From contig JACKGF010000001.1 of NCBI GenBank assembly GCA_020632095.1, positions 70,549 through 134,548 on the forward strand: a DNA stretch of 64,000 bases, read 5' to 3'. Positions 1 through 64,000 of the stretch are shown here, piece by piece. The stretch is from Candidatus Nomurabacteria bacterium (GTDB lineage Bacteria > Patescibacteriota > Minisyncoccia > Phycocordibacterales > UBA918). Numbering within the stretch: the first letter of the stretch is position 1; each line of letters starts with the position of its first letter. Below the pieces are notes generated by a model, which did not search any database, had not been told where the DNA came from, and saw only the letters and a program-made list of their open reading frames with translations. The position numbers and the translations under genes are program-made.

Positions 1-74
1 ACAATATTTGAATGAAAGTGAAAGAAAGCGAAAGGCCGTAAATTAAAAAATATGATGTGATATTATATTCGAAT

Positions 75-254
75 ATGCAAATGTTCGGATTAGTATCTTT
101 ACTGCTCGTGATTGCTATAGCGGCCATGTGGTTGACTGCTGGTATGGGAGGGACAGTAACAGTGCAAAATGATGATGGTACGGTTACTACACAGTCTGGT
201 TACGTTGAGGCGGTTGATCAGGCGGAAGATGCGGCTAGGATGATGGAGCAGTAG
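75..254 (+). CDS. small hydrophobic protein, hypothetical. The ORF track starts at GTG 57; the first ATG is at 75.
   Basis: ORF of 60-65 aa with one predicted TM segment (GLVSLLLVIAIAAMWLTAG), followed by a hairpin terminator at 268-308. Confidence 0.3.
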   Translation: MQMFGLVSLLLVIAIAAMWLTAGMGGTVTVQNDDGTVTTQSGYVEAVDQAEDAARMMEQ

Positions 255-267
255 TATTTTGATTGTG

Positions 268-308
268 GAAATAGGTGGGGACGTTTTGCGAACCCACCTA
301 TTTTAATT
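268..308 (+). terminator. rho-independent terminator
   Basis: Stem gaaataggtggg / cccacctatttt with a 13-nt loop, followed by a T-run (ttttaattt). Confidence 0.45.
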
Positions 309-335
309 TGTCAATAATAATGCTAAGCTGAAGTC

Positions 336-527
336 ATGAAAATCATCAAATGCTACAATTGCGATTTGATTTTAAAAGCAAAAACTAAGCAAGAGATGTT
401 AAACCAACTCTATCTACACTACATGTCTGAGCATGAAAAAGTCATTCTTGGTGCAGACACAACTAAAAAAAAGCTTTGGATGGAAAAGTTTAACAAAGAT
501 TGGTCTGAAGCGCCCAAAGCCGAATAG
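336..527 (+). CDS. hypothetical small protein (63 aa)
   Basis: ATG-initiated ORF with Lys-rich sequence and a CxxC motif (CYNC) near the N-terminus. No family recognised. Confidence 0.3.
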   Translation: MKIIKCYNCDLILKAKTKQEMLNQLYLHYMSEHEKVILGADTTKKKLWMEKFNKDWSEAPKAE

Positions 528-604
528 GCGATAGTGCAAATTTATTGATTTCGGGTGTGTTACAATTTGTTAAGTTCATATAGATATCAGTCTAATTTAC
601 TATA

Positions 605-632
605 TTGCACATTTATTTTAATGTGTTATAAT
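605..632 (+). promoter_or_regulatory. sigma70-like promoter upstream of the CorC/CNNM gene
   Basis: -35 element ttgcac (605-610), 16-bp spacer, extended -10 element tgt-tataat (624-632). The ATG lies 25 nt downstream. Confidence 0.4.
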
Positions 633-656
633 CTGACAAATTTGATTCAATAATAA

Positions 657-1646
657 ATGGAATACTTAATATCGCTAGTCTTAGTGATTTTATCAGGGCT
701 CTTTTCGGGCTTAACACTAGGACTACTTTCACTCGACACACAGTCGTTACAGCGTCGTGCCAACCATGGAGACGCCCAAGCCGCCAAAATTTATCCAATT
801 AGACAGAAGGGTAATCTTTTGCTAACTACTCTTCTCTTGGGTAATGTTACTGTTAACACCACTCTTTCAATATTTTTAGGCAGTATTGCTTCTGGTTTAG
901 TAGCTGGCTTAACCGCTACTACTTTAATTGTTTTGTTTGGTGAAATATTCCCACAAGCCATTATTTCTAGACACGCTCTGTGGTTTGGATCAAGAACTAT
1001 TTGGTTTACAAAAGTGACCATTTTTGTATTTTATCCAATTGCTTGGCCAATTTCTAAAATATTGGATCATTTCTTAGGTAAAGAGTTACCAACTACTTAT
1101 ACAAGTAGAGAGCTGATGGATATTATCTCTGAACACGAAGATTCTGAGCATAGTACAATTGATGCTGATGAGGAGCGGATTGTGCACGGAGCACTGCAAT
1201 TTTCACATCTACGTGTACGAAATGTTATGACTGAAGCTGATCAGGTGGTTATGTGTGACGAGAACCAGCGACTAAACGACGATTTCTTTATTGAGATTAA
1301 TGGCTCTGGGTTTTCAAGAATACCAGTCTTCAGTGGTAATAGAAATAATATTGTTGGTATCTTGTACGTCAAAGATCTACTGATTGAACATGAGGATATT
1401 TCTGTTAAGGACACTGAAGAGGCTTTTGAAAAAGGTTATCTGAGAGTGAAAGGAGGGGAGTTGCTTGACTCTGTATTGGCTAAAATGTTGAAGTCAAAAC
1501 AACATATGGCGATTGTGAAGAATCAAAATAATCAATTCATTGGAGTTATTTCACTAGAAGACATTATAGAAGAAATTATTCAGCAAGAGATTGAAGATGA
1601 GGATGACGATGATGAATCTGAAGAAGAATTGATTGTAGGGAAATAA
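657..1646 (+). CDS. CNNM/CorC-family transporter-associated protein (DUF21 transmembrane domain + CBS pair + acidic C-terminal tail)
   Basis: N-terminal multi-TM DUF21/CNNM-type region, followed by two CBS-like segments (RVRNVMT..., IPVF...IVGILYVKDLL) and a D/E-rich tail. This is the typical TlyC/CorC architecture. Confidence 0.85.
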   Translation: MEYLISLVLVILSGLFSGLTLGLLSLDTQSLQRRANHGDAQAAKIYPIRQKGNLLLTTLLLGNVTVNTTLSIFLGSIASGLVAGLTATTLIVLFGEIFPQAIISRHALWFGSRTIWFTKVTIFVFYPIAWPISKILDHFLGKELPTTYTSRELMDIISEHEDSEHSTIDADEERIVHGALQFSHLRVRNVMTEADQVVMCDENQRLNDDFFIEINGSGFSRIPVFSGNRNNIVGILYVKDLLIEHEDISVKDTEEAFEKGYLRVKGGELLDSVLAKMLKSKQHMAIVKNQNNQFIGVISLEDIIEEIIQQEIEDEDDDDESEEELIVGK

Positions 1647-1650
1647 TAAA

Positions 1651-1682
1651 AAAGTGGACTGCATCGCAGTCCACTTTTTTAT
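1651..1682. terminator. bidirectional rho-independent terminator between convergent genes
   Basis: Perfect 12-bp stem aaagtggactgc / gcagtccacttt with a 3-nt loop, flanked by an A-run upstream and a T-run downstream. Confidence 0.6.
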
Positions 1683-1688
1683 TATTTC

Positions 1689-2384
1689 CTATACCCCCAG
1701 CTCTTTAAGTAGAGTTTCAAGCTCTATTCCCTGAATCTTCCGATATTGATTAGGTTTAAGTTTTTCGAGTGTGATATTAACGATCCTGACTCGCTTTAAT
1801 GATTGAACCTGATATCCAAGTGCCGCACACATGCGACGAATTTGGTGCTTTTTACCTTCAGTAATAATGATTGAAAAACGCTTGTCGTTACGGGGATTGG
1901 CTATAATTGTTGATGGTTTAGTGCGATATCCTTCTATATCAACGCCGGCTTCCATAGCGCGCTTAAACATACCTGAGAGTGGCTTGTCTACCAAGACGTC
2001 ATACTCTTTTTCATTATTTCGATCTGGTTCTAGTAGCGGGCCGGTTATGCGACCGTCATTAGAGAGAATAATCAAGCCTTCTGAGTCCTTATCAAGGCGA
2101 CCAACTGGGGCTACGTGAGTAATGCCATAGTCTTTAGCTAGACGGGTAGCGATATCAATCTCGCCAGCGGCTGGGGAGTGGGTAATGATACCGCGGCCTT
2201 TGTAATAGGCTAGGTAGGATTTTGATTTGGTTTTTCCAACTATTTCAACCTCATCAGTCTCTTCAACTTGTTGACCCATTTGGGCTTTTTTACCATTAAT
2301 TTTAACCTTCCCTTGTTCAATCAGAGTGTCTGACTCACGTCTTGAAGCCACGCCAGTGTGGGCGAGGTATTTGTTGATACGCAT
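1689..2384 (-). CDS. RsuA/RluB-family pseudouridine synthase (S4 domain + PSUS domain). The ORF extends to 2417; the likely start is ATG 2384 (MRINKYLA...).
   Basis: N-terminal S4 RNA-binding signature (MRINKYLAHTGVASRRESDTLIEQGKVKING) and a catalytic-aspartate region (VGRLDKDSEGLIILSNDG), collinear with E. coli RsuA. Confidence 0.8.
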   Translation of the reverse strand: MRINKYLAHTGVASRRESDTLIEQGKVKINGKKAQMGQQVEETDEVEIVGKTKSKSYLAYYKGRGIITHSPAAGEIDIATRLAKDYGITHVAPVGRLDKDSEGLIILSNDGRITGPLLEPDRNNEKEYDVLVDKPLSGMFKRAMEAGVDIEGYRTKPSTIIANPRNDKRFSIIITEGKKHQIRRMCAALGYQVQSLKRVRIVNITLEKLKPNQYRKIQGIELETLLKELGV

Positions 2385-2577
2385 CGGAAATTCCATAAGA
2401 CTTTGATTATAACACAAACAATTTTATTTGGCAACTTTTTCAAAAAAAGCAGTAAGAGAGGTTTTTGTATGTGTAATAAGGATTGGTTGAAGGTTTTGCT
2501 CTATATAAAAGAAAAAGCAGCGTCAGGGGTGTTATCCTGTCGCTGCTGTTGCCGGTTTATTCAACCGGAAAATGCTT

Positions 2578-3474
2578 CTACTTCGTTTTCGCGGCCTTGC
2601 CATTGCTGGTGCCCTTCATGCTGTTGCGCACCAGTTTGGCTTCGTCCGAGCGTTGACCCTTCTTACGCAGGTAGGCTGCGGGAGGTCCCTTTTTATCGTT
2701 GCTGGGCGTAGCGTCGGACGACACACCGCGGAACTGGAAGATGATGGCTGTCGAGTCATTGACGCCGTCGAGCATGTTGAAGACTTGCTTGCGCATGTCT
2801 TGCGTCATTGACAACTGACAGCCGGCCAGGTAGCGCCGAACGATGTCACGAGCTTCCACGTTCCCGATGACGCAGTCGAGATAATCGATCATGCCCTCGA
2901 GGAAGGTTTTGTCCGTGACGTTGTCGCCGTACCAGCCCTCGGCCAAGAGGACGCGAGTCGCAGCCATACTGGCGACGGTCAGGTTCTGTTGAACCAATTT
3001 GCCGTCGGTGCACATGATTTGCGACACGGAGCCGTTATTCAAAAGCACGTTCAGGTATTGACCTTCGGTGAACTGGTACAGTCCGCGCATCGGGTTTGAT
3101 TGCATGATACTCTCCGCAGTGCCGTAAGCACCGACGGTGAACTTCTCCTCCCACGGCTTGTTGCTCTTGCTGAGGTCGATCATGACCATGAGCGCCGAGG
3201 GATTGGTGTCCGAAGGAGCGACGAAGGTCAAGAACGGCTTGCTGTCGAAACGCGGGGTCACCGTGAACATTGCCGTCGAGAGCATGTACCCGCCCATGGT
3301 GTGGCAAGGGTGGTGCTTGTCGATGCTGATGGAACGGGTGCCGAACGTGAGGCGGTTGCCGACCAAGTTGATACCGTTGGTCAGAACGCCGTCGTCGCCG
3401 ATCGTGAAGCAGTCGACTTGAACGTTGGCTGCTTTTTTGGCGGTCTGGGCGGCGGTCTTGGTGACTTGAGTCAT
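2578..3474 (-). CDS. hypothetical protein (298 aa) encoded by a GC-rich, foreign-looking gene. It has Lys-rich N- and C-terminal tails.
   Basis: This is the longest ORF in a roughly 950-bp GC-rich patch, with a strong C-ending codon bias unlike its neighbours. A canonical AAGGAG lies 7 nt upstream of ATG 3474 (the ORF track starts at TTG 3492). No family recognised. Confidence 0.55.
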   Translation of the reverse strand: MTQVTKTAAQTAKKAANVQVDCFTIGDDGVLTNGINLVGNRLTFGTRSISIDKHHPCHTMGGYMLSTAMFTVTPRFDSKPFLTFVAPSDTNPSALMVMIDLSKSNKPWEEKFTVGAYGTAESIMQSNPMRGLYQFTEGQYLNVLLNNGSVSQIMCTDGKLVQQNLTVASMAATRVLLAEGWYGDNVTDKTFLEGMIDYLDCVIGNVEARDIVRRYLAGCQLSMTQDMRKQVFNMLDGVNDSTAIIFQFRGVSSDATPSNDKKGPPAAYLRKKGQRSDEAKLVRNSMKGTSNGKAAKTK

Positions 3475-3671
3475 GGTGAATCTCCTTTTCAAAGGTAAAA
3501 CCGTACTACGTTAAAGAGCTAACTTTTATACCTACTATCCTAGCACGCATCAGTGGATTTGTCAATAGAAACTGATTTGTTTTTCTGTCAAGACCAAGTT
3601 TAGAAAGGGGATTATGAGATACAAAAAAGCTTGTATCTGCATATAAATAATCGGTTTTCTGTAATTCATAT

Positions 3672-3714
3672 CAAAAAACAGGTGACTTAAGTAGCAAAAG
3701 CTACTTAAGTCACC
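3672..3714 (-). terminator. rho-independent terminator for the minus-strand gene 3765..4142
   Basis: Perfect 15-bp stem ggtgacttaagtagc / gctacttaagtcacc with loop aaaa. A T-run on the minus strand follows (A-run 3673-3679 on the plus strand). Confidence 0.5.
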
Positions 3715-3764
3715 GGTTAAATTTGGATGAATATGTTCCTTTTTATTTTTATTCGCTGTCGAGA

Positions 3765-4142
3765 CTACTCTGATTTTCGGATGACAAGATAGGTGAAGAG
3801 TCCGACTACGCTACCAACTATGACCCCCGCGCCAGTGACAACAACAAACATTGATGGAGTTCCTCCAGAGGTATATTGCCAAGCGAGTGAACTGACTGCT
3901 CCTCCAGTGACTGCACCAATAATTGTTCTTGCTCGGGCTGGGTGATTTCTGATCAGTCCGAGTATTTTTTTTGGAGTTGTGAGTAACGTGTAGCCACTTA
4001 TGAAATACACAGACAGCTCAGCCATTCCCATCGCTATTAGTATGATTACCACACCATGAATTAAACCGTAGCTCTCTGCTACAAAATACAAAGATAGTAC
4101 AACTACCAACAAGTAAGCTAATTGATGTGTATATTGTTTCAT
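3765..4142 (-). CDS. small integral membrane protein (about 4 TM), hypothetical
   Basis: A 125-aa ORF with four hydrophobic segments and its own terminator. Confidence 0.5.
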   Translation of the reverse strand: MKQYTHQLAYLLVVVLSLYFVAESYGLIHGVVIILIAMGMAELSVYFISGYTLLTTPKKILGLIRNHPARARTIIGAVTGGAVSSLAWQYTSGGTPSMFVVVTGAGVIVGSVVGLFTYLVIRKSE

Positions 4143-4295
4143 TGTTAGTCCTCTGTAGAAAGGAATGTCTCAATTTGAGAATTCAAATTGAGTGTACTGT
4201 AAAACAAATCTTATGTAACTATAGAAGTTTAGTGAGTGCAAGTCAAACAAACGACCATAGTAAGTGGTCGTTTGTTTGACGGTTTGATTTCTGTC

Positions 4296-4826
4296 TTAAA
4301 AACCAATCGCTGGGGTCAGGTAATACTGTAGTTCTGAGGGGTTGAGATGGGCTACAATGGTGTTTTTGCTATCAATCATGGTAAAGGGCAGGCGACTGAC
4401 TAGTAGGGAATAATCTTGGTTTGCGGTTTGCTCTGCTACTGGGACTTTTAGGAAGGTTACTAGGGTAAATTTGGCACCTTTACCGGCTGGTAGGTAATAT
4501 TGGTTGTCTTTAATGATAACGTCTTTATCTGTAGTGAAAGCTAGACTGGTAGTTTTTCCTTCTAGAATAGGTTCTTTTTCTTTATCCACTATCTTGTAAC
4601 CAATGTAGGGTGAATCGTCTGTCGCTTCAGTACCGCGGACAGCCCCGATTGGAATATATAATTCTCTGGTCGCAAACCCGAATTTATAGGTCACAGTGAA
4701 CATTATGGTTTCGTTGTTTATTCTTGTGGCGGTCTGGTCAGTGGTGAAATAGGCTTGTGAAATATTGGGTAATAAAAGCGCAAAAGCGAAAGTGCTGATA
4801 AATAGTTTCATTTTATTGATTTTCAT
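4296..4826 (-). CDS. secreted hypothetical protein (signal peptide)
   Basis: N-terminal MKINKMKLFISTFAFALLLPNISQA is a signal peptide. The rest looks beta-rich and matches no recognised family. Confidence 0.5.
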   Translation of the reverse strand: MKINKMKLFISTFAFALLLPNISQAYFTTDQTATRINNETIMFTVTYKFGFATRELYIPIGAVRGTEATDDSPYIGYKIVDKEKEPILEGKTTSLAFTTDKDVIIKDNQYYLPAGKGAKFTLVTFLKVPVAEQTANQDYSLLVSRLPFTMIDSKNTIVAHLNPSELQYYLTPAIGF

Positions 4827-4851
4827 GCGACTATTTTACTACATCTAGATT

Positions 4852-5436
4852 ATGGAACAACTACTGCAACTACCACCCAGTGATGAAGAATTGGTAAAAA
4901 AGACCCTAGAAGACAAAAACTTCTTTGGTGAGCTTGTTGATCGGTATGAAGCCAAGTTGACTCGTTATATAAATCGGCTCGGGATTCGTAATCCGGATGA
5001 TCAATTAGATGTTTTGCAGGAAATCTTTTTGAAAACCTACCGCAATCTAAATGCTTTTGATTCTTCATTAAAATTTTCCTCTTGGGTATACCGGATAGCG
5101 CACAACGAAGCTATTAGCTGGTACCGTAAAAAGAATGTCAGACCCGAAGGACATCTAATCGCGGAAAGTGAGGAAATTATTTCTTTTTTGTCGGCGGGGG
5201 AGGAAGTGGCTGATGTGGCTTTTGATAAATCTATCAATGCTAGTGTAGTTAACGAGGCTTTGGCTAAAATTGACGATAAATACCGCGAGGTATTGATCTT
5301 GCGCTTTTTTGAGCATAAGGAGTACGACGAAATATCTGACATTTTAAAAATACCAGTTGGCTCGGTCGGAACTCTGATTCATCGTGGCAAAAAACAATTA
5401 GCCAATGTCCTAAACCCAGATGCCTTACGTATATAA
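4852..5436 (+). CDS. ECF-subfamily RNA polymerase sigma-70 factor (sigma-24 type)
   Basis: Region 2 (LQEIFLKTYRNLNAFD...FSSWVYRIAHNEAISWYRKK) and region 4 HTH (REVLILRFFEHKEYDEISDILKIPVGSVGTLIHRGKKQL). Confidence 0.85.
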   Translation: MEQLLQLPPSDEELVKKTLEDKNFFGELVDRYEAKLTRYINRLGIRNPDDQLDVLQEIFLKTYRNLNAFDSSLKFSSWVYRIAHNEAISWYRKKNVRPEGHLIAESEEIISFLSAGEEVADVAFDKSINASVVNEALAKIDDKYREVLILRFFEHKEYDEISDILKIPVGSVGTLIHRGKKQLANVLNPDALRI

Positions 5437-5450
5437 GAACAAGAAACATT

Positions 5451-6371
5451 ATGAATTCTGAAACTCAACAATCAAAAAAACCACTTAAAGAAACGCTTTT
5501 TGCTCGGATTGAGGAGGGTAATGTATGTCCGCGTTCCAGATGGGTTTATTTCTGTCAGGAGTGTATGGTGTGGACGGCGTGGGTGATTTCGGTTTTGATT
5601 GGTTCGCTCGCGGTAGCAATTTCTGTTTTTGTGGTGACTCATCACCAGTATGCATTATATGAAGCAACCCATGAGAATTTCCTGACTTTTATGGTTGAGG
5701 TGTTGCCTTACGTGTGGCTGATCGCTTTTGCTGTCATGGTTTATGTAGCGGTGTTTAATCTTAGACACACAAAACACGGTTATCGATATTCAATTACAAT
5801 GATTTTGTCGAGTAGTATAATATTAAGTTTTGCTGGAGGTTCAGCTTTGCAGTATTTTGGTCTTGGTTATCAGATTGATAATATTTTAGGTTATCAAATG
5901 TCGATGTATATGTCTCAAGACAAATTGGAAAGAAAGATGTGGCAAGCGCCAGAAGAAGGACGATTGGTGGGGAAACAAGTAGCCAAGACTGTTGCGTCAA
6001 CTACGATAGTTATTTTTGAAGATATGATGGGTGACCGGTGGCAGATGAATATTAGTGAATTGTCTGACTTAGATATGGAACATCTTGCTTCTGGACAAAC
6101 TGTGCGGTTGCTGGGAGAAGCTACTAATTCAGAATTCAAAATATTTCATGCCTGTGGCGCTTTTCCTTGGATGGTGAATGTTTCAGTCGACGAAATGAGC
6201 AAAGAGAGACAAATATTTGTTGAACAATTATATACACACATGAAAAAAGAAGAACAAAGGTTAGCTTTGATTGAAGAAATGGAGAAAGAAAGTGACCAAG
6301 ATGCTATGCCGATATTTCGCAGTGTTTGCGCCAATATTGCCGCCGCTAGACGAATGCCTGCTCGACAATAG
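5451..6371 (+). CDS. membrane protein co-transcribed with the ECF sigma factor; putative anti-sigma factor
   Basis: Starts 15 nt after the sigma gene stop. It has a 45-aa cytoplasmic N-terminus with a Cys cluster (CPRSRWVYFCQEC), then several TM helices. The anti-sigma role is inferred from position only. Confidence 0.4.
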   Translation: MNSETQQSKKPLKETLFARIEEGNVCPRSRWVYFCQECMVWTAWVISVLIGSLAVAISVFVVTHHQYALYEATHENFLTFMVEVLPYVWLIAFAVMVYVAVFNLRHTKHGYRYSITMILSSSIILSFAGGSALQYFGLGYQIDNILGYQMSMYMSQDKLERKMWQAPEEGRLVGKQVAKTVASTTIVIFEDMMGDRWQMNISELSDLDMEHLASGQTVRLLGEATNSEFKIFHACGAFPWMVNVSVDEMSKERQIFVEQLYTHMKKEEQRLALIEEMEKESDQDAMPIFRSVCANIAAARRMPARQ

Positions 6372-6528
6372 GTAAGAGTTGTTATTGTAGGCCACGTAGA
6401 TTTGGCGGGGAGAGTTTTTCAATTAAAACGCTTGTATTTTTATAGTACTGTAGTACAGTTTGACAAACACGACAGTGGGAAAGCTCCGTGATTATTTACG
6501 CAACGTCTATCAGCTAAGCTTTTGTCTT

Positions 6529-9411
6529 ATGAATATTACTTCCCTTACTCATCGTAATGTTTCCGCGCGATTTTTTGCGGGAATAACTATCTTATCGTTA
6601 TTAATGAGTGCCGTGCCAGTAGCTTTTTATACGGCAACGGCTGCTACAGATTTGGTTGGTCCAGCTAGTAAAACTATTAATGCTACCGACCCTTATGGGT
6701 CTGGCGTAGTGGATGCTTCAGTTTTTTCAAACCTTACTTTTTCGTTTGATTATGACTCAACTGAACTAGATGGTACTGACGATAGTTTCACTTATGGTTG
6801 GAGGGATGCTGGTGGTGACAAAGATCTTGGCACAGTGGTTGGCTTGGTAGGAGCGACAGCGGCTGAGATTGATTCAATATCGGTACCGCTACCTGCTGAG
6901 GCTTTGGTGGCTGATCTGGAAGTGTATGTCTACTCAACAGCGATTCCTGGTAATGAAAGTGATGAAGTTAAGTTGAGTAATATTTTGGTAGCAGGTGATT
7001 TGACTCCTGTGCCAGTAACTGCTGAACTAAGGATTGTAAAAGAGGTAGCAGGAGGCACAGCAGTGCCGGCTGATTGGGAAATGACCGCTACGGCCGATGG
7101 AAATGAGTATGATTTTACAGACAATGGAGATTCTGAGGAATTTCACGCGGTTGCAGCTGATTTGCCTTATATAATGAGTGAGTCTGAAGTGGCCGACTAT
7201 GAACTAACTTCGATTGAGTGTGATGGTGGAACTCAAGATGGTTCCGAAATAACTCTAGCAGAGGACGAGTCTGTAACATGTGTTTTCATAAATACATACA
7301 AAGTGATAGAAGTGATAGATGATACAGAAGATACGGTAGTTTATGGATGTATGGACGAGACTGCTAATAATTACAACGCTGACGCAACTGAAGCGGGAGA
7401 AGTTGTGTGTACTTATGATGAAGATACTGAGGATGAAGGTTCAAACGAAGAAGATAATGGTGGAGGTAACAACAACGGAGGATATGATTGGTCTTTGTGT
7501 GAAGACGGGCCTGATTGGCTTGATAATCCATACTGGGCTCATCCAGGCAAGAAAAAAGATGGTAGTGACATAACTGATCCAAATCGAACCAACCCAAATG
7601 TTGTTCTTGGTGAACCAGATTGGACCAGTGGTGGTATAACTGGTTTCTATTCACTAGGATTTGGCGGTTTCTTCATTGTTGATTTCTACAACTACGTACT
7701 TGACGTTGATGGGGTCGACCTAACTATTCATGAAGCCACTAACGGTAATTATCCGTTAGAACAAGCTGAGGTGTGGGTGAGTCAGACGGGTGGAGATTGG
7801 AAGTATGTTGGTCTAGCTGATAATACAGCTCCGGACCGAGTGACAAGTCTTGATTTCTCAAACACAGGCCTGCCGTGGATTCAGTTTGTGAAGTTGGTAG
7901 ACGTGTCTGATCCCGACCTACACAATAATGACGCTGACGGCTTTGACCTAGATGCTGTGGGAGCCACTATGGCTGTCTGTAGTGAACCGGGAAAGGTTTG
8001 TCCAGATGATGAATGTTTGGCTGAAGTGGAAGCTCGGGTGGTGCTTCAAGCTGGGGAGGTGATTGCAAATAATGGAGATGGTAATCTTAAACCACAAGTG
8101 ATTTTGGGTGACGGTTCAGTCGTGCCTTTTGGACAATGGTTTAAGTTATCTGAAGCTCAAAATCCGGGTGATTCAGCCGAATGGATTGATGACCCAAGTA
8201 CTGTGACTGATTACGCAAATCCTGAGGATTTGGAAGGGTTGTTTGTTAGTCGGGAAGGAAATGGGAAGGTTAGAGTAGCTTTGTATGGCTTCCACAACCC
8301 AGGCGGAGACGCAAATTACGAATCTTTGCGGGCAACTATTGAATTTAATGATGCAACTGTGAAGAGTGGAGCAACTCATCAAATCAATGGTAATTTCAAG
8401 CTTGAAAACCACTCTGAAACAGATAAAGTGGTCTCAAACGATAACTTCGATTCATTTTCAGAATTAGAAGATTTGACTGGGGTTGACTTCGATTTCTGGG
8501 TTGATACAAAAGCTGATGGAATTGTGGTTACACTAGACGACGAAAAGGCGGTTGAGTGCGATGACGATACAGACCCGCGCGACCCGGTAGATGATAATGA
8601 AGAAACCTACCTGATTGGTGGTTACAAATATGAAGTTGACGGTGAGAATAATACTCCTAAGGCTGGCTGGAATATCTATGCCTATAATAACGATGACGCA
8701 ACCTCACTAGCGACTACTACAGATAGTAATGGTGCCTATTACTTTGATGTTGAGGCGGGGGACTGGGAAATTACTGAAGAAGTACTAGCTGACTGGGATC
8801 AGGTTTCAGTTTGGCAAAATGGCGAAATTGTAGAAACAGAAGGCGAAAATGTTGGTTATTGTGAATTTGATTTATTTTCTGAAGAAGGCTTTTATCACTG
8901 TGACTTCTACAACGAATACGTCGGCTCGTCTGACGACGATAACGGAGACGAAGATGTGAATGAAAATGATGAAGGTGATAGCAGTAATGACGAGGATACA
9001 AATCGAAGAGGTGGATCAAGTTCAGGAACTAAACTACGTCACACAACTCAAGTTCCAACTCCAACTCCAACTCCTTACGTACTCGGAGCTTCAACTTCGC
9101 AGTGTGGAATGCTGTTGCATGATTACATGAAGATTGGTTCTGTTAATAAACCTTACGAAGTGAGAATGTTGCAATATTTCCTAAACGGACAAGGATTTTA
9201 CGTACCGGTGACCGGATTCTTTGGTCCGCTGACAGATAAAGCTGTTAAAGATTTCCAAATGTCATATCAAGCTGAAGTGCTCACCCCTTGGCAAAAAGCC
9301 GGTATTGTTGACCACAACAATCCAACCGGATATGAATACTTGTTGACTAGATGGAAGATAAATAATATTTTCTGTCCGGGTAGTGAACCACTACCAGAAT
9401 TGGTTCCGTAG
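6529..9411 (+). CDS. large secreted acidic surface protein with a C-terminal peptidoglycan-binding (PG_binding_1-like) domain. The ORF track starts at TTG 6460; the first ATG is at 6529.
   Basis: Signal anchor MNITSLTHRNVSARFFAGITILSLLMSAVPVAFYTATAA. The body is D/E/T-rich and beta-rich, followed by a TPTPTPTP linker. The C-terminus (VRMLQYFLNGQGFYVPVTGFFGPLTDKAVKDFQ) matches the PG_binding_1 consensus. Confidence 0.6.
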   Translation: MNITSLTHRNVSARFFAGITILSLLMSAVPVAFYTATAATDLVGPASKTINATDPYGSGVVDASVFSNLTFSFDYDSTELDGTDDSFTYGWRDAGGDKDLGTVVGLVGATAAEIDSISVPLPAEALVADLEVYVYSTAIPGNESDEVKLSNILVAGDLTPVPVTAELRIVKEVAGGTAVPADWEMTATADGNEYDFTDNGDSEEFHAVAADLPYIMSESEVADYELTSIECDGGTQDGSEITLAEDESVTCVFINTYKVIEVIDDTEDTVVYGCMDETANNYNADATEAGEVVCTYDEDTEDEGSNEEDNGGGNNNGGYDWSLCEDGPDWLDNPYWAHPGKKKDGSDITDPNRTNPNVVLGEPDWTSGGITGFYSLGFGGFFIVDFYNYVLDVDGVDLTIHEATNGNYPLEQAEVWVSQTGGDWKYVGLADNTAPDRVTSLDFSNTGLPWIQFVKLVDVSDPDLHNNDADGFDLDAVGATMAVCSEPGKVCPDDECLAEVEARVVLQAGEVIANNGDGNLKPQVILGDGSVVPFGQWFKLSEAQNPGDSAEWIDDPSTVTDYANPEDLEGLFVSREGNGKVRVALYGFHNPGGDANYESLRATIEFNDATVKSGATHQINGNFKLENHSETDKVVSNDNFDSFSELEDLTGVDFDFWVDTKADGIVVTLDDEKAVECDDDTDPRDPVDDNEETYLIGGYKYEVDGENNTPKAGWNIYAYNNDDATSLATTTDSNGAYYFDVEAGDWEITEEVLADWDQVSVWQNGEIVETEGENVGYCEFDLFSEEGFYHCDFYNEYVGSSDDDNGDEDVNENDEGDSSNDEDTNRRGGSSSGTKLRHTTQVPTPTPTPYVLGASTSQCGMLLHDYMKIGSVNKPYEVRMLQYFLNGQGFYVPVTGFFGPLTDKAVKDFQMSYQAEVLTPWQKAGIVDHNNPTGYEYLLTRWKINNIFCPGSEPLPELVP

Positions 9412-9427
9412 GGAAGGGGAGTAAAAC

Positions 9428-9455
9428 AAAAGGCCCTATACACAGGGTCTTTTTG
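9428..9455 (+). terminator. possible rho-independent terminator
   Basis: Stem aaaggccct / agggtcttt (one G-U pair) with loop atacac, followed by ttttgttt. Confidence 0.35.
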
Positions 9456-9463
9456 TTTACCTA

Positions 9464-9492
9464 TTGACAAAATGGCAAAAAAGTACTATAAA
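9464..9492 (+). promoter_or_regulatory. sigma70-like promoter giving a leaderless or near-leaderless transcript for the CAP-domain gene
   Basis: Perfect -35 ttgaca (9464-9469), 17-bp spacer, -10 tataaa (9487-9492). ATG 9501 lies 8-9 nt downstream of the -10 and there is no SD. Confidence 0.4.
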
Positions 9493-9500
9493 TATACAAT

Positions 9501-10691
9501 ATGTCAAGCCTAAATCCGAATAAATACGGATTAGACACACTACAAAAAATCTCCATGTCGCTGATGGGGGTTTTGGTACTGATAACTTTTATTGGAGCCA
9601 ATCTGCAGGCTGTTTTCTGGCAGTCATCCAATTGGTTGGTTTCTACCGTTTTACCCGCTGTGGTGGTTGATTTAACTAATCAAGAACGAGCCGATGTTTC
9701 TGCTCAACCATTGCAACGAAGTTCAGTCTTGGATGCTGCGGCAAAGATGAAGGCCGAAGATATGGCCAAAAATGAATATTTTGCTCACTTTAGTCCGACT
9801 GGAGTGTCTCCTTGGTACTGGTTTGATAAATCTGGCTATGTTTATGCTCACGCGGGAGAAAATTTAGCTATTCATTTTACTGATTCTTCAGAAGTGGTTG
9901 AAGCGTGGATGAATTCTCCGGCCCACCGTGAAAACATTGTTAATGGTAAGTTTACCGAAATCGGAGTTGGTACAGCTAAAGGAAAATTTGAAGGTTATGA
10001 TACGGTTTATGTGGTGCAGTTGTTTGGCACACCAGCGGTGGCTCCGGTTGCAAAAGCTACCAAGCCTCCAGTAGAAACAACGAAAGTTTCACCAGTGGTT
10101 GAGTCACCAACCTTGGCGGTAGCAGAAACTCCGGTTGAATCAGAGATAATCGTCTTTGATACACCAGCTGTGCAAGTAAGTAGTAACGAAGTCCCTGTCC
10201 CGGCCACAAAAAGTGAGCTGGCTGTAGAGCAAGTGGAAGTTAATAATGAAGTTGCGGTAGTTGAGTCAGTGTCCTTACCTGAAGTGGTAGTTGAGGAGGT
10301 GGCTGTACCGGTAACTGAAACTGCTTCCGAACCGGTTTTTGTGGAAAGTAACCAAGAACAGCCTATATCTGATCCTTCTGATGAAGTGATGGTGATTGAA
10401 TCACTAGCCATCACTACTTCCTCTGGATTGGCTGTAGCTAATACGGTTACCCCGAATAATGATTCAGGTAAGGCTGGCTTCGCTTCAGTCGCCACTCAAC
10501 CAAACCAGCTTCTACAGTCAATCTACATGATTCTTGGTTTCTTAGTGCTTATCATGCTCACTATCTCAATCGTGGTCGAAGCAAGACGTCTCCACTACAC
10601 ACAAGTGGCCTATGGTTTAGTTTTAATATTTGGTATGGGTGGACTGTGGTTTGTGAATTCACTGCTAACATCAGGGGCCGTTATCCTTTAA
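9501..10691 (+). CDS. CAP/SCP/PR-1-like domain protein with N-terminal TM, Val/Glu/Pro-rich linker and C-terminal TM
   Basis: CAP-domain hallmarks are present: LTNQERA..., AAKMKAEDMAKNEYFAHF, and NSPAHRENIVNGKFTEIGVG (the HxxNIL-type motif). Confidence 0.7.
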   Translation: MSSLNPNKYGLDTLQKISMSLMGVLVLITFIGANLQAVFWQSSNWLVSTVLPAVVVDLTNQERADVSAQPLQRSSVLDAAAKMKAEDMAKNEYFAHFSPTGVSPWYWFDKSGYVYAHAGENLAIHFTDSSEVVEAWMNSPAHRENIVNGKFTEIGVGTAKGKFEGYDTVYVVQLFGTPAVAPVAKATKPPVETTKVSPVVESPTLAVAETPVESEIIVFDTPAVQVSSNEVPVPATKSELAVEQVEVNNEVAVVESVSLPEVVVEEVAVPVTETASEPVFVESNQEQPISDPSDEVMVIESLAITTSSGLAVANTVTPNNDSGKAGFASVATQPNQLLQSIYMILGFLVLIMLTISIVVEARRLHYTQVAYGLVLIFGMGGLWFVNSLLTSGAVIL

Positions 10692-10696
10692 GTTTC

Positions 10697-10728
10697 AAAA
10701 ACCTTTCGGTTAACCGAAAGGTTTTTTA
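10697..10728 (+). terminator. rho-independent terminator
   Basis: Stem aaaaacctttcgg / ccgaaaggttttt with loop ttaa and a T-run. Confidence 0.6.
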
Positions 10729-10809
10729 GGTGTCGTGTGAAAAATTTTGTGTGGTTATACTTTAAATTATTGCTAGCGCTCTTTTGTCTGCAGCAGTATA
10801 CTATTTATA

Positions 10810-11253
10810 ATGAGTAAAACTTCTGAGACAAAAGTTTCTTCAGTGTCTCCGGCTGTAATCGGACCTGAAAATAAGCGAAATCTCTACGCCTCGCAACCGG
10901 CTGCCGGCTTCCCCGCTCCTGGCGATGATTTAGTAGAAAAAGCTTTAGACTTGAATGATTTATTGATTGATAACCCTACCGCTACTTTTTTTGTGCGGGT
11001 GTCTGGCGACTCGATGGAAGATGCCAAGATATTTGCTGGTGATATTTTAGTGATTGATCGGTCAGTTGAGCCAAAATCAGGCATGATTGTAGTAGCGGCT
11101 GTTTATGGTGAGCTAGTGGTGAAAATCCTGCAAAAAACCAACTCCGGATTAGCGCTAATCTCAGCCAGCGAAAACTACGAACCAATTTTAATCAATGATG
11201 AAGAAGGCTGCTTTATCTGGGGTGTGGTTGTAGGTAGTGCACGGGTTTTTTAA
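10810..11253 (+). CDS. umuD: UmuD-like S24 peptidase (LexA C-terminal-domain fold without a DNA-binding domain)
   Basis: Ser-Lys dyad context (FFVRVSGDSMED...GDILVIDRS...GELVVKIL) and a candidate Ala-Gly cleavage site (PAAGFP). The N-terminus has no wHTH, so this is not LexA. Confidence 0.75.
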   Translation: MSKTSETKVSSVSPAVIGPENKRNLYASQPAAGFPAPGDDLVEKALDLNDLLIDNPTATFFVRVSGDSMEDAKIFAGDILVIDRSVEPKSGMIVVAAVYGELVVKILQKTNSGLALISASENYEPILINDEEGCFIWGVVVGSARVF

Positions 11254-11399
11254 CCCCTCACCCCTCAAGCCCTCTCAACCAAAAAGTTAACAAATCTCCA
11301 TCCTTAAACCAATGTCCACACTGCGGATATTGGTTTTTCTTGTACCCACTATAAATATACGTACCAATAAATCCCCTTCCTGTTTGATACAATATTCTA

Positions 11400-14300
11400 A
11401 TGAGACGATCGACCGTCGGTTTTTGTGTAATGTTATTGGCTGTTTTTGGTGTCACGGCTGTTACGCTCCAACCAGATTTTGTCATTCAAGATTTTACCTT
11501 ACGTTCTTCACCTATTCCAGCTATCCTCTATCAACAACCTCTCCTGCAAGCCTCCAGCAACGTACCTACCCCAACCCCAGCTTCCAATCTGGTCTCGATT
11601 CAGTCTCAAGGAGTTACTCAAGCCGATCTCAACAATCGTATTACCGGTCTACTTCTACATATGCACTGGTTATTGAATGATAGAGGACAATCAGCTACTG
11701 TCTCTACCACTCGCACTAACTCTTCCGAATCAAAACGAATCGACCGTCTCGAACGCCAAATCTTCAGTTTCATGGACGAATCAGACGATGATCGCTCAGA
11801 CTTGTCTGACGATATCACTAACGGTGGCTCTTTCCTCAATCCAACTCTCACTACAGCTACTCTCAATGGCACCACCACCGCCGGAGCATTCATTGTGAAT
11901 GGTCGGCTCGGCGTCGGTACTTCTTCACCAGTCGAGCGACTATCAATCAACGGCGCTGTCTATCTAGCCGACACCACTCCCACCAACTCCGCCTCCCGTC
12001 TATACAACACCGCTGGTGGTCTCTATTGGAATGGTTCCTTAGTTGCTGGTGGAGCAGTTGGTAGCTGGACTGGTAGTGGTGGTAATGTTTATCGAGCGAG
12101 TGGGAATGTGGGGATTGGGACGAGTGCACCTGACAAGTTGTTGCATATAAAATCACAGTCCGGTGTTTATCGGTCCCAGATTAGTATAGATGATTCCGCT
12201 AATAATAGTGGATATGCGCGGATAGATTATAATACTGATGATTCAATAAGCTGGAATGCCGGTGTTTATTCAACAAATAGTAGTCCAGATAGAGGGTTTG
12301 CTGTTTCAAATAATTATTCTGGATGGAAGGATCTGCTTAGTGTGAGCCCAAATGGTAATGTTGGCATCGGCACCACCTCATCCCTTGCCAAACTCTCTGT
12401 TAAAGGCAGTGGAACCGGCACCGGCCGTGCTTTTAGTATTACTGATTCTACCAACGTAGAAAAGTTCACTGTGCTGGATAATGGGAAAGTTGTACTGAGT
12501 GGTCGGCAGACTATATACAACGCCGACGCAACTGGTTTTTTAAACTCACTGTACTTTGGTGACGGAGGAGGAAGTTTGTCTCATACATCAGGTAGTGAAG
12601 GGTACGACAATACAGCTGTAGGTATAGGTGCTCTTTATTTTAATACTATTGGTTCTAGTAATACTGCAAATGGCTTAAATAGTTTGTACAGTAACACTAC
12701 AGGCAGTAATAACTCTGCAAATGGCGTAAATAGTTTATTTTATAATACTACAGGCAACAACAATACGGCCAATGGATTCCGTACATTGGAAGCAAACACT
12801 ATCGGTTATAACAATACCGCCAATGGAGCGTATGCTCTTTTGCTTAATACGACCGGAAGCCAAAATACAGCGAACGGTATAACCTCTCTCTATTCTAATA
12901 CCACAGGTTCTAACAACGTGGCTAATGGTATGGAGTCTCTCTACTGGAATACCGTAGGTTACGACAACACTTCAAATGGCGCATATTCACTTTACTTCAA
13001 CATCACTGGTTATTCCAATACCGCAAATGGAAAGCATGCACTTTACTCTAACACTTCTGGATATTACAACACAGCAAACGGAGTTAATGCCGGTCGTTAT
13101 CTTGCAGACGGCACAACAGCCAACCAAACTTCAAGCAACTCCGTGTTTGAGGGTTATGACACCAGAGCTTTAACTGCTAGTGGAACAAATGAAATCGTCA
13201 TTGGAGCCAGCGCCATTGGAAACGGAAGTAACAGCGCCACTCTGGGTAACGATTCTATAACAAAGACGATATTGAAAGGGAGTGTAGGCATCGGCACCAC
13301 TTCACCCCTCGCCAAGCTCTCTGTTACAGGCAGTGGTACCGGCACCGGCCGCGCTTTTAGTATCACTGATTCTGCTAATGCAGAAAAGTTCACTGTACTG
13401 GATAATGGGAATTTAGGGATTGGGACGTCAGTGCCAGAAGGTAAACTCACAGTGAACGGTTCTACAAGTGATACTCCTGGGTCAAATTCACTCTTAACTC
13501 TGTACGCAGGTACTGGGAAATGGGTACAGCGAATTGATTCATCTGGTAACTTAAATTTTGATTCCAACAACGGTGCTAGTATGTACTCCTGGGTGACGAT
13601 AAATAGAGTTGGCAACGTCGGCATCGGCACCACTTCACCCCTCGCCAAACTCTCTGTTAAAGGCAGTGGTACCGGCACCGGCCGCGCTTTTAGTATTACT
13701 GATTCTACCAACGTAGAAAAGTTCACTGTACTGGATAATGGGAATGTGGGGATTGGTACTTCAATTCCTACTGTTCCTTTAGAAGTAATAGCAAAAAGTC
13801 TTAATAAAGGATTGAGAATAACTCGTGACTCCACCAATAACAGTACATTGGAATTTGCAGAAATCGGTGGCATACAGGCGCGTATTTATGGTATCGGTGC
13901 ATCGTCTGCAGGACAGATGGCTTTCCTTACTGGGTCTGGGGGTGGATCTGAGGCAATGAGAATTACTGATACAGGCAATGTTGGTATAGGTACTTCAAGT
14001 CCTAAGACTGCCCTACAAGTCGGAGTGTCAACAGATAATTACGGAGTTTCAGCCTTCACTAAATTGTATACTTCGGGAGGCGGGATACGTGTCGGTTCAG
14101 CGTCTGGGAGCGATTATGGTTATAGAATCGTGAGGGATCCAGGAAGTATATTTGCTCCGGAGTTAAACGGGGATCTTGTATTCATCGGTGATCAAGCGAA
14201 TTCTTTTGGTAATTATGCGTTTTTAAACCAATCAGGCAGTGTTCTCTTAAGAATCCTTGGTGGTGGCAACGTCGGCATCGGCACCACCTCACCCCTTGCT

Positions 14301-16604
14301 AAGCTCTCTGTTAAAGGCAGTGGTACTGGCGCTGGCCGTGCTTTTAGTATCACCGATTCTGCTAATGTTGAAAAATTCACTGTGTTGGATAATGGGAATG
14401 TTGGGATTGGGGCTTCCGTCCCTGGAGCAAAACTAGATATTATTGATGAGTCTCAGCAAGGGTTGCTAACGGCGTTGCGACTAGGAGGTCAAGTTGCCGA
14501 TGATGGGGGTCGTTCTATTGATTTTAGTACGGCAAGTGCACTGAATACTTTTCTTACTGGCGCTCGAATTTCTGGGGTAAGGCACGGCGGTGCTTGGGGG
14601 TCACTCAGATTTTCTACACTAGGAGCTGACGGTCTCCAAGAGCGAGTCCGGTTTAGTCCAGATGGTAGTGTTGGTATTAGTACGACAACTCCGAATGCAA
14701 GACTTTCGATTGTGGGGTCTGGTGCTTCGGTTGTTACCAAGGCACTTCTTGTTTCGGATTCGAATAATGTGCCTTATGTTGTTGCGCATGATGAAGGGGG
14801 AGTTACTATTGGAAAACAAATGATTGTCACTTCCTTGTATACACTTGATGTTGGTGGTTCAGGCGATCAGTTTATTCGGTTAAAATCAATGGATAATGCT
14901 GGAAACGCTGGTGTTAATTTTAGTGGCGCAGGAGACAGGGGTTCCATTTATGGAACATTCGACTACAATATTAAAATAGAACCTAATGCACAGTATGGTT
15001 ATGCAGATGTGATTATAAATCCCAAAAATGGAAGCGCTACTCGGCTTGGTATACTCGATTCAACCCCTGACTTCGGTATTGAATCAGCCGCCACTTCCTC
15101 AAAAGGGTATTTCGGTATTTCGTCTACAGCCGGTGCTGATGGCGATATTTTCATGATTGATCCGAGTGGGAATATGGGAGTTGGGACGACTAGTCCAGGG
15201 GCGAAGTTGGATGTTGCAGGTAATGTATTGTTAGGACGAGGTGGCTTAATAGATACTCAACGCACTCTTTCAATAACTGGGGCAAAGCAAAGCTCTGGTG
15301 CAGACTACGCTCGTGTCGACTTTAAGAACTACGATCAAAATGGATCGTTAGGTGAATATGTTGGTGCCAGAATTAGTTCAGAAAATGCTGCTGGAGCAGA
15401 ATACGGCGACTTACGCTTTTGGACCCGCTCATCAACAATGCGAACCAATCCAGATATGATACTAAATAGTGCAGGAAACGTCGGCATCGGCACCACTTCA
15501 CCACTTGCCAAACTCTCTATTGCTGGTAATGGAACCGGCACCGGCCGCGCTTTTAGTATTACTGATTCTACCAACGTAGAAAAGTTCACTGTACTGGATA
15601 ATGGGAATGTGGGGATTGGGACAACGACGCCGGGGGCTAAGTTGGCAATTAGTGGCGGTAATATTAGGCTTGATAGTGATAGGAAACTTGAGTGGAATTA
15701 TGGATGGGAATATCTTTATGCAAATACATCTTCGGGAAACATCACTGCTTCTGTGAGAACAGGTTTAATTGTTAATGCGGACAACAACGATAACGACCTT
15801 CCTACGCATGTTGAATTTTCGGTACGATCAGGAAGTGCATTATCGGAGTTGTTTAGAATACAAAAGAACGGTAACGTCGGCATCGGGACCACCTCCCCCA
15901 ACAGCGCCCTCGACGTCATTGGTACTATTCAAGCTTCAAACCTACTCGGTGGGGCGGTCAATCTCACCACTGACGCCAACGGAAACATTATACGCGACCC
16001 ATCTGACGCTCGATTGAAGGAAAACATTCAAGAAATCTCTAATCCTCTCGATAAACTACTTAGTCTTCATGGTGTCTCGTATCAATGGAAAGACAAAGAG
16101 CGCTTTGGTGAACAGACAGAAATCGGATTTATTGCTCAAGAAGTTGACTCAATCCTACCTGAAGTAGTGCGCAAAGGCGGTGAATACTTCTCCCTCAACA
16201 CCCGCAACATTTTAGCGGTGGTAATAGAAGGCTTTAAGGAATTGTACGCCAAAGTAATGAGAAATTCCGATAAGATTGATTTGCTTGAACAGCAAAATGC
16301 ATCTTTAGAGCAAAATAATGTCGAACTAGAAACCCGACTCGAAGCCCTGGAAGCTCAGCTAAATGTTACTCCACCGGCACCGGTAGTGGTAGAAGATGAA
16401 GATGAACCGGAACAAGAAGAAACGAATCAGGATGAAGGGTCTGATAGTGCGAACCAAGAGGAAACAGAAGTTGCTGAAGAAGATGGTCTCGAGCCGATAG
16501 AAATAGTTCAAGATGAAGTGGAAGAAGAAACGCCCGCACTTACTACAGAGGAGCCTGAGGCGGATGAAGCTGAAGTTGTGCCAGAGACTGAAATTTCTGA
16601 ATAG
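11400..16604 (+). CDS. 1734-aa phage tail-fibre-like repeat protein with a C-terminal peptidase-S74 intramolecular chaperone domain, then a coiled coil and an acidic tail
   Basis: The repeated motif NVGIGTTSPLAKLSVKGSGTGTGRAFSITDSTNVEKFTVLDNGNVGIGT occurs at least 6 times. The C-terminal signature DARLKENIQEISNPLDKLLSLHGVSYQWKD...EIGFIAQEVDSILPEVV matches PF13884 / peptidase S74. Confidence 0.75.
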   Translation: MRRSTVGFCVMLLAVFGVTAVTLQPDFVIQDFTLRSSPIPAILYQQPLLQASSNVPTPTPASNLVSIQSQGVTQADLNNRITGLLLHMHWLLNDRGQSATVSTTRTNSSESKRIDRLERQIFSFMDESDDDRSDLSDDITNGGSFLNPTLTTATLNGTTTAGAFIVNGRLGVGTSSPVERLSINGAVYLADTTPTNSASRLYNTAGGLYWNGSLVAGGAVGSWTGSGGNVYRASGNVGIGTSAPDKLLHIKSQSGVYRSQISIDDSANNSGYARIDYNTDDSISWNAGVYSTNSSPDRGFAVSNNYSGWKDLLSVSPNGNVGIGTTSSLAKLSVKGSGTGTGRAFSITDSTNVEKFTVLDNGKVVLSGRQTIYNADATGFLNSLYFGDGGGSLSHTSGSEGYDNTAVGIGALYFNTIGSSNTANGLNSLYSNTTGSNNSANGVNSLFYNTTGNNNTANGFRTLEANTIGYNNTANGAYALLLNTTGSQNTANGITSLYSNTTGSNNVANGMESLYWNTVGYDNTSNGAYSLYFNITGYSNTANGKHALYSNTSGYYNTANGVNAGRYLADGTTANQTSSNSVFEGYDTRALTASGTNEIVIGASAIGNGSNSATLGNDSITKTILKGSVGIGTTSPLAKLSVTGSGTGTGRAFSITDSANAEKFTVLDNGNLGIGTSVPEGKLTVNGSTSDTPGSNSLLTLYAGTGKWVQRIDSSGNLNFDSNNGASMYSWVTINRVGNVGIGTTSPLAKLSVKGSGTGTGRAFSITDSTNVEKFTVLDNGNVGIGTSIPTVPLEVIAKSLNKGLRITRDSTNNSTLEFAEIGGIQARIYGIGASSAGQMAFLTGSGGGSEAMRITDTGNVGIGTSSPKTALQVGVSTDNYGVSAFTKLYTSGGGIRVGSASGSDYGYRIVRDPGSIFAPELNGDLVFIGDQANSFGNYAFLNQSGSVLLRILGGGNVGIGTTSPLAKLSVKGSGTGAGRAFSITDSANVEKFTVLDNGNVGIGASVPGAKLDIIDESQQGLLTALRLGGQVADDGGRSIDFSTASALNTFLTGARISGVRHGGAWGSLRFSTLGADGLQERVRFSPDGSVGISTTTPNARLSIVGSGASVVTKALLVSDSNNVPYVVAHDEGGVTIGKQMIVTSLYTLDVGGSGDQFIRLKSMDNAGNAGVNFSGAGDRGSIYGTFDYNIKIEPNAQYGYADVIINPKNGSATRLGILDSTPDFGIESAATSSKGYFGISSTAGADGDIFMIDPSGNMGVGTTSPGAKLDVAGNVLLGRGGLIDTQRTLSITGAKQSSGADYARVDFKNYDQNGSLGEYVGARISSENAAGAEYGDLRFWTRSSTMRTNPDMILNSAGNVGIGTTSPLAKLSIAGNGTGTGRAFSITDSTNVEKFTVLDNGNVGIGTTTPGAKLAISGGNIRLDSDRKLEWNYGWEYLYANTSSGNITASVRTGLIVNADNNDNDLPTHVEFSVRSGSALSELFRIQKNGNVGIGTTSPNSALDVIGTIQASNLLGGAVNLTTDANGNIIRDPSDARLKENIQEISNPLDKLLSLHGVSYQWKDKERFGEQTEIGFIAQEVDSILPEVVRKGGEYFSLNTRNILAVVIEGFKELYAKVMRNSDKIDLLEQQNASLEQNNVELETRLEALEAQLNVTPPAPVVVEDEDEPEQEETNQDEGSDSANQEETEVAEEDGLEPIEIVQDEVEEETPALTTEEPEADEAEVVPETEISE
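12357..12485 (+). repeat. intragenic near-identical ~130-bp direct repeat, copy 1
   Basis: The sequence aatgttggcatcggcaccacctcatcccttgccaaactctctgttaaaggcagtgg...ctggataatggg is shared at over 90% nucleotide identity with copies 2-5. Confidence 0.8.
13284..13409 (+). repeat. intragenic ~130-bp repeat, copy 2
   Basis: Near-identical to copy 1. GC content is higher than the surrounding gene body. Confidence 0.8.
13614..13755 (+). repeat. intragenic ~130-bp repeat, copy 3
   Basis: Near-identical to copy 1. Confidence 0.8.
14268..14410 (+). repeat. intragenic ~130-bp repeat, copy 4
   Basis: Near-identical to copy 1. Confidence 0.8.
15477..15620 (+). repeat. intragenic ~130-bp repeat, copy 5. 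A partial sixth copy lies at about 15876-15905.
   Basis: Near-identical to copy 1. Confidence 0.8.
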
Positions 16605-16630
16605 GAAATACTATATATCAAGCAAACGAG

Positions 16631-16665
16631 AAAACGGCCAGCCCCTAAGGGTTGGCCGTTTTTCT
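16631..16665. terminator. bidirectional terminator between convergent genes
   Basis: Stem aaaacggccagccc / gggttggccgtttt (one G-U pair) with loop ctaa, flanked by an A-run and a T-run. Confidence 0.55.
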
Positions 16666-16669
16666 TAAA

Positions 16670-16957
16670 TCACATCTGATTGGGCCAACGTAGTGAGGTA
16701 TGCAAGATACGAATTATGTAAATTTCATCTTCACTTACCTTGTAGGCAATAATATAAGGAGTATTAGAAAGTACCAGTTCTCGAGTATTCTTTACGGGAC
16801 CGATGCGACCTGAAAGTGGAGCGTTTAAGAGTTGAGTATGTATCGCATTGTAAATACGGGTTACCACTTTTATTGCAGCCACTTTATTGTCACGTTCTAT
16901 GTATGAATGAATTATTTCTAAGTCGTGTTTAGCCGGTTTAGTCCAATGTATTTCCAT
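16670..16957 (-). CDS. RelE/ParE-family type II toxin
   Basis: A 95-aa basic protein with the RelE/ParE-like pattern (IEIHWTKPAKHDLEIIHSYI...YRIIY-like tail). It sits 3 nt downstream of an RHH antitoxin gene. Confidence 0.7.
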   Translation of the reverse strand: MEIHWTKPAKHDLEIIHSYIERDNKVAAIKVVTRIYNAIHTQLLNAPLSGRIGPVKNTRELVLSNTPYIIAYKVSEDEIYIIRILHTSLRWPNQM

Positions 16958-16960
16958 AGG

Positions 16961-17209
16961 TTATTTGAGAGACTTTATCCAAGCGGCCACCTCATCGTCA
17001 CTCACAAGTTCTCCACGATCAGCTGCAGCGACACCACGTTCGATTTCTCCAGATAGCCAATCTTGATGAGAAACGTACTGCTCTAGTGCTTCTGCTACCA
17101 AAGAAGAGCGACTACGATTAGTCGCTTTAGCTAGTCGTGCTAGTCGAGTACGAGTCTCGGCGTCAGTCCGCACGGAGATAATCGCATCATTTTTAGTTTT
17201 TGTACTCAT
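16961..17209 (-). CDS. RHH (CopG/ParD-like) antitoxin. The ORF extends to 17239; the likely start is MSTKTK at 17209.
   Basis: Ribbon-helix-helix region (ISVRTDAETRTRLARLAKATNRSRSSLVAEALEQYV), paired with the toxin directly downstream. Confidence 0.6.
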   Translation of the reverse strand: MSTKTKNDAIISVRTDAETRTRLARLAKATNRSRSSLVAEALEQYVSHQDWLSGEIERGVAAADRGELVSDDEVAAWIKSLK

Positions 17210-17375
17210 ATGTATACATATTACTACAAATAATATCATTATTCAATAATTAGAAATTAGATCGTGGACGAAGCATAGTTTTCAACAAAATTAAGTGTTA
17301 AAAAGGTGGTATCTCCAAAGCCGCCTTTTTAATACACCTCTTGCGCCCCCCCTACACTTGCTAGAATATACACAT

Positions 17376-18938
17376 ATGATTCGAACTTTCTTCAAAGGAC
17401 TCGGGCTGTGTCTACTACTCGGTTTCTTCACCACCACCCACGCCGCTGTCACTCCAGACGCACCTACCAACTTCATCACTACTTGGAACACAGAAAACTC
17501 CGGCACCAGCGCCAACAACCAAATCACCATCCCCGGCACTGGTGCCGGATACAACTACGAAATTTACTGGGAAAACCTCGCCAGTTCCACCATGAATGGT
17601 ACTACCAGTGTTATTACCACCAGTTCACACACTTTAACTTTCCCTGAGCCTGGTATTTATGAGGTGCAGGCGAGTGGGACTTTCCCTCAAATATACTTCA
17701 ATAACGTTGGCGACAAAGATAAGATTCTAACAGTGGAGCAGTGGGGGGATATTGCTTGGGTGAGTATGCGCTTTGCATTTAGGGGTTGTAGCAATTTACG
17801 TGTGCTGGCTACCGATGCTCCTGATTTGAGTGGGGTGACTGATATGGCATATATGTTCAATCTCGCTGCTTCTTTTAATGAACCAATCAATCACTGGAAT
17901 GTATCAAATATTACTGATATGCAAGGTGTATTTCATAGGGCGTACAAGTTTAACCAACCACTTGATAATTGGGATGTGTCTAGTGCTGTAGATATGCATT
18001 CTTTGTTTGCTTATTCTGCATTTAACCAGAATATAAATAATTGGGATATCTCAAAAGTAAAGGTTATTTCATCAATGTTTTTGTTTAATGCGCAATTTAA
18101 CCAACCATTAAACAATTGGAACACTGCCAGTGTTACTAGTATGCGAGCCACATTTCTCGGCGCTCCGTTCGATCAAGATTTGTCTTCCTGGGATATGGCT
18201 AGTATTGCAACTAGTTCTGCTGGTAACGGAGCTTTTAATGGTTTGGAGTTAATGTTCCTAAACTCTGCTCTCTCCACCCAAAACCTCGACTCCACCCTCA
18301 CATCCTGGGCCGCCCAATCCCTTCAATCAGACGTCCCTTTCCACCTCGGCCTAAAAACATACTCCGCCACCGGCGCCGCCGCCCTAGCCACCCTCCGCAA
18401 CACATACAACTGGGATATAACCGAACAATACCAAGCAGAGTACCGCTCGTCATCAGACGCTATCTTAGAAGGTACAAGTATCCAGTCACCCTTAGACCTA
18501 AATTCCACTACCACAGCCGTCACTATCGTTCCTAAAAAACATTGTACCTTCATACAATGGAGTGACGGTAACACCGATAACCCTAGAACAGACGTCATGA
18601 CTGACAACATTAGTGTAGTCGCTGAACTCTCCTGTTCTGCCAGTCAAAGTACCAGCGCCCGTACCCAAGCTATCAAGTCAATCCAGTTCGGTAATCCTGC
18701 CCAAGCTGAAGATATTCTAAATAAACACAATATCACCCTTGATACTGTTACCAGCACCCCAAAGACAACCTTCACTCCACCCGAAACCCTAGCCGAATCA
18801 CTGGCTTTAGTGAAAGACATTCCAAAGCATTTACCAAACCTTGACCCAGTCAAAGACAAGGAGGTGATAGAGAAGCTAATCAGTATCTTTGAGGAGTTGG
18901 TGGAGTTGTTGCGGAAGTTGGAAGTGCTTAAGGGGTAG
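17376..18938 (+). CDS. DUF285 (Mycoplasma-type FNQ/WDVS repeat) secreted surface protein. The ORF track starts at GTG 17295; the first ATG is at 17376.
   Basis: Signal peptide MIRTFFKGLGLCLLLGFFTTTHA. At least six tandem repeats of the DUF285 type (FNEPINHWNVSNITDMQGVF / FNQPLDNWDVSSAVDMHSLF / FNQNINNWDISKV...). Confidence 0.65.
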   Translation: MIRTFFKGLGLCLLLGFFTTTHAAVTPDAPTNFITTWNTENSGTSANNQITIPGTGAGYNYEIYWENLASSTMNGTTSVITTSSHTLTFPEPGIYEVQASGTFPQIYFNNVGDKDKILTVEQWGDIAWVSMRFAFRGCSNLRVLATDAPDLSGVTDMAYMFNLAASFNEPINHWNVSNITDMQGVFHRAYKFNQPLDNWDVSSAVDMHSLFAYSAFNQNINNWDISKVKVISSMFLFNAQFNQPLNNWNTASVTSMRATFLGAPFDQDLSSWDMASIATSSAGNGAFNGLELMFLNSALSTQNLDSTLTSWAAQSLQSDVPFHLGLKTYSATGAAALATLRNTYNWDITEQYQAEYRSSSDAILEGTSIQSPLDLNSTTTAVTIVPKKHCTFIQWSDGNTDNPRTDVMTDNISVVAELSCSASQSTSARTQAIKSIQFGNPAQAEDILNKHNITLDTVTSTPKTTFTPPETLAESLALVKDIPKHLPNLDPVKDKEVIEKLISIFEELVELLRKLEVLKG

Positions 18939-19062
18939 ATAAATAGCTTTTCCAGTTATTGAATAGAAGGATAGGTAAACAGCTCTCATAGGGTTGTTTT
19001 TTATTGGCTTACTCTGCAGATGAGGTGCGTAAGAAACAAGTATCTTGTGCGTCATAGTCAGT

Positions 19063-20262
19063 ATGACAACACACTCACAACCAAGCTTGCTATTACAGCT
19101 TTACGTCGGATTGATATTAATAGGTTTTTTCTTGGTGCCGGCGGTGGCGCAAGGAGCTAGTGCTGAGGTGGGAGCTTGGGTTCCTTGGTGGTCTGAGGAG
19201 GCCGGGGCTAAAAGTGCCACTGACAATATTAAAGATTTAGATATAATTTACCCTTTCGTATTTGAGGTAAATTCTGATGGCACACTTAAGAATCGGGTAG
19301 ATTTTAGTGATTCACATTGGAAAAATTTATTCAGAAAAGCCAATTCTAGCCGAGTAGACATTATTCCGACCATTGCTTGGTTTGATGGGGACCAGATTCA
19401 CGCTGTTTTGAGTGATAAAACTGCCCGTAAGGAGCATATTGCTGAAATTTCAGACATGGTGAAAAAGAATAGGTTTGCAGGGGTTAATATTGATTATGAA
19501 GAAAAAAACAGCGAAACTATTGACGACTACTCACTATTTCTTAAAGAGTTGAAAAGGGCTTTGGGCAAGAAAAACCTTACTTGTACGATAGAAGCCCGCA
19601 CCCCACCAGATTCACGCTGGAAAGAAATTCCGACTGAAATTAAGTATGCCAATGACTACCGGGCAATGAATAAGTACTGTGATTGGGTAGAGATTATGGC
19701 TTATGACCAACAACGGGCTGATTTAAAGCTGAATGACGAAAGACGAGGGGTACCATATATGCCAGTAGCGGATAAGGATTGGGTAGAAAAAGTGATTAAG
19801 TTGGCGGTAGAAGACATAGATAACGATAAAATTATGTTAGGAGTAGCTACTTATGGACGAGCTTGGGATGTAACAGTGGCTCCCGATTGGTACCGAGACT
19901 ACAAGAAAGCGGCTACTTTGAACCAACCACGCATTCTTGAATTGTCCAAGAAATACAACTCACCAATCGGTCGTACTGACGGTGGGGAAGCGGTAATCAC
20001 ATATTTTCCTGACGATTCTCCGTACAAAGTGTTTAATCAATTACCAACTCCAGCCGGCACTCCAAAAGGCTTTGAAGCGGCCGCTAAGGCACTCTTAGTA
20101 GCTAATTTAGCTAAGGTTGAGGTACCAGTCCGTTTTATCACTTGGAGCGACGCTATAGCGATACAAGATAAGGTTGATTTAGTGAAGAAATATAAGCTTA
20201 AGGGGACAGCTGTCTTTAAGGTTGATGGGGAAGAGGATAAAGCAATTTGGAAGCTGTTTTAA
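19063..20262 (+). CDS. secreted GH18-like (chitinase/peptidoglycan-hydrolase-like TIM-barrel) protein. The ORF track starts at TTG 19045.
   Basis: Signal peptide. [10 protein letters not shown] aligns to the GH18 DGxDxDWE catalytic motif, with Asn in place of the middle Asp. A downstream YD/MAYD region is also present. Confidence 0.55.
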
Positions 20263-20276
20263 GGTTTGATAAAGGA

Positions 20277-20325
20277 AAATCCCCATACAAAATGCGAAGC
20301 ATTCTGTATGGGGATTTTTGTTGTT
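20277..20325 (+). terminator. rho-independent terminator
   Basis: About 20-bp stem aaaatccccatacaaaatgc / gcattctgtatggggatttt (one mismatch) with loop gaa and a T-run. Confidence 0.6.
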
Positions 20326-20490
20326 TAAGGTGTACAATCAAGCACTCTCGAAAACCGGAAAATATTTTTCCGTCACGAAAGATTTAGCTGGTCGAGTCGT
20401 GCCCTCGTTTCCTTTTTGCTGGTGAACAAATTGATAGCCTGGTAGGTCTTTTTTTTTGCTTGTTACCCCGCACGATTCTTGCTGCAGGTT

Positions 20491-20961
20491 TTACATTTTG
20501 CTATAAAATTCTGCCAACTCCTCGTAAACATGTTTCTTTAATTTGGTAGTGTTTGCGATAGCTTCGGGAAAAGTAGTCCAGCGGAAGTCAGAAAATTCAT
20601 CGTCGGTTGCCTCGGACAAGTTAATTTCTTTGTCAGGCTTTAGTTCTAAAAAGAACCAGCGGTGGGCTTGGCCAAAGCGGGAAATAGTGGAATCAATTAC
20701 AGAGTTGTCATCTTGATAAACTGTCCACCTAGGCATTTCAATAACAGATGAAAAGTCTTCAATCGTGAGCCCAACCTCTTCTTTAAGTTCTCTCCACAGT
20801 GTCTCTTCTACACTCTCACCAAGATCAACTCCTCCCTGTTGGAACTGCCAGACACCAATTGGATAGGCAGCTCTTTGAAACAAGGCCACTTCATTCTTTT
20901 GATTATAAATAACCGTTCCTACTCCAGCTCTAAAAAATCGAGTGCTCATAGAGTGAAGCAT
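20491..20961 (-). CDS. NUDIX hydrolase, RppH-like (RNA pyrophosphohydrolase family)
   Basis: Nudix box GGVDLGESVEETLWRELKEEVGL. The WQFQQGG and RWFF motifs are collinear with E. coli RppH. Confidence 0.75.
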   Translation of the reverse strand: MLHSMSTRFFRAGVGTVIYNQKNEVALFQRAAYPIGVWQFQQGGVDLGESVEETLWRELKEEVGLTIEDFSSVIEMPRWTVYQDDNSVIDSTISRFGQAHRWFFLELKPDKEINLSEATDDEFSDFRWTTFPEAIANTTKLKKHVYEELAEFYSKM

Positions 20962-20990
20962 AGCATGTAAATTGCTATACTATAATTTAT

Positions 20991-22247
20991 ATGAAAACCT
21001 GGATTGGGGTGTTGGATTGCAATAATTTCTTTGTATCGTGCGAACGGTTGTTTCGTCCGGACTTACGTAACAAACCAGTGGTGGTACTGTCGAGTAATGA
21101 TGGTTGTGTGGTGGCACGCTCACAAGAGGTAAAGGACATGAATGTCCCTATGGGTGTCCCTTACTTTAAGATAAAAGACACGCTAAAAAAGGCTGATTCT
21201 ACAACCTTTTCTTCACACTTTGCTTTATACCGAGATATTTCTAGAAGAGTGTTTGAGGTGATGCGTGATGAGCTCGAAAACGTTGAACAATACTCGATTG
21301 ACGAGGCTTTTTTCTTATTCAAGGGTTCTGAAAAAGCAGTGTCTGAGCTAGCAAAAAGAGTGAGAGCGGCAGTTGAATTGCAGGTTGGGATACCAGTTTC
21401 AGTCGGGGTGGGTTACTCAAAAACTCAAGCCAAGTATGCCAATTTTTTAGCTAAAAAGAGTAAAGGAGTGTGTGTTTTGAATTCAAGAAAGTGGTTAAAA
21501 ATTGCTCCAGAAGTACCCTTATCAAGGCTTTGGGGAGTGGGCAGGAGACTGGATCTTAACTACAAAAAACATGGTTTGTTGACTGTGGCAGATGTGTTAA
21601 CAGCTGACAATTCACGTCTGGATCAGTTGTTTGGAATAGTAGGAATGCGATTAAAACAAGAGTTGTCTGGCGTAGCAATCTATGGGTTTGAGGGTAGGAT
21701 TGATGTTAAACAAAGCATTACGAGCTCGCGGTCATTTGGAAATACTACCAATGATTTACCAGTTTTGGCTGATGCTTTGGCTTATCATACTCGTCATGCG
21801 TTAGTAGATTTGCGAGCTATGGCAAGATATGTTTCGGTAGTGACAGTGTCAATTGGGACTAGCAGATATGGAGATTTTTTACTAAAAGGGAGGTCTAAGA
21901 AGATATTTTTGGAGAAACCAACTAATGATACTTTGGTTGTTTTAAAAGAGGTAAATAAGGCCTTGGTAGAGTTATTTGAGTCTGGCGTGCCGTACAAAAA
22001 AGCGGGGGTTACTTTGTCGCAGTTTAGTCCAATTGATGCCTATCAAAACAGTTTATTTTCTAATAACAACGAATCAGTAACCCAGTCATTGATGCCTGTT
22101 TTAGATTCGATAAATCTCAAGGCTGGCAGGGAAGTGGTGCTGGTCGGCAGTCGTCTGCAGAGTAATAATTGGCAGTCTTTATCAGACTCAAAATCACCAG
22201 CCTATACGACAAGATGGAAAGATTTGTTTACAGTGAAGGCAAAATAA
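20991..22247 (+). CDS. umuC: Y-family translesion DNA polymerase (UmuC/DinB-like)
   Basis: N-terminal palm motif LDCNNFFVSCE (compare DCDAFYASVE), SIDEAFF, and a little-finger region. It is divergent from the NUDIX gene across a 29-bp spacer. Confidence 0.8.
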   Translation: MKTWIGVLDCNNFFVSCERLFRPDLRNKPVVVLSSNDGCVVARSQEVKDMNVPMGVPYFKIKDTLKKADSTTFSSHFALYRDISRRVFEVMRDELENVEQYSIDEAFFLFKGSEKAVSELAKRVRAAVELQVGIPVSVGVGYSKTQAKYANFLAKKSKGVCVLNSRKWLKIAPEVPLSRLWGVGRRLDLNYKKHGLLTVADVLTADNSRLDQLFGIVGMRLKQELSGVAIYGFEGRIDVKQSITSSRSFGNTTNDLPVLADALAYHTRHALVDLRAMARYVSVVTVSIGTSRYGDFLLKGRSKKIFLEKPTNDTLVVLKEVNKALVELFESGVPYKKAGVTLSQFSPIDAYQNSLFSNNNESVTQSLMPVLDSINLKAGREVVLVGSRLQSNNWQSLSDSKSPAYTTRWKDLFTVKAK

Positions 22248-22561
22248 TATAACCGACATTTGTACTAGATGGCCGCAAAAGCAATTGTCCCTGTCTTTGG
22301 TAAAATGGTAGGCCTGGTATAGCTTTTTTAAAGGAACAAAGGTCAGAGGCAAAAGGTTATCAACAGTGAGTTTAGGACACTTTGTTAAAGACTTTGTATA
22401 ATGGTCGTAGATCGGTTGAAGTGATGAAGAAATACAAAGGCTGAGATTTTATCTTACATACGTAATTCACCATCATCTCCACAGAAACTTCAACCGAGAA
22501 AACTTTCGCGTGTACAACGTAAAAGTGAAATAGTTATTTAATAAATAAAAAAATAAATATC

Positions 22562-23716
22562 ATGTTCGCAATTCCAACAAATGTTGGCGTTACGCAACGA
22601 GTGGTCGCGACACTTGTTGCATGTGCATTGGTTCTATTCTCTGTCGGAGTTTATAACACAGCACAAGCAGCTAACCTCACTAATATTAGTGACACTTTAT
22701 CAAACTCTGATGTAAGTGTAGTGTCTGACCACACTATTAACTTTACGATACCGGCTGGATCAGCTGGTGTTGCAGCCGGGGGAGGAACTATCGTTGTGAC
22801 CTTCCCAGCAGGATTTAACATGGGATCAGTCGCCTTCGGTGATATCGATCTAAGTGTTAACTCAGTTGACCAAGCACTTTTAGCTGCTCCAGCTGGAGCA
22901 TCTTGGGGTGCAGTTGTAGCTGGCCAGGTTCTCACACTAACTTCAGGTTCAGCTGGTGCAGCAGCTACAGATCCAATTGTAATTAAGATCGGAACAAACG
23001 CAGCTGGTGGTGCAAACCAAATTACCAATCCAACTGCAGGGTCATACGAAATAGTAGTAACAGCGGGGGCAGATACGGGTCGCACACGCGTAGCAATCAT
23101 CGATAATGTGTTAGTAACAGCAATTGTTAACACTACCTTTGATTTTACAATCACAGGACTAGCTACCTCAACAGCTGTAAACGGAACCTCAACCACAGGT
23201 TCAACTACTGCTACAGAAATTCCTTTCGGAGTTCTGGTAGCTGGTGAAACCAAGACTCTAGCTCAACAATTAAACGTTACAACAAACGCAGCAAATGGTT
23301 ATGTTGTAACAGTTGAACAAGACGGTAATCTTCGTTCTTCAACAGGTGCTGATATTGATGGATTCATCGATGGAGCATACACCGACACTCCAACTGACTG
23401 GGACGCAAACCTACCTTCAAACTCACTACTTAATGAAAACACTTGGGGTCACTGGGGTATAACTTCAACTGACGGTAACTTGCAGGGAGGTGGTACAGCG
23501 TTTACTGCAGCTGACCAATACATCGCTGCTAGTACAACTCCACGAGTAATCATGGCTCACAACGACCCGTCTGATGGTACGACTGGAACCGCAGATGCAA
23601 CAGGTGACGATGTTGGTGAAACTTTCATTGGATATCAGATCCAGATCACACCACTTCAAGAGGCGGCTGATGACTATCAGACAACTCTAACCTACATCGC
23701 AACTCCTACTTTCTAA
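22562..23716 (+). CDS. secreted Ala/Gly/Thr-rich hypothetical surface protein. Its N-terminal domain is paralogous to that of 25418..27325.
   Basis: Signal peptide. The motif DTLSNSDVSVVSDHTINFTIPAGS...TFPAGF is shared with DTLSDSGPLEQANHTFDFVLN...ITPPAGF in the later gene. Confidence 0.5.
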   Translation: MFAIPTNVGVTQRVVATLVACALVLFSVGVYNTAQAANLTNISDTLSNSDVSVVSDHTINFTIPAGSAGVAAGGGTIVVTFPAGFNMGSVAFGDIDLSVNSVDQALLAAPAGASWGAVVAGQVLTLTSGSAGAAATDPIVIKIGTNAAGGANQITNPTAGSYEIVVTAGADTGRTRVAIIDNVLVTAIVNTTFDFTITGLATSTAVNGTSTTGSTTATEIPFGVLVAGETKTLAQQLNVTTNAANGYVVTVEQDGNLRSSTGADIDGFIDGAYTDTPTDWDANLPSNSLLNENTWGHWGITSTDGNLQGGGTAFTAADQYIAASTTPRVIMAHNDPSDGTTGTADATGDDVGETFIGYQIQITPLQEAADDYQTTLTYIATPTF

Positions 23717-23742
23717 TTTGAATTAATTGGATATGTAAACAT

Positions 23743-23772
23743 AAAAACCTCTCCTTGAGAGGTTTTTATGTT
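23743..23772 (+). terminator. rho-independent terminator
   Basis: Stem aaaaacctct / agaggttttt with loop ccttg and a T-run. Confidence 0.55.
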
Positions 23773-23857
23773 TTTACATATTTCTGTACATAACAAAGTA
23801 AATGTCTGGTTTTTAATGATAATATAGTTAAGTTAATTTAAATTTGAACGCTAAAAT

Positions 23858-24946
23858 ATGTTTCCAGTCTCGTTATCTATTTCAATCATAAAAATAGGAA
23901 GAATTACAGGTCTGACTTTTGTGGTTCTGCTACTATCTTTTTTTATCGTGGGCTTCGCAGAGGCTCAGGAGGCAGGTGTCAGTATTACACCCGCTACTAT
24001 TGAAGAGACTTTGGATCCTGGTGTTAGTAATGATTATAAACTAACAGTTGAAAATCTTGATAATAATCCGCAAAAGTTTTATTTGTTTACTCGTAACATT
24101 AGTGGAGTAAAAGAAGGAGGGGTTCCAATTTTTGCTAAAGATGACTTGGAAAAAACTGGCTACGAGTTGTCTGATTGGATAACTTTATCTGCTGCAGAGA
24201 TTGATATTCCTGGGCACGGGAAGGCTGGAGTGAGTTATACCATTAATGTACCTGAAAATGCTTCTCCTGGTAGTCACTTTGGAGGAGTTTTTATTTCGGT
24301 TGATCCACCAAAGATGGAAAGTAGTGGAGCGGCGGTTGGTTATCAGGTGGCAAACATTATTAGTATTCGGGTATCTGGTGAAGCGATTGAGAAAGCTAGT
24401 ATCAGACAATTCTCTACCTCTAAGTATCTATATGGTTCTCAAAATGTTGAATTTTCTGTTCGGATTGAAAATGCAGGAAACGTTTTAGTTAGACCGGCCG
24501 GTCCGCTTGAGGTGTTTAATATGCTTGGTAACGAAGTGGGGACTATACAGTTTAATGAGGGAAGAGCTGGAGTTTTTCCTAACGATACGCGTGAGTTTTC
24601 TGACATTAAATGGGAAGGTGATTCGGTTGGTTTTGGTAGATATGAAGCGGTGCTAAGTGCTAGTTATGGTGATAGTGGCGCTAAGAAGACCATGTCTAGC
24701 ACTGTTACGTTTTGGATTTTACCGATGAATATAATTGGTCCAGCTCTCGGTATCTTGGCATTTATCCTCCTTGTCGCGTTTGTTGTTGTTAGATTGTACA
24801 TAAGAAGATCACTGGCCCATTTGAATCAAGGTAGGAGAATGGTTCGTAGTCGCAAAAAAGGTTCGTCGGCTACTCTTCTGGTCGTGGTGGTAATGCTTAC
24901 TGTTACAGCCTTGTTCCTTATTGTGTTACTGGCATTGTTTGCGTAA
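23858..24946 (+). CDS. surface protein with N-terminal signal and C-terminal TM anchor plus basic tail; hypothetical
   Basis: Signal/TM, a beta-rich ectodomain, then a C-terminal TM followed by RLYIRRSLAHLNQGRRMVRSRKKG. The architecture resembles 61446..62399. Confidence 0.5.
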   Translation: MFPVSLSISIIKIGRITGLTFVVLLLSFFIVGFAEAQEAGVSITPATIEETLDPGVSNDYKLTVENLDNNPQKFYLFTRNISGVKEGGVPIFAKDDLEKTGYELSDWITLSAAEIDIPGHGKAGVSYTINVPENASPGSHFGGVFISVDPPKMESSGAAVGYQVANIISIRVSGEAIEKASIRQFSTSKYLYGSQNVEFSVRIENAGNVLVRPAGPLEVFNMLGNEVGTIQFNEGRAGVFPNDTREFSDIKWEGDSVGFGRYEAVLSASYGDSGAKKTMSSTVTFWILPMNIIGPALGILAFILLVAFVVVRLYIRRSLAHLNQGRRMVRSRKKGSSATLLVVVVMLTVTALFLIVLLALFA

Positions 24947-24957
24947 GGTGTTATAGA

Positions 24958-25374
24958 ATGGTGTTTGTTATGCAGTATTCCAACTATCATCGAGTTCTGA
25001 GAGTGTCTGCGGTTGTGGTGGCGGTTGTTCTGCTTTTTGAAAGCGGGTTAGTCAGTGACGCTACGGTGAGAATTTCACAAGACACACATTTATACTTAGC
25101 TAATGCTATCGGGATGACAGCCAAAGTTCAACCGACTGAACTTAATCAATTGACTGCCGCTCTGACAGCCAAAGAGAAAGAATTAGCGGCTCGTGAAGCA
25201 GCTTTGTCTGAGCGTGAGATTGCTGTGGATTTTTCCGGTGGTGCCGACGGTAATGAAAAAGCCACCTATCTACTGGCTAGTATTTTGTTTATTTTATTAG
25301 TTTTAATATTGCTCAATTACGTTCTTGATTATATAAGAATTCGTGATGAACGGACTGAGGTAAAAACTGTGTAA
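24958..25374 (+). CDS. small membrane protein with coiled-coil segment; hypothetical
   Basis: N-terminal TM, an AKEKELAAREAALSEREIA segment, and a C-terminal TM. Confidence 0.4.
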   Translation: MVFVMQYSNYHRVLRVSAVVVAVVLLFESGLVSDATVRISQDTHLYLANAIGMTAKVQPTELNQLTAALTAKEKELAAREAALSEREIAVDFSGGADGNEKATYLLASILFILLVLILLNYVLDYIRIRDERTEVKTV

Positions 25375-25417
25375 TGCTCTAAATATTTAGTTGTCGACTA
25401 AGGTACAATGTATAGAC

Positions 25418-27325
25418 ATGAAAGCGGTGTACGAAAAATGGACACTTTGGCTAGTGATTTTCTTCTTTGTAATAGTTGGAGTCTTTGTGTTTTCTCCACA
25501 GGTTACTAATGCTCTCAAGATCAATGAGTACAAAGACACTCTTAGTGACTCAGGTCCGCTTGAGCAAGCTAACCATACTTTTGACTTTGTTTTAAATACT
25601 GATGTATCACCAGGTGGAATTTTTGAAATTACTCCGCCAGCCGGTTTTACTGTTCTTTCGACTACTACTTTCGCTGAAAGAAACGTTGAACTCTTGGTTA
25701 ATGGGTCGGCTCGAACCGCGGGTACTGTAGCTGCACCAGGAGTAGATCAGGTAGAAATTACGGCTGGTTCACCGGGATTTTTTAGATACACACTGGCTCC
25801 GGATTCCGGGTTAACATCGGGCAGTCGTCTTAAGTTTAAAATCGGAAATCATACCTCAAATTCAGTAATGTCATCAGTCACCTTTAGTACATCTACTGGG
25901 ACCACTACTAATCCAGGAGATGTTGAACCGATAGTAAATTCGGGCATAACAGGCAAGCATGATGTTAAATTGGAAGTTTATGACGGTGGTTTAGTAGCAA
26001 ATGCTAACTTCGTGATTTTTTTAAATGAGAAGGTTAGTGTACCAAATATTGACACTACTGAGGAAATTCCACCTTTTCGCTTTGGCGGTTCGCCGACCAG
26101 TTCGGTGGGAGGAACTACTCTTTTTGTGGAGATCGGTTTAGAAACTGATGAGTTTGCGATCTGTAAATATAGTACAGTTGCCGATATTCCTTTTGGGTCT
26201 ATGTCAGATACTTTTTCTAACACTGGTCTAGTTTTTCATACCACTGTTGTACAGGTAGTTCCAAATTCATTAGCGCAGTTTTATGTTAGATGTATTGACG
26301 ATGAAGGAAATTTCAATATTGACGATTACTTAATTGCGTTTACCGTTAATGATATACCGACTGGAACGTCGAATACTGATGGTAATGTGGACGGAGATGG
26401 CACAGGTACTGGAAATGATGGTACTGGCTCAGGTGGTGGCGGTGGCGGGACGAGCGGTTCTTCTGATGGAGAAGCTCCAACTGAAGGTGGTACTAGTGGC
26501 GGTGGCGGATCAGGAGGTGGAGGAGGAGGTGGTTCAGGTGGTGGCTCTGGATCAACGGCTGGGGGCGGTTTCGAAAGTACAAGTGCACCCTATAGAAGTG
26601 GTGATGGTAGAGTAATTATTTCTGGATATGCCTATCCAAATAGCACAGTCAGTATTTTGGTTGATGGAAATTTCTTTGATACCACGAAAGCAAGTAATTT
26701 AGGTGTATACTCAATTACTTTAGATGAAATTGCTCGCGGAGTTTATACTTTTGGGGTTTATGCCCAAGGTTCTAACAATATAAAATCATCAACTTTTAGT
26801 ACCTCCTTTACTGTAACAGGTGCAAGAACTTCTGCTCTTGGTAATATCAACGTCTCTCCATCAATTCTGGTGGCTCCAAATCCTGTTCAACCAGGAGAGG
26901 TACTTACTGTATCCGGTTTTTCTTTACCAAATGCAAAAGTGACAATTCAAAATGGACGTCTAAAATCCAGTGTAGCAAATAAAGAATATGAGGTTCAGTC
27001 AGACAGCCAAGGTCGCTGGTCTACTACGATTGATACCACAGGCTTTACGGTGGATACATATCAAGTTAGAGCTAAGGCCGAACAGGAGGGTGGAGCAGTG
27101 ACTCATTATTCTGACTATACTTTTTACGGAGTGGGTCAGAAGGCAGATTTACCAATTAATACTGATTTGAATCGAGATGGTAAGGTTAATCTAATCGACT
27201 TCTCAATTATGCTTTTCTGGTGGAACACAAATGGTGGAGATTCAGATCCACCAGCAGATATTAACCGGGACGGGAAGGTGAGTTTGACGGATTTTTCTAT
27301 ACTTCTTTTCAATTGGACTGGGTAG
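25418..27325 (+). CDS. secreted protein with Gly-rich linker, Ig-like domains and a C-terminal dockerin-like double repeat. The ORF track starts at TTG 25391.
   Basis: Signal anchor. Poly-Gly/Ser linker, then C-terminal DLNRDGKVNLIDFSIMLF...DINRDGKVSLTDFSILLFNWTG (two DxNxDGxVNxxD repeats of the dockerin type). Confidence 0.6.
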   Translation: MKAVYEKWTLWLVIFFFVIVGVFVFSPQVTNALKINEYKDTLSDSGPLEQANHTFDFVLNTDVSPGGIFEITPPAGFTVLSTTTFAERNVELLVNGSARTAGTVAAPGVDQVEITAGSPGFFRYTLAPDSGLTSGSRLKFKIGNHTSNSVMSSVTFSTSTGTTTNPGDVEPIVNSGITGKHDVKLEVYDGGLVANANFVIFLNEKVSVPNIDTTEEIPPFRFGGSPTSSVGGTTLFVEIGLETDEFAICKYSTVADIPFGSMSDTFSNTGLVFHTTVVQVVPNSLAQFYVRCIDDEGNFNIDDYLIAFTVNDIPTGTSNTDGNVDGDGTGTGNDGTGSGGGGGGTSGSSDGEAPTEGGTSGGGGSGGGGGGGSGGGSGSTAGGGFESTSAPYRSGDGRVIISGYAYPNSTVSILVDGNFFDTTKASNLGVYSITLDEIARGVYTFGVYAQGSNNIKSSTFSTSFTVTGARTSALGNINVSPSILVAPNPVQPGEVLTVSGFSLPNAKVTIQNGRLKSSVANKEYEVQSDSQGRWSTTIDTTGFTVDTYQVRAKAEQEGGAVTHYSDYTFYGVGQKADLPINTDLNRDGKVNLIDFSIMLFWWNTNGGDSDPPADINRDGKVSLTDFSILLFNWTG

Positions 27326-27500
27326 GGTATACAGCTTGGCTTATGCGATTCGGGTTTACGTTCCAGCAGAATTAAGTAAGCAAAGGGAGGGAGTGAGTTT
27401 GACGGATTTTTCTATACTTCTTTTCAATTGGACTGGGTAGGGTATACAGCTTGGCTTATGCGTTCGGGTTTACGTTCCAGCGAATTAAGTAAGCAAAGGA
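27281..27500 (+). repeat. tandem duplication (2 copies of ~113 bp) spanning the stop codon of 25418..27325
   Basis: The unit gagtttgacggatttttctatacttcttttcaattggactgggtagggtatacagcttggcttatgcg(a)ttcgggtttacgttccagc(a)gaattaagtaagcaaagg occurs at 27281-27388 and again at 27395-27500. Confidence 0.8.
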
Positions 27501-27627
27501 ACGTAGTGACTATTGCGAACTTATGTCAGAATTTGCTCTGCCCTTGGGCAAATTCTGACTGCTCTAGGCAAAGCAAATCTCGGCAGCTTGCTACATGCTT
27601 TTTTCTCCTTTGGAAGTCTAAAAATCT
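27426..27627 (+). repeat. ~200-bp repeat, near-identical to 63615..63815
   Basis: Both copies read aattggactgggtagggtatacagcttggcttatgcgttcgggtttacgttccagcgaattaagtaagcaaaggaacgtagtgactattgcgaac...ctcctttggaagtctaaaaatc. They differ by a single T indel. Confidence 0.85.
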
Positions 27628-27793
27628 GCTACAAGTTATGCTACTCGTATTTTTAAATTTCACTACGTCCTGAAAAGCTTGGCTTATAAGTTCACTTTGC
27701 ATAGTAAAAATTAGTCGTAGTTATGCTACTCGTATTTTTAAACAAAGCAAATCTCAAACTAAATTCACAATAGTCACTACGTTCCTTTGTTCA
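27490..27793. mobile_element. MITE-like non-coding element (~304 bp) bounded by ~26-bp terminal inverted repeats
   Basis: Left end caaaggaacgtagtgactattgcgaa (27494-27519). Right end ttcacaatagtcactacgttcctttg (27764-27789) is its reverse complement at 25/26 positions. The interior has no ORF, a 10-bp hairpin, and an internal direct repeat ttatgctactcgtatttttaaa. Confidence 0.4.
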
Positions 27794-28270
27794 TTTATCA
27801 AATTGGACTGGGTAGGGTATACAGTTTGGCTTATGCGTTGGAGTTTACGTTCCTTGGCTTATACGTTCCTTTGTTCGGGTTTACGCTTATGCGTTCGGGT
27901 TTACGTTCCAGCGAATTAAGTAAGCAAAGGAACGTAGTGGTCAGAATTTGCTCAAGGCAGAGCAAATTCTGACATACAAAATTATAGTCATTACATTCCT
28001 TAATTTTTGCAACTATTGCGAACTTGTATCAGAATTTGTTGCTGAGAAATAATGCCTGAAGAGATTGTGTTTACGTTGTAAAAACTCATCTAAAATTAGT
28101 ACTGTTAACTATACTAATTTTTAACCAGTAATTTAGAGTTGGTTTGTTTTTGTGTGAGATAGAGGATTTTGCGATTTAGTCTAGGTAAACAAGAATAATG
28201 AGATTGAGTAATTTTTGTATACAAGTAGTCGCTTGCGTTTGGTTTACGTTCTTGTGATTTGCTTAGATGG
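27794..28270. repeat. degenerate, rearranged copies of the same intergenic repeat family
   Basis: Repeated motifs gcgttcgggtttacgttcc, gcgttggagtttacgttcc and gcgtttggtttacgttctt; hairpin gtcagaatttgctc/gagcaaattctgac at 27936-27975; partial TIR at 28009-28024. Confidence 0.6.
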
Positions 28271-28322
28271 GGCTGTGGGTAAGCTTGAAAATATTTAGTA
28301 TTCACTTGTATAATGTATTGGT

Positions 28323-28796
28323 ATGTCCTTTCTTCAAAGACTCAAAGGCCGCGGTGTTAGAAACGATGAAGCTTCATTGCAGTCTGATGCTGAGGAGACC
28401 GCTGTCGACAAAGTCGCACAGCTTCATGTTGATGTTTACCAAACCGAGAGAATGATTGTTGTGTATGCTCAATCAGCTGGCGCAGATATGAATGACGTTC
28501 ATGTTTCAATTGAAGGTGATGCCGATATCGTATTAATTGAAGGGAAACGAGTTAGACCAGAATATATTGTATTTCCAAGAAAAGTAGTTAAGGGTGCGTT
28601 TGTAGCCGAGGAGTGTGTCTGGGGAGATTTTTATCGCAGAATCATTTTACCAGAAAGTGTTAATATAGATAAAGCTGAGGCAAAGATTAAGAACGGTGTT
28701 TTAATATTAGTTTTACCATTACTCAAGCCAAACGAAAAAGAAAAGGTTCAGTTAAAAGTAGTTGGAAGTCCAAATCCAAGGAAGCGAAGCAGTTAA
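28323..28796 (+). CDS. Hsp20/alpha-crystallin-family small heat-shock protein
   Basis: Alpha-crystallin domain pattern: LHVDVYQTERMIVVYAQSAG...DVHVSIEGDADIVLIEGKR...GDFYRRIILPESVNIDKAEAKIKNGVLILVLP. Confidence 0.8.
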   Translation: MSFLQRLKGRGVRNDEASLQSDAEETAVDKVAQLHVDVYQTERMIVVYAQSAGADMNDVHVSIEGDADIVLIEGKRVRPEYIVFPRKVVKGAFVAEECVWGDFYRRIILPESVNIDKAEAKIKNGVLILVLPLLKPNEKEKVQLKVVGSPNPRKRSS

Positions 28797-28813
28797 TCTT
28801 TTTAGTTCTTGTT

Positions 28814-30355
28814 ATGTTGCACCTTTTGAAAAAATCTACGCACCTGATAGCTACAATATTTTTTGTTGTTATATTTGTATTTCTACCACGTACTTATGTA
28901 GAAGCGGCTGATTTACTTCTGTCTCCAGGCACTGGTTCTTACTCAGCCGGTCAAACTTTTACAGCGACCGTTAGAGTGGTCCCTTCAGGCGATAGTGTCA
29001 ACGCCGTTGAAGCGGCATTAACTTTCGACCCGTCGGTTTTGTCAGTGGTTAGTGTTAGTAAAGATGGTTCGGTTTTTTCTCTTTGGACAACAGAGCCAGC
29101 TTTTTCAAATTCAAAAGGCACAATTGAGTTTGGTGGAGGAAGTCCTACTCCTTTCACTAATACTTCAAACATTTTAAATGTTACCTTTAGAACAGTTAAA
29201 GAAGGAGCGGGAGCGGTATCTTTTTCAAAAGGCTCAGTTCTGGCAGCTGATGGTAAAGGAACTGATGTCTATAAAAATTCCACTGGTGCTACCTATACTG
29301 TTGCTGCCGCCACTACCCCATCTCCAACTCCAACTCCATCTCCAACTCCAACTCCTAAGCCTGAAGAAACTACTGATTCAGGGGATGGAGGGGAAGCAAT
29401 TATTTTTGGTGACCCACCGCGCCCACCAGAAATTGGCTCTCAAACTTTTCTTGAACCTGAGGTTTGGTACAACATAACTAAAGGCATCTTCACTTGGACA
29501 CTACCATTTGATGTGAGTGAAGTGGCCGTTGAGATTTCAGATAATCCAGAAAATGTACCTCAAGACAATAAAGAAGCAATTAAAGTTCCTCCTGTCGAAG
29601 AATTTGCAATTTCACCTGAGGTGATTAAGGACGGTGTGCAGTACGTTAGTATTAATTTCAAAAACCAGGTTGGATGGGGAGCGGTAGTAAACCGTAAGCT
29701 TCAAATTGACACGACTGCTCCAGAACCGTTTGCAATTAATGTTAGAGCTGGTACAACTCAAAATTCATTCCCACTACTTAATTTCGAGGCTCGTGACGTA
29801 ACTTCAGGAATTCAGTATTACGATATGACTGTAGCTGATAAGGAGCCACTTCGAATTACTCCCGACGAAGCTCGTCTTGGATACATGTTGAAGGAACTTG
29901 AGGATGGTACCTATACAATAAAAGTGATTGCTACCGACATGGCCGGTAATACTCGAGAAAGTAGTGTCGCAGTCTTGATCACAGCCGGTTGGGTAAAGCC
30001 TGTTGAGGTGGTTGATGAAGGTTCTTTCTGGGACTTCCTGACAGCACTCAATTTATTTATTTTCTTCTTGCTTGTTGTGATTGTTCTGCAGGTAGTCTAC
30101 TTCTGGTACGAACACAAAGCTTTAAAGGAAAAGGAAGAAAAGTTACGAAGAGAGACACGTGAGATTCAGGACCAGATGGAGAAAATATTTTCAGCTTTGC
30201 GTGATGAAATTTACGACCAAATTAACACCATCACTAAACGAAAAAGATTATCTGCCAAGGAAAAGGAGGCTGTTGAAGGATTGACTCAGGCCCTAGAAGT
30301 GTCAGAAACCTTGATAGAGAAGGAAATCAATGATGTGAAGACAATTCTTAAGTAA
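28814..30355 (+). CDS. surface protein with signal/TM, TP-repeat linker, a TM helix and a C-terminal cytoplasmic coiled coil; hypothetical
   Basis: N-terminal hydrophobic anchor, TPSPTPTPSPTPTPKP linker, the TM helix LTALNLFIFFLLVVIVLQVVYFWY, then a K/E-rich coiled coil. Confidence 0.5.
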   Translation: MLHLLKKSTHLIATIFFVVIFVFLPRTYVEAADLLLSPGTGSYSAGQTFTATVRVVPSGDSVNAVEAALTFDPSVLSVVSVSKDGSVFSLWTTEPAFSNSKGTIEFGGGSPTPFTNTSNILNVTFRTVKEGAGAVSFSKGSVLAADGKGTDVYKNSTGATYTVAAATTPSPTPTPSPTPTPKPEETTDSGDGGEAIIFGDPPRPPEIGSQTFLEPEVWYNITKGIFTWTLPFDVSEVAVEISDNPENVPQDNKEAIKVPPVEEFAISPEVIKDGVQYVSINFKNQVGWGAVVNRKLQIDTTAPEPFAINVRAGTTQNSFPLLNFEARDVTSGIQYYDMTVADKEPLRITPDEARLGYMLKELEDGTYTIKVIATDMAGNTRESSVAVLITAGWVKPVEVVDEGSFWDFLTALNLFIFFLLVVIVLQVVYFWYEHKALKEKEEKLRRETREIQDQMEKIFSALRDEIYDQINTITKRKRLSAKEKEAVEGLTQALEVSETLIEKEINDVKTILK

Positions 30356-30445
30356 GCAAACGAGCGTAGCGACTATTGCGAACTTAGTTCTCAATTTGCC
30401 CCTTTCTTAGGGCAAATTGCTAGAACGTAAACCCGAACGCAAACG
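30353..30445 (-). repeat. inverted-orientation copy of the structured repeat unit, overlapping the stop codon of 28814..30355
   Basis: Conserved arm gcaaacgagcgtagcgactattgcgaacttag, then hairpin caatttgccc/gggcaaattg enclosed by gttct/agaac, then ctagaacgtaaacccgaacgcaaacg. This is the reverse complement of the unit seen at 63521-63614. Confidence 0.75.
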
Positions 30446-30659
30446 AAAAACAATATACCAATTCAACTCAGCCTTCCTGTCGATACTTCCTTAGGGTGGT
30501 CAAAATTTGCCCAAAGACAGAGTAAATCCTGATAGTTGTCCTGTGTATTTCTGGGATTCAACTATTAGTTAATAGCGGGTATAATTTAGGTATTGCAAAG
30601 AATAAAAATTGTGGCGAATAATAAAAATAGCCCTGTTTTTGACTAATAAATGAGGATAA

Positions 30660-30733
30660 CCGCGAGGGCATGAAGGGCCCTCGCGGTATACTTATAATAG
30701 GTCCAGATTCTATCTGGACGGAGGTAATTTCGA
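30660..30733 (+). promoter_or_regulatory. structured 5' region of the giant gene: GC-rich hairpin, -10-like tataat, then a second hairpin abutting a GGAGG Shine-Dalgarno
   Basis: 10-bp stem ccgcgagggc/gccctcgcgg (30660-30686); tataat at 30693-30698; hairpin gtccagat/atctggac (30701-30719); GGAGG at 30720-30724, 9 nt before ATG 30734. Confidence 0.4.
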
Positions 30734-33700
30734 ATGTATAAAGTAGACAAGAAAAGCCACAAAATATTGATTTTTTCAATCCTAGTTTCACTGATCATTT
30801 TCAGTGCGTATTTTGTGCACGCTCAGTTTTTCAGTAATGCTTACGTGGTTAGAACGATAAATGTTTTTCCGTCTGTGGTTGAGTCAGAGGGCTGGAATAA
30901 TGTTGAAACAATAACATTCCAAAACCTTGGAGAGTATGCCTTACTGCAGGAATTTAACACGATAAACTCTGCTACTTTAGATGAAGATTACTGGAGTCAT
31001 GATACTGGTACAAGTACGTCTGGTACACCTGAACCAGTAGTAAATGATAATGATGTTGAGGTAACTCCAGTGCCAGAAGTAGAGTTTGAATTTTCAGTCC
31101 CAAGTACCGGTGATTCAGTTGTACCGCAAGACATGATTGATTATGAAGTGCCAGTTGTGAGCCAAACTTCAACTGAGGATGTTCAGATTGTGGTTCCAGA
31201 ACCAGAAGTGGTTTTACCAGAAGAAGAGGCGGTTGAGTCTGGTACAACTACTGTTTTGAGGCGGGCGGGCTCATTATTTTCGTTGGCAGTTTCAACAGTT
31301 ACATCCTTACTTGATGGATCATCAAGTACAGAAGCAGTAAACCCTAGCGTTTCTCTTGGTGTAGCAGCTGAAGATTCAACTGCTTTGTCCGATGAAGTAA
31401 TTGAAACAACAATAGACGAAGCTGAGGTAGTGGAAGTTGTTCCAGAACCTAAAGTCCTAACCACTGAAGATGTTGTTGAAGACCCGGTTAATGAAGTTGT
31501 AGAAATTTCAGCTCCAGAAGAAAGTATTCCTTCCACTACTGTATCAATAGACACAGAGAAATTAGTTGAGGATATTCCAGTGGTTGAGACTGATCCAGTG
31601 GTTGAAACTATTGATGAGGTGGTAGATTTACCTGATGTCCTAGATATTATTTCTGATTCATTGACTAGCGTAGAGAGTGATGCTCATGTTGCATGTACTG
31701 ATGATTGTCAGCCATTTACTATTACATTGTCAGATTTCGGTTATCCGATTGGTGAAGGAGTGGAAGTAACCGGAGCCCAACTGCGACTATCTGTCGGAGC
31801 TGAAAAGAAACAAAGTCGAGAGCGAATCCCGTCACTTGACATTCGCTACACTATTGATGATGGTCAGACCTGGAATTCAGCCGGGTTGATCCTGATTGAG
31901 GATCAGGTTTCCAGTGGTATAAACGGGGGTTATTATTTGTTTGCGTTACAGGAGGTGATTAGTCAAGAGACTTTAAACACTCTAAAGGTAGAAATTTCGT
32001 ATCAAGATAATCCAGAGATAGTCAAAGGGTTGTTTGTTGAAAGTGCATGGTTGGAATTGTTTACCCTTGAAGCACCAGAGGAGCCGGTTTCAAGTGACAT
32101 TCTTGAATTGTTAGCCAATGATGGTTACGACGATACTTTAATGTCTGGAGATAAACTAATCTCACCAGAAGGAGATAAGATAGAATTTGATTTTACTGAC
32201 GATAACAAAAACGAAACTCTAATCATAAAGTCTGATAAAGTTTCTTATAGTGGTTTGTCTGAAGTAACAACCTACTTCAGTGTTACAAATACAACTGATG
32301 CTGATGATGAATTTTCACTTCAGACATATTTCCCAAGCGGAGTTGGTGAGGTTAAAAATATAGAAGTCTATAACCGCAACAAGCCTCGTGATGCGGTAAT
32401 TCCGGAGTATCGACCTTATGTCTATAACTGTGAAGCAGGTTGGGAGTATGCTGGTGAGTTTGTTCCTCAGACTTTGGAGGAATTATCGCAAAAATTAGCC
32501 GAATCATTAAGTGAAGAAGTAGATAATGGGTCACTGGTTGAACCTGATGTTCAGGTGGGTGTTCCTGAAGAGACAATTGAAACAAGTGTTGACGAAGGTG
32601 TTGAAACTAAAGATGTGCCGAGTCCTGCGGCTGATTCAAGCTCAGAAATAGAGGTAGATTTTGCTATACCAGAAACATCTCCTGCAGATGAAGCTAGTTT
32701 TGATGAGACTATTACCAACAACACTACAACAGTATTAAATTTACTAAATACGACTTCTAAGCTGTTACAGTCTGACATTATTACTACGACTGATGAGGCG
32801 TTGGTTAATGATGTGCAAACCGATCCAGTTGTTAATCTTAGTGAATCTGGTGATGAAAAAGTGCCAGCTTACACTTGTCGAAATACAAATGTAGTTAGAG
32901 AGTGTGATGAGCTTGATGGAGAAAATACAGCTTGCTTAGTTAAGCAAGTGAAAGTTGATGAGCATCCAGTCACTCAGTATGCCCCTGGATGGGATAAGGT
33001 GGACTTGGAAACTGGTGGTTTACCAAAGGCTAGTTTATTGCGTCGAATGGCTGAGTTTGTTGGTTTTGGTCCAGATAAAAAAGAAGTTCCTGACGCGTTT
33101 GAGGTTCGTTCTCATACGGGTAAGCAATATGTTGTTAAGGCTGGTGAGACCAAGTACTTCAAGATGGATATTTCATTCCCACCATTTAGTAATGGGGAAT
33201 ATTGGATTGAGGCAATTGGTGATAGTGAGTACGGGTTGCTCGATCCTTTTTGGTCTAGTCAGTGGCAATATCGTATGCCGATTAGGGTGCCAAATCCGAC
33301 TGGTTCGTCACAGTCTGAATACCAGATGTTCTTTGAACTAGATAGCTCTTTGACGGATTTTTGGAGTAATGTAAACAGTGACGGTTCAGATGTAAGGTTT
33401 GTACAAGAGGTGGTAAAAGGCAATCTGGTAGATGAAAATAATCCAGAATTCGATAATCCATACGATAAAGATTGGACGGGACGTATGGCGATTACAATTC
33501 CAGCCACTAGTGTCAGTACTGGATTAGCTGATTTCCCGGTGTACATTGATATGTCAACCCTCGGTCCGGCGTTCTGGAGTGGGGTTGCTTCTGATGGCCG
33601 AGATATTCGCATTACTAAACAGGATGGTGTATCTGAGTTGCCGTATGATTTGGTAGAGATTGATACAACAGCTGAGACTGGTGAGTTGCACTTCCTAGCT

Positions 33701-36700
33701 AATGCTCTCAGTAGTGTTTCTGATAACACCTTCCATATTTATTACAACAATCCTTCCGCTACTGCTTACGCGTCTACCAGTCAGTATGGCTCACAAGCTG
33801 TTTGGGCAAATTATGAAGCGGTCTATCACTTCTCTGACGACCCGACGGCAGTGACAAATGTTATTACTGACTTCACTGGTAATGGACAGGAACTAGAAGT
33901 AGAAGGAGCGGCTTTGGCTACCACTACTGGTGCCATGGGAACAGCTCTTGATATGACTGGTTCGACTGGAGTCTTGCGTGACGTGGGAGACGATTGGGGA
34001 TGGACAGCTGGTGACGACTTGGTTTCTTCTGGTCTATACTTCCAGTCAGCTGTTTCTGGTGAAGCACTTTGGGAATTTGGTTCTACTGCTAATCCAAATT
34101 GGGCTGGTTATATGCCTTGGTATGCCAACGCTGATCCAACGATTGGTCGCGGTTACATGTATTTTGGCTTAAACCAAAATGGCACCTGGAACCGGAACAC
34201 AGCAGTTTGGCATCACTTCACCACCATTGCACCGTCAACGGCTGGTAATCTTCATGGTATTTATGATAATGGTGTACTTGAACTTAGTGGTACTCAGAAT
34301 GTGACAGATCCATCCAACCTTGGTGGTTTACAGGTTGGTCGATGGACAACCGGTGGTTCATATAACGGTATTATTGACGAATTGCGCTTTGCCGCAGACG
34401 ACACGGTTTATACTCCGGGTTGGATCAGTACTGAACACCTAAACCAGACAGACCCGACAACCTTTTATTCAACTAGTACCAAGTTAACTGGAGGGGGAAG
34501 TAGGGAAGGTTGGTATTCAACTAGTTGGGAAAATCGAACCAAATTCACTTTAGCTCAATCATCTGACTTGACTGATTTTCCTGTTTACCTAGACCTAGCT
34601 ACTTTGGGAGATGATTTCTTCAATAATGTGGCTAGTGATGGACGTGACATTCGTATTACAAATGGGGACAATACTGCAGAACTACCGTTTGAACTCGTTT
34701 CAATTGATACTGGAGCTAAAACAGGGGAGTTATACTTCAAGACCGATCTAACCGCCGACGCTTCGACTGACTACTATATTTATTACAACAACAGTGATGC
34801 CGCTGCCTACGCTAAGACCGCTATTTATGGTGCAGAAAATGTCTGGACAAATGGTTACGTGGCAGTGTATCACTTGGAAGAAGATATGGCTGGTATTAGT
34901 AATGCTAATGTTTACAAAGATTCCACTTCTAATCAGTACGATGGTGATGATGAAAACAGTTCAGACGGAAAGCTGGGATTGTTTGGCGCTGGTCAGGAGT
35001 TTGGTGATAGTCAGAATGACTACTTGAGCTTACCAAAAGAAGTGCTGGACGGTACGACCAATGTGTCGGTTTCTTGGTGGCACAACTCTTCAACTACTGG
35101 TGATATGACTATTACCAGTGGAGCTAATAGTAGTGATGCAAATGAATTCTGGGATAGATTAAATAATAACAATCGTGTTTACATATATTCTCAAGGTCAG
35201 CAAGAGTTAGCTACTATCGATAATAGCGATACCTATAATGATGGCACATGGCAGTACTACATGACTATTCGTGACTACGATGCCCAATACAAATCAATGG
35301 TGCGCAACGGCGTACTAGATGCGCAAAGTCCGATTGTATCTAATCCAGTCATTGCGGCTCATACGATTGACAACGGTGGTTTGGTTATTGGTCAGGATCA
35401 GGACTCGGTCGGGGGAGGATTTTCATCGTCTGAAAACTTTGAAGGTTTCCTTGATGAGCTTCGCTATGCGGATGTGGTTCGCGACCCGAGTTGGGCAGCG
35501 GCTGAGTATGAGAACATGGCTAATCAGTCTAGCTTCATCTCTACTTCAACCGCCGAAACCTTGTCCGCCACCAATTTTGTAGAGCTTGATTTTTGGATTC
35601 AACACTTCGATGACACAGCTGACGAGGCTGATATTTGGGTGCAACTGGAGTCACTACCAGCTGGCGAAGATACTATCATTTATATGTACTATGGTAATAG
35701 TGGGGCGGCTAGCGCTAGTGATGAGTTGGCTACCTTCTCGTACAGTACTTCAACTGATATCTATTATGTGGTTGATGACAGTGGAGCTTCTAGTGTAACT
35801 GTGGAAAGTCTGGTTGATAATAATGAGGTCGCTATTGATGGTGGTACTCCGGTTAGTTTAAATCAAGGCGAAAGTACAACTTTTGGTACTTTTACTGGAG
35901 CTTCGGTGATTAGTGTACTAGGTCCGATTTCAGGAACTGTCACCGGTGCTTCGTCAGATGGTAGTGATATGATTGTACCAATTAGTTTTGCTACCACTAC
36001 GTTTGCCATACCAACCAACCGTAATACTAATCGTTGGTATATTGTCTCACCCTTTGCTAGTTCAACCATTAGAACCTATATCGCAGCCGCTGGCTCACCG
36101 TCGCAAACCCTCAATGCTGCGACTGGTACAGTTGTGACTTCCACGACTGAGGTGCCTAACTCAGGTCAAGGAGTTGATGGTAGTGGTTTAGTAATTGACG
36201 CTACTGCACCGGTTTTAGCTATTCATCGAAGTACCAACCCAGGTGATGGTCTTACCTTATATCCTCCAACCAATCGCGATTTGTTCGGTGTCACTTCTAA
36301 CTTTATGCACGTGTCAGCTTTGGCTAGTAACTCTGACCCAACTGTTACTTGTTCGACTGGGGCGGGAGGAACGATTACTGGTATAACCAGAGGTGATCAT
36401 GAGGCGGATGCTTCTTGTACCGCGGCCGCCGAGGGGGCAGGTAGTGCGGTTAGACTTAGTGGACAAGCTAGTCCAATAACCGCTCTCCAACAAGCTGACT
36501 CAGATGGTACTGATTCTTCTATGTATTGGCCACAACATGAGTTTGGTACTCGCTACGCCATGACCAACTCAACTGGTTATGTGGCTGTGGTCTGTTCACC
36601 TCGTTTTGGTTCGGTTGACCTGGAGGTTCAAGACACACTGGGTAATACTGTTAGTACTGGTACTTGTACGCCATCAGGTTCTAATCCAGGGAAAGCTTAC

Positions 36701-39700
36701 TTCAACAACGGTAACGGTACAGATGGTGACGCTGTTAACTATACAGGTGGACACCAAATTGTATCTACTAACGGTGAGCCTTTCTACATGATGTACGAAG
36801 ATGTGTCAGTCGATCAAGATGAGAAAAATGCGGCTGGACCAGTTCAGGGTCGCAAGTTCGATGGTATTGTGCGGGACATCTATCAGTTTGGAAATCAAGA
36901 AATCGCTAACCCGACTGAATATGAACAATTATCATATCTTTGGTACCAGAACAGTCTTAGTAACACTCCAACGAGTACTTGGGAGAATAGTCCGGGTGAA
37001 TATTTGGTTGAAGCACAAAATATTACTGGTGCTGGAGCGGTAGATAATGGTGATGTTTTAAGATTGCGCATCAATGCTGTAGGTAGTAACGCTACTGCTA
37101 CTGCTAATACCCAAGCTTTCAATCTGCAGTACGCTGCTGCTTCAACTGGCCAATGTAGTACTGCGACTGCCTGGAATGATGTCGGTCAGCAAGGTAGTAC
37201 CACAGCGGTCTTTAATGGTTATAACAACTCAGGTGTTGCTGATGGAGAAGATTTAGTCACTTCAACTCTAGCCTCAACGACTGTGCTTGGTACCTATGAA
37301 GAGCGTAATTACTCAGATTTTATTCCTAGTCAAGTTAATCCGGGTGACGTGGTGGAGTGGGATTGGGTGATTACTGCTAATGATATCGCGGTCAACTCCA
37401 ACTATTGCTTCCGTATGGTTAAGGCCACGGGAGAGGTTTTTGAAACATACACTGCTTATCCAGAGTTGGAAACAGTAGGGCCACCAAGTACTCCAGTTAA
37501 TTTACTATTCTTTGATAACGAAAATACAGCTGTTTTAACACCAGTGCTAGAATTTTATGCTATTGATAACTCTAATGATGATATTAATTACCAAATCCAA
37601 ATTGACGATGATTATGACTTTAGTTCTGTTGTCTTGGATAAGAATTCAGACACTAACTTCCTGCAGTTCGAAAACCTTGCAGTCCCATCTGATAAGTCAC
37701 CATTTAATTCTGGTCAACGGGTGAGGTTTACTGGATTGACTGGACTGACCCCGACCACTACATATTATTGGCGGGTGCGAGCTGATGACCCTGGAGGTTC
37801 CGCAACTACTAGTGATTGGTCAGAACCATTTAGTTTTACTACCGATACGACTGTTACTGTTAGTGAATGGATGCAAACCACTGGTCGACAGTTTGATACT
37901 AACTCCTTAACTAGTCTTTCTACTAGTTCAGGTGCTGTCACGATGATTGGTTCGACTGGTCAAATGACAAGTACACCGATTTACTTCAATAATGGTTCAG
38001 TTGGAAATGCTTGGGGTGAAGTCAGTTGGAATGATACTGAAACTTCTGGCACGATACTAATAAGTGTTCAATACAACAACAATGGTTCTTGGACTCTCGT
38101 TCCGGATTCACTGATTCCTGGAAATAGTCTTGGTACTTCAACTTCACCAATCAACCTACTTGAATTAGATACATCTACCTACGGACAAATTCGGTTAGTT
38201 GCTAATTTTGCTGGAACTACTTTATCTTTACAGGATTGGAAGGTTAAGTGGGGATTACGAGTCGAGACACCAGACTTGGGTGACTTATTTGATAATCAGA
38301 AAACACCTGATCTGTTACCAGTATTTGATTTTGTGTCATCTGATCCACAAGGAGATGATTTGGAGTACGAAATCTCATTTAGTACTGACTACAATTTTAT
38401 TACTAGTTCCAGTACGTATAACTCATCGGTTGATGCCGGATTTATTGACACAGTTGCCGGGACATCAAGCTCTCCTTTCGGTTCTGGAAATAGAGTAACC
38501 TACACCAAACAAGCCGGTAGTCCATTTGTCGATGGAAATACCTATTGGTGGCGAGTACGAGCTAAAGACCCTAATGGTGGAGATTCATGGTCACCGTGGT
38601 CTGTACAAGATTCATTTACAGTTGATGTAGCCACGACATTGTCAACTTGGTTCCAGACTACTCGAGCTCAGTTTAGCCAAGGTGTGTTGGACGGAACTAT
38701 TGCCACCTCGGGTGGAGCAGTGATTGTGTCTGAGGATATAGGTGAATATGGTACAGCCACTTTGACCAACAATAACTGGTTGACTATCAATACTCAACGT
38801 GACTACACCAATATGGTAGTAACAGCTTCCCCAGAGTACGCTGGGCCACTATGGAGTGGTGCAAGAACGCCTCGAGTGCGTAACAAGACCTCAAACAGTT
38901 TCGAAATTAAGGTGGATGATTACACCGATGCTTTCTCTGGCTCAACTGTGGTTGATTATATGGTTATGGAGGCAGGTGATTGGATTATTCAAGATGGGGG
39001 AAGTGGGGTTAGAATCTTAGCCGATACAGTATCAGTCAGTGGAGTACAAAATCAACCATACGCAAATAATGTCGGTACTGACATAACTTTTTCACCGGCC
39101 TTCTCCGCAGCACCGGTTGCTCTAACGACTGTCTCTAGCGATAATGAAACGGCTTGGGTAGCTACTAATGTGGATGACGGGACAACTAGTACAGCTGAAG
39201 TCACAACTACCAATATGGGTATTGCCCTTTCCTTAAGTCGTTCTGGTACTACCCACTCAACACCAGAGGATGTGGACTACATGGTAATAGAGCCTGGTTC
39301 TGGTACCAACAAAGGAGTTAAGTTTAAAAGTATGAACTCGACTGATAATGTCGATGATTACCAAACAAACGGTGGTTATGGGCAAGCATTGGCGGCTGGT
39401 TTTTCTGTAGCTCCTGGTGTAACAGTGATTGCAAACAACGGTACTGACGGTGGTGACGGTGGTTTTGCCTACAAAAACCTATCTGGTTCCCAAACCGCCG
39501 GTTCACTTTTCATGAGTATTCACGAAATGGGAGCCACAGCTGATCAACACACGCAAGAAATAGTGTCTATTATGGCGTTTGAGAATAGTTCTGGTCTGAT
39601 TGCTCGATTGAACGCAGGTAACCTTAGTGGAACTTTTGCTGGAGAGGATATTATCTTTAGTGACGGAGCGGGGCCAAAATTTGATAATTTTGCGTGGAAT

Positions 39701-42700
39701 GATTCGACTCCAGCTACTAGCGAGATTCTCTATCAGATTGAATATGAAGTAAGTGATGGTGTTTACGCTTTAATTCCTGATTCCCAAATTCCAGGAAACA
39801 GTACCGGTACAACAACCAGCCCGATTGATTTAACCAATGTTGATATCGATGCGTATCCGATTATTCGGGCGTTCGCTACTTTAACTTGTGGTGGGGGTAG
39901 CTGTCCGCAATTAGATGATTGGCAGTTGGAGTGGAGTGAGGGAGTGAATATGTCTGGTACCTTAAAAGAGTATGATCGGACGACAAACGTGGCGACTGGT
40001 ACGGTGAAGGTAGCGGTTAACGGTAGTCCGGTGGCAGGTACTGGTTCGGTGGTAGCTGGGGTATGGACATTTAATAATGTTACCGCTTTTAACGGTGATA
40101 TTATTAATGTTTGGGTTGATGGTGCAGCTGAGTCTGAGGAGGCAGTAGCGGCCTTTGTGTATGATGGTCTGGGTGATATTTCAGGAGTTGAGTTATTCGA
40201 ACAACATCTTTCTATTTCGTCTGATGAAGACGGGACGGTAACTAACGCTCTTCTGGCGCTTTATGATAATTCTGTTTCTGCGAATGAAGATATCTTTTAT
40301 GAAGTGGACGCCTCAAATAATCTAGTGGTTTGCGGGGTGGGGTCTTGTGCTGATGCTAATATTTACGTTGGTCCAGGGGACAAATACATAGCTTCAGCAG
40401 TGACAGCAGTGTCAGTGACGGCTCACGATTTGATAAACGATGGTTCGATTGAACTTGATACCAACACTTTTAATATTTCTGGTTCATGGGACAACAATGC
40501 TACTTCTTCAACTGATACTGCAACCATCAATATGACGGCGGCTACGGGGACTGAGAGTGTGAGTAGTACCGAAACGCCACTCAAATTCCATAATATGAGC
40601 TTTGGTAGTGGAGCCGGTGATGCTACTTTCACTATCCCAACCGATTTAGATCTTTCAGGTAACCTAACTGTAGCTAGTGGAACGCTAGATCGAGGTAGTT
40701 ATAAAATAAATCTAGCAGGCAGTCTTTTGACTGGGGCAGGTGGCTATTGGGTAGGGACAGCTACCACCACTTTTGACGGAGGAAGTGGAAAAACTTGGAC
40801 TGATAATAACCCTGTCAAACAAAATGTTGGTGACGTGGTGATTGATGGGGCCAGTGCTTTCGTTTCAGTTACGACAGATGTAGCCGCCTATGACGTTACA
40901 ATTGGTTACAATGATACTTTGGCAGGAGGTTCTGCTCATACAATATATGTAGCTGGTGATTGGACCAATAACGGAACTTTCAACGCAGGCACTAGTAGAG
41001 TTGAGATAGTTGTAGATGATAGGACATACCCACCTGTGGTACCTGGTTCAGCAGATTGGTACGCTGATAGTAATTTTGATAAGCGGTTAGCGGTGGTAGT
41101 GGACAGTAATGAAGTACCGGGTACTCTGACTGATTTTCCAATTTTTGTTGATTTATCAACTCTCGGTAATTCATTTTGGACTGACGTGGCTGGTAATGGA
41201 AAAGATATTAGAGTCACCAGTGATGATGGTCAAACCGAATTACCACATGATTTGGTGGCTATCGATAATACCGCTAAGACTGGTGAATTACACTTCTTGG
41301 CTGATAGTGTTAGTGGTTCTACTTCTACTACATTCTATATTTACTTTGATAATCCAAGTGCTACTGCTCCGTCAGCTGGTAGTCAGTACGGTTCAGAAGC
41401 TGTTTGGAAGGGTTATGAAGCAGTTTGGCACTTTAATGAAGTTCCGTCGCTCGGAGCGACGCTTCATGATGCTACTGGTAACGGTCGAAACTTGGTGGTT
41501 GATACCGAAGCTTTGGCTACTACTAGTGGTCAGATGGGAGTAGCGGTTGATTTAGCTGGTTCAACTGGTATTTTGACTGACGACGATTATTCTTGGACAG
41601 CTGGAGATAAGTTGGTTTCAAGTGGTTGGTACTATCAAGCGGCGGCCAGTACGGAAGCGTTGTGGTCATGGGGAACAAGTAATGATTACATCTTCATGCC
41701 TTGGTACAGTGGTACTACCGGTTACTTCCGTTTCGGTTCATCGGCTGGAGGAACTAACTATGTAATCTCGCCTCGTAACGGAACTATTTGGCACCACTTT
41801 AGTACCCTTGCTCCGACCAGTACAGGGGCTACTATGAATGTTTACGAGGATTCAATCTTGCGTGACACTACTCCACTGCAGGTTGATGATCCAACGGCTG
41901 GACCGTTGCAGATTGGTCGTTACCAAACAGCTGGTTCATTGGAGGGAAGTATTGATGAACTGCGTTTTTCTACCACTACCCAGTCAACAAATTGGGTGCA
42001 AGCAGAATATTCAAACCAAAAGCACCCAACCATATTTTATGCTACAACATCGGTTCAGACTTATGTGCCAGACTTAGTGATTGACGAGGCGACTCACGAT
42101 ATTCTAGCTGGGGGCTCTTCGTTCTATGATTTATACTTTAACGATGCTACTACTTCACCGGCTTTTGTTAGTACTTCAGCAGTAGTGTCTAATGACTTTA
42201 CTATTGCTAGCGGTACGGTGGCTTTGCCAACTGGAAAACTGACAATTGGCGGTTCTTTCCTAAATACCGGTTATTTCATGCATAATAATAGCGAAATAGA
42301 ATTTAATGGTGCTGGGGCTGAAACTATCACGCTAAGCGGAACTGATTTCTTTAATGTTTTGTATGACGTTACCTTTAGTGGAAGTGGATCATGGGTAATT
42401 ACTGATACAAACGCTACTACTAGTAATGACTTTATTATTAATAGCGGAACAGTTACTTTCCCAAGTGGGGTATTAAATATTGGCGGAACCCTTGATGTTA
42501 ATAGTGGAGGGTTTAATGCGAATGGCGGTACAGTTTACTTTACTTCAGCCGTTAATGAGTCAGTCGTTACTCTAGGTTCTTCGTTCAATAATGTAATATT
42601 TGGCTCTTCAGAGCCTGCTGAACAGTGGTATGACCAAGCTTGGAATTATCGTACCGCCATAGTGATTGCCTCATCCAGTGTTTATTCAACTCTGACTGAT

Positions 42701-45700
42701 TTTCCAGTTTATGTTGACTTGTCAACACTCGGAACTGATTTTTGGGATAATGTAACACTCGACGGTCGCGGGTTGAGAATGACACAAGGTGACGGAATAA
42801 CCGAAGTTCCGATTGACTTAGTGTCAATCAACGTGGGAGCCCAGACTGGCGAGCTACACTTCTTAGCTAACCAGTTATCATCAACTGCGGATACGACATT
42901 TTACCTATACCATAACAACTCAGATGCTTTAACGGCTGAGGCAGACAGTACTTATGGTTCACAGGCGGTATGGGCTGGCTACGCTGCTGTCTACCACTTC
43001 AATGACGACCCAACTTTAGGTGTGACTGATGAGTCTGGTCACGGTAAGGATTTGTCGCCGCTTGTTGGTACACCAGTGATATCAACGGGGAAGATAGGTA
43101 ATGCTCTCGACACAACTGGTAGTAGTATTTTGATGGGTGATTCAGATTGGACTTGGACAGCTGGAGAAGATTTAGTTTCTTCCGGTTGGTATTATCAGAC
43201 AGCGGTTGATGCGGGAGCTTTGTGGCAGTGGGGGGATGCTACTGGTAGCAATAATGATACTTGGTTGGCTTTCATGCCTTGGTATACTGGCACGACTGGT
43301 TACCACCGCTTTGGTGTAACGACTGGCGACACCTATTCTTTTGCTCGGACTGGAACTGAGTGGCACCATTTCACCACCAACGGTATGGCTACTCCAGGTC
43401 TAACTAATGAAATTTTTGAAGATGCCTTAGTGCGTGACACTCTAACTCAAACAGTAACAAATCCAACTAATACTGGATTAAAGGTGGGACGTTATCAAAC
43501 CGGTAATTACTATAATGCCTTAATTGATGAGTTGCGTTTTGCTACTACCTCAAGAAGTTACGAGTGGGTACAGACTGAGTATGCCAACCAAAGTGATGCT
43601 AGCTCGTTCTATACCAGTAATACTGAAACTTATCTCGAAGTGGTGCCGTCATTTACCTTAAACGAATCGGTGACCGATGTGGATGGTGATGTCACAATTC
43701 AGTATGCCAACCTAGTGTCTCCAAGTAGTAACTTTAAAATTGGGGGTTCCGCCTTGAACATATTTAGTTCATACGATCCAAATAACGCTACTACTACATT
43801 TGACAGTACTGATACTGGTGAAACTGTGCAGTTTGGAGTGGGAGCATTCTATAACCTGGCATTTGATGGAGTCGGTGGTGGTTGGACAATTGCGACTACT
43901 ACTGTGAATAATGACGCCTCGCTGCTAAATGGATATGACTTTACTCTCCAGTCGGGAACAGTCTTGTCTGTTGGCGGACGCTTTACTAATGACTTCAACG
44001 CTGCTTCAACTACTTGGGCTGGAACAACTCTTTCTTTGTCTGGCGGAGACTACACTGTTACTCATAGATTAGACTCTGGCGATGATTATGCAAAGGTGAT
44101 TGTTTCTGGTGATTCTGACATTGTTATCTGGAATTCTAGTATCAGTACTTCAAGTGTGCGAGATAACTCATCACTTTATTTGCCAGATTATGGTGGGTCA
44201 AATGGATTGTTGCGTATTTACGGTGAGTACACTCGTTCTAGTGGAACTGAATACTGGAGTTATGCAACTGATTTTGATGGTACTGATTTGACTGGCGGTG
44301 GTGAAAGACCGGTGACCGTTGAGATTGGTCGAGCGGCCGAGGTAACTATGGCCACTGGCACTACTTTATCTATTATTGGAGACTCGGCAGCGTCAACGAC
44401 AATTGATGCGATCACTGGTATTTACGACTTAACGGTCAATGCTGGTACTCTAGACGCTACTTATTTCACTGTCACTGGAGCTGGTCCAGAAGGTTTGCAT
44501 TTGACTAATGGAACAATTTTGAATCAGCTTAGTTCGGCTGAGTTTAATGTAGCAGGGGGTAGAAGTGGTATTACGGCTGATGCAGATACCATTAACGCCC
44601 AGCCTTCAACTGAATTTTCTTTGGTTAATTTTGCTACCTCATCATTTACCAGTATTTACGAACCAGCTTGGACTGAGCAAGTAGTAGTAACTATTCAGTC
44701 TTCAGTGGTGACCGAGGATTTAACTAACTATCCAGTTTATATCAACTTGGCTGACCTAGGTGACACTTTCTGGAGTAACGTTCAAAGTGACGGTCGTGAT
44801 ATTAGAGTGACTACCAATAAGGGTATTGAGTTGCCGATTGATTTGGTAGAAATTAACGCAGTAGCTAAAACTGGCGAGTTGCACTTCCTAGCTTCAAATA
44901 TTTCTTCTAACGAAAATACTGCCTTCTATATTCACTTCGGTAATCCATCTGCTACTGCTTATGCACAAAGTGACGAGTATGGAGCTAATGCAGTATGGAT
45001 TGGTTACGAAGCGGTTTATCACTTCAATGAAGACCCTACCGTCAGAATCACTGACGTATCTGGTAATGGTCGTGATCTGTTGCCGACTGTGGGTACAGCT
45101 GCAACTACCACTGGTCTTTTGGGTACAGCGATTGACACCACTGCTGGTAACGTCCGTTTGGAAAACACTGGTTGGACATGGACACCAGGTGAAGATTTAA
45201 TTTCAAGTGGGTTATATTTCCAGAGTGCTTTTGACACGGGAGCCTTGTGGCAGTTTGGTAGTGGAAATGGAACAAACAACGGCTCTTATCTAGCTTTTCT
45301 GCCGTGGTATGACAATGCTACTAGAGGCTATCATTACTTCGGTATCACAACGGGTGGTGATTATAACTTCGCTCGTAATAACACGATTTGGCATCACTTT
45401 ACTACCATTGGTCGAGCAGCTGATGGGGCCCTTAATGAATTCTATCAAGACAACATTTTGCGCGATACGGTTGCCCAAATAACTTCTTCTGCAAATCCAA
45501 CCAATACCGGGTTGCGAATCGGTGCTTATCAAACAACTACCTATATGGATATTGATATTGATGAACTACGGTTTGCTACCACTACTCGTTCAGCTGGTTG
45601 GATTGATACTCAATATCGCAACCTTACTAATCGTTCCACCTTCTACGCGACTAGTTCAGCTCAGACTACAACTTACAACGTAACTGCCGACGGAGTCCCA

Positions 45701-48700
45701 TCAACTTTCTGGCGTTTCTCAGGCGGAATCGGCGATCTGTATGGTGAAGCTTTTGACAATGATGATGGTGATCCAGGTTCTATTCAATGGGATGATAGTA
45801 ACTTCGCTATTTCAATTTCCGGTACAGTTTATAGTGATGATGGTGTAACTCCGGCTACCGCTCCACTCTGTAACAATTCAACCGAGGTTGTTACAGTGGT
45901 GCTTGATGGGGTCACTACCTATACTGCACCTTGTGATCCGCTGGACGGAACCTTTACAGTTAGTGGTATTTCTTATACTGGTGAGCCGCAAATCGTAACT
46001 TACATTAATAGTGAGGCAACTGCTTCACAAGTGAATGTTGGAATCTATGACGAAATTACTGGTAATGGAAATGTAACAAGTAACTTAATGACAGTGTCTC
46101 GACCAGCGGTAGTTGATGGTTCTGTCCTAGTACTCATTGCTGGTAAGGATGACGATATAAACTTCAACGCGCCACCAGCTGGCTGGGTAGCGGTAGATGT
46201 GCTTGGAAACACTACTGGTGACAATATTACTACTGGTATTTGGTACAAGGTGGTGGCAACTGCGGGTACTGAGCCAGCTACCTACGATTTTTCAGTGACT
46301 GACGCCGGGGAAGGTTTTAGTTATTGGATGGGAAGTTTGATTAATGTGGATACCAGTACTCCGATTGATGTAGCTAGTGTTTGGTCAAAACTGCAAAACC
46401 AGACTGACCCAGTGGCTCAGGGAATCAATACAGTCACCAATGGTGCTTTGGTATTGTCTGCTTGGTACTCATATATTGATACAGAAACTGTTGCCCCAAT
46501 CTACGACTGGTCAGCTAGAGCGGAAAATATTCTTGATTCTGCTAACAACAACCTTACTGTCGTATCGCGCTTAATGACGACTGCTGGTGATACAGGAAGT
46601 ACCTCGATTAGTGGCGTGATAAGTACACGTGAGACTCATGTTGGACAATTTGCTTTCCGACCGGCCAGCTCACCAACCGCCACTGGTACGATGGTAGCAG
46701 CAGCTGTCACCAAAACTCCGCTTGGAAGTACAGGAGCTCCGTATGAGACTGTTGAGTTACGAGACCAAAGAAATGGTTTTGGTACTGTTCTTAATGGTGC
46801 TAATATTGTGGTCAATCGGCCCGCCGTACAAAATGGTGACGTGATGTTTGCAATTATTGGTAAGGAAGATGATTTCAGTATTACACCACCTGCTGGTTGG
46901 GTGATTGGTGCGGATAGATTGGAAGCTACCGGTAATGATATGTATAGTGCCATCTGGTATCACGAAGTTACCAATGCTGGTAGTGAACCGGCTACTTACG
47001 ATTTCTTAAGCAATGATGACACGATCGAGGAATATTCTTATTGGGTGGGTTCTTTCTCTGGTGTCGATACTACTAATGTCTTTGATGTCACTCCAGCTTG
47101 GAGTAACTTACAAAATGATTCCTCACCAGCGGCTCCAACCTTAACTACTACCAAAGCCGGAGCTTACGTACTAGCGGCTTGGTATGTGATTGATGATGGG
47201 GCTATGGATATGCCAGCTGCACCATGGAAGACTTTGGCTCAGGACTTGCAAGTAGCCAATCGGCTACTTGCAGTGTCTGGTCGGCCAATGCCAACAGTGG
47301 GAGCTACGGGTGCCGCCGTATTGACTGGGGGAAGTGTCGATGACGTCAATGTTGGTCAATTTGCTATTCGTCCAGCGCCAGTATCAGTAGCCAGCAATAT
47401 TACCGATATGGATTTGTATCAAGATCGTGTGATTGTCCGACATGAGGATATTCTGCCGCTGACCATTGCTGACATGACTGTTTTTGATAATGGTGATGAT
47501 AGCGACTTACCGTTTACCGCTTCTACTGGGTCACCAGACTTACTAACAGTTCTTTCCGGTAGTGGTTTAGTAGTTTGGAATAATCGAACTTTTGACTCTG
47601 GTGGACAAGTTGTTTTGGCTGGTGCCGGAGCGACTAGTGCGGATGGTTCATTGTTGGTCAATCAATCAGGAATCTTTAAAGCTAATGGTTCGGACGGAGT
47701 TTCTATTGGAGGTTCACTGTATCTTGATACAAGCGGTAGTTTTGTTGGAGCAACTAGTAATGTTGATTTTACTGCTACTAATGCTGGTCAAACAATCGGT
47801 GCAGCTGGCAGTGCGACTATTACCTTCAACGATATCAGCTTCAGTGGTGTGGATGGAAATTGGGCTGTACAAACCCCAATTGTTTCGGAGACTGGTATTA
47901 ATGTTGCAACTGGTACGTTGTCTGGAACCAATAATATTACGGTCAATACGGGTTCATTTAAAGGAAATGGTACCGTAAATATGACTGGAGGAACTACCTT
48001 GGTTAAGCGCGCAAATACGTTTGGTGGTACGACTCCTTGGACTCTATATAACTTAACTCTTGGCGATGGAACACATAGCGAGATTACTACACCGGCTACA
48101 AACGCTACAACTACTGTTAGTAATGTATTAACAATTGCCACTTCACACTTCCTAAACGCTTATGGTTCAGTTTGGGACTTGCAAGGAAGCGGTAACCCAT
48201 TTGTCGAAAACGGAACATTTGTAGAAGCTACTAGTACGGTTCGTTATAGTGGAGCGACACCAAATATTAAGCGTACAGCCTACTATAACCTAGTAGTTGA
48301 TAACGACGGGGCCAGTACTGTTGTAGCAACTGCACCGACTACTGGTTTACAGGTACTTAAGAACTTCACGGTTGGAGCACTAGGAACATCAACTATTAAT
48401 GTCACAACCAATGATCCGACTTTTGGAGTGGGAGGCAAGGTATATATCGGAACAAAAGGAACTTTGATCGCAAGTAACTCACAAACATTAACCGCTCAAG
48501 GTGATTGGGAAAATGATGGAACCTTTACTTCTAGTGGTGGTACCGTTGCTTTCACCAAGTCTTCCGGTAGTGCGACTATCGCCGCTGGAAACTCTACGTT
48601 CGGTAATGTAAGTATCACCGGAACAGCCAACTATACAATTTCAGAAAATGCGACCACTACCGGTAGTCTAACTCTTAGTGCTGGTACCTTTACTTTGGCT

Positions 48701-51700
48701 AGTGGTCAGAGATTAGCGGTGGGTGGTAGTTTTTCTTCGACTATGTCAAATGTAAATACTACTTGGACTGGTACAACTTTGTATTTGTATAGTGGTACTT
48801 CATACACTATTAATGCCAAAACAAAATCTGAAACCTTTGAAAATATTATTACGGGAGATGGTACACATCCTAGAGTTTGGAATGCAACTACGACATCTGT
48901 AGTAACAGACGGAGCCAGTTCACTCTACTCGATGAATCATCAGGGAGTAGTTGGGTCACTTATGATCTATGGTGATTATGTTAACTCTTCATACAGTGAT
49001 TACTGGGATTACGCTAAGAACTTTGATGGAGTAGCTCTTGGTTCTTCAAGACAAGCAGTGGTGACAATTGAAAATGGTGGTTCAGTAAAATATCAAGGTG
49101 GTAGTTTGGAACTTGTTGGATCTACTACCGCATCTACTACAGTGGCGGTTGAAGGTGGCTCTGGTACCTATGACTTTACAATTGGCGGTACTACGGCAGT
49201 GAATATGAATTATTATCAATTCCGGAATACAACCATTGATGGTCTTGTCTTTACGGGTGCGCCTAGTGTCTCAGATATTTCTCACGGAGATTTTGAGGTG
49301 GCGATTGATGGTGGTTCTACTATGACGGTGGGAGGAGCCGTTATAACGGCTAATCCGGCCTTGAACTTCACTGGTATCAGAATGGCGACTACGACGGCTA
49401 TTAATGCTTATAACGTGACAGCGACTGGTACCAGTGCTAGTGCTTGGCGGTTTGTAAATGTGGTTGGAAACCTTGATGGTGAAGCAAAGGATAATGATCC
49501 AGGGGGAGATCCGGGTTATGTTACTTGGCAAGATTCAGCAGCGATTATTAATATTTCTGGCACGGTCTATAGTGATGAAGGGTCTAGTGTTTCAGCTGCT
49601 TGCGATGGTACTACCAATAACGTGATTTTGAGTGTTCACGGTCTATCAATTGCTTCAACCACTTGTAACGGTGATGGGTTAGGTGGAGGAACTGGTGACT
49701 ACTCTTTCGTTGGTGTTAATTTCGGCTTAGGAAATACCTTAACTGTTTACATCGGTGGTGAGACAGAAAAGGCAGCGACTGTGACAAAGGATCCGATTTC
49801 ATCTCTAAGTAATATGGACTTGTATGAAAATCGAGTGATTGTACGTCACGAAAGTGCAGCGGCTATGACTATTGCCGCGATGTCAGTGTGGGATAGTTCA
49901 GATGATGCTGATATTCCATTTACGGCTGTAAATGCGGGTACAGACACTCTAGACTTGCCAGCCGACTTTAAATTGTTGGTTTGGGATAGTAAGAAATTTA
50001 CTCCAGCTGGTAATGTAACTGTGCCAGGGGGTGGTTCTGGTAGTGCCTTTGATGGAACCATCGAACTTCAAGACAACGCTCTGTTCACTGCAGCCAATGG
50101 TGAAACACACACCTTTGGCGGAAGCTTCATTAGTGGCACTAATGCTGTCTTTAACGCTGCTCAGTCTTCCGTGACCTTCACCTCTGCGGTGGCTGGCCGA
50201 ACTATAAACATTAATAATGATGATTTCTACAATCTGACCTTCAATGGGGCTGGTGATTGGACAATAACTGACTCTCTAATAAATGTTGGGGGTAATCTTA
50301 CTATTACGGCTGGTGATATTGTGCTGCCGACTGGTGCAACAACTATTACTGGTTCGTTCAATAATAATGGCGGAACCTTTAATGCTAATGGCGGCTCTCT
50401 AGTCTTCAACTCCACAGCTTCAGGCAAGACTGTTAAGTTTGGTGGTTCTGACGCTAACACCGTTCGCTTTGCTGGTACTGCAGGTACTTGGACAATGTCT
50501 GACACAAATGCCACTGCTACAGACTCATTTACTGTAGCGACAGGAACAGTCACTTTGCCAACTGGCGTGCTGACGGTGGGAGATGATTTTGTGGTCAAAT
50601 CGGCTGTGACTCACGCTGGTGGTGAAGTTAAGGTAACTGGTACCGGAGGAGGAAATCTGGTCACTTTGGCGGCTAGTACGCTTGGGTCTTTGACTATTGA
50701 TGCAGGGGCTGGTGATTACACTCTGACTGATGCTTCTGCTGCTTTGACTAAAAATCTAACAATTCAAAGTGGTAGCTTTACAGTCGGGACAGGCACTCTT
50801 TCTGTTGGAGGTTCATTCGATGCTTCAGCTGGAACCTTTACGCAAACTGCTGGAACGGTGTTGTTTAACTCAAGTGATACAGGAGAGATTATCAATGCGG
50901 GTGCCAACATCTTCTATAACCTAGTACTGGCTGGAGCTGGTGGTGGCTGGACGATTGTTGAAAATGCTACCACTACTAATAACTTTACTCTGAGTCTCGG
51001 TTCATCCTTTACCTTAAGTTCCGGAAAAATATTAAGCATCGGTGGAGTATTTACCAATACTCTTGGTGGCTCTGCCACCAACTGGACTGGTTCAACTTTG
51101 GCACTACGCAGTGGTACTGAGTATGAAACAAATGTTAAAACTACACCGGTTGAGTATTACGACACCTTGATCCTTGATCCTAATACTGATATCAGTAGTT
51201 GGAATTCAGTAGCGACCACGACAGTTATACCAAGTACTTCATCATGGTACTCACAAGATCATGGCAGTGTTGATGGAAGTCTTTATGTTTACGGTGATTA
51301 CCATATTGCTACCACCACTGAGTACTGGAGTCGAGCGACTGATTTTGATGGGGTGGCGCTTGGTTCACCACGAGCTGTATCAGTAAAAATTGCAGATGGT
51401 TCGGTTATTACGGTAGAGGGTGGAGGACTGAGAATAATCGGTACAGCCGCTGCGACTTCAACCGTCGCCAATCAAGGTTCTGGTGACTACACCTTCAAGG
51501 TTAAGGGCGGAATATTCAATGCTAGTTATTATTCATTTAGAAATCTTGATATTGACGGTCTAAGGCTAAGTGGTGCACCAACTATTACCTCTTTAAGTAA
51601 TGGAGACTTTGCTCAGGCTGAAAATTCATCAAAATTAATCACTGCCTCATCAACTGTTATTAATGCCAATGCTTCTCTGGTCATAACTGATACATCTTTT

Positions 51701-54133
51701 GCCAATGCTGGTTATACAGGGGGAACAAACATCGCTCTTAATGCAACAACCACGAATAGTTGGTCGGTGACTGGTGCATACGGAAACTTATGGGGAGAAG
51801 CCTATGACATCGACGGAACAGATGACTGTAGTTCAATTCGTTGGGACGATAGTGCTTGTCTCTTGACTGAACAAACCACTTTCCGCTGGAGGAATGATGA
51901 TGGAGGGGAAGGGGCACCAGCCAGTACTTGGTATAACGGAAGTTGGAGCGCTCGAAAACGAGTCAGAGTAATTAACGCCGATCCTACTGCTTACACTGAT
52001 GTGGCCGTTAAACTAACCGTAGCGTACGATTCTGATATGCAGACAGACTTTGATGAATTACGATTTACCGATAGTTCTGGTACTAATATTATTCCGCACT
52101 GGATAGAGAGTTACACTACAGGTGTAACAGCCCAAGTCTGGGTTAAAGTACCAACTCTAGCCACCAGCAGTGCGACTGAGATATTTATGTACTACGGTAA
52201 CGTATCGGCTACCTCAACTAGTGATCCAAGTAACGTGTTTGAGATTTACGATGATTTTGAGGACGATGACATTGTTGAGTATTCAGGGGATACATCTTTG
52301 TTTAACACGGCTGGAACCTTTGCTTATGGGGGAGGTTTTGGCCTTGATACAGCTGGACACGAAAGCTCTAAAGCGACAGATGGTATTGCGCGAACTGATA
52401 TTACAGTTGCTCAGGGTCAAATTATTCGCTTTATGCAGTATGTTGATACAGGAGTCGGTTCTGGCGATGAGGTTTGTACTTTGTTTGGTGTGCAGTCTCC
52501 GGTGACTATAAATAATAACTACGCTGTTTGTATCGAGCAGTATGGTGTGGATAGAATATCTCTGGTTAAAAATGCTCAAAACGCTGATACTTCTGGTACT
52601 GTCTTAGCTTCCGCTAATGTTTCTTATAGTACCGGTTGGTACGAGGTTGAAGTGGACTGGAAAACAACTAACCAAATGGATGTGTCATTATTTAATTCTG
52701 CTGGAACATTAGTTGCTACTACATCTGCAATCGACAGTACGTATACTTCAGGAGGAATCGGATTTACTTATTGGGGTCAGAACGGTGGTTGGGATAGTTA
52801 TGTATCGTGGCCACGCACTAAGACAAAGCCAACTGCCTATTTCGGTGCGGAGCAAGTAACAGGAGGAGCTACTTGGGCGGCTGCTCAGGACACAGCGGTT
52901 GGAGGCTTTGCTTTTGGTGCTGTGGCTCGGCTTCGAATTGGTGTAGAGAATACAGGTTTACCGATTACTAACCAAAACTTCAGATTGGAATTTGCACCAA
53001 AATTAACTGCTCCAAGTTGTGAGGGGGTAGATGCTGGATCGTTTGTGGCGGTGCCAAATGTGGCTAGCTGTGGTTCGTCTGCAATTTGTATGAAAGCCTC
53101 AGCGCATATTAGTGACAATGCTAACACTACTGATCATTTGCTAACTGAGGCGGGATTATTTGTGGCAGGTAAGACAGTGACAAATAGTAGTAATCAGACC
53201 TCAAATCTCAATATTGACCAAAATCGTTACACCGAGCTTGAATACGCTATTACTCTGACTGTTAATGCTACTAACGACGCTTATTGTTTCCGAGTGACTG
53301 ATGGTGGCTCGAGTTTGGATTCATACGCCAAATTAGCTGAACTGACTCTGGCTTTTGATCCAGTATTGGGTGCTGTATCGTTAAATAATGGTATGGACAT
53401 TGCTCTTTCTCCTGGTGCTACAACTACAATCATAGCTACAACAACTGTTTCAGATTATAACGGTGTGGCTGACTTGAATGTGGCAACCACCACTTTCTAC
53501 AAAACATCAGCTACTGCCAGCTGTACTCCTGATAATAATAATTGTTATGTTGCCTCTAGTACTGCCTGTGTGTTCTCTGACTGTACAGCTACCAGTTGTA
53601 CCCTTACTTGTAGCGCTGACTTCCAATTCCATGCTGACGCGACTGATGCGGACGGAGGTGAAGAATGGTTTGCCTTTATGGAAGTATCAGATATGTCGGG
53701 GGCAACAGACTTTGATACATCAATGGGAGTTGAAGTTTTGACACTTCGAGCCCTTGAGGTGCAAAATGCAATTGGTTACGGAACAGTTGATATCAATCAA
53801 AACACTGGAACCTACAATCCATCAGTTTCGCTACAGAACTATGGTAATGAGGCTATTGATGTCCAGATTGCTGGTACGGATATGACCGACGGGGTAGCGT
53901 CAGTTATTCCAGCCTCAGAGCAATTGTTCTCAACTTCAACCTTCGATTATGTTTCTTGTAGTAGCTGTAACTCATTGTCAGTCACTGGTACTAATGTTGA
54001 GGTCGATTTGAGTAAACCAGTGGTAGATACGCCATATGTGTCAGATGATATTTACTGGGGAATTGAAGTACCGTTTGGTACTGCTAGTAACCCGCACAGT
54101 GGTGTAAATACCTTTACCGCAATTTCTGATTAG
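30734..54133 (+). CDS. giant (7799 aa) secreted adhesin-like surface protein: six DUF2341+LamG (Laminin_G_3-like) modules, FN3/Ig-like domains, beta-helix-like repeat tracts, tandem ~290-aa modules and a Cys-rich C-terminal domain
   Basis: The ORF is uninterrupted, with an SD and N-terminal signal anchor MYKVDKKSHKILIFSILVSLIIFSAYFVHA. Recurrent modules read TDFPVY[IV]D[LM]STLG..FW..V..DGRDIR[IV]T...ELP.DLV.ID..A.TGELHFLA...YY.N....A...S.YG..AVW..Y.AV.HF, followed by a jelly-roll ending IDELRFA. Module starts fall near nt 33.5, 34.6, 41.1, 42.7 and 44.7 kb, with a variant near 52.0 kb. The FN3-like motifs WRVRADDPGG and WRVRAKDPNGG are also present. Confidence 0.85.
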   Translation: MYKVDKKSHKILIFSILVSLIIFSAYFVHAQFFSNAYVVRTINVFPSVVESEGWNNVETITFQNLGEYALLQEFNTINSATLDEDYWSHDTGTSTSGTPEPVVNDNDVEVTPVPEVEFEFSVPSTGDSVVPQDMIDYEVPVVSQTSTEDVQIVVPEPEVVLPEEEAVESGTTTVLRRAGSLFSLAVSTVTSLLDGSSSTEAVNPSVSLGVAAEDSTALSDEVIETTIDEAEVVEVVPEPKVLTTEDVVEDPVNEVVEISAPEESIPSTTVSIDTEKLVEDIPVVETDPVVETIDEVVDLPDVLDIISDSLTSVESDAHVACTDDCQPFTITLSDFGYPIGEGVEVTGAQLRLSVGAEKKQSRERIPSLDIRYTIDDGQTWNSAGLILIEDQVSSGINGGYYLFALQEVISQETLNTLKVEISYQDNPEIVKGLFVESAWLELFTLEAPEEPVSSDILELLANDGYDDTLMSGDKLISPEGDKIEFDFTDDNKNETLIIKSDKVSYSGLSEVTTYFSVTNTTDADDEFSLQTYFPSGVGEVKNIEVYNRNKPRDAVIPEYRPYVYNCEAGWEYAGEFVPQTLEELSQKLAESLSEEVDNGSLVEPDVQVGVPEETIETSVDEGVETKDVPSPAADSSSEIEVDFAIPETSPADEASFDETITNNTTTVLNLLNTTSKLLQSDIITTTDEALVNDVQTDPVVNLSESGDEKVPAYTCRNTNVVRECDELDGENTACLVKQVKVDEHPVTQYAPGWDKVDLETGGLPKASLLRRMAEFVGFGPDKKEVPDAFEVRSHTGKQYVVKAGETKYFKMDISFPPFSNGEYWIEAIGDSEYGLLDPFWSSQWQYRMPIRVPNPTGSSQSEYQMFFELDSSLTDFWSNVNSDGSDVRFVQEVVKGNLVDENNPEFDNPYDKDWTGRMAITIPATSVSTGLADFPVYIDMSTLGPAFWSGVASDGRDIRITKQDGVSELPYDLVEIDTTAETGELHFLANALSSVSDNTFHIYYNNPSATAYASTSQYGSQAVWANYEAVYHFSDDPTAVTNVITDFTGNGQELEVEGAALATTTGAMGTALDMTGSTGVLRDVGDDWGWTAGDDLVSSGLYFQSAVSGEALWEFGSTANPNWAGYMPWYANADPTIGRGYMYFGLNQNGTWNRNTAVWHHFTTIAPSTAGNLHGIYDNGVLELSGTQNVTDPSNLGGLQVGRWTTGGSYNGIIDELRFAADDTVYTPGWISTEHLNQTDPTTFYSTSTKLTGGGSREGWYSTSWENRTKFTLAQSSDLTDFPVYLDLATLGDDFFNNVASDGRDIRITNGDNTAELPFELVSIDTGAKTGELYFKTDLTADASTDYYIYYNNSDAAAYAKTAIYGAENVWTNGYVAVYHLEEDMAGISNANVYKDSTSNQYDGDDENSSDGKLGLFGAGQEFGDSQNDYLSLPKEVLDGTTNVSVSWWHNSSTTGDMTITSGANSSDANEFWDRLNNNNRVYIYSQGQQELATIDNSDTYNDGTWQYYMTIRDYDAQYKSMVRNGVLDAQSPIVSNPVIAAHTIDNGGLVIGQDQDSVGGGFSSSENFEGFLDELRYADVVRDPSWAAAEYENMANQSSFISTSTAETLSATNFVELDFWIQHFDDTADEADIWVQLESLPAGEDTIIYMYYGNSGAASASDELATFSYSTSTDIYYVVDDSGASSVTVESLVDNNEVAIDGGTPVSLNQGESTTFGTFTGASVISVLGPISGTVTGASSDGSDMIVPISFATTTFAIPTNRNTNRWYIVSPFASSTIRTYIAAAGSPSQTLNAATGTVVTSTTEVPNSGQGVDGSGLVIDATAPVLAIHRSTNPGDGLTLYPPTNRDLFGVTSNFMHVSALASNSDPTVTCSTGAGGTITGITRGDHEADASCTAAAEGAGSAVRLSGQASPITALQQADSDGTDSSMYWPQHEFGTRYAMTNSTGYVAVVCSPRFGSVDLEVQDTLGNTVSTGTCTPSGSNPGKAYFNNGNGTDGDAVNYTGGHQIVSTNGEPFYMMYEDVSVDQDEKNAAGPVQGRKFDGIVRDIYQFGNQEIANPTEYEQLSYLWYQNSLSNTPTSTWENSPGEYLVEAQNITGAGAVDNGDVLRLRINAVGSNATATANTQAFNLQYAAASTGQCSTATAWNDVGQQGSTTAVFNGYNNSGVADGEDLVTSTLASTTVLGTYEERNYSDFIPSQVNPGDVVEWDWVITANDIAVNSNYCFRMVKATGEVFETYTAYPELETVGPPSTPVNLLFFDNENTAVLTPVLEFYAIDNSNDDINYQIQIDDDYDFSSVVLDKNSDTNFLQFENLAVPSDKSPFNSGQRVRFTGLTGLTPTTTYYWRVRADDPGGSATTSDWSEPFSFTTDTTVTVSEWMQTTGRQFDTNSLTSLSTSSGAVTMIGSTGQMTSTPIYFNNGSVGNAWGEVSWNDTETSGTILISVQYNNNGSWTLVPDSLIPGNSLGTSTSPINLLELDTSTYGQIRLVANFAGTTLSLQDWKVKWGLRVETPDLGDLFDNQKTPDLLPVFDFVSSDPQGDDLEYEISFSTDYNFITSSSTYNSSVDAGFIDTVAGTSSSPFGSGNRVTYTKQAGSPFVDGNTYWWRVRAKDPNGGDSWSPWSVQDSFTVDVATTLSTWFQTTRAQFSQGVLDGTIATSGGAVIVSEDIGEYGTATLTNNNWLTINTQRDYTNMVVTASPEYAGPLWSGARTPRVRNKTSNSFEIKVDDYTDAFSGSTVVDYMVMEAGDWIIQDGGSGVRILADTVSVSGVQNQPYANNVGTDITFSPAFSAAPVALTTVSSDNETAWVATNVDDGTTSTAEVTTTNMGIALSLSRSGTTHSTPEDVDYMVIEPGSGTNKGVKFKSMNSTDNVDDYQTNGGYGQALAAGFSVAPGVTVIANNGTDGGDGGFAYKNLSGSQTAGSLFMSIHEMGATADQHTQEIVSIMAFENSSGLIARLNAGNLSGTFAGEDIIFSDGAGPKFDNFAWNDSTPATSEILYQIEYEVSDGVYALIPDSQIPGNSTGTTTSPIDLTNVDIDAYPIIRAFATLTCGGGSCPQLDDWQLEWSEGVNMSGTLKEYDRTTNVATGTVKVAVNGSPVAGTGSVVAGVWTFNNVTAFNGDIINVWVDGAAESEEAVAAFVYDGLGDISGVELFEQHLSISSDEDGTVTNALLALYDNSVSANEDIFYEVDASNNLVVCGVGSCADANIYVGPGDKYIASAVTAVSVTAHDLINDGSIELDTNTFNISGSWDNNATSSTDTATINMTAATGTESVSSTETPLKFHNMSFGSGAGDATFTIPTDLDLSGNLTVASGTLDRGSYKINLAGSLLTGAGGYWVGTATTTFDGGSGKTWTDNNPVKQNVGDVVIDGASAFVSVTTDVAAYDVTIGYNDTLAGGSAHTIYVAGDWTNNGTFNAGTSRVEIVVDDRTYPPVVPGSADWYADSNFDKRLAVVVDSNEVPGTLTDFPIFVDLSTLGNSFWTDVAGNGKDIRVTSDDGQTELPHDLVAIDNTAKTGELHFLADSVSGSTSTTFYIYFDNPSATAPSAGSQYGSEAVWKGYEAVWHFNEVPSLGATLHDATGNGRNLVVDTEALATTSGQMGVAVDLAGSTGILTDDDYSWTAGDKLVSSGWYYQAAASTEALWSWGTSNDYIFMPWYSGTTGYFRFGSSAGGTNYVISPRNGTIWHHFSTLAPTSTGATMNVYEDSILRDTTPLQVDDPTAGPLQIGRYQTAGSLEGSIDELRFSTTTQSTNWVQAEYSNQKHPTIFYATTSVQTYVPDLVIDEATHDILAGGSSFYDLYFNDATTSPAFVSTSAVVSNDFTIASGTVALPTGKLTIGGSFLNTGYFMHNNSEIEFNGAGAETITLSGTDFFNVLYDVTFSGSGSWVITDTNATTSNDFIINSGTVTFPSGVLNIGGTLDVNSGGFNANGGTVYFTSAVNESVVTLGSSFNNVIFGSSEPAEQWYDQAWNYRTAIVIASSSVYSTLTDFPVYVDLSTLGTDFWDNVTLDGRGLRMTQGDGITEVPIDLVSINVGAQTGELHFLANQLSSTADTTFYLYHNNSDALTAEADSTYGSQAVWAGYAAVYHFNDDPTLGVTDESGHGKDLSPLVGTPVISTGKIGNALDTTGSSILMGDSDWTWTAGEDLVSSGWYYQTAVDAGALWQWGDATGSNNDTWLAFMPWYTGTTGYHRFGVTTGDTYSFARTGTEWHHFTTNGMATPGLTNEIFEDALVRDTLTQTVTNPTNTGLKVGRYQTGNYYNALIDELRFATTSRSYEWVQTEYANQSDASSFYTSNTETYLEVVPSFTLNESVTDVDGDVTIQYANLVSPSSNFKIGGSALNIFSSYDPNNATTTFDSTDTGETVQFGVGAFYNLAFDGVGGGWTIATTTVNNDASLLNGYDFTLQSGTVLSVGGRFTNDFNAASTTWAGTTLSLSGGDYTVTHRLDSGDDYAKVIVSGDSDIVIWNSSISTSSVRDNSSLYLPDYGGSNGLLRIYGEYTRSSGTEYWSYATDFDGTDLTGGGERPVTVEIGRAAEVTMATGTTLSIIGDSAASTTIDAITGIYDLTVNAGTLDATYFTVTGAGPEGLHLTNGTILNQLSSAEFNVAGGRSGITADADTINAQPSTEFSLVNFATSSFTSIYEPAWTEQVVVTIQSSVVTEDLTNYPVYINLADLGDTFWSNVQSDGRDIRVTTNKGIELPIDLVEINAVAKTGELHFLASNISSNENTAFYIHFGNPSATAYAQSDEYGANAVWIGYEAVYHFNEDPTVRITDVSGNGRDLLPTVGTAATTTGLLGTAIDTTAGNVRLENTGWTWTPGEDLISSGLYFQSAFDTGALWQFGSGNGTNNGSYLAFLPWYDNATRGYHYFGITTGGDYNFARNNTIWHHFTTIGRAADGALNEFYQDNILRDTVAQITSSANPTNTGLRIGAYQTTTYMDIDIDELRFATTTRSAGWIDTQYRNLTNRSTFYATSSAQTTTYNVTADGVPSTFWRFSGGIGDLYGEAFDNDDGDPGSIQWDDSNFAISISGTVYSDDGVTPATAPLCNNSTEVVTVVLDGVTTYTAPCDPLDGTFTVSGISYTGEPQIVTYINSEATASQVNVGIYDEITGNGNVTSNLMTVSRPAVVDGSVLVLIAGKDDDINFNAPPAGWVAVDVLGNTTGDNITTGIWYKVVATAGTEPATYDFSVTDAGEGFSYWMGSLINVDTSTPIDVASVWSKLQNQTDPVAQGINTVTNGALVLSAWYSYIDTETVAPIYDWSARAENILDSANNNLTVVSRLMTTAGDTGSTSISGVISTRETHVGQFAFRPASSPTATGTMVAAAVTKTPLGSTGAPYETVELRDQRNGFGTVLNGANIVVNRPAVQNGDVMFAIIGKEDDFSITPPAGWVIGADRLEATGNDMYSAIWYHEVTNAGSEPATYDFLSNDDTIEEYSYWVGSFSGVDTTNVFDVTPAWSNLQNDSSPAAPTLTTTKAGAYVLAAWYVIDDGAMDMPAAPWKTLAQDLQVANRLLAVSGRPMPTVGATGAAVLTGGSVDDVNVGQFAIRPAPVSVASNITDMDLYQDRVIVRHEDILPLTIADMTVFDNGDDSDLPFTASTGSPDLLTVLSGSGLVVWNNRTFDSGGQVVLAGAGATSADGSLLVNQSGIFKANGSDGVSIGGSLYLDTSGSFVGATSNVDFTATNAGQTIGAAGSATITFNDISFSGVDGNWAVQTPIVSETGINVATGTLSGTNNITVNTGSFKGNGTVNMTGGTTLVKRANTFGGTTPWTLYNLTLGDGTHSEITTPATNATTTVSNVLTIATSHFLNAYGSVWDLQGSGNPFVENGTFVEATSTVRYSGATPNIKRTAYYNLVVDNDGASTVVATAPTTGLQVLKNFTVGALGTSTINVTTNDPTFGVGGKVYIGTKGTLIASNSQTLTAQGDWENDGTFTSSGGTVAFTKSSGSATIAAGNSTFGNVSITGTANYTISENATTTGSLTLSAGTFTLASGQRLAVGGSFSSTMSNVNTTWTGTTLYLYSGTSYTINAKTKSETFENIITGDGTHPRVWNATTTSVVTDGASSLYSMNHQGVVGSLMIYGDYVNSSYSDYWDYAKNFDGVALGSSRQAVVTIENGGSVKYQGGSLELVGSTTASTTVAVEGGSGTYDFTIGGTTAVNMNYYQFRNTTIDGLVFTGAPSVSDISHGDFEVAIDGGSTMTVGGAVITANPALNFTGIRMATTTAINAYNVTATGTSASAWRFVNVVGNLDGEAKDNDPGGDPGYVTWQDSAAIINISGTVYSDEGSSVSAACDGTTNNVILSVHGLSIASTTCNGDGLGGGTGDYSFVGVNFGLGNTLTVYIGGETEKAATVTKDPISSLSNMDLYENRVIVRHESAAAMTIAAMSVWDSSDDADIPFTAVNAGTDTLDLPADFKLLVWDSKKFTPAGNVTVPGGGSGSAFDGTIELQDNALFTAANGETHTFGGSFISGTNAVFNAAQSSVTFTSAVAGRTININNDDFYNLTFNGAGDWTITDSLINVGGNLTITAGDIVLPTGATTITGSFNNNGGTFNANGGSLVFNSTASGKTVKFGGSDANTVRFAGTAGTWTMSDTNATATDSFTVATGTVTLPTGVLTVGDDFVVKSAVTHAGGEVKVTGTGGGNLVTLAASTLGSLTIDAGAGDYTLTDASAALTKNLTIQSGSFTVGTGTLSVGGSFDASAGTFTQTAGTVLFNSSDTGEIINAGANIFYNLVLAGAGGGWTIVENATTTNNFTLSLGSSFTLSSGKILSIGGVFTNTLGGSATNWTGSTLALRSGTEYETNVKTTPVEYYDTLILDPNTDISSWNSVATTTVIPSTSSWYSQDHGSVDGSLYVYGDYHIATTTEYWSRATDFDGVALGSPRAVSVKIADGSVITVEGGGLRIIGTAAATSTVANQGSGDYTFKVKGGIFNASYYSFRNLDIDGLRLSGAPTITSLSNGDFAQAENSSKLITASSTVINANASLVITDTSFANAGYTGGTNIALNATTTNSWSVTGAYGNLWGEAYDIDGTDDCSSIRWDDSACLLTEQTTFRWRNDDGGEGAPASTWYNGSWSARKRVRVINADPTAYTDVAVKLTVAYDSDMQTDFDELRFTDSSGTNIIPHWIESYTTGVTAQVWVKVPTLATSSATEIFMYYGNVSATSTSDPSNVFEIYDDFEDDDIVEYSGDTSLFNTAGTFAYGGGFGLDTAGHESSKATDGIARTDITVAQGQIIRFMQYVDTGVGSGDEVCTLFGVQSPVTINNNYAVCIEQYGVDRISLVKNAQNADTSGTVLASANVSYSTGWYEVEVDWKTTNQMDVSLFNSAGTLVATTSAIDSTYTSGGIGFTYWGQNGGWDSYVSWPRTKTKPTAYFGAEQVTGGATWAAAQDTAVGGFAFGAVARLRIGVENTGLPITNQNFRLEFAPKLTAPSCEGVDAGSFVAVPNVASCGSSAICMKASAHISDNANTTDHLLTEAGLFVAGKTVTNSSNQTSNLNIDQNRYTELEYAITLTVNATNDAYCFRVTDGGSSLDSYAKLAELTLAFDPVLGAVSLNNGMDIALSPGATTTIIATTTVSDYNGVADLNVATTTFYKTSATASCTPDNNNCYVASSTACVFSDCTATSCTLTCSADFQFHADATDADGGEEWFAFMEVSDMSGATDFDTSMGVEVLTLRALEVQNAIGYGTVDINQNTGTYNPSVSLQNYGNEAIDVQIAGTDMTDGVASVIPASEQLFSTSTFDYVSCSSCNSLSVTGTNVEVDLSKPVVDTPYVSDDIYWGIEVPFGTASNPHSGVNTFTAISD

Positions 54134-54138
54134 TTAGT

Positions 54139-55728
54139 ATGTATCCTATGAATTTAAAAAAGTGGCGTGATACACTAATAGCTATGAGGAAAGTTTTGAA
54201 TTTGTTCTTGGTGCCAGTGATATGTCTTGCTCTGGTGTTATTATCAATGCCAGTTTTTACTGTATCGGCTGAGGATAGTACTGCTCCAGAAATCAGTAAC
54301 GTTCAGTTGATTGATGTATCGGACACTAGTGTAACTGTAACCTGGGAAACGGATGAAGATGCTGATTCTTTGGTTAACTATGGATTGCAACCGGATTACG
54401 GAATTGTACGTATTCCAGTAGCTGATCGCACCTCCCATTCAATTACTCTTAGTGACCTTGATCCGGGCAGGGTTTACTACTTTAGAGTGGTTTCGGCTGA
54501 TGAAAGTGGTAATCAGGGTATTTCGGCGGACTATCGAGTACAAACTTCTGGTACGCCACAAACGGGTGAGGGAGAAGGTACTGGACAGGCTGCCGCTGAA
54601 GGGGCTGGTAAAGGACCTCAGGATGGTATTGGTGATGGAGGTAGTTCAAATAATAATAGTGATTTAGCTACCCAAGAAATTATTGAGAAGATAAATCAAA
54701 TTATTAATCCAAAACAGTTGCAAGAAATTCTTAATGAAACAGTCAAGGCAATTGAAGGGATAACAGAAGACCTGACTATCGTTGGTCCGCCAACAGTTAT
54801 CCCAGAAACCACCACAGCATTAATTAAATGGAATACAGACCGTGAAGCTTCGTCAGAAGTCCTTTTCTCTCCAACTAAAAGTTTCGACGGGACAAATTTT
54901 GAATTTTCACAACAATCAACTGGTGGAGATGTGACCGAGCATGAGATTAATGTTATTGGACTAGATGCTTTCACAGAATATAGTTTTAAGGTTATTTCAA
55001 CCGATGGTTATGGAATTAGGGGGGAGAGTAAGGTTTATAAATTTAAGACCAAAGCAACCGCACCAGGGATTCGTAATTTGCGAGTCCTTAAAGTAGAAGA
55101 AAACGCCGCTACTTTAGCTTGGGATACAAATGTACCGGCTAAAGCCTTGGTTGAATACCAGGATCAGACTACTGGGGCTCAGAACTCAGTTGGTCGACCA
55201 ACTCTGTCCACTTCTCACCAAATGCGCTTGGCTGATTTGACTTTGGGTACGCGGTACGTGGCTTTTGTGACAGCTGAAAACTCTGGCGGAGACCGAGTAA
55301 AAAGTCAGCCAATTCAGTTTATTACAGTGCGAGATATTGCCGCTCCGATTATCACTAACGTTACCAATGAGTCAACTCTTTTCCCTGGTAGTGAGTCAAG
55401 AATTCAGACTATTATTGAATGGGATACTGATGAACCAGCACTTTGTTTGATGACTTATCAAGAAGGTGTGGCGGGAGCTTCTGAGTCCTATACTATTGAA
55501 AAAGAGGTAATCTCATATATTGAAAAGCACGTGGAAGTGGTGGTAGATTTTGCACCAGCGACGGTTTATCAGTTTTATTTGACTTGTGAGGATGAGGCCG
55601 GTAATAGTATCAAGTCTGATAATTTTGTGTTGTTTACGCCGATTCAGGAGAAGAATATTATTGACTTGATATTGGAGAACTTCCAGTCAACCTTCGGTTG
55701 GGTTAAGAATATCAGCGGAGGAGGTTAG
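54139..55728 (+). CDS. membrane-anchored protein with four fibronectin type III-like domains
   Basis: Starts 5 nt after the giant gene stop. N-terminal TM, then repeated FN3 signatures (APEISNVQLIDVSDTSVTVTWETDEDADSLVNYG...YYFRVVSADESGN). Confidence 0.6.
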   Translation: MYPMNLKKWRDTLIAMRKVLNLFLVPVICLALVLLSMPVFTVSAEDSTAPEISNVQLIDVSDTSVTVTWETDEDADSLVNYGLQPDYGIVRIPVADRTSHSITLSDLDPGRVYYFRVVSADESGNQGISADYRVQTSGTPQTGEGEGTGQAAAEGAGKGPQDGIGDGGSSNNNSDLATQEIIEKINQIINPKQLQEILNETVKAIEGITEDLTIVGPPTVIPETTTALIKWNTDREASSEVLFSPTKSFDGTNFEFSQQSTGGDVTEHEINVIGLDAFTEYSFKVISTDGYGIRGESKVYKFKTKATAPGIRNLRVLKVEENAATLAWDTNVPAKALVEYQDQTTGAQNSVGRPTLSTSHQMRLADLTLGTRYVAFVTAENSGGDRVKSQPIQFITVRDIAAPIITNVTNESTLFPGSESRIQTIIEWDTDEPALCLMTYQEGVAGASESYTIEKEVISYIEKHVEVVVDFAPATVYQFYLTCEDEAGNSIKSDNFVLFTPIQEKNIIDLILENFQSTFGWVKNISGGG

Positions 55729-56076
55729 GTATAGGGGTTATATACAATTTTGTATCGCCATGTTCCAGCGATTTGGCCTTGGAATGAGCCAAATCGGGAA
55801 CTAAATTCGAAATAATCGCTCCCGCTCATTTTCTCATTTATTCGGTTGGGTTAAGAATATCAGCGGAGGAGGTTAGGTATAGGGGTTATATACAATTTTG
55901 TATCGCCATGTTCCAGCGATTTGGCCTTGGAATGAGCCAAATCGGGAACTAAATTCGAAATAATCGCTCCCGCTCATTTTCTCATTTATTCGGTTGGGTT
56001 AAGAATATCAGCGGAGGAGGTTAGGTATAGGGGTTATATACAATTTTGTATCGCCATGTTCCAGCGATTTGGCCTT
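55691..56076 (+). repeat. tandem array (about 2.6 copies of 148 bp), each copy carrying the last 36 nt plus stop of gene 54139..55728 and a structured hairpin
   Basis: Unit: ttcggttgggttaagaatatcagcggaggaggttag + gtataggggttatatacaattttgtatcgccatgttccag + hairpin cgatttggc/gccaaatcg + ggaactaaattcgaaataatcgctcccgctcattttctcattta. Copies start at 55691, 55841 and 55989. Confidence 0.85.
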
Positions 56077-56078
56077 GG

Positions 56079-56326
56079 AAGGGGAATAATATGAGTAAAA
56101 TATTTTATAGTATAGGATTTTTGACTGCGTTCGGGTTTACGTTCTAGTAATTTGCCCTAGGAAGGGGAATAATATGAGTAAAATATTTTATAGTATAGGA
56201 TTTTTGACTGCGTTCGGGTTTACGTTCTAGTAATTTGCCCTAGGAAGGGGAATAATATGAGTAAAATATTTTATAGTATAGGATTTTTGACTGCGTTCGG
56301 GTTTACGTTCTAGTAATTTGCCCTAG
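56079..56326 (+). repeat. perfect 3x tandem repeat of an 83-bp unit, each containing an SD-like GGAAGGGG and an 18-codon mini-ORF
   Basis: Unit: gaaggggaataat + ATG AGT AAA ATA TTT TAT AGT ATA GGA TTT TTG ACT GCG TTC GGG TTT ACG TTC TAG + taatttgccctag. The mini-ORFs lie at 56091-56147, 56174-56230 and 56257-56313 and encode MSKIFYSIGFLTAFGFTF. Confidence 0.85.
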
Positions 56327-56520
56327 GAAGGGGGCAAATTAAGAACTAAATTCACAATAGTCGCTACGCTCGTTTGTTCATTTAATCTTCGGTTGGGTTA
56401 AGAATATCAGCGGAGGAGGTTAGGTGCAGTGCTGATGTCCGGCGATCTGCACTTGGAGGGAGTGGGATGTGGAGTAGTTGGTAGATGTGGATTCAAACAT
56501 AAGGTTTTTTAGACATAAGA
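56327..56520 (+). repeat. further repeat-family copy plus a partial third copy of the upstream gene tail
   Basis: Conserved arm aagaactaaattcacaatagtcgctacgctcgtttgttcatttaatc, then cttcggttgggttaagaatatcagcggaggaggttagg (56386-56423), then hairpin gcagtgctgatgtccggcgatctgcac. Confidence 0.7.
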
Positions 56521-56535
56521 TGCAATAATAGTTAA

Positions 56536-57858
56536 ATGGCGAAACCTCTCATTGTTTGTCGTGATCTATCGATTATTTATAATCAAGGTAAATCAAACGA
56601 ATTTAAAGCCCTGCAGGGGGTAAATACAGATATTTTTGAAGGTGAATACATCATTCTTTTTGGTGCATCAGGTTCTGGTAAGTCAACTTTGATGTATTCA
56701 ATTCAAGGCTCTCTGCCACCTGGAGAGGGGACTCTGCTTATTAAGGGTGACGATATTTATTCTTACCCACCGTCCGAACGAGTCTACTTTCAGCGTTATG
56801 TTATGGGTATTATCTTTCAGTCTTTCAACCTGATTGGTTCACTATCAGTGCTTGATAATGTGGCTCTACCAATGATTTTTTGTGATGCTGACCGTACAAC
56901 GCGCGAAAGACGTGCACAGTCTTTGCTCGATAGGTTTGGGGTAGGTCACGTGTCACATAAGATTCCGGCTATGCTTTCTGGAGGTCAGCAACAACGTGTG
57001 TCAGTGGCTCGTTCGATGGTTAATGACCCTAAGATTTTATTGGCTGACGAACCGACCGGAAACCTCGACTCAGTTTCAACCCAACAGGTGATGGATAAAA
57101 TTGACGAAATTAACACCTTTGATCGACGGACTATTATTATGGTGTCACACAATGCTGCTCACTTGAGCTATGCACATCGCGTTTATTACTTGAAAGATGG
57201 CTTTATTGTACGTGAAGTGGTTAATCCACAGCGTAAACAAATTAAACCAGTTAAGGAAGGGGAGACGATTGTAACTGAATTAGAGCAATTAGCTCGCTTG
57301 TTTCCGTATGACTCAGTTGAGACTCTGCGGGTTAAGAGTTTAGTTAATTATCTAACTCAAGATTTCAGTTTCGATCAGATTATTCGTCTTGAACGAGCGA
57401 CGGGAATGTTTATTCAAGGGAAGGTTGATAGAGATGCTTATATTAAAAGTCTGGTTCTACCACTTGAAAGGGGTGGGGTGGAGGTTGATACGAAAGAAGC
57501 AAGGCGAATGGCTAGTGTGACAGAAAGTTTGATAAATAACGCTGACGATATTAGACGTTATCGAGCCAGAAAGGACAACAATAGTATTTTCTTTAGTCAG
57601 CATAAATTGGCCGAGCGTATCAGTGAACACTTGTCTCAAAAATATAATATCAAGCTAAATAAAGAGCAGAACACAAATATTACAGAATTAATCGCTGATA
57701 GAGTAACTGGTGTGATTGAGGATGACGATCTTAACCAACGTTTAATGAAAGGAGTTAAATCTGGTGGTCTCGGACTGAGTGAGAAAGAAGCTGATGATAT
57801 TACTAGGTATTTTGAGAAGGTTATTGCTCAAGGGGTTGATGTTAGTTATAAGAATTAG
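56536..57858 (+). CDS. ABC transporter ATP-binding protein (MacB/LolD/FtsE-like) with a ~210-aa C-terminal extension
   Basis: Walker A GASGSGKST, signature LSGGQQQRVSVARS, Walker B ILLADEPTGNLD, H-loop VSHN. The domain ends near residue 225 and is followed by an uncharacterised charged, helical extension. Confidence 0.85.
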   Translation: MAKPLIVCRDLSIIYNQGKSNEFKALQGVNTDIFEGEYIILFGASGSGKSTLMYSIQGSLPPGEGTLLIKGDDIYSYPPSERVYFQRYVMGIIFQSFNLIGSLSVLDNVALPMIFCDADRTTRERRAQSLLDRFGVGHVSHKIPAMLSGGQQQRVSVARSMVNDPKILLADEPTGNLDSVSTQQVMDKIDEINTFDRRTIIMVSHNAAHLSYAHRVYYLKDGFIVREVVNPQRKQIKPVKEGETIVTELEQLARLFPYDSVETLRVKSLVNYLTQDFSFDQIIRLERATGMFIQGKVDRDAYIKSLVLPLERGGVEVDTKEARRMASVTESLINNADDIRRYRARKDNNSIFFSQHKLAERISEHLSQKYNIKLNKEQNTNITELIADRVTGVIEDDDLNQRLMKGVKSGGLGLSEKEADDITRYFEKVIAQGVDVSYKN

Positions 57859-58140
57859 TGTCTGGGTATAATTTTATAGTGTATAGCGATGAAGTTTGTT
57901 TAGTGTGGGTGGTATTATAAATATAATGATGTGTAGTCTGTCAGACTTCCAACGTCCAGCAATTTCGTCTAGGAAGGTTTTTGCTGTAATTATTGGTGTA
58001 TATCAGGGAATTTAGTTTTGTTGGGGTGGTATTATAAATATAAATGCAAGGCGTTGGGGACGTCCAGGAATTCGCCCTAGGACAGGGGCGAATTCGGACA
58101 TAAATTCAAAATAATCGCTTCCGCTCATTTTTTCATTCAA
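57859..58140 (+). repeat. intergenic copy of the structured repeat family between the ABC ATPase and permease genes
   Basis: Direct repeats gtgggtggtattataaatataa (57905) and ggggtggtattataaatataa (58023). Hairpin gaattcgccc/gggcgaattc enclosed by gtcc/ggac (58062-58099). Conserved arm acataaattcaaaataatcgcttccgctcattttttcatt. Confidence 0.75.
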
Positions 58141-59355
58141 ATGCGAATACAAGATTTAGCACAATTATCAACTCGAATGTTTAAGACCAATCCGTTGCGT
58201 ACTTGGTTGACGATTTTAGGTATGGGGGTTGGTACGGGAGCGGTGGTGGTTTTGGTGGGGCTTGGTTTTGGCTTGCAGCAGATTATTTTGGAGCAGATTG
58301 TGTTTGGAGAAACTTTGCTTTCGCTCGGGGTTTCTTCTACCGGAGCGCAAGGACTAAGTCTTACTCCTGAGACGGTTGTAGAGTTTGAGAAAAATCCGGC
58401 TGTTCTTGACGCTGCACCATTAGCGCGTTTTCCAGCTCTTATAACTTACAAAGGCCTAACTGGTAATGTATTTGTGCAAGGCGTTGAGCCACCATACCTG
58501 CGCTACGCTGGTGTAACAGCGACTGAGGGAACTGTGTTTGAAGAAGCTGATGCCGGTGATACCAACTCAATTATGATTTCTCCAGCTACGCTAAAGCTGT
58601 TTGGTATTGCTGATGAAGATGTAAAAGCTTTTATTGGCCAAAAAGTTACACTAAAACTACTAGTTCCAGCTGATGATGGGACCGACAATGTAAACGAAAT
58701 TGTTATTGACAAAGAATATATCGTGCGCGGTGTTACTAAAGAGCAGGGAGTATTGAATGTCATGATGATGTTGCCAGAACTAAGAAATTACGTCGGAATA
58801 GAAGAATATGAAAGGATTCAAGTAAGAGTAGATTCAAATCAAAATCTGCCAATTGTGGAAGCAAAGTTAATTGAAGATGGTTATCGGGTAACCGCTTTGT
58901 CAAAGACAGTAGAACAAGCTTCAAAAATTTTCCAGGGAATTCAAGTGGTTTTGGCTACTTTTGGTGGAATTGCTTTGATTGTATCGGCGATTGGTATGTT
59001 TAATACCATGACAGTGACCTTGCTCGAACGCACCAAAGAGATTGGAATCATGCGTACCATTGGGGCGTCTCCCAACGACGTAAAGTACTTGTTTGTGTCT
59101 GAATCAGTCGTGGTGGGCTTTCTGGGGGGTGTGACCGGTATTTTAATGGGTGTTGTGCTCGGATTGTCTGTAAACTTATTACTCAACATTGTGGCCGGTC
59201 AATTTGGAGGGCAGTCTGTGAAGTTATTTTCGTTTCCGTTTAATTTTCTGGCTTTCATCACAATCTTCTCGGCCGCGGTTGGCTATTTGACTGGTATTTT
59301 CCCAGCCAGACGCGCCTCTACACTTAATCCTCTCGATGCGATTAGGTACGAGTAG
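58141..59355 (+). CDS. ABC transporter permease, FtsX/MacB family (N-terminal TM, large extracytoplasmic domain, C-terminal 3-TM FtsX domain)
   Basis: N-terminal helix LRTWLTILGMGVGTGAVVVLVGLGFG. The C-terminal FtsX signature ERTKEIGIMRTIGASPNDV is followed by three TM segments. Confidence 0.8.
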   Translation: MRIQDLAQLSTRMFKTNPLRTWLTILGMGVGTGAVVVLVGLGFGLQQIILEQIVFGETLLSLGVSSTGAQGLSLTPETVVEFEKNPAVLDAAPLARFPALITYKGLTGNVFVQGVEPPYLRYAGVTATEGTVFEEADAGDTNSIMISPATLKLFGIADEDVKAFIGQKVTLKLLVPADDGTDNVNEIVIDKEYIVRGVTKEQGVLNVMMMLPELRNYVGIEEYERIQVRVDSNQNLPIVEAKLIEDGYRVTALSKTVEQASKIFQGIQVVLATFGGIALIVSAIGMFNTMTVTLLERTKEIGIMRTIGASPNDVKYLFVSESVVVGFLGGVTGILMGVVLGLSVNLLLNIVAGQFGGQSVKLFSFPFNFLAFITIFSAAVGYLTGIFPARRASTLNPLDAIRYE

Positions 59356-59470
59356 AAAACACAAAGTTATACACAGTTTTTAAATTTTTATGTGTATAAC
59401 TCCATGCATTAAATAAAAGTTATCGGTACAATAGAGAGAAAGTTAGTTATTTATTTATATATTTATTATT

Positions 59471-61354
59471 ATGTCGTTCAATCACCAAGAGTTTCCTAAG
59501 TACATGCGTACAGCCGGAAAAATTACCGTAGTCACAGCCCTTACAGGTTTACTTGTTTTTGTTTTAGCATTTATTTTTGATGTTGGAACAAAGGAATTAA
59601 GTAAAGTTTCGGCGGCCGGGAATGCGACAACTACCCTGACCGTACTCAACACACCACCGGAATTTACCTTAAGCCCATATGAGGTCATAGGTTCAGCAAC
59701 TACGACTCCAACTAACTCTGGTGATACCATTTCATGGTCTGCGATTGGTAGTGATAGTAATGGGGCGCCATACTTCCTGCTAGTTTGTAGTACCAACGCA
59801 ACTCCGACTGCTAACCAAGCACCAGACGCCGGTAGTCTTGGAACGGTTCCTCCAAATTGCTATAGCTCTCCAACAACAACCCAGTGGGGAGTTTCTACTG
59901 GTACAGTTTCAGGGGCTTTAGCAACAGTATCGACAACGACTACTGAATCCGCACCATTCAATGAAGTAAATAACTGGTACGCTTGGGTGTGTGATGATGA
60001 TCCTGTCTTGCCTCGATGTAATGCTGTTCCTGAACAAGGTCTATACTCAACTAGTTCATCCCCATTTCACGTTAATAAGCGGCCAGTACTAACTGATTTC
60101 TACAACAACGGTCCGGTTGACCCAGGTGATACACTAACGTTTTATTCTACTTCTTCCGACCCAGACACTAACTATGACAACGGCATCACTTTAATTGTTT
60201 GTGGATCAAATTCATATAGTACAACTACTAATACATGTACAGCTGATTTCTTGGCTTCGTCTTCAATTCCTTTCACTGATGATGCTTATGCAACAGTTAC
60301 GATACCAGCTATTATGATCGATCAATCTTATAGTGCCTTTGGCTTCCTGGTTGATGAGTTCGGGCATGAAGCTGCTGCAAACCCAATTTCAGATCCATTT
60401 GATGTCAATAACGTTGCGCCGGTAGTTTCTGGTGGTGACATCAAGCTCAATGCTGGAGTTGACATGACTTTGACTCAACCTGGAACTGAGACAACTGGCT
60501 TTACACTTGATTTCAAAGTTAAGGACGCTAATAGTTGTTTGAACTCCGCCTCGTCTAGTGAAATAGTTGACTTTGATGTAGTTGTCTTCAGAGGAGCTGT
60601 TGGCACATCAACTTGTGATGGTACAGCAGGTTCGTATGATCCAAATGATTGTTATCCAAATGGACTAGCGACTACAACTTGGAATCTTACCTGTTCTGCT
60701 ACAACTACCTGTCTAAGTCCTTACCAAGATGAGATCGATTATGCTTGTACATTCCCATTGTGGTTCTTGGCTGATCCAACAGATTCATTGCCAGGACAGG
60801 TACCAGCTTTCTTAGATGCTGATATGTGGAGTGCTGGTGTAGCTGGAATTGATGACGATGGTCTAACTGGCTTTATGGCCACCACCTCAAGCCCAGTCGA
60901 AGTAATTAGTTTTAAGTCAATTGATATTCTGGCTAACGAAATTTCCTATGGAGCTATTGAACCTGGAAATGACACTGGTACCCTAAGCGCTACATCAACT
61001 CTATTGAATATTGGTAATGTAGGTCTTGACCAGCAAGCCCAAGGGGAATCAATGTGTGGAACTTTTTCAGTCGGAAATGAGTGTCCAGTGTCTGCTACCT
61101 CAACGATTCCTGAATCTGAACAAAAATTCTCATCGACTAGTTTGTCATATGCAAGTGGGCTAGCGGTGACTCTTTCTTCAACGACTGCAAACGAAGTTGA
61201 GCTCAATGTTAAGAAGACAGTTTCCACCTCAACACCAAAACAAGGTATTACTTATTGGGGTATAGCCGTTCCTGCCTCGATTACTTTGTCTGGAAGCTAC
61301 ACAGGAATGAACACGTTTACTGCGGTTACTGCTGAAGAGGCAGACTGGTACTAG
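59471..61354 (+). CDS. membrane-anchored secreted protein. Its C-terminal ~150 aa are homologous to the C-terminus of the giant protein.
   Basis: N-terminal TM anchor and a T/S-rich, Cys-containing ectodomain. The C-terminus ...EQKFSSTSLSYASG...ITYWGIAVPASITLSGSYTGMNTFTAVTAEEADWY aligns with the giant protein's ...EQLFSTSTFDYVSC...IYWGIEVPFGTASNPHSGVNTFTAISD. Confidence 0.55.
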   Translation: MSFNHQEFPKYMRTAGKITVVTALTGLLVFVLAFIFDVGTKELSKVSAAGNATTTLTVLNTPPEFTLSPYEVIGSATTTPTNSGDTISWSAIGSDSNGAPYFLLVCSTNATPTANQAPDAGSLGTVPPNCYSSPTTTQWGVSTGTVSGALATVSTTTTESAPFNEVNNWYAWVCDDDPVLPRCNAVPEQGLYSTSSSPFHVNKRPVLTDFYNNGPVDPGDTLTFYSTSSDPDTNYDNGITLIVCGSNSYSTTTNTCTADFLASSSIPFTDDAYATVTIPAIMIDQSYSAFGFLVDEFGHEAAANPISDPFDVNNVAPVVSGGDIKLNAGVDMTLTQPGTETTGFTLDFKVKDANSCLNSASSSEIVDFDVVVFRGAVGTSTCDGTAGSYDPNDCYPNGLATTTWNLTCSATTTCLSPYQDEIDYACTFPLWFLADPTDSLPGQVPAFLDADMWSAGVAGIDDDGLTGFMATTSSPVEVISFKSIDILANEISYGAIEPGNDTGTLSATSTLLNIGNVGLDQQAQGESMCGTFSVGNECPVSATSTIPESEQKFSSTSLSYASGLAVTLSSTTANEVELNVKKTVSTSTPKQGITYWGIAVPASITLSGSYTGMNTFTAVTAEEADWY

Positions 61355-61371
61355 TAAACAAATTAGACCAT

Positions 61372-61411
61372 AGCAACAACCACTGTTATACAGCAGTGGT
61401 TGTTGCTTTTT
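61372..61411 (+). terminator. rho-independent terminator
   Basis: Perfect 14-bp stem agcaacaaccactg/cagtggttgttgct with loop ttatacag and a T-run. Confidence 0.6.
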
Positions 61412-61445
61412 AGGGAATTTTTTTCGATAATAAGAGAACTTGTCC

Positions 61446-62399
61446 ATGAGATCTAACTTCCAAAAACTTTTGGTATTCAGCCTGTTGCTACCAGTGCTTT
61501 TTTTGAGTACGGGAGCATCAGAAGTATTTGCTGGATTTGGTATTACACCGCCTTATGTTAAGAATACAAGTCTGACGCGCAACTCTACATATGAGCAACA
61601 AATCCTTTTGGTAAGAGGGGAGACAAACATTGCGCAAAAGGCTGAAATTATTGTTGATGCTCCTGAAATCGCAGATTGGATTGAAGTGGTTGAAGGAGAC
61701 GAAATTAAGATGCCAAAAGGGGTTCAGAAAGTACCGATGACAGTTAGGGTTAAAGTGCCGAGTAATGCTGAGTTTAAAGACTACACAGGTTCGATTCGTA
61801 TTCGTACTTTACCTGATGATGATCAAGTGGCGGCAGGTGCGGTTAGCATCTCGCTCGGAGCTTTGGTTGATATTAGGTTATCAGTTATTGATAAAAAAAT
61901 TAAAGATTTTAGAGTAAGAAGAATCTCAGCTCCAGATTTAAATGCCGGACACAAATTACTTTGGATGTTTTTCCCTGGTAAAATTCGATTTGATATGTTG
62001 ATTGAAAATACTGGTAATGTAGACATTTCACCGTCTAAAGTTGAATTCAGAATTTTTGACCGAGCGGGAAAGGTACTGTTAGAAGAAACCAAGAATCTAG
62101 GAAAAATTAAAGAAATAGCTCCCTATGCTACAGAAAGTGTTGTGGCTGAATTACCAACCCGCCTGCCTGCTAATGGTTACATAGCGAGATACAAGATCTA
62201 TAACGGAGATGATATAAAGCAGGAAGGCGATTTAAGTCTTAATATTTTGCCGTACGGCACTCTTCAGCTGGCAGGATTTGGATTCTTTGGACTCTCAATT
62301 GCACACAAGATTTCAATATTACTCCCAGTATTTGCCTTAATGATTGCAGGTTTATACGTATGGCATGCCCGTCGAAAAAAGAAACTGGAGATTGTATAA
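61446..62399 (+). CDS. surface protein with signal peptide and C-terminal TM anchor plus basic tail; hypothetical. The ORF track starts at TTG 61440.
   Basis: Signal MRSNFQKLLVFSLLLPVLFLSTGASEVFA, a beta-rich ectodomain, and a C-terminal TM ILLPVFALMIAGLYVWHARRKKK. Similar architecture to 23858..24946. Confidence 0.5.
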   Translation: MRSNFQKLLVFSLLLPVLFLSTGASEVFAGFGITPPYVKNTSLTRNSTYEQQILLVRGETNIAQKAEIIVDAPEIADWIEVVEGDEIKMPKGVQKVPMTVRVKVPSNAEFKDYTGSIRIRTLPDDDQVAAGAVSISLGALVDIRLSVIDKKIKDFRVRRISAPDLNAGHKLLWMFFPGKIRFDMLIENTGNVDISPSKVEFRIFDRAGKVLLEETKNLGKIKEIAPYATESVVAELPTRLPANGYIARYKIYNGDDIKQEGDLSLNILPYGTLQLAGFGFFGLSIAHKISILLPVFALMIAGLYVWHARRKKKLEIV

Positions 62400-62401
62400 C
62401 T

Positions 62402-63505
62402 ATGCGTTATTTTGCATTTTCAATCCTCTGGATTTTAACCATAGGTTCACCACTTGTTGTAACTGCAGATTTCTCAGCCTCAACAACATTGACGCTAAGT
62501 ATCTGTGGAAACATGGTTGTTGATCCGGGAGAGCAGTGTGATGTAGTTGGTGAAACTGGGGTTTATAGTCAAACAATCGCAGGGAGACAGTGTACTCCGC
62601 AATGTAATTATGGTCCTTATTGTGGAGACGGTATTTTGCAAACAGCTCATTCTGAAGAATGTGATGATGGCAACAATGACAATGGCGACTTCTGTTCAGC
62701 TATTTGTAAAATTGAACCAGCTGGTTCTGGTGGAGGTGGCTCATCTGGAGGTAATTCGTCTGGTGGTGGAGGAAGTTCAGTAAAGCTTAACAATACACAA
62801 ATTAATGTGGTTGGTAGGGCTTATCCTTCAAGGACTATCAATTTCCTTAGAGATACTATTTCAATTGGCAATGTGCGTTCCGATAGTGATGGTAATTTTG
62901 AATTTTCGGCTGAATCATCACCTGGTACAGCTACACTTGGTATTTGGGCAACAGACAGTGCTAATAATCGTTCTATAACACTTAATAAAACTTTTGATGT
63001 GACACAAGGAGCGGTAACAAATATTAGGGGGATTGTTTTACCTCCGACCATCACTGTACCAAATCAGAAAGTTGATCCTGGTGCTCTAGTGGCTGTATCT
63101 GGACAAAGTGTTCCTAATAGTACGGTTGAACTTCATATTGATAATAGCTCATTGATTGAGAACACAACGTCAGGAGCCAATGGAAATTGGACAATAAATT
63201 TAGATACCAGCAAAATTTCGATTGCTGAGCATATTTTACGAGCTAGGACAATTGTCGGGACACCACCACTCACTGTACAAAGTAGCTTCAGTACCTCCTT
63301 GCAGTTATTTGTTGGGGTTGATGGAAAAGTGACCACGCCCTCAGATTTAAACCGTGATGGATCAATAAATCTAATTGACTTTTCAATCTTAATTTTCTGG
63401 TGGGGGACTGCTGGCGGTGACTCAAATCCGCCAGCTGATATTAATGCGAATGGTAAGGTAGGGTTGGAGGATTTTTCTATATTATTATTTAATTGGACTG
63501 GGTAG
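62402..63505 (+). CDS. secreted protein with Cys-rich repeat (CGDG...ECDDGN type), Gly/Ser linker, Ig-like domains and a C-terminal dockerin-like double repeat. The ORF track starts at 62360.
   Basis: Signal peptide. CGDGILQTAHSEECDDGNNDNGDFCSAIC matches the myxococcal-type cysteine-rich repeat pattern. The C-terminus DLNRDGSINLIDFSILIF...DINANGKVGLEDFSILLFNWTG is dockerin-like, and the C-terminal half is paralogous to 25418..27325. Confidence 0.6.
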   Translation: MRYFAFSILWILTIGSPLVVTADFSASTTLTLSICGNMVVDPGEQCDVVGETGVYSQTIAGRQCTPQCNYGPYCGDGILQTAHSEECDDGNNDNGDFCSAICKIEPAGSGGGGSSGGNSSGGGGSSVKLNNTQINVVGRAYPSRTINFLRDTISIGNVRSDSDGNFEFSAESSPGTATLGIWATDSANNRSITLNKTFDVTQGAVTNIRGIVLPPTITVPNQKVDPGALVAVSGQSVPNSTVELHIDNSSLIENTTSGANGNWTINLDTSKISIAEHILRARTIVGTPPLTVQSSFSTSLQLFVGVDGKVTTPSDLNRDGSINLIDFSILIFWWGTAGGDSNPPADINANGKVGLEDFSILLFNWTG

Positions 63506-64000
63506 GGTATACAGCTTGTTGTTTGCGTTGGAGTTTACGTTCCAGCGATTTGCTCTAGGCAAAGCAAATCGGGAACTAAATTCACAATAGTCACTACGTT
63601 CCTTTGTTCATTTAAATTGGACTGGGTAGGGTATACAGCTTGGCTTATGCGTTCGGGTTTACGTTCCAGCGAATTAAGTAAGCAAAGGAACGTAGTGACT
63701 ATTGCGAACTTATGTCAGAATTTGCTCTGCCCTTGGGCAAATTCTGACTGCTCTAGGCAAAGCAAATCTCGGCAGCTTGCTACATGCTTTTTCTCCTTTG
63801 GAAGTCTAAAAATCATAAGCAACTGCATAAGTAAAAATTAGTCTTAGCTATGCTACTCGTATTTTTACTCAAACCAAATTCAGCATAGTCGCTTCCGCTC
63901 TTTGCTTCATTTAAATTGGACTGGGTAGGGTATACAGCTTGTTGTTTGCGTTGGAGTTTACGTTCCAGCGATTTGCTCTAGGCAAAGCAAATCGGGAACT
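63486..64000 (+). repeat. array of repeat-family units beginning at the last 20 nt of gene 62402..63505 and running to the window edge
   Basis: Units begin with aattggactgggtagggtatacagcttg at 63490, 63615 and 63915. The hairpin cgatttgc/gcaaatcg is enclosed by gttcc/ggaac (63539-63576 and again 63948-63985). Conserved arm ggaactaaattcacaatagtcactacgttcctttgttcattta. Confidence 0.85.
63615..63815 (+). repeat. ~200-bp repeat near-identical to 27426..27627
   Basis: See 27426..27627. The same long variant of the unit, with the TIR-type arm inserted between gttccag and the hairpin. Confidence 0.85.

What the first reader, a model, noticed from the sequence alone, without database searches (positions are those of the whole stretch)
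53650..54133. Shared ~150-aa C-terminal domain between the giant protein and the 627-aa protein next to the ABC/FtsX pair
The last ~150 residues of the giant protein align with the C-terminus of 59471..61354 (about 60900-61354). Matching stretches are ...LEVQNAIGYGTVDINQNTG / ...LANEISYGAIEPGNDTG, then ...EQLFSTSTFDYVSC... / ...EQKFSSTSLSYASG..., then IYWGIEVPFG...GVNTFTAISD / ITYWGIAVPASITLSGSYTGMNTFTAVTAEEADWY. The body sequences are otherwise unrelated.

A conserved C-terminal module on two very different cargo proteins, next to a MacB/FtsX-type transporter, resembles a sorting or anchoring domain. T9SS CTDs and PEP-CTERM tags are the analogy. Its cognate machinery is unknown.
Basis: seen in the sequence. 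Interest (0 to 1): 0.55.

Follow-up and report, generated by a model that had tools for sequence, protein, structure and literature searches.

The report
Shared C-terminal docking module, CPR surface proteins
A 7,799-residue surface protein and a 627-residue protein of a tiny candidate-phyla-radiation (CPR) bacterium end in the same unannotated two-domain module. It is found in thousands of related proteins and always sits next to a conserved membrane-anchored protein that probably holds these proteins on the cell surface.

Summary
The giant protein and the 627-aa protein share about 255-305 residues, not 150. These form two beta-sandwich domains at the extreme C-terminus (BLASTP E=5e-22; shuffle z=27).

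The module defines a large unannotated Patescibacteria family. A profile search found 2,630 clusters, with no Pfam, NCBIfam or PDB sequence match. It is C-terminal in 137 of the 150 best hits, on carriers of 263-7,696 aa. Some carriers are small secreted proteins that consist of little more than the module.

The invariable neighbour is the 319-aa protein just downstream (61446..62399). A module gene lay directly upstream of it in 61/61 testable metagenome loci and in 75/80 genome loci. This protein has a signal peptide, two Ig-like domains and a C-terminal membrane helix. It is a remote homologue of Firmicute WxLIP (DUF916/DUF3324), and its best PDB fold match is WxLIP bound to a WxL protein.

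The layout (large carrier, small carrier, membrane-anchored partner) mirrors WxL clusters and the newly described CPR Pam pili. The module itself shows no detectable homology to WxL or Pam pilins.

The ABC/FtsX pair is a frequent accessory (60/66 and 25/30 loci) but is absent from the variant with small carriers.

Most likely function: partner-dependent, non-covalent surface docking. This is inferred, not shown.

The parts
53351..54133 (+). Module copy 1. It forms the last ~260 aa of the giant protein: D1 is an Ig-like, Cys-rich domain (~53351-53746) and D2 is the C-terminal beta-sandwich (~53747-54130). It ends ...GVNTFTAISD*.
   Evidence: BLASTP. HMM match to aa 7483-7798, i-E 2.8e-133. AF2 model with pLDDT 80.7, all-beta, two domains.
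60434..61354 (+). Module copy 2. It forms the last ~305 aa of the 627-aa protein: D1 ~60434-60895 and D2 ~60896-61351. It ends ...GMNTFTAVTAEEADWY*.
   Evidence: BLASTP. HMM match to aa 288-621, i-E 8e-82.
30734..54133 (+). Giant carrier, 7,799 aa. It has an N-terminal signal peptide and a body with DUF2341, pentaxin/LamG-like and Ig domains.
   Evidence: ORF list. Pfam. Orthologues of 3,800-7,800 aa in related genomes.
59471..61354 (+). 627-aa carrier (p627). It has an N-terminal signal/anchor, then Ig-like domains, then the module. It is the gene directly upstream of the partner.
   Evidence: Orthologues of 577-675 aa occupy this position.
61446..62399 (+). Partner. It has a signal peptide, an invariant mature N-terminus GFG[IV][ST]PP, two beta-sandwich domains and a C-terminal transmembrane helix. 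It is a remote WxLIP (DUF916/DUF3324)-type protein.
   Evidence: 1,477 homologues at 70-83% identity. AF2 model. Top PDB fold hits 9i25_C and 9i1y, 'WxLIP from E. faecium', E=2.6e-10. hhalign chain through p362. Adjacency to a module gene in 75/80 and 61/61 loci.
56536..57858 (+). ABC ATPase of MacB/LolD/FtsE type, with an unassigned ~215-aa C-terminal extension. It is a frequent accessory of the cluster.
   Evidence: Pfam and NCBIfam. Synteny in 60/66 and 25/30 loci. 83% median identity across loci.
58141..59355 (+). MacB_PCD + FtsX permease, a frequent accessory of the cluster.
54139..55728 (+). Secreted protein with four FN3 domains, lying between the giant and the ABC gene. It is conserved in the cluster.
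   Evidence: Pfam. Homologues found in 62 of the 80 genome loci and in L002.
62360..63505 (+). Big_6/DUF4215/dockerin-like protein directly downstream of the partner. It is a conserved cluster member.
   Evidence: Pfam. Downstream of the partner in 78/80 loci, and also in L001, L085, L086 and L101.
28814..30355 (+). Cohesin-domain protein directly upstream of the giant. Homologues follow the dockerin-like gene in distant clusters.
   Evidence: Pfam..
23858..24946 (+). p362, a paralogue of the partner and a recognisable DUF916/WxLIP_PGBD protein. It serves as the bridge for homology inference.
   Evidence: Pfam PF06030, E=4.2e-5. About a third of the 120 listed orthologues carry PF06030, and some are named 'DUF916 domain-containing protein'. 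hhalign gives 94.1% to WxLIP and 97.1% to the partner.

Best explanation
The shared region is an autonomous two-domain unit of about 260 aa. It consists of an Ig-like, cysteine-rich domain D1 and a C-terminal beta-sandwich D2 ending G-x-N-T-F-x-A. It serves as the cell-proximal docking or assembly end of secreted surface proteins in Patescibacteria.

Proposed mechanism:
1. Carriers are exported by Sec through their N-terminal signal peptides.
2. The module, which is translocated last, is captured non-covalently by the adjacent 319-aa protein.
3. That protein is held in the membrane by its C-terminal helix. It is a distant member of the WxLIP (DUF916-DUF3324-TM) and FimC-like chaperone class.
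4. Capture most plausibly works by beta-strand complementation. The invariant mature N-terminus of the partner is a candidate donor strand.
5. The giant adhesin and the 627-aa protein are thereby tethered to, and possibly chained on, the cell surface.

The system works like Firmicute WxL/WxLIP clusters and like the usher-less Pam pili of CPR bacteria. The MacB-type ABC/FtsX pair is a frequent accessory of one cluster variant and its role is unknown.

Shown: the module, its family, its terminal position, its obligate adjacency to the partner, and the partner's fold and remote homology. Inferred: physical binding, strand complementation and the anchoring function.
For: 1. The module is significant and family-wide. 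Pairwise E=5e-22 and z=27. There are 2,630 clusters, and the module ends within 5 aa of the C-terminus in 137/150 of the best hits, on carriers of 263-7,696 aa.
2. Stand-alone forms exist that are just signal peptide plus module, about 290-325 aa.
3. AF2 predicts two beta-sandwich domains (pLDDT 80.7). The best PDB hits are donor-strand-complemented CfaB pilin fusions, but with low TM-scores.
4. A module gene lies directly upstream of the partner in 75/80 genome loci and in 61/61 testable metagenome loci. The same holds for the distant contigs L001, L002, L085, L086 and L101.
5. The partner has a signal peptide, two beta domains and a TM helix. Its top fold hits are WxLIP (9i25_C 'bound to long WxL', and 9i1y) at E~3e-10, followed by RbmA and the CfaA/FimC chaperones.
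6. Profile comparisons link the partner to WxLIP. The partner matches the p362 family at 97.1% (P=8e-11). The p362 family matches Firmicute WxLIP at 94.1% (P=1e-7). Controls score <=3.9%. p362 orthologues carry PF06030.
7. The cluster layout 'large carrier + small carrier + one TM partner' equals the commonest WxL cluster layout (PMC10599100; PMC9772566).
8. There is a precedent inside the CPR. Pam pilins are built as signal peptide, beta-sandwich, linker strand and truncated Ig domain, with paired cysteines. They have membrane-anchored chaperones, an RbmA-like anchor that inserts an N-terminal strand, and no usher (bioRxiv 10.64898/2026.03.03.709456).
9. The partner's mature N-terminus is invariant but is predicted with pLDDT<50, as expected for a strand that orders only on binding.
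Against:
- The module has no detectable sequence homology to WxL. hhalign gives 0.1-0.2%, and 0/60 members hit any Pfam WxL model.
- It has none to Pam pilins either. 0/60 members plus 4 extra proteins hit NF058581, and D2 against the p384 C-terminal domain gives P=0.12.
- The WxL chain of 9i25 is not among the 50 best PDB fold hits of the module.
- Direct comparison of the partner ectodomain with the WxLIP ectodomain is weak (2.9%, P=0.016). The link rests on a transitive step and on fold ranking with low TM-scores (0.30-0.37).
- Within orthologues the module is no better conserved than the cargo, about 50% identity for both.
- Adjacency could reflect co-expression of surface proteins rather than contact.
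- ABC/FtsX is conserved down to 34% partner identity, so it may be more central than assumed here.
Confidence: 0.55

Rival explanations
1. One reading: the module is a C-terminal secretion or sorting signal that the neighbouring MacB/FtsX-type ABC transporter recognises. The transporter would export, release or sort the carriers.
For: ABC+FtsX lie directly upstream of the p627-like carrier in 60/66 genome loci and 25/30 metagenome loci. These include loci whose partner is only 34-46% identical to the window's. They are the best-conserved genes of the cluster, at 83% median identity.
Against: - Clusters with small stand-alone carriers keep the module and the partner but have no ABC/FtsX within 8-10 kb: L001, L085, L101, L104-106, L117 and L127. 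L070 and L084 have lost it.
- Carriers have N-terminal Sec signal peptides.
- A folded 260-aa two-domain unit is unlike known ABC export signals.
- From general knowledge, MacB-type transporters are not known to recognise C-terminal domains.
Confidence: 0.12
2. The module is a self-sufficient cell-wall or S-layer binding domain. Comparable cases are the SH3b-like C-terminal domains of Apilactobacillus giant proteins, or WxL binding to peptidoglycan. The 319-aa neighbour would be a separate surface protein that is merely co-expressed.
For: The strict C-terminal position and the stand-alone forms. There is a precedent for a shared wall-binding C-terminal domain on giant proteins (PMC12863079). 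WxL domains bind peptidoglycan (Brinster 2007, as cited in PMC9772566).
Against: 100% adjacency with the partner across deep divergence. The partner belongs to a class that binds its neighbour's C-terminal domain (PDB 9i25). No known wall-binding family matches the module.
Confidence: 0.15
3. The module is a true pilin unit. Module proteins would polymerise head-to-tail by donor-strand exchange into a Pam-like filament. Small forms would make the shaft, giant and 627-aa carriers would act as FimH/PapG-style tip adhesins, and the partner would act as chaperone and/or membrane anchor.
For: - The two-domain architecture with conserved cysteines resembles PamA/B (bioRxiv 10.64898/2026.03.03.709456).
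- The best PDB hits of the module are CfaB pilin, and the partner's hits include the CfaA/FimC chaperones and RbmA.
- Tandem arrays of up to four module genes occur (L103).
- The same genome has a Pam-like set, p384 plus p362.
Against: No sequence link to Pam pilins. AF2 predicts a complete C-terminal strand in D2. The window's own cluster has no small shaft-type carrier. TM-scores are low.
Confidence: 0.15
4. The module is just a common Ig-like spacer pair spread by domain shuffling, with no targeting role.
For: PDB fold hits are generic tandem-Ig proteins such as integrins, Fabs and titin. Conservation equals that of the cargo.
Against: There is a single copy per protein, always terminal (137/150). 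The C-terminal end motif is conserved. Stand-alone forms exist. Adjacency to the partner is obligate.
Confidence: 0.03

Closest known systems
WxL / WxLIP (Csc) cell-surface clusters of Firmicutes (Pfam WxL PF13731; WxLIP_PGBD PF06030 = DUF916; DUF3324; PDB 9i25, 9i1y)
   Same: - The docking domain always sits at the extreme C-terminus.
- Small proteins that are little more than the domain occur alongside large multi-domain adhesins that carry it.
- One adjacent protein has a signal peptide, two Ig-like domains and a C-terminal TM helix.
- The partner here is a remote homologue of WxLIP.
- The cluster also holds further surface proteins.
   Different: - The module is two domains of ~260 aa and shows no profile similarity to WxL.
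- It lacks the dual W-x-L motifs spaced 68-106 residues apart. It has only a Y-W-G-[IL] motif and a terminal N-T-F-x-A hairpin.
- There is no LPXTG companion gene.
- The lineage is Patescibacteria.
- Carriers reach 7,800 aa.
- A MacB-type ABC pair and a cohesin/dockerin pair are associated.
Pam pili of CPR bacteria (PamA/B pilins, membrane-anchored PamC/D chaperones, PamR anchor; Troman et al., bioRxiv 10.64898/2026.03.03.709456; NCBIfam NF058581)
   Same: - Same superphylum.
- Secreted two-beta-domain subunits with paired cysteines.
- A partner with two Ig-like domains and a C-terminal TM helix, whose fold hits include FimC-type chaperones and RbmA.
- No usher or dedicated envelope machine.
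- The same window carries a Pam-like pilin candidate (p384) next to a DUF916 protein (p362).
   Different: - The module does not match the Pam pilin model (0/64 proteins) or the p384 family.
- It is fused to huge cargo proteins.
- Pam pilins were reported mainly in Saccharimonadia and Microgenomatia, not in Paceibacteria.
- Donor-strand exchange is untested here.
Chaperone-usher adhesins (FimH/PapG: N-terminal lectin domain + C-terminal pilin domain; CfaA/CfaB)
   Same: Cargo plus a C-terminal pilin-type beta domain that a two-Ig-domain chaperone completes. CfaB and CfaA appear among the fold hits of the module and the partner respectively.
   Different: No outer membrane and no usher. The partner is membrane-anchored. 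TM-scores are low (0.3-0.45). There is no sequence similarity.
T9SS C-terminal domains, and PEP-CTERM/LPXTG sorting signals
   Same: A conserved C-terminal element on diverse secreted cargo.
   Different: The T9SS CTD is a single ~80-100-aa domain of diderm Bacteroidota that a sortase-like PorU removes. PEP-CTERM and LPXTG signals are short motifs followed by a hydrophobic helix and a basic tail. The module has none of these features.

Membership tests
WxL domain (module as member) | Domain located at the extreme C-terminus of secreted proteins, in both small stand-alone and large multi-domain forms | tested here: met
   137/150 carriers end within 5 aa of the module. Stand-alone forms are 290-325 aa.
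WxL domain (module as member) | Sequence match to the WxL profile, with dual Trp-x-Leu motifs 68-106 residues apart | tested here: not met
   0/60 members hit any WxL Pfam model at E<=1. hhalign of the module against a profile of 12 annotated WxL domains gives 0.1% (P=0.45). D2 alone gives 0.2%.
WxL domain (module as member) | Fold like the solved WxL chain (PDB 9i25) | tested here: inconclusive
WxL domain (module as member) | Encoded next to a WxLIP gene | tested here: met
   75/80 genome loci and 61/61 testable metagenome loci.
WxL domain (module as member) | Binds peptidoglycan and WxLIP | not testable with these tools
   Needs biochemistry or multimer modelling.
WxLIP (DUF916-DUF3324-TM) (319-aa partner as member) | Signal peptide, two beta-sandwich domains and a C-terminal TM helix, in about 320-380 aa | tested here: met
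   AF2 secondary structure and helix 287-318. Alignments.
WxLIP (DUF916-DUF3324-TM) (319-aa partner as member) | Match to Pfam PF06030 / DUF3324 above threshold | tested here: not met
   No hit for the partner or for its distant homologues. Only the paralogue p362 and its orthologues match.
WxLIP (DUF916-DUF3324-TM) (319-aa partner as member) | Profile-profile and fold similarity to bona fide WxLIP | tested here: met
   The link is transitive. Partner to p362 family: 97.1%, P=8e-11. p362 family to WxLIP: 94.1%, P=1e-7. Controls <=3.9%. Direct ectodomain comparison gives only 2.9%. The top PDB fold hits are 9i25_C and 9i1y at E~3e-10.
Pam pilus system (module as pilin) | Match to NCBIfam CPR_Pam_pilin_C (NF058581) | tested here: not met
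   0 of 4 proteins and 0 of 60. Only p384 (22562..23716) hits, below threshold (E=0.0035, 17 bits against a 55-bit cutoff).
Pam pilus system (module as pilin) | Signal peptide, beta-sandwich N-terminal domain, linker strand, truncated Ig-like C-terminal domain, and paired cysteines | tested here: inconclusive
   Two beta-sandwich domains and conserved Cys at positions 60, 67 and 80. Whether D2 is truncated or open cannot be judged from the output.
Pam pilus system (module as pilin) | Adjacent membrane-anchored FimC/PapD-like chaperone or RbmA-like anchor | tested here: met
   The partner's fold hits include CfaA, FimC, DraB and RbmA, and it has a TM helix.
Pam pilus system (module as pilin) | Donor-strand-exchange polymerisation | not testable with these tools
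   No multimer prediction was available.
T9SS C-terminal domain | Single ~80-100-aa beta-sandwich on cargo of diderm Bacteroidota with PorU/PorV | tested here: not met
   The module is ~260 aa with two domains. All related loci are Patescibacteria. No T9SS CTD family is matched.
PEP-CTERM / LPXTG-type sorting signals | Short motif followed by a hydrophobic helix and a basic tail at the C-terminus | tested here: not met
   C-termini read ...GVNTFTAISD*...NTFTAVTAEEADWY*...NTFTATGD*. There is no hydrophobic tail.

The most novel reading that the evidence does not exclude
The module and its partner form a previously unrecognised, very widespread (>2,600 clusters at 50% identity) usher-less strand-complementation system of Paceibacteria. 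In it, giant adhesins of up to ~7,800 aa are built in as pilus-tip or surface subunits through a C-terminal pilin-like unit. They are held by a membrane-anchored WxLIP/Pam-chaperone-type protein. In most lineages a dedicated MacB-type ABC transporter would assist by acting mechanically from the membrane. This would be an evolutionary bridge linking Firmicute WxL clusters, CPR Pam pili and chaperone-usher pili.
Probability: 0.15. Interest if true: 0.85.

Novelty: new variant of a known kind. Interest (0 to 1): 0.62.

Why it matters
CPR/Patescibacteria are ultra-small episymbionts whose biology depends on surface contact with hosts. Most of their large surface proteins are unannotated.

This module gives a handle on how thousands of such proteins, including 5,000-7,800-aa giants, are retained on a cell that lacks an outer membrane. 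It names a concrete, highly conserved candidate receptor, the 319-aa membrane-anchored protein, that can be tested by multimer modelling or pull-downs.

It also links three systems so far treated separately: Firmicute WxL/WxLIP, CPR Pam pili and chaperone-usher pili. The link is a shared partner architecture. A Pfam or NCBIfam model of the module would annotate a large block of hypothetical proteins.

Tried and rejected
- Pfam and NCBIfam scans of the module, of 60 family members and of the partner gave no family for the module.
- PDB sequence searches with the module and partner profiles gave nothing meaningful.
I anchored on the partner instead.
- I tested homology of the module to WxL by building WxL and WxLIP profiles from seven annotated Firmicute plasmid clusters. 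The result was negative for the module and positive, by a transitive step, for the partner.
- I tested p384 as a WxL or module relative. The result was not significant.
- I rejected ABC/FtsX as the core partner, because type II clusters lack it. I retained it as an accessory, because its association is deep.
- I rejected the T9SS and PEP-CTERM analogies on anatomy.
- A literature search linking Patescibacteria and WxL found nothing relevant.
- Rfam found nothing in the window.

Full report
**1. The observation**

The giant ORF (30734..54133, 7,799 aa) and the 627-aa ORF (59471..61354) were confirmed. BLASTP of the giant's last 299 aa against the 627-aa protein gives a single co-linear HSP. It covers giant aa 7546-7798 and p627 aa 322-620, at 30% identity and E=5e-22. 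Against the whole giant it is E=1e-18 and nothing else is significant.

Smith-Waterman scores against 500 shuffles:
- whole module, z=27.5
- the upstream half alone, z=4.7
- module-versus-body and internal-chunk controls, z between -0.8 and 3.1

So the similarity is real. The shared unit is about 255-305 aa, roughly twice the ~150 aa reported (window ~53351-54130 and ~60434-61351). Each protein has one copy, at its very end.

**2. What the module is**

Neither Pfam nor NCBIfam matches it. A profile of 16 sequences finds nothing meaningful among PDB sequences.

Homologues of the giant's C-terminus fall into two groups. One is fragments of orthologous giants from Ca. Kaiserbacteria and Parcubacteria. 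The other, more informative, is complete proteins of 290-325 aa that are only a signal peptide plus the module.

An exhaustive profile search of 1.84 billion representatives returned 2,630 clusters at E<=1e-3 and 1,196 at E<=1e-30. Among the 150 best, the module ends within 5 residues of the C-terminus in 137. Carrier lengths run from 263 to 7,696 aa. The conserved end motif is G-x-N-T-F-x-A-x-x-[DE]*. Four of the seven apparent exceptions (P0266, P0283, P0294, P0301) are modules split by a large insertion that still end at the terminus.

Cargo domains differ between carriers: Laminin_G_3, DUF2341, Kelch and F5/8-type-C. The giant itself has DUF2341, pentaxin-like and Ig domains.

AlphaFold2 (16-sequence alignment, pLDDT 80.7) predicts two all-beta domains. 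D1 carries the conserved cysteines. D2 holds the Y-W-G-[IL] strand and the terminal N-T-F-x-A strand. PDB Foldseek gives only generic tandem-Ig matches. The best are donor-strand-complemented CfaB pilin fusions at TM ~0.4.

**3. The conserved neighbour**

Contigs carrying small stand-alone forms showed the same order each time: a large carrier, a small carrier, a ~300-aa protein homologous to window 61440..62399, then a dockerin/DUF4215-like protein and cohesin-like proteins.

The 319-aa window protein has 1,477 homologues, and the 120 listed are 70-83% identical. One is 100% identical and comes from a 997-kb Ca. Nomurabacteria contig.

I anchored on this partner in two scans:
- In one-genome-per-species contigs, 80 Patescibacteria loci were kept. 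A module ORF ends less than 400 bp upstream of the partner in 75/80. Four of the other five are truncated at the partner.
- A metagenome scan with distant partner homologues gave 80 more loci. A module ORF lies directly upstream in 61/61 loci with at least 700 bp of upstream DNA.

The upstream carrier falls into two size classes:
- About 307-325 aa ('type II'). It is usually preceded by a much larger carrier (1,460-1,870-residue ORFs in L104-106) and has no ABC/FtsX.
- About 577-653 aa ('type I'). This is the p627 type, with ABC+FtsX upstream.

**4. What the partner is**

It has a signal peptide, a mature N-terminus that is conserved even in distant members (GFG[IV][ST]PP), two beta-sandwich domains and a C-terminal transmembrane helix. 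The invariant N-terminal segment is predicted with pLDDT<50.

Its best PDB fold matches are 9i25_C ('WxLIP from Enterococcus faecium locus A bound to long WxL') and 9i1y, at E~3e-10. These rank ahead of the Vpr fibril, RbmA and the chaperone-usher chaperones CfaA, FimC and DraB. The TM-scores are low (0.30-0.37).

By sequence the link is transitive:
- The window's 362-aa protein (23858..24946) hits Pfam WxLIP_PGBD (DUF916) at E=4.2e-5.
- Its top PDB sequence hit is EfmWxLIP1.
- About a third of its 120 listed orthologues carry PF06030, and some are named 'DUF916 domain-containing protein'.

I retrieved WxL and WxLIP sequences from seven annotated Firmicute plasmid clusters and ran hhalign:
- p362-family ectodomain against WxLIP ectodomain: 94.1%, P=1.3e-7, over 217 columns
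- p362 family against partner ectodomain: 97.1%, P=7.7e-11
- controls: 0.1-3.9%

The direct comparison of partner and WxLIP ectodomains is weak (2.9%). I conclude that the partner is a divergent member of the WxLIP superfamily.

**5. Comparison with known systems**

Firmicute WxL clusters typically hold one small WxL protein, one large adhesin with a C-terminal WxL domain, and one WxLIP with a TM helix. AF2 predicted that a WxLIP strand inserts into WxL (PMC10599100, PMC9772566), and a WxLIP-long WxL complex has since been solved (PDB 9i25). The layout here is the same.

However, the module is not a detectable WxL domain:
- 0/60 members hit any WxL Pfam model
- hhalign gives 0.1-0.2%
- the WxL chain of 9i25 is not among the module's top 50 fold hits

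A second precedent lies inside the CPR, in the Pam pili (bioRxiv 10.64898/2026.03.03.709456):
- They are built from secreted two-beta-domain pilins with paired cysteines.
- They assemble by donor-strand exchange without an usher.
- Assembly uses membrane-anchored FimC/PapD-like chaperones.
- An RbmA-like TM protein terminates the filament by inserting an N-terminal strand.

The window's p384 (22562..23716), just upstream of p362, gives a sub-threshold but full-length hit to NCBIfam CPR_Pam_pilin_C. The order p384-p362-p138-dockerin-like is conserved. The module itself does not match that model or the p384 family.

So the module works like, but cannot be filed as, a WxL domain or a Pam pilin. 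It is an unannotated family that plays the corresponding part beside a homologous partner.

**6. The ABC/FtsX pair**

ABC+FtsX lie directly upstream of the p627-type carrier in 60/66 genome loci and 25/30 metagenome loci. This holds even where the partner is only 34-46% identical to the window's. They are the best-conserved genes in the cluster, at 83% median identity.

They are absent from type II clusters (L001, L085, L101, L104-106, L117, L127) and are lost in L070 and L084. I therefore treat them as a frequent accessory of unknown role, not as the module's core machinery.

Carriers have Sec-type signal peptides. The module lacks any feature of T9SS, PEP-CTERM or LPXTG signals.

**7. Mechanism and confidence**

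Most likely (0.55), the module is the cell-proximal docking or assembly unit, and the membrane-anchored partner captures it non-covalently. Capture is plausibly by beta-strand complementation. This would tether the giant adhesin and p627 to the surface.

The module, the family, the terminal position, the adjacency, and the partner's fold and homology are shown. Binding and strand insertion are inferred.

Rivals:
- a true Pam-like polymerising pilin (0.15)
- an autonomous wall-binding domain (0.15)
- an ABC-recognised sorting signal (0.12)
- a mere Ig spacer (0.03)

One point counts against a special constraint on the module. Within orthologues it is no better conserved than the cargo, about 50% for both.

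**8. Novelty**

I found no family model, no named protein and no paper covering this module. The principle is known from WxL/WxLIP and Pam. I rate it a new variant of a known kind. It has sizeable annotation value, and there is a clear decisive test: multimer modelling or pull-down of the partner with the module.

Noticed in passing
window 22562-27325: A second, paralogous surface-protein set: p384 (secreted, ends ...YQTTLTYIATPTF), p362 (DUF916/WxLIP_PGBD with a TM helix), p138 (C-terminal TM helix) and p644 (Big_6/dockerin-like). p384 gives a sub-threshold but full-length hit to NCBIfam NF058581, 'CPR Pam pilus system pilin subunit' (E=0.0035). It may be a Pam-like pilus operon in a Paceibacterium, a class in which Pam pilins were not prominently reported. 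The gene order is conserved in L095, L097, L098 and L100.
   Followed up: partly
window 63488-64000: Three copies of a ~90-nt non-coding repeat lie downstream of the dockerin-like gene: 63488-63577, 63612-63701 (73% identity) and 63911-64000 (99%). The two near-identical copies carry the hairpin CGTTGGAGTTTACGTTCCAGCG; the 73% copy has a diverged version. A 20-mer, TGCTCTAGGCAAAGCAAATC, also occurs three times. There is no Rfam match.
   Followed up: partly
window 28814-30355 and 62360-63505 (also 25391-27325): A cohesin-domain protein and dockerin/Big_6/DUF4215 proteins bracket the cluster. Their homologues follow the partner gene in distant clusters (L001, L085, L086, L101). This suggests a cohesin-dockerin-type assembly forms part of the same surface complex.
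   Followed up: partly
window 56536-57858 (aa ~225-440): The MacB/LolD-type ABC ATPase carries a ~215-aa C-terminal extension with no family match. ABC and FtsX are the most conserved genes of the locus (83% median identity across 68-72 loci).
   Followed up: no
window 55729-56535: An ~800-bp stretch between the FN3 gene and the ABC gene holds no listed ORF of 40 aa or more (the ORF list covers only complete ORFs).
   Followed up: no
window 61446-62399 (partner aa 31-41); alignments A3 and A6: The mature N-terminus GFG[IV][ST]PP(Y/K)V is invariant across partners that are otherwise only ~33% identical, yet AF2 models it with pLDDT<50. It is a candidate donor strand.
   Followed up: partly
L103:2944-12029; proteins P0266, P0283, P0294, P0301: Some family members have the module split by a 100-370-aa insertion inside D2. 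L103 carries four module genes in tandem.
   Followed up: no
L101:11985-12332 (also L102): A bAvd/23S_rRNA_IVP-like small gene (accessory protein of diversity-generating retroelements) sits between the dockerin-like and cohesin-like genes of a type II cluster. It hints at targeted hypervariation of surface proteins nearby.
   Followed up: no
P0042 (L087), P0240, P0267: Rare proteins in which the module is not terminal but is followed by 140-350 further residues. P0042's contig shows no partner gene downstream.
   Followed up: partly

Follow-up and report, generated by a model that had tools for sequence, protein, structure and literature searches.

A tandem mosaic array of two-hairpin, non-coding repeats in a Candidatus Nomurabacteria genome belongs to a family spread through Patescibacteria

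The interval 55691-56520 of a 64,000-nt stretch of a Candidatus Nomurabacteria genome, the whole of which is referred to here as the window, is a tandem, mosaic array of a non-coding repeat unit of ~80 nt, named here E. Compensatory change preserves all three helices of the unit, P1, P2 and P3, and the family is spread through Patescibacteria (CPR bacteria) with tens of copies per genome; in the searches made, it matches no catalogued RNA or repeat family. Our leading but tentative reading is that the interval holds arrayed copies of an interspersed repeat that is non-coding, non-autonomous and structure-dependent, and that would be copied as folded DNA by a trans-acting enzyme.

E folds into two adjacent hairpins, hairpin I and P3, the latter directly stacked against the former. 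In hairpin I, P1 (4-5 bp) is followed by a bulge, invariably AG, and then by P2 (9-10 bp), capped by the loop YTAGGAAR; P3 consists of a 5-bp foot, a TC/TC internal loop, a further 4-5 bp and the inner loop ARTC-[RC.TNC.GY]-TCR, with the apex motif RCTACGY (in the window, ACTACG). Both hairpins are terminal, not subterminal, extending right to the unit ends. Single copies adopt the proposed shape on either strand (z = -2.8 to -5.1). An arm of ~33 nt starting GGTATA stands 5' of the core in the Candidatus Nomurabacteria genome. The earlier note had described conserved 5' and 3' arms around the hairpins, and both recur in the window (10 matches to the 21-nt 5' arm at <=3 mismatches and 4 to the 3' arm core, against 0 in shuffles). 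The 5' arm, GCGTTCGGGTTTAC, is however genome-specific, without counterpart in other genomes, and other sequence takes its place in the units at 55746 and 55894; the 3' arm is conserved not just as sequence but as the third covarying helix, P3. GGTATA opens the window arms, and upstream of E there is a mild excess of GTATA (21 versus 8).

The fold was assessed on an alignment of 77 copies made with MAFFT, blind to structure. In the extended 27-pair structure 94.3% of cells are paired, compared with 77.3% in shuffles (0 of 500 reach 94.3%) and 20-50% in slid controls, and the covariation score is 0.46 versus 0.16. Double changes affect 18 of the 27 pairs, and 15 of the 20 pairs predicted by RNAalifold. 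The pairs with the highest mutual information are all proposed Watson-Crick pairs; a loop-loop pseudoknot was rejected, the only signal outside the helices being an AA<->GG covariation at positions 69/81 in the P3 inner loop. The P1 and P2 stem variants quoted in the earlier note are present as written, and the compensatory change that it proposed for both stems is borne out by the alignment and extends to P3. To conclude from such change that the structure is under selection is sound, yet this does not distinguish a DNA from an RNA hairpin. Because loci of other genomes were retrieved with a pattern inside P3, the retrieval itself accounts for part of the conservation seen in the P3 core; the pattern does not touch hairpin I, the hairpin-I loop or the P3 3' strand. 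Loops are near-invariant from Saccharibacteria to Kaiserbacteria, and loops nearly constant across distant classes, together with a fold under selection, point to a conserved partner, protein or RNA.

All five intervals in which the earlier note had placed a structured repeat family contain E, and copies in both orientations occur among them. A covariance model trained on the 77 copies detects full copies on the + strand (55746-55841, 55894-55989, 56291-56385, 58045-58140 and 63523-63615) and on the - strand (30348-30442, 27485-27576 and 63674-63765), as well as degenerate, truncated and half units (Table 1). Tandem Repeats Finder gives a 148-bp period at 55693-56080, with 2.6 copies that are 100% identical, and an 83-bp period at 56067-56333, with 3.2 copies. 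By exact-match scan, each unit in the window is followed by a re-copy of the last 24-48 nt of the upstream gene, the copies (T) being 100% identical; overall, 11-55 nt of the neighbouring gene end are repeated after each unit, giving the pattern (T-arm-E)n-T, and these direct repeats begin exactly at the P3 end. Array junctions, including those of the B units, are located in the hairpin-I loop. Comparison of near-identical strains shows a 113-nt duplication, one whole unit lost, an indel of 62 nt and differing unit numbers. An independent assembly (L001) holds two B units, distinguished by SNPs; array copy number derives from metagenome assemblies, and since independent assemblies have fewer units the exact counts are uncertain.

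Table 1. E units, gene-end repeats (T) and adjoining genes in the window
Feature	Position	Strand	Evidence
T1, last 37 nt of fn3-domain gene 54139-55728 (stop TAG + 1 nt)	55693-55729	+	exact-match scan, repeat family
T1, identical copies	55841-55877, 55989-56025, 56388-56424	+	exact-match scan
Unit A copy 1: 32-nt 5' arm (55730-55761) and E core (55762-55840; P1 GTTCC/GGAAC, AG bulge, P2 CGATTTGGC/GCCAAATCG, loop CTTGGAATGA, then P3)	55730-55840	+	86.7 bits
Unit A copy 2, 100% identity to copy 1	55878-55988	+	repeat finder, covariance model, exact-match scan
Unit A copy 3, ending within hairpin-I loop (..CCTTGGAA, then GGGG..)	56026-56080	+	sequence, exact-match scan
B units, three x 83 nt, each a 42-nt stretch, 5' arm GCGTTCGGGTTTAC and left half of hairpin I through CTAGGAA	56081-56329	+	repeat finder, exact-match scan
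Type-B complete E core (P1 GTTCT/AGAAC, P2 TAATTTGCCC/GGGCAAATTA); followed by ATC, T1 copy 4, then native downstream sequence	56307-56384	+	95 bits, fold
Left-half hairpin near E core 58062-58139	~57948-57975		
E core with P1 GTCC/GGAC	58062-58139	+	83.5 bits, fold
MacB-like permease gene, ATG 1 nt past P3 of E core 58062-58139	58141		
(T2-arm-E)n array 3' of dockerin gene 62360-63505: E core 63539-63614; T2 copies starting 63491, 63615, 63914; nested inverted E 63674-63765; degenerate copy 63827-63914; final copy interrupted by window end	63491-64000	+	covariance model, exact-match scan
Inverted E and its 5' arm; stop TAA (30353-30355) of cohesin-domain gene 28814-30355 lies inside P3 foot	30349-30442	-	94.3 bits, fold
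E mosaic 3' of dockerin gene 25391-27325: 113-nt tandem duplication including 48 nt of gene end (27278-27325, 27393-27440); nested inverted E 27485-27576 (-); P3 remnant 27720-27798; deletion scars 27835-27905; degenerate E 27923-28012	27278-28270	+	covariance model, exact-match scan, strain differences

The matches listed comprise more than 117 genome stretches, nearly all of them from Patescibacteria MAGs. The covariance model gives ~140 matches in 112 sampled Patescibacteria loci, from Kaiserbacteria, Paceibacteria and Saccharibacteria, with E-values down to 1e-19, and none in five non-CPR chance loci. Shuffle controls, recovery in three independent assemblies and recurrence across the phylum all argue against chance or artefact. 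In agreement with the earlier note, which recognised no described family, searches of Rfam 15, IMG/VR, phage and plasmid collections and the literature were all negative. Rfam 15 has 0 matches in the window at the gathering threshold, only chance matches (E > 5, at 63480-63640) at a permissive one, and none at E in 16 other loci, on which a known RNA family was rejected; tRNA or tmRNA were not detected. A phage or plasmid origin was likewise discarded, as the single, chance IMG/VR match was not confirmed by the covariance model and blastn against phage and plasmid collections returned no E matches, and the literature searched describes no such CPR repeat or RNA motif.

Insertions into host hairpins are one sign of mobility. 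In loci L064 and L037, E (ATCCAG...TTCATTTA) lies exactly between the ..TTTC and TC(T/C)C.. of a host hairpin, with zero bases gained or lost relative to the uninterrupted locus L038, and the inverted window copies at 27485 and 63674 are nested inside hairpin I. In an alignment, left flanks share no target motif; that of L064 and L037 is TTC. At an orthologous site upstream of efp, E is present in some genomes and absent from another. Nested insertions without target duplication, both orientations, orthologous presence or absence and strain rearrangements together point to a non-autonomous DNA element. A DNA-level element, which the earlier note had favoured, is the most economical reading, as orientation is not fixed to genes and nested insertions are precise. 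E would then work as folded single-stranded or cruciform DNA, recognised by a structure-specific, trans-acting enzyme encoded elsewhere in the genome that would copy the 80-nt unit precisely to new sites, much as REP/REPIN sequences depend on a RAYT transposase. Exposed hairpin loops and gene boundaries would be the favoured insertion sites. Arrays such as 55691-56520 could grow, shrink and scramble through unequal recombination or slippage between duplicated T segments and within the hairpin-I loop. Copies borne on transcripts would be passively transcribed and perhaps co-opted as RNA structures, possible cases being the efp 5' UTR copies, those that follow 5S rRNA and those at the 3' ends of surface-protein genes in the window.

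Several observations weigh against a DNA element. A RAYT-like system predicts a repeat-flanked gene in a few of the ~112 loci, and none was seen in a check that consisted of clustering and a crude motif screen only. Variable duplication of 11-55 nt of flank occurs past P3, and we know of no hairpin-recognising transposase that produces it. The replication-strand bias of E is only 71:41, weak for an IS200/IS605-type mechanism, for which a much stronger one is expected. Furthermore, the near-invariant loops and the AA<->GG covariation, as well as retention in the efp 5' UTR with differing stems behind a canonical promoter, fit a functional RNA equally well.

It is possible, if somewhat unlikely, that E is primarily such a structured RNA, whether a module that governs processing or stability in cis or a small RNA gene. 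Cleavage of a leader E at the 3' foot of P3 would leave an mRNA beginning at AUG, comparable to mitochondrial tRNA punctuation, in genomes largely without Shine-Dalgarno translation whose mRNAs are probably leaderless, and a 3'-UTR E would guard RNA ends. Several features speak for this. The P3 end is flush with start or stop codons. The start codon opens with the base that immediately follows the P3 helix in six or more independent loci, in six orthologues of efp and at window position 58141. The arrangement at gene 3' ends that the earlier note had described holds in the window but is not general; elsewhere the P3 end abuts start or convergent stop codons. E stands 5' of efp in six species (degenerate in L099, absent in L054), where a canonical promoter (TTGCTT, 17 nt, TGGTATAAA) is followed after ~45 nt by E, and this arrangement is conserved in all six with different P2 stems. 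A 5S rRNA gene lies upstream on the same strand in L024, L034 and L096. Only 22 of 266 genes have a Shine-Dalgarno-like motif, and a -12 T / -11 A signal precedes the ATG. The conserved internal loops and the AA<->GG covariation are typical of RNA motifs. Against an RNA, E between co-directional genes is antisense in 25 cases and sense in 12, and its conserved loops read differently from the opposite strand. Its stems have roughly as many A.C-type mismatches as G.U-type ones. There is no Rfam match, and arrays and nested insertions are properties of DNA. A promoter of its own in the 5' arm is not supported, -10-like hexamers not being enriched upstream on the E strand (32 versus 45 opposite). 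An intrinsic terminator was rejected, with no T-run after either hairpin on either strand; real intrinsic terminators adjoin E in L096, whose arm contains one. Nor does E encode a small peptide on the reverse strand: the open frame spanning P3 has no start codon, its covarying dinucleotide yields non-conservative residues, and hosts carry stop codons in other frames.

The search for a partner enzyme covered ~0.8 Mb of E flanks, in which no recombinase, transposase or reverse transcriptase recurs and clustering with a crude motif screen found no HUH or tyrosine-recombinase signatures. The window likewise contains none of these enzyme classes, as the earlier note had stated for recombinases. Recurrent neighbours are ABC transporters, an ECF sigma factor, RecA, FtsK, EF-P, S6, SSB and VWA proteins. 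IS3 fragments beside a truncated E in L022 represent an unrelated insertion. An autonomous parent copy was looked for and rejected: no copy holds a gene between hairpin I and P3, and hairpin I without a canonical P3 always precedes a degenerate P3, never a gene. These results bear on a SINE-like retroposon, in which an RNA ending at the P3 foot would be inserted by target priming with a trans-acting reverse transcriptase, which predicts that the 3' end is fixed while the 5' arm and the length of target duplications vary. The 3' end is indeed fixed and flush, 5' arm lengths vary, and 11-55 nt direct repeats run from the P3 end; a DGR- or retron-like reverse transcriptase lies 320 nt from E in L008, and CPR bacteria commonly carry DGR reverse transcriptases. 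We nevertheless regard a retroposon as highly unlikely, given that no reverse transcriptase recurs near E or occurs in the window, that nested copies lack any duplication, that 5'-truncated (P3-only) copies are not over-represented relative to 3'-truncated ones, among which are the window B units, and that the L096 arm includes an intrinsic terminator.

It is unlikely that E is the recognition module of an undescribed, Patescibacteria-specific and phylum-conserved system. In one version this would be a new hairpin-guided DNA mobility that leaves a variable gene-end duplication behind; in the other, an RNA punctuation in which cleavage at the P3 foot would yield leaderless mRNAs in bacteria without Shine-Dalgarno initiation. 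Patescibacteria have tiny streamlined genomes with few recognised mobile elements, yet maintain tens of copies of E. A partner that proved to be a new hairpin-specific DNA enzyme or RNA-processing route would be of general interest, and a RAYT-like one would constitute the first REPIN-type system outside the classical phyla. E explains assembly breaks at certain intergenic sites in Patescibacteria and, as its arrays differ between near-identical strains, is a ready marker for strain typing.

The attC, bridge-RNA and IS200/IS605 readings proposed by the earlier note are not supported. It is very unlikely that E corresponds to an integron attC, to a bridge or guide element of IS110 type or to IS200/IS605 ends fused together (PATE), even though hairpins with an invariant bulge, nested insertions free of duplication and a weak replication-strand bias would suit such elements. 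Against integron attC, E and the window have no RYYYAAC/GTTRRRY cores, ORF cassettes or IntI, and P1 GTTCC..GGAAC has the opposite polarity and no RRR. An IS110 bridge RNA is made from the non-coding end of such an element, beside its recombinase, and has internal loops that bind target and donor; for E, the architecture of two simple hairpins is wrong and no IS110-family gene occurs in the window or flanks. PATEs insert 3' of a fixed tetra- or pentanucleotide without duplication and have subterminal hairpins served by a cognate TnpA, often with TnpB. They resemble E in being non-autonomous, with hairpin-defined ends and some strand bias, and in the nested cases in inserting without target duplication; E differs by its hairpins at the very ends, by left flanks in which no conserved target tetranucleotide is seen, by no TnpA or TnpB being seen in the window or the 0.8 Mb of flanks, and by long flank duplications at other copies. 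TIGR-Tas arrays are marked by box C/D motifs, by dual spacers of 8-12 nt and by a neighbouring Tas protein with a Nop domain (PMC12045711); they were rejected, as the E consensus lacks C/D boxes and the window lacks a Nop-domain protein. E also has a conserved short motif, at a hairpin apex on a variable stem, in common with HUH nick-site hairpins, such as that of the rolling-circle initiator RepB of pMV158, whose nick site TACTACG/AC lies in the IR-I loop (PMC1851628). We treat this likeness of the P3 apex as a lead rather than as evidence: just 5-6 nt match, which could happen by chance, a Rep gene is absent, and array junctions are not at the P3 apex loop.

Diversity-generating retroelements have template and variable repeats that differ at adenines, plus a reverse transcriptase, and were rejected since T copies are 100% identical over 24-48 nt and the window has no such enzyme. 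Correia elements of Neisseria are abundant intergenic repeats of ~100 nt near gene starts and ends, for which we know of no mobilising enzyme; E shares their abundance and placement and differs in having neither terminal inverted repeats nor TA duplication. MIRU of mycobacteria are tandem units that touch stop and start codons and vary in number between strains, as E does, but unlike E they are not structure-conserved.

Among the candidates of the earlier note a REP/BIME-like element is the closest. With its ~80 nt, two unlike hairpins and loops that hardly vary, E differs from the 20-40-nt REP palindrome with its 5' GTAG, a motif that the alignment places in E only within the reverse complement of the P3 apex and never before hairpin I. 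Its sequence is conserved phylum-wide rather than genus-wide, the neighbouring gene end is duplicated beside it, and no RAYT-like gene was found by clustering and motif screen in the window or ~0.8 Mb of flanks. In its behaviour, nonetheless, E appears most like the REP/BIME/REPIN-RAYT elements of Proteobacteria: both are extragenic, multi-copy and found in both orientations, contain no gene, keep a hairpin through compensatory change, form mosaic clusters or arrays of variable copy number and retain orthologous positions over long times.

The array at 55691-56520 opens with T1 (37 nt of gene end including the stop codon, one of two gene-end segments, T1 and T2, each re-copied after repeat units next to its gene), a 32-nt arm and an ~80-nt non-coding core, here called E, as shown by sequence reading and exact-match scans. 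This T1-arm-E succession is followed by an identical second copy. After a third T1-arm, E breaks off within its hairpin loop, at the junction of ..CCTTGGAA and GGGG.., and three 83-nt units follow, all stopping at one shared loop position, between ..CCCTAGGAA and GGGG..; a complete second-type E and a fourth T1 then lead into native downstream sequence. Tandem Repeats Finder resolves the array into 2.6 copies of a 148-bp repeat (A units, 100% identical) and 3.2 copies of an 83-bp repeat (B units). Sequence reading, repeat scans and a covariance model built from 77 E copies place all other intervals named in the earlier note in one family with this array. A weak model match (20.9 bits) at 3662-3756, a perfect ~17-bp intergenic hairpin (GGTGACTTAAGTAGC..GCTACTTAAGTCACC), resembles an ordinary terminator-like palindrome and was rejected as a member.

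Copies of E and associated repeats; L handles denote loci fetched from other genomes or assemblies
Feature	Location	Setting
A/B-unit array	55691-56520	between fn3-domain surface-protein gene (54139-55728) and ABC ATPase gene (56536-57858)
E-family mosaic	27278-28270	after dockerin gene
Inverted E copy	30349-30442	stop codon of cohesin-domain gene inside P3 foot
E copy	58062-58139	end 1 nt short of MacB-like gene ATG
Second (T2-arm-E)n array	63491-64000	after paralogous dockerin gene
E downstream of 5S rRNA gene	L096:4280-4400 (- strand); L024:6854-6962; L034:3789-3896	same strand, 100-400 nt
Second structured repeat	L119:6640-6800; also L023, L024, L069, L090, L093, L095, L107	outside window
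Third hairpin type	L038:6130-6215 (- strand); L064:4950-5085; L037:3870-4010	

Elsewhere in the window, no tRNA was found and Rfam recognised nothing. The encoded proteins include no recombinase, as the earlier note had stated, and likewise no transposase or reverse transcriptase. One ORF spans 30734-54133 (7799 aa), contains internal repeats and gives DUF2341/pentaxin-like matches; with cohesin-, dockerin- and fn3-domain proteins on its flanks, it probably encodes a giant surface protein of the type seen in CPR bacteria. Among the upstream ORFs, within 657-24946, some encode UmuD-like (Peptidase_S24) and Y-family polymerase (IMS, IMS_C, DUF4113) domains. A 1734-aa ORF (11400-16604) contains, at 12343-15622, five coding repeats of ~160 nt that share 84-91% identity.

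The fold of E was derived from a structure-blind MAFFT alignment of 72 foreign and 5 window copies, for which RNAalifold predicts 20 pairs; 15 of these show compensatory double changes. With outer P3 pairs added by eye, the structure grows to 27 pairs and 94.3% of cells are paired; column shuffles give 77.3%, and none of 500 attains the observed figure. Double-change cells number 351, compared with 103, and the covariation score is 0.46, compared with 0.16; sliding partners by 1-3 columns lowers pairing to 20-50%. The compensatory changes formerly read in two stems, P1 and P2, are thereby borne out. Hairpin I comprises P1 (4-5 bp; GTTCC/GGAAC, GTCC/GGAC or GCCG/TGGC), an invariant AG bulge, P2 (9-10 bp, highly variable in sequence) and a YTAGGAAR loop. 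What had been described as a 3' arm is indeed conserved, but it is a further covarying hairpin, P3, whose 5-bp foot directly after hairpin I (TAAAT/ATTTA) covaries to GAAGT/ACTTC. Beyond the foot lie a TC/TC internal loop and then 4-5 bp, the first two of which sample all Watson-Crick combinations; the inner region past these, ARTC-[RC.TNC.GY]-TCR, has its own apical stem of 2 bp. Because the pattern used to fetch copies sits inside P3, it accounts for part of the constancy of the P3 core; hairpin I, its loop and the P3 3' strand were unconstrained by it. A mutual-information scan of 114 distinct model-aligned copies recovers exactly the proposed pairs, the sole extra signal being an AA<->GG association in the P3 inner loop, and single copies take this fold on either strand (z = -2.8 to -5.1). 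A third hairpin type (GCAGC..CTATTTC-TCCCCTAGGAAGGGG-TC-GAAATA..CTGCAT) shares the CTAGGAA loop with E and can stand in for hairpin I before P3.

The fetch pattern, a degenerate 24-nt motif searched in one genome per species, matches at least 117 stretches. Almost all of those listed lie in Patescibacteria MAGs, labelled Kaiserbacteria, Paceibacteria/Paceibacterota, Parcubacteria or Saccharibacteria; five matches in Acidobacteria and Gammaproteobacteria coding sequence were discarded as chance, and the covariance model finds nothing there. The model recovers about 140 E copies in 112 loci; 8 kb often contain two to four of them, a density that would amount to tens in a genome of ~1 Mb. E has no match in Rfam 15, IMG/VR, or phage and plasmid collections, and full-text literature searches found no matching CPR repeat or RNA motif; the earlier note, too, did not recognise it as a described repeat family. 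Interspersed structured bacterial repeats are a known kind; the two-hairpin architecture, phylum-wide sequence conservation and gene-end duplication of E are new. In several genomes a second structured repeat, GGTGAGAAAGTGAC..GTCACTTTCGCAAGACTCATTGAG-[hairpin]-CCAATGAGTGGACAG-CTTC-TGTAA-GAAG, lies 20-40 nt upstream of E; it combines a long-range stem (ACTCATTG/CAATGAGT) with a covarying small hairpin and matches no Rfam family.

Several features point to mobility at the DNA level. In L064 and L037, E, from the first P1 base to the last P3 base, interrupts the loop of a hairpin of the third type, with no base duplicated or lost relative to uninterrupted L038; at 27485 and 63674, inverted copies lie within hairpin I of direct copies. 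Proteins of the window recur identically in GCA_020428725.1 (JAGQMI01) and several metagenome assemblies. In near-identical strain assemblies the flanks are identical and the arrays differ from those of the window, by a 113-nt tandem duplication, an intact unit at the site of a window deletion scar, a 62-nt indel and the numbers of A and B units, counts that are uncertain because repeats can collapse in short-read assemblies. At L001, SNPs separate the units, which indicates distinct copies.

Directly past P3 comes a second copy of the stretch that immediately precedes the arm. This holds for the window and, independently, for other genomes: 27 nt three times in L080, 14 nt in L073, 17 nt in L096, 47 nt or more in L081, 11 nt in L066 and 13 nt in L090, whereas no permuted control attains 12 nt. 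The re-copied stretch is always a gene end, namely a 3' end with stop codon in the window, the reverse complement of a start-codon region in L073 and L080, and the 3' flank of 5S rRNA in L096. The L047 copy is the orthologue of that in L073, and its duplicate has diverged, so this duplication event is old. So variable a length speaks against a transposase with a fixed stagger. SINE-like retroposition would be consistent with duplications of variable length and a fixed 3' end, yet comes with neither a reverse transcriptase nor a truncation signature and seems quite improbable. We find no single known mechanism that would yield both duplication at some copies and none at nested ones.

The only recurrent neighbours of E are housekeeping genes in conserved synteny (ABC transporters, ECF sigma factor, RecA, FtsK, EF-P, S6, SSB and VWA protein); inverted E pairs enclose ordinary genes, and a motif screen of flanking sequence found no HUH or tyrosine-recombinase signatures. 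At L008:1198-2238 (- strand), an ORF whose start lies ~320 nt away from E carries the N-terminus of a DGR- or retron-type reverse transcriptase (..LLGAWEEFLKGKRKRKDVQEF..), a single case that would not establish an association. At L022:4062-4618, where IS3-family OrfA/OrfB fragments adjoin a P3 that is without hairpin I, an unrelated element has inserted into E.

About 40% of copies have their P3 end flush against an ORF boundary: a start codon on the same strand follows 0-6 nt past the helix, or a convergent gene ends at -6 to +1, its stop codon supplied by the TAA or TGA of TAAATGA; the opposite side retains a 24-57-nt gap, the arm. A start codon abutting a helix is not obviously a problem for E-bearing genomes, because Shine-Dalgarno motifs precede just 22 of 266 genes and the pooled profile upstream of ATG in the 112 loci peaks at -12 T / -11 A, a signal that also suggests widespread leaderless mRNAs. 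In the window, within 28290-28325, a TATAAT box stands 8-9 nt ahead of the hsp20 ATG at 28323. Upstream of efp, the EF-P gene, a canonical promoter, ~45 nt, E and a flush ATG follow one another in six species, each with a different P2 stem; a seventh species has a degenerate E at this place and an eighth has none. These flush start codons, the efp and 5S contexts and the RNA-like P3 inner loop make an RNA-level function a serious rival, which we nevertheless consider rather unlikely: it leaves unaccounted for the nested insertions and the antisense majority between co-directional genes (25 antisense, 12 sense), a bias inseparable from that towards the C-rich strand (71 versus 41, p = 0.006).

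The best explanation, held tentatively, is a REP/BIME/REPIN-like element that would be mobilised by a putative trans-acting enzyme; the enzyme, a single-stranded DNA form and a role of recombination in array dynamics are what we infer. The attC, bridge-RNA and IS200/IS605 candidates of the earlier note each miss defining features, as do TIGR and DGR readings, which were rejected. A weak lead is the likeness between RCTACGY at the P3 apex and the nick sequence of RepB, TACTACG/AC, likewise in a hairpin loop (PMC1851628); the match, 5-6 nt, could be chance. Among known elements, E behaves most like REP/BIME/REPIN sequences, REP/BIME having been one of several candidates in the earlier note: its copies are extragenic and non-autonomous, keep their structure, form mosaic, variable arrays and are stable at orthologous sites.
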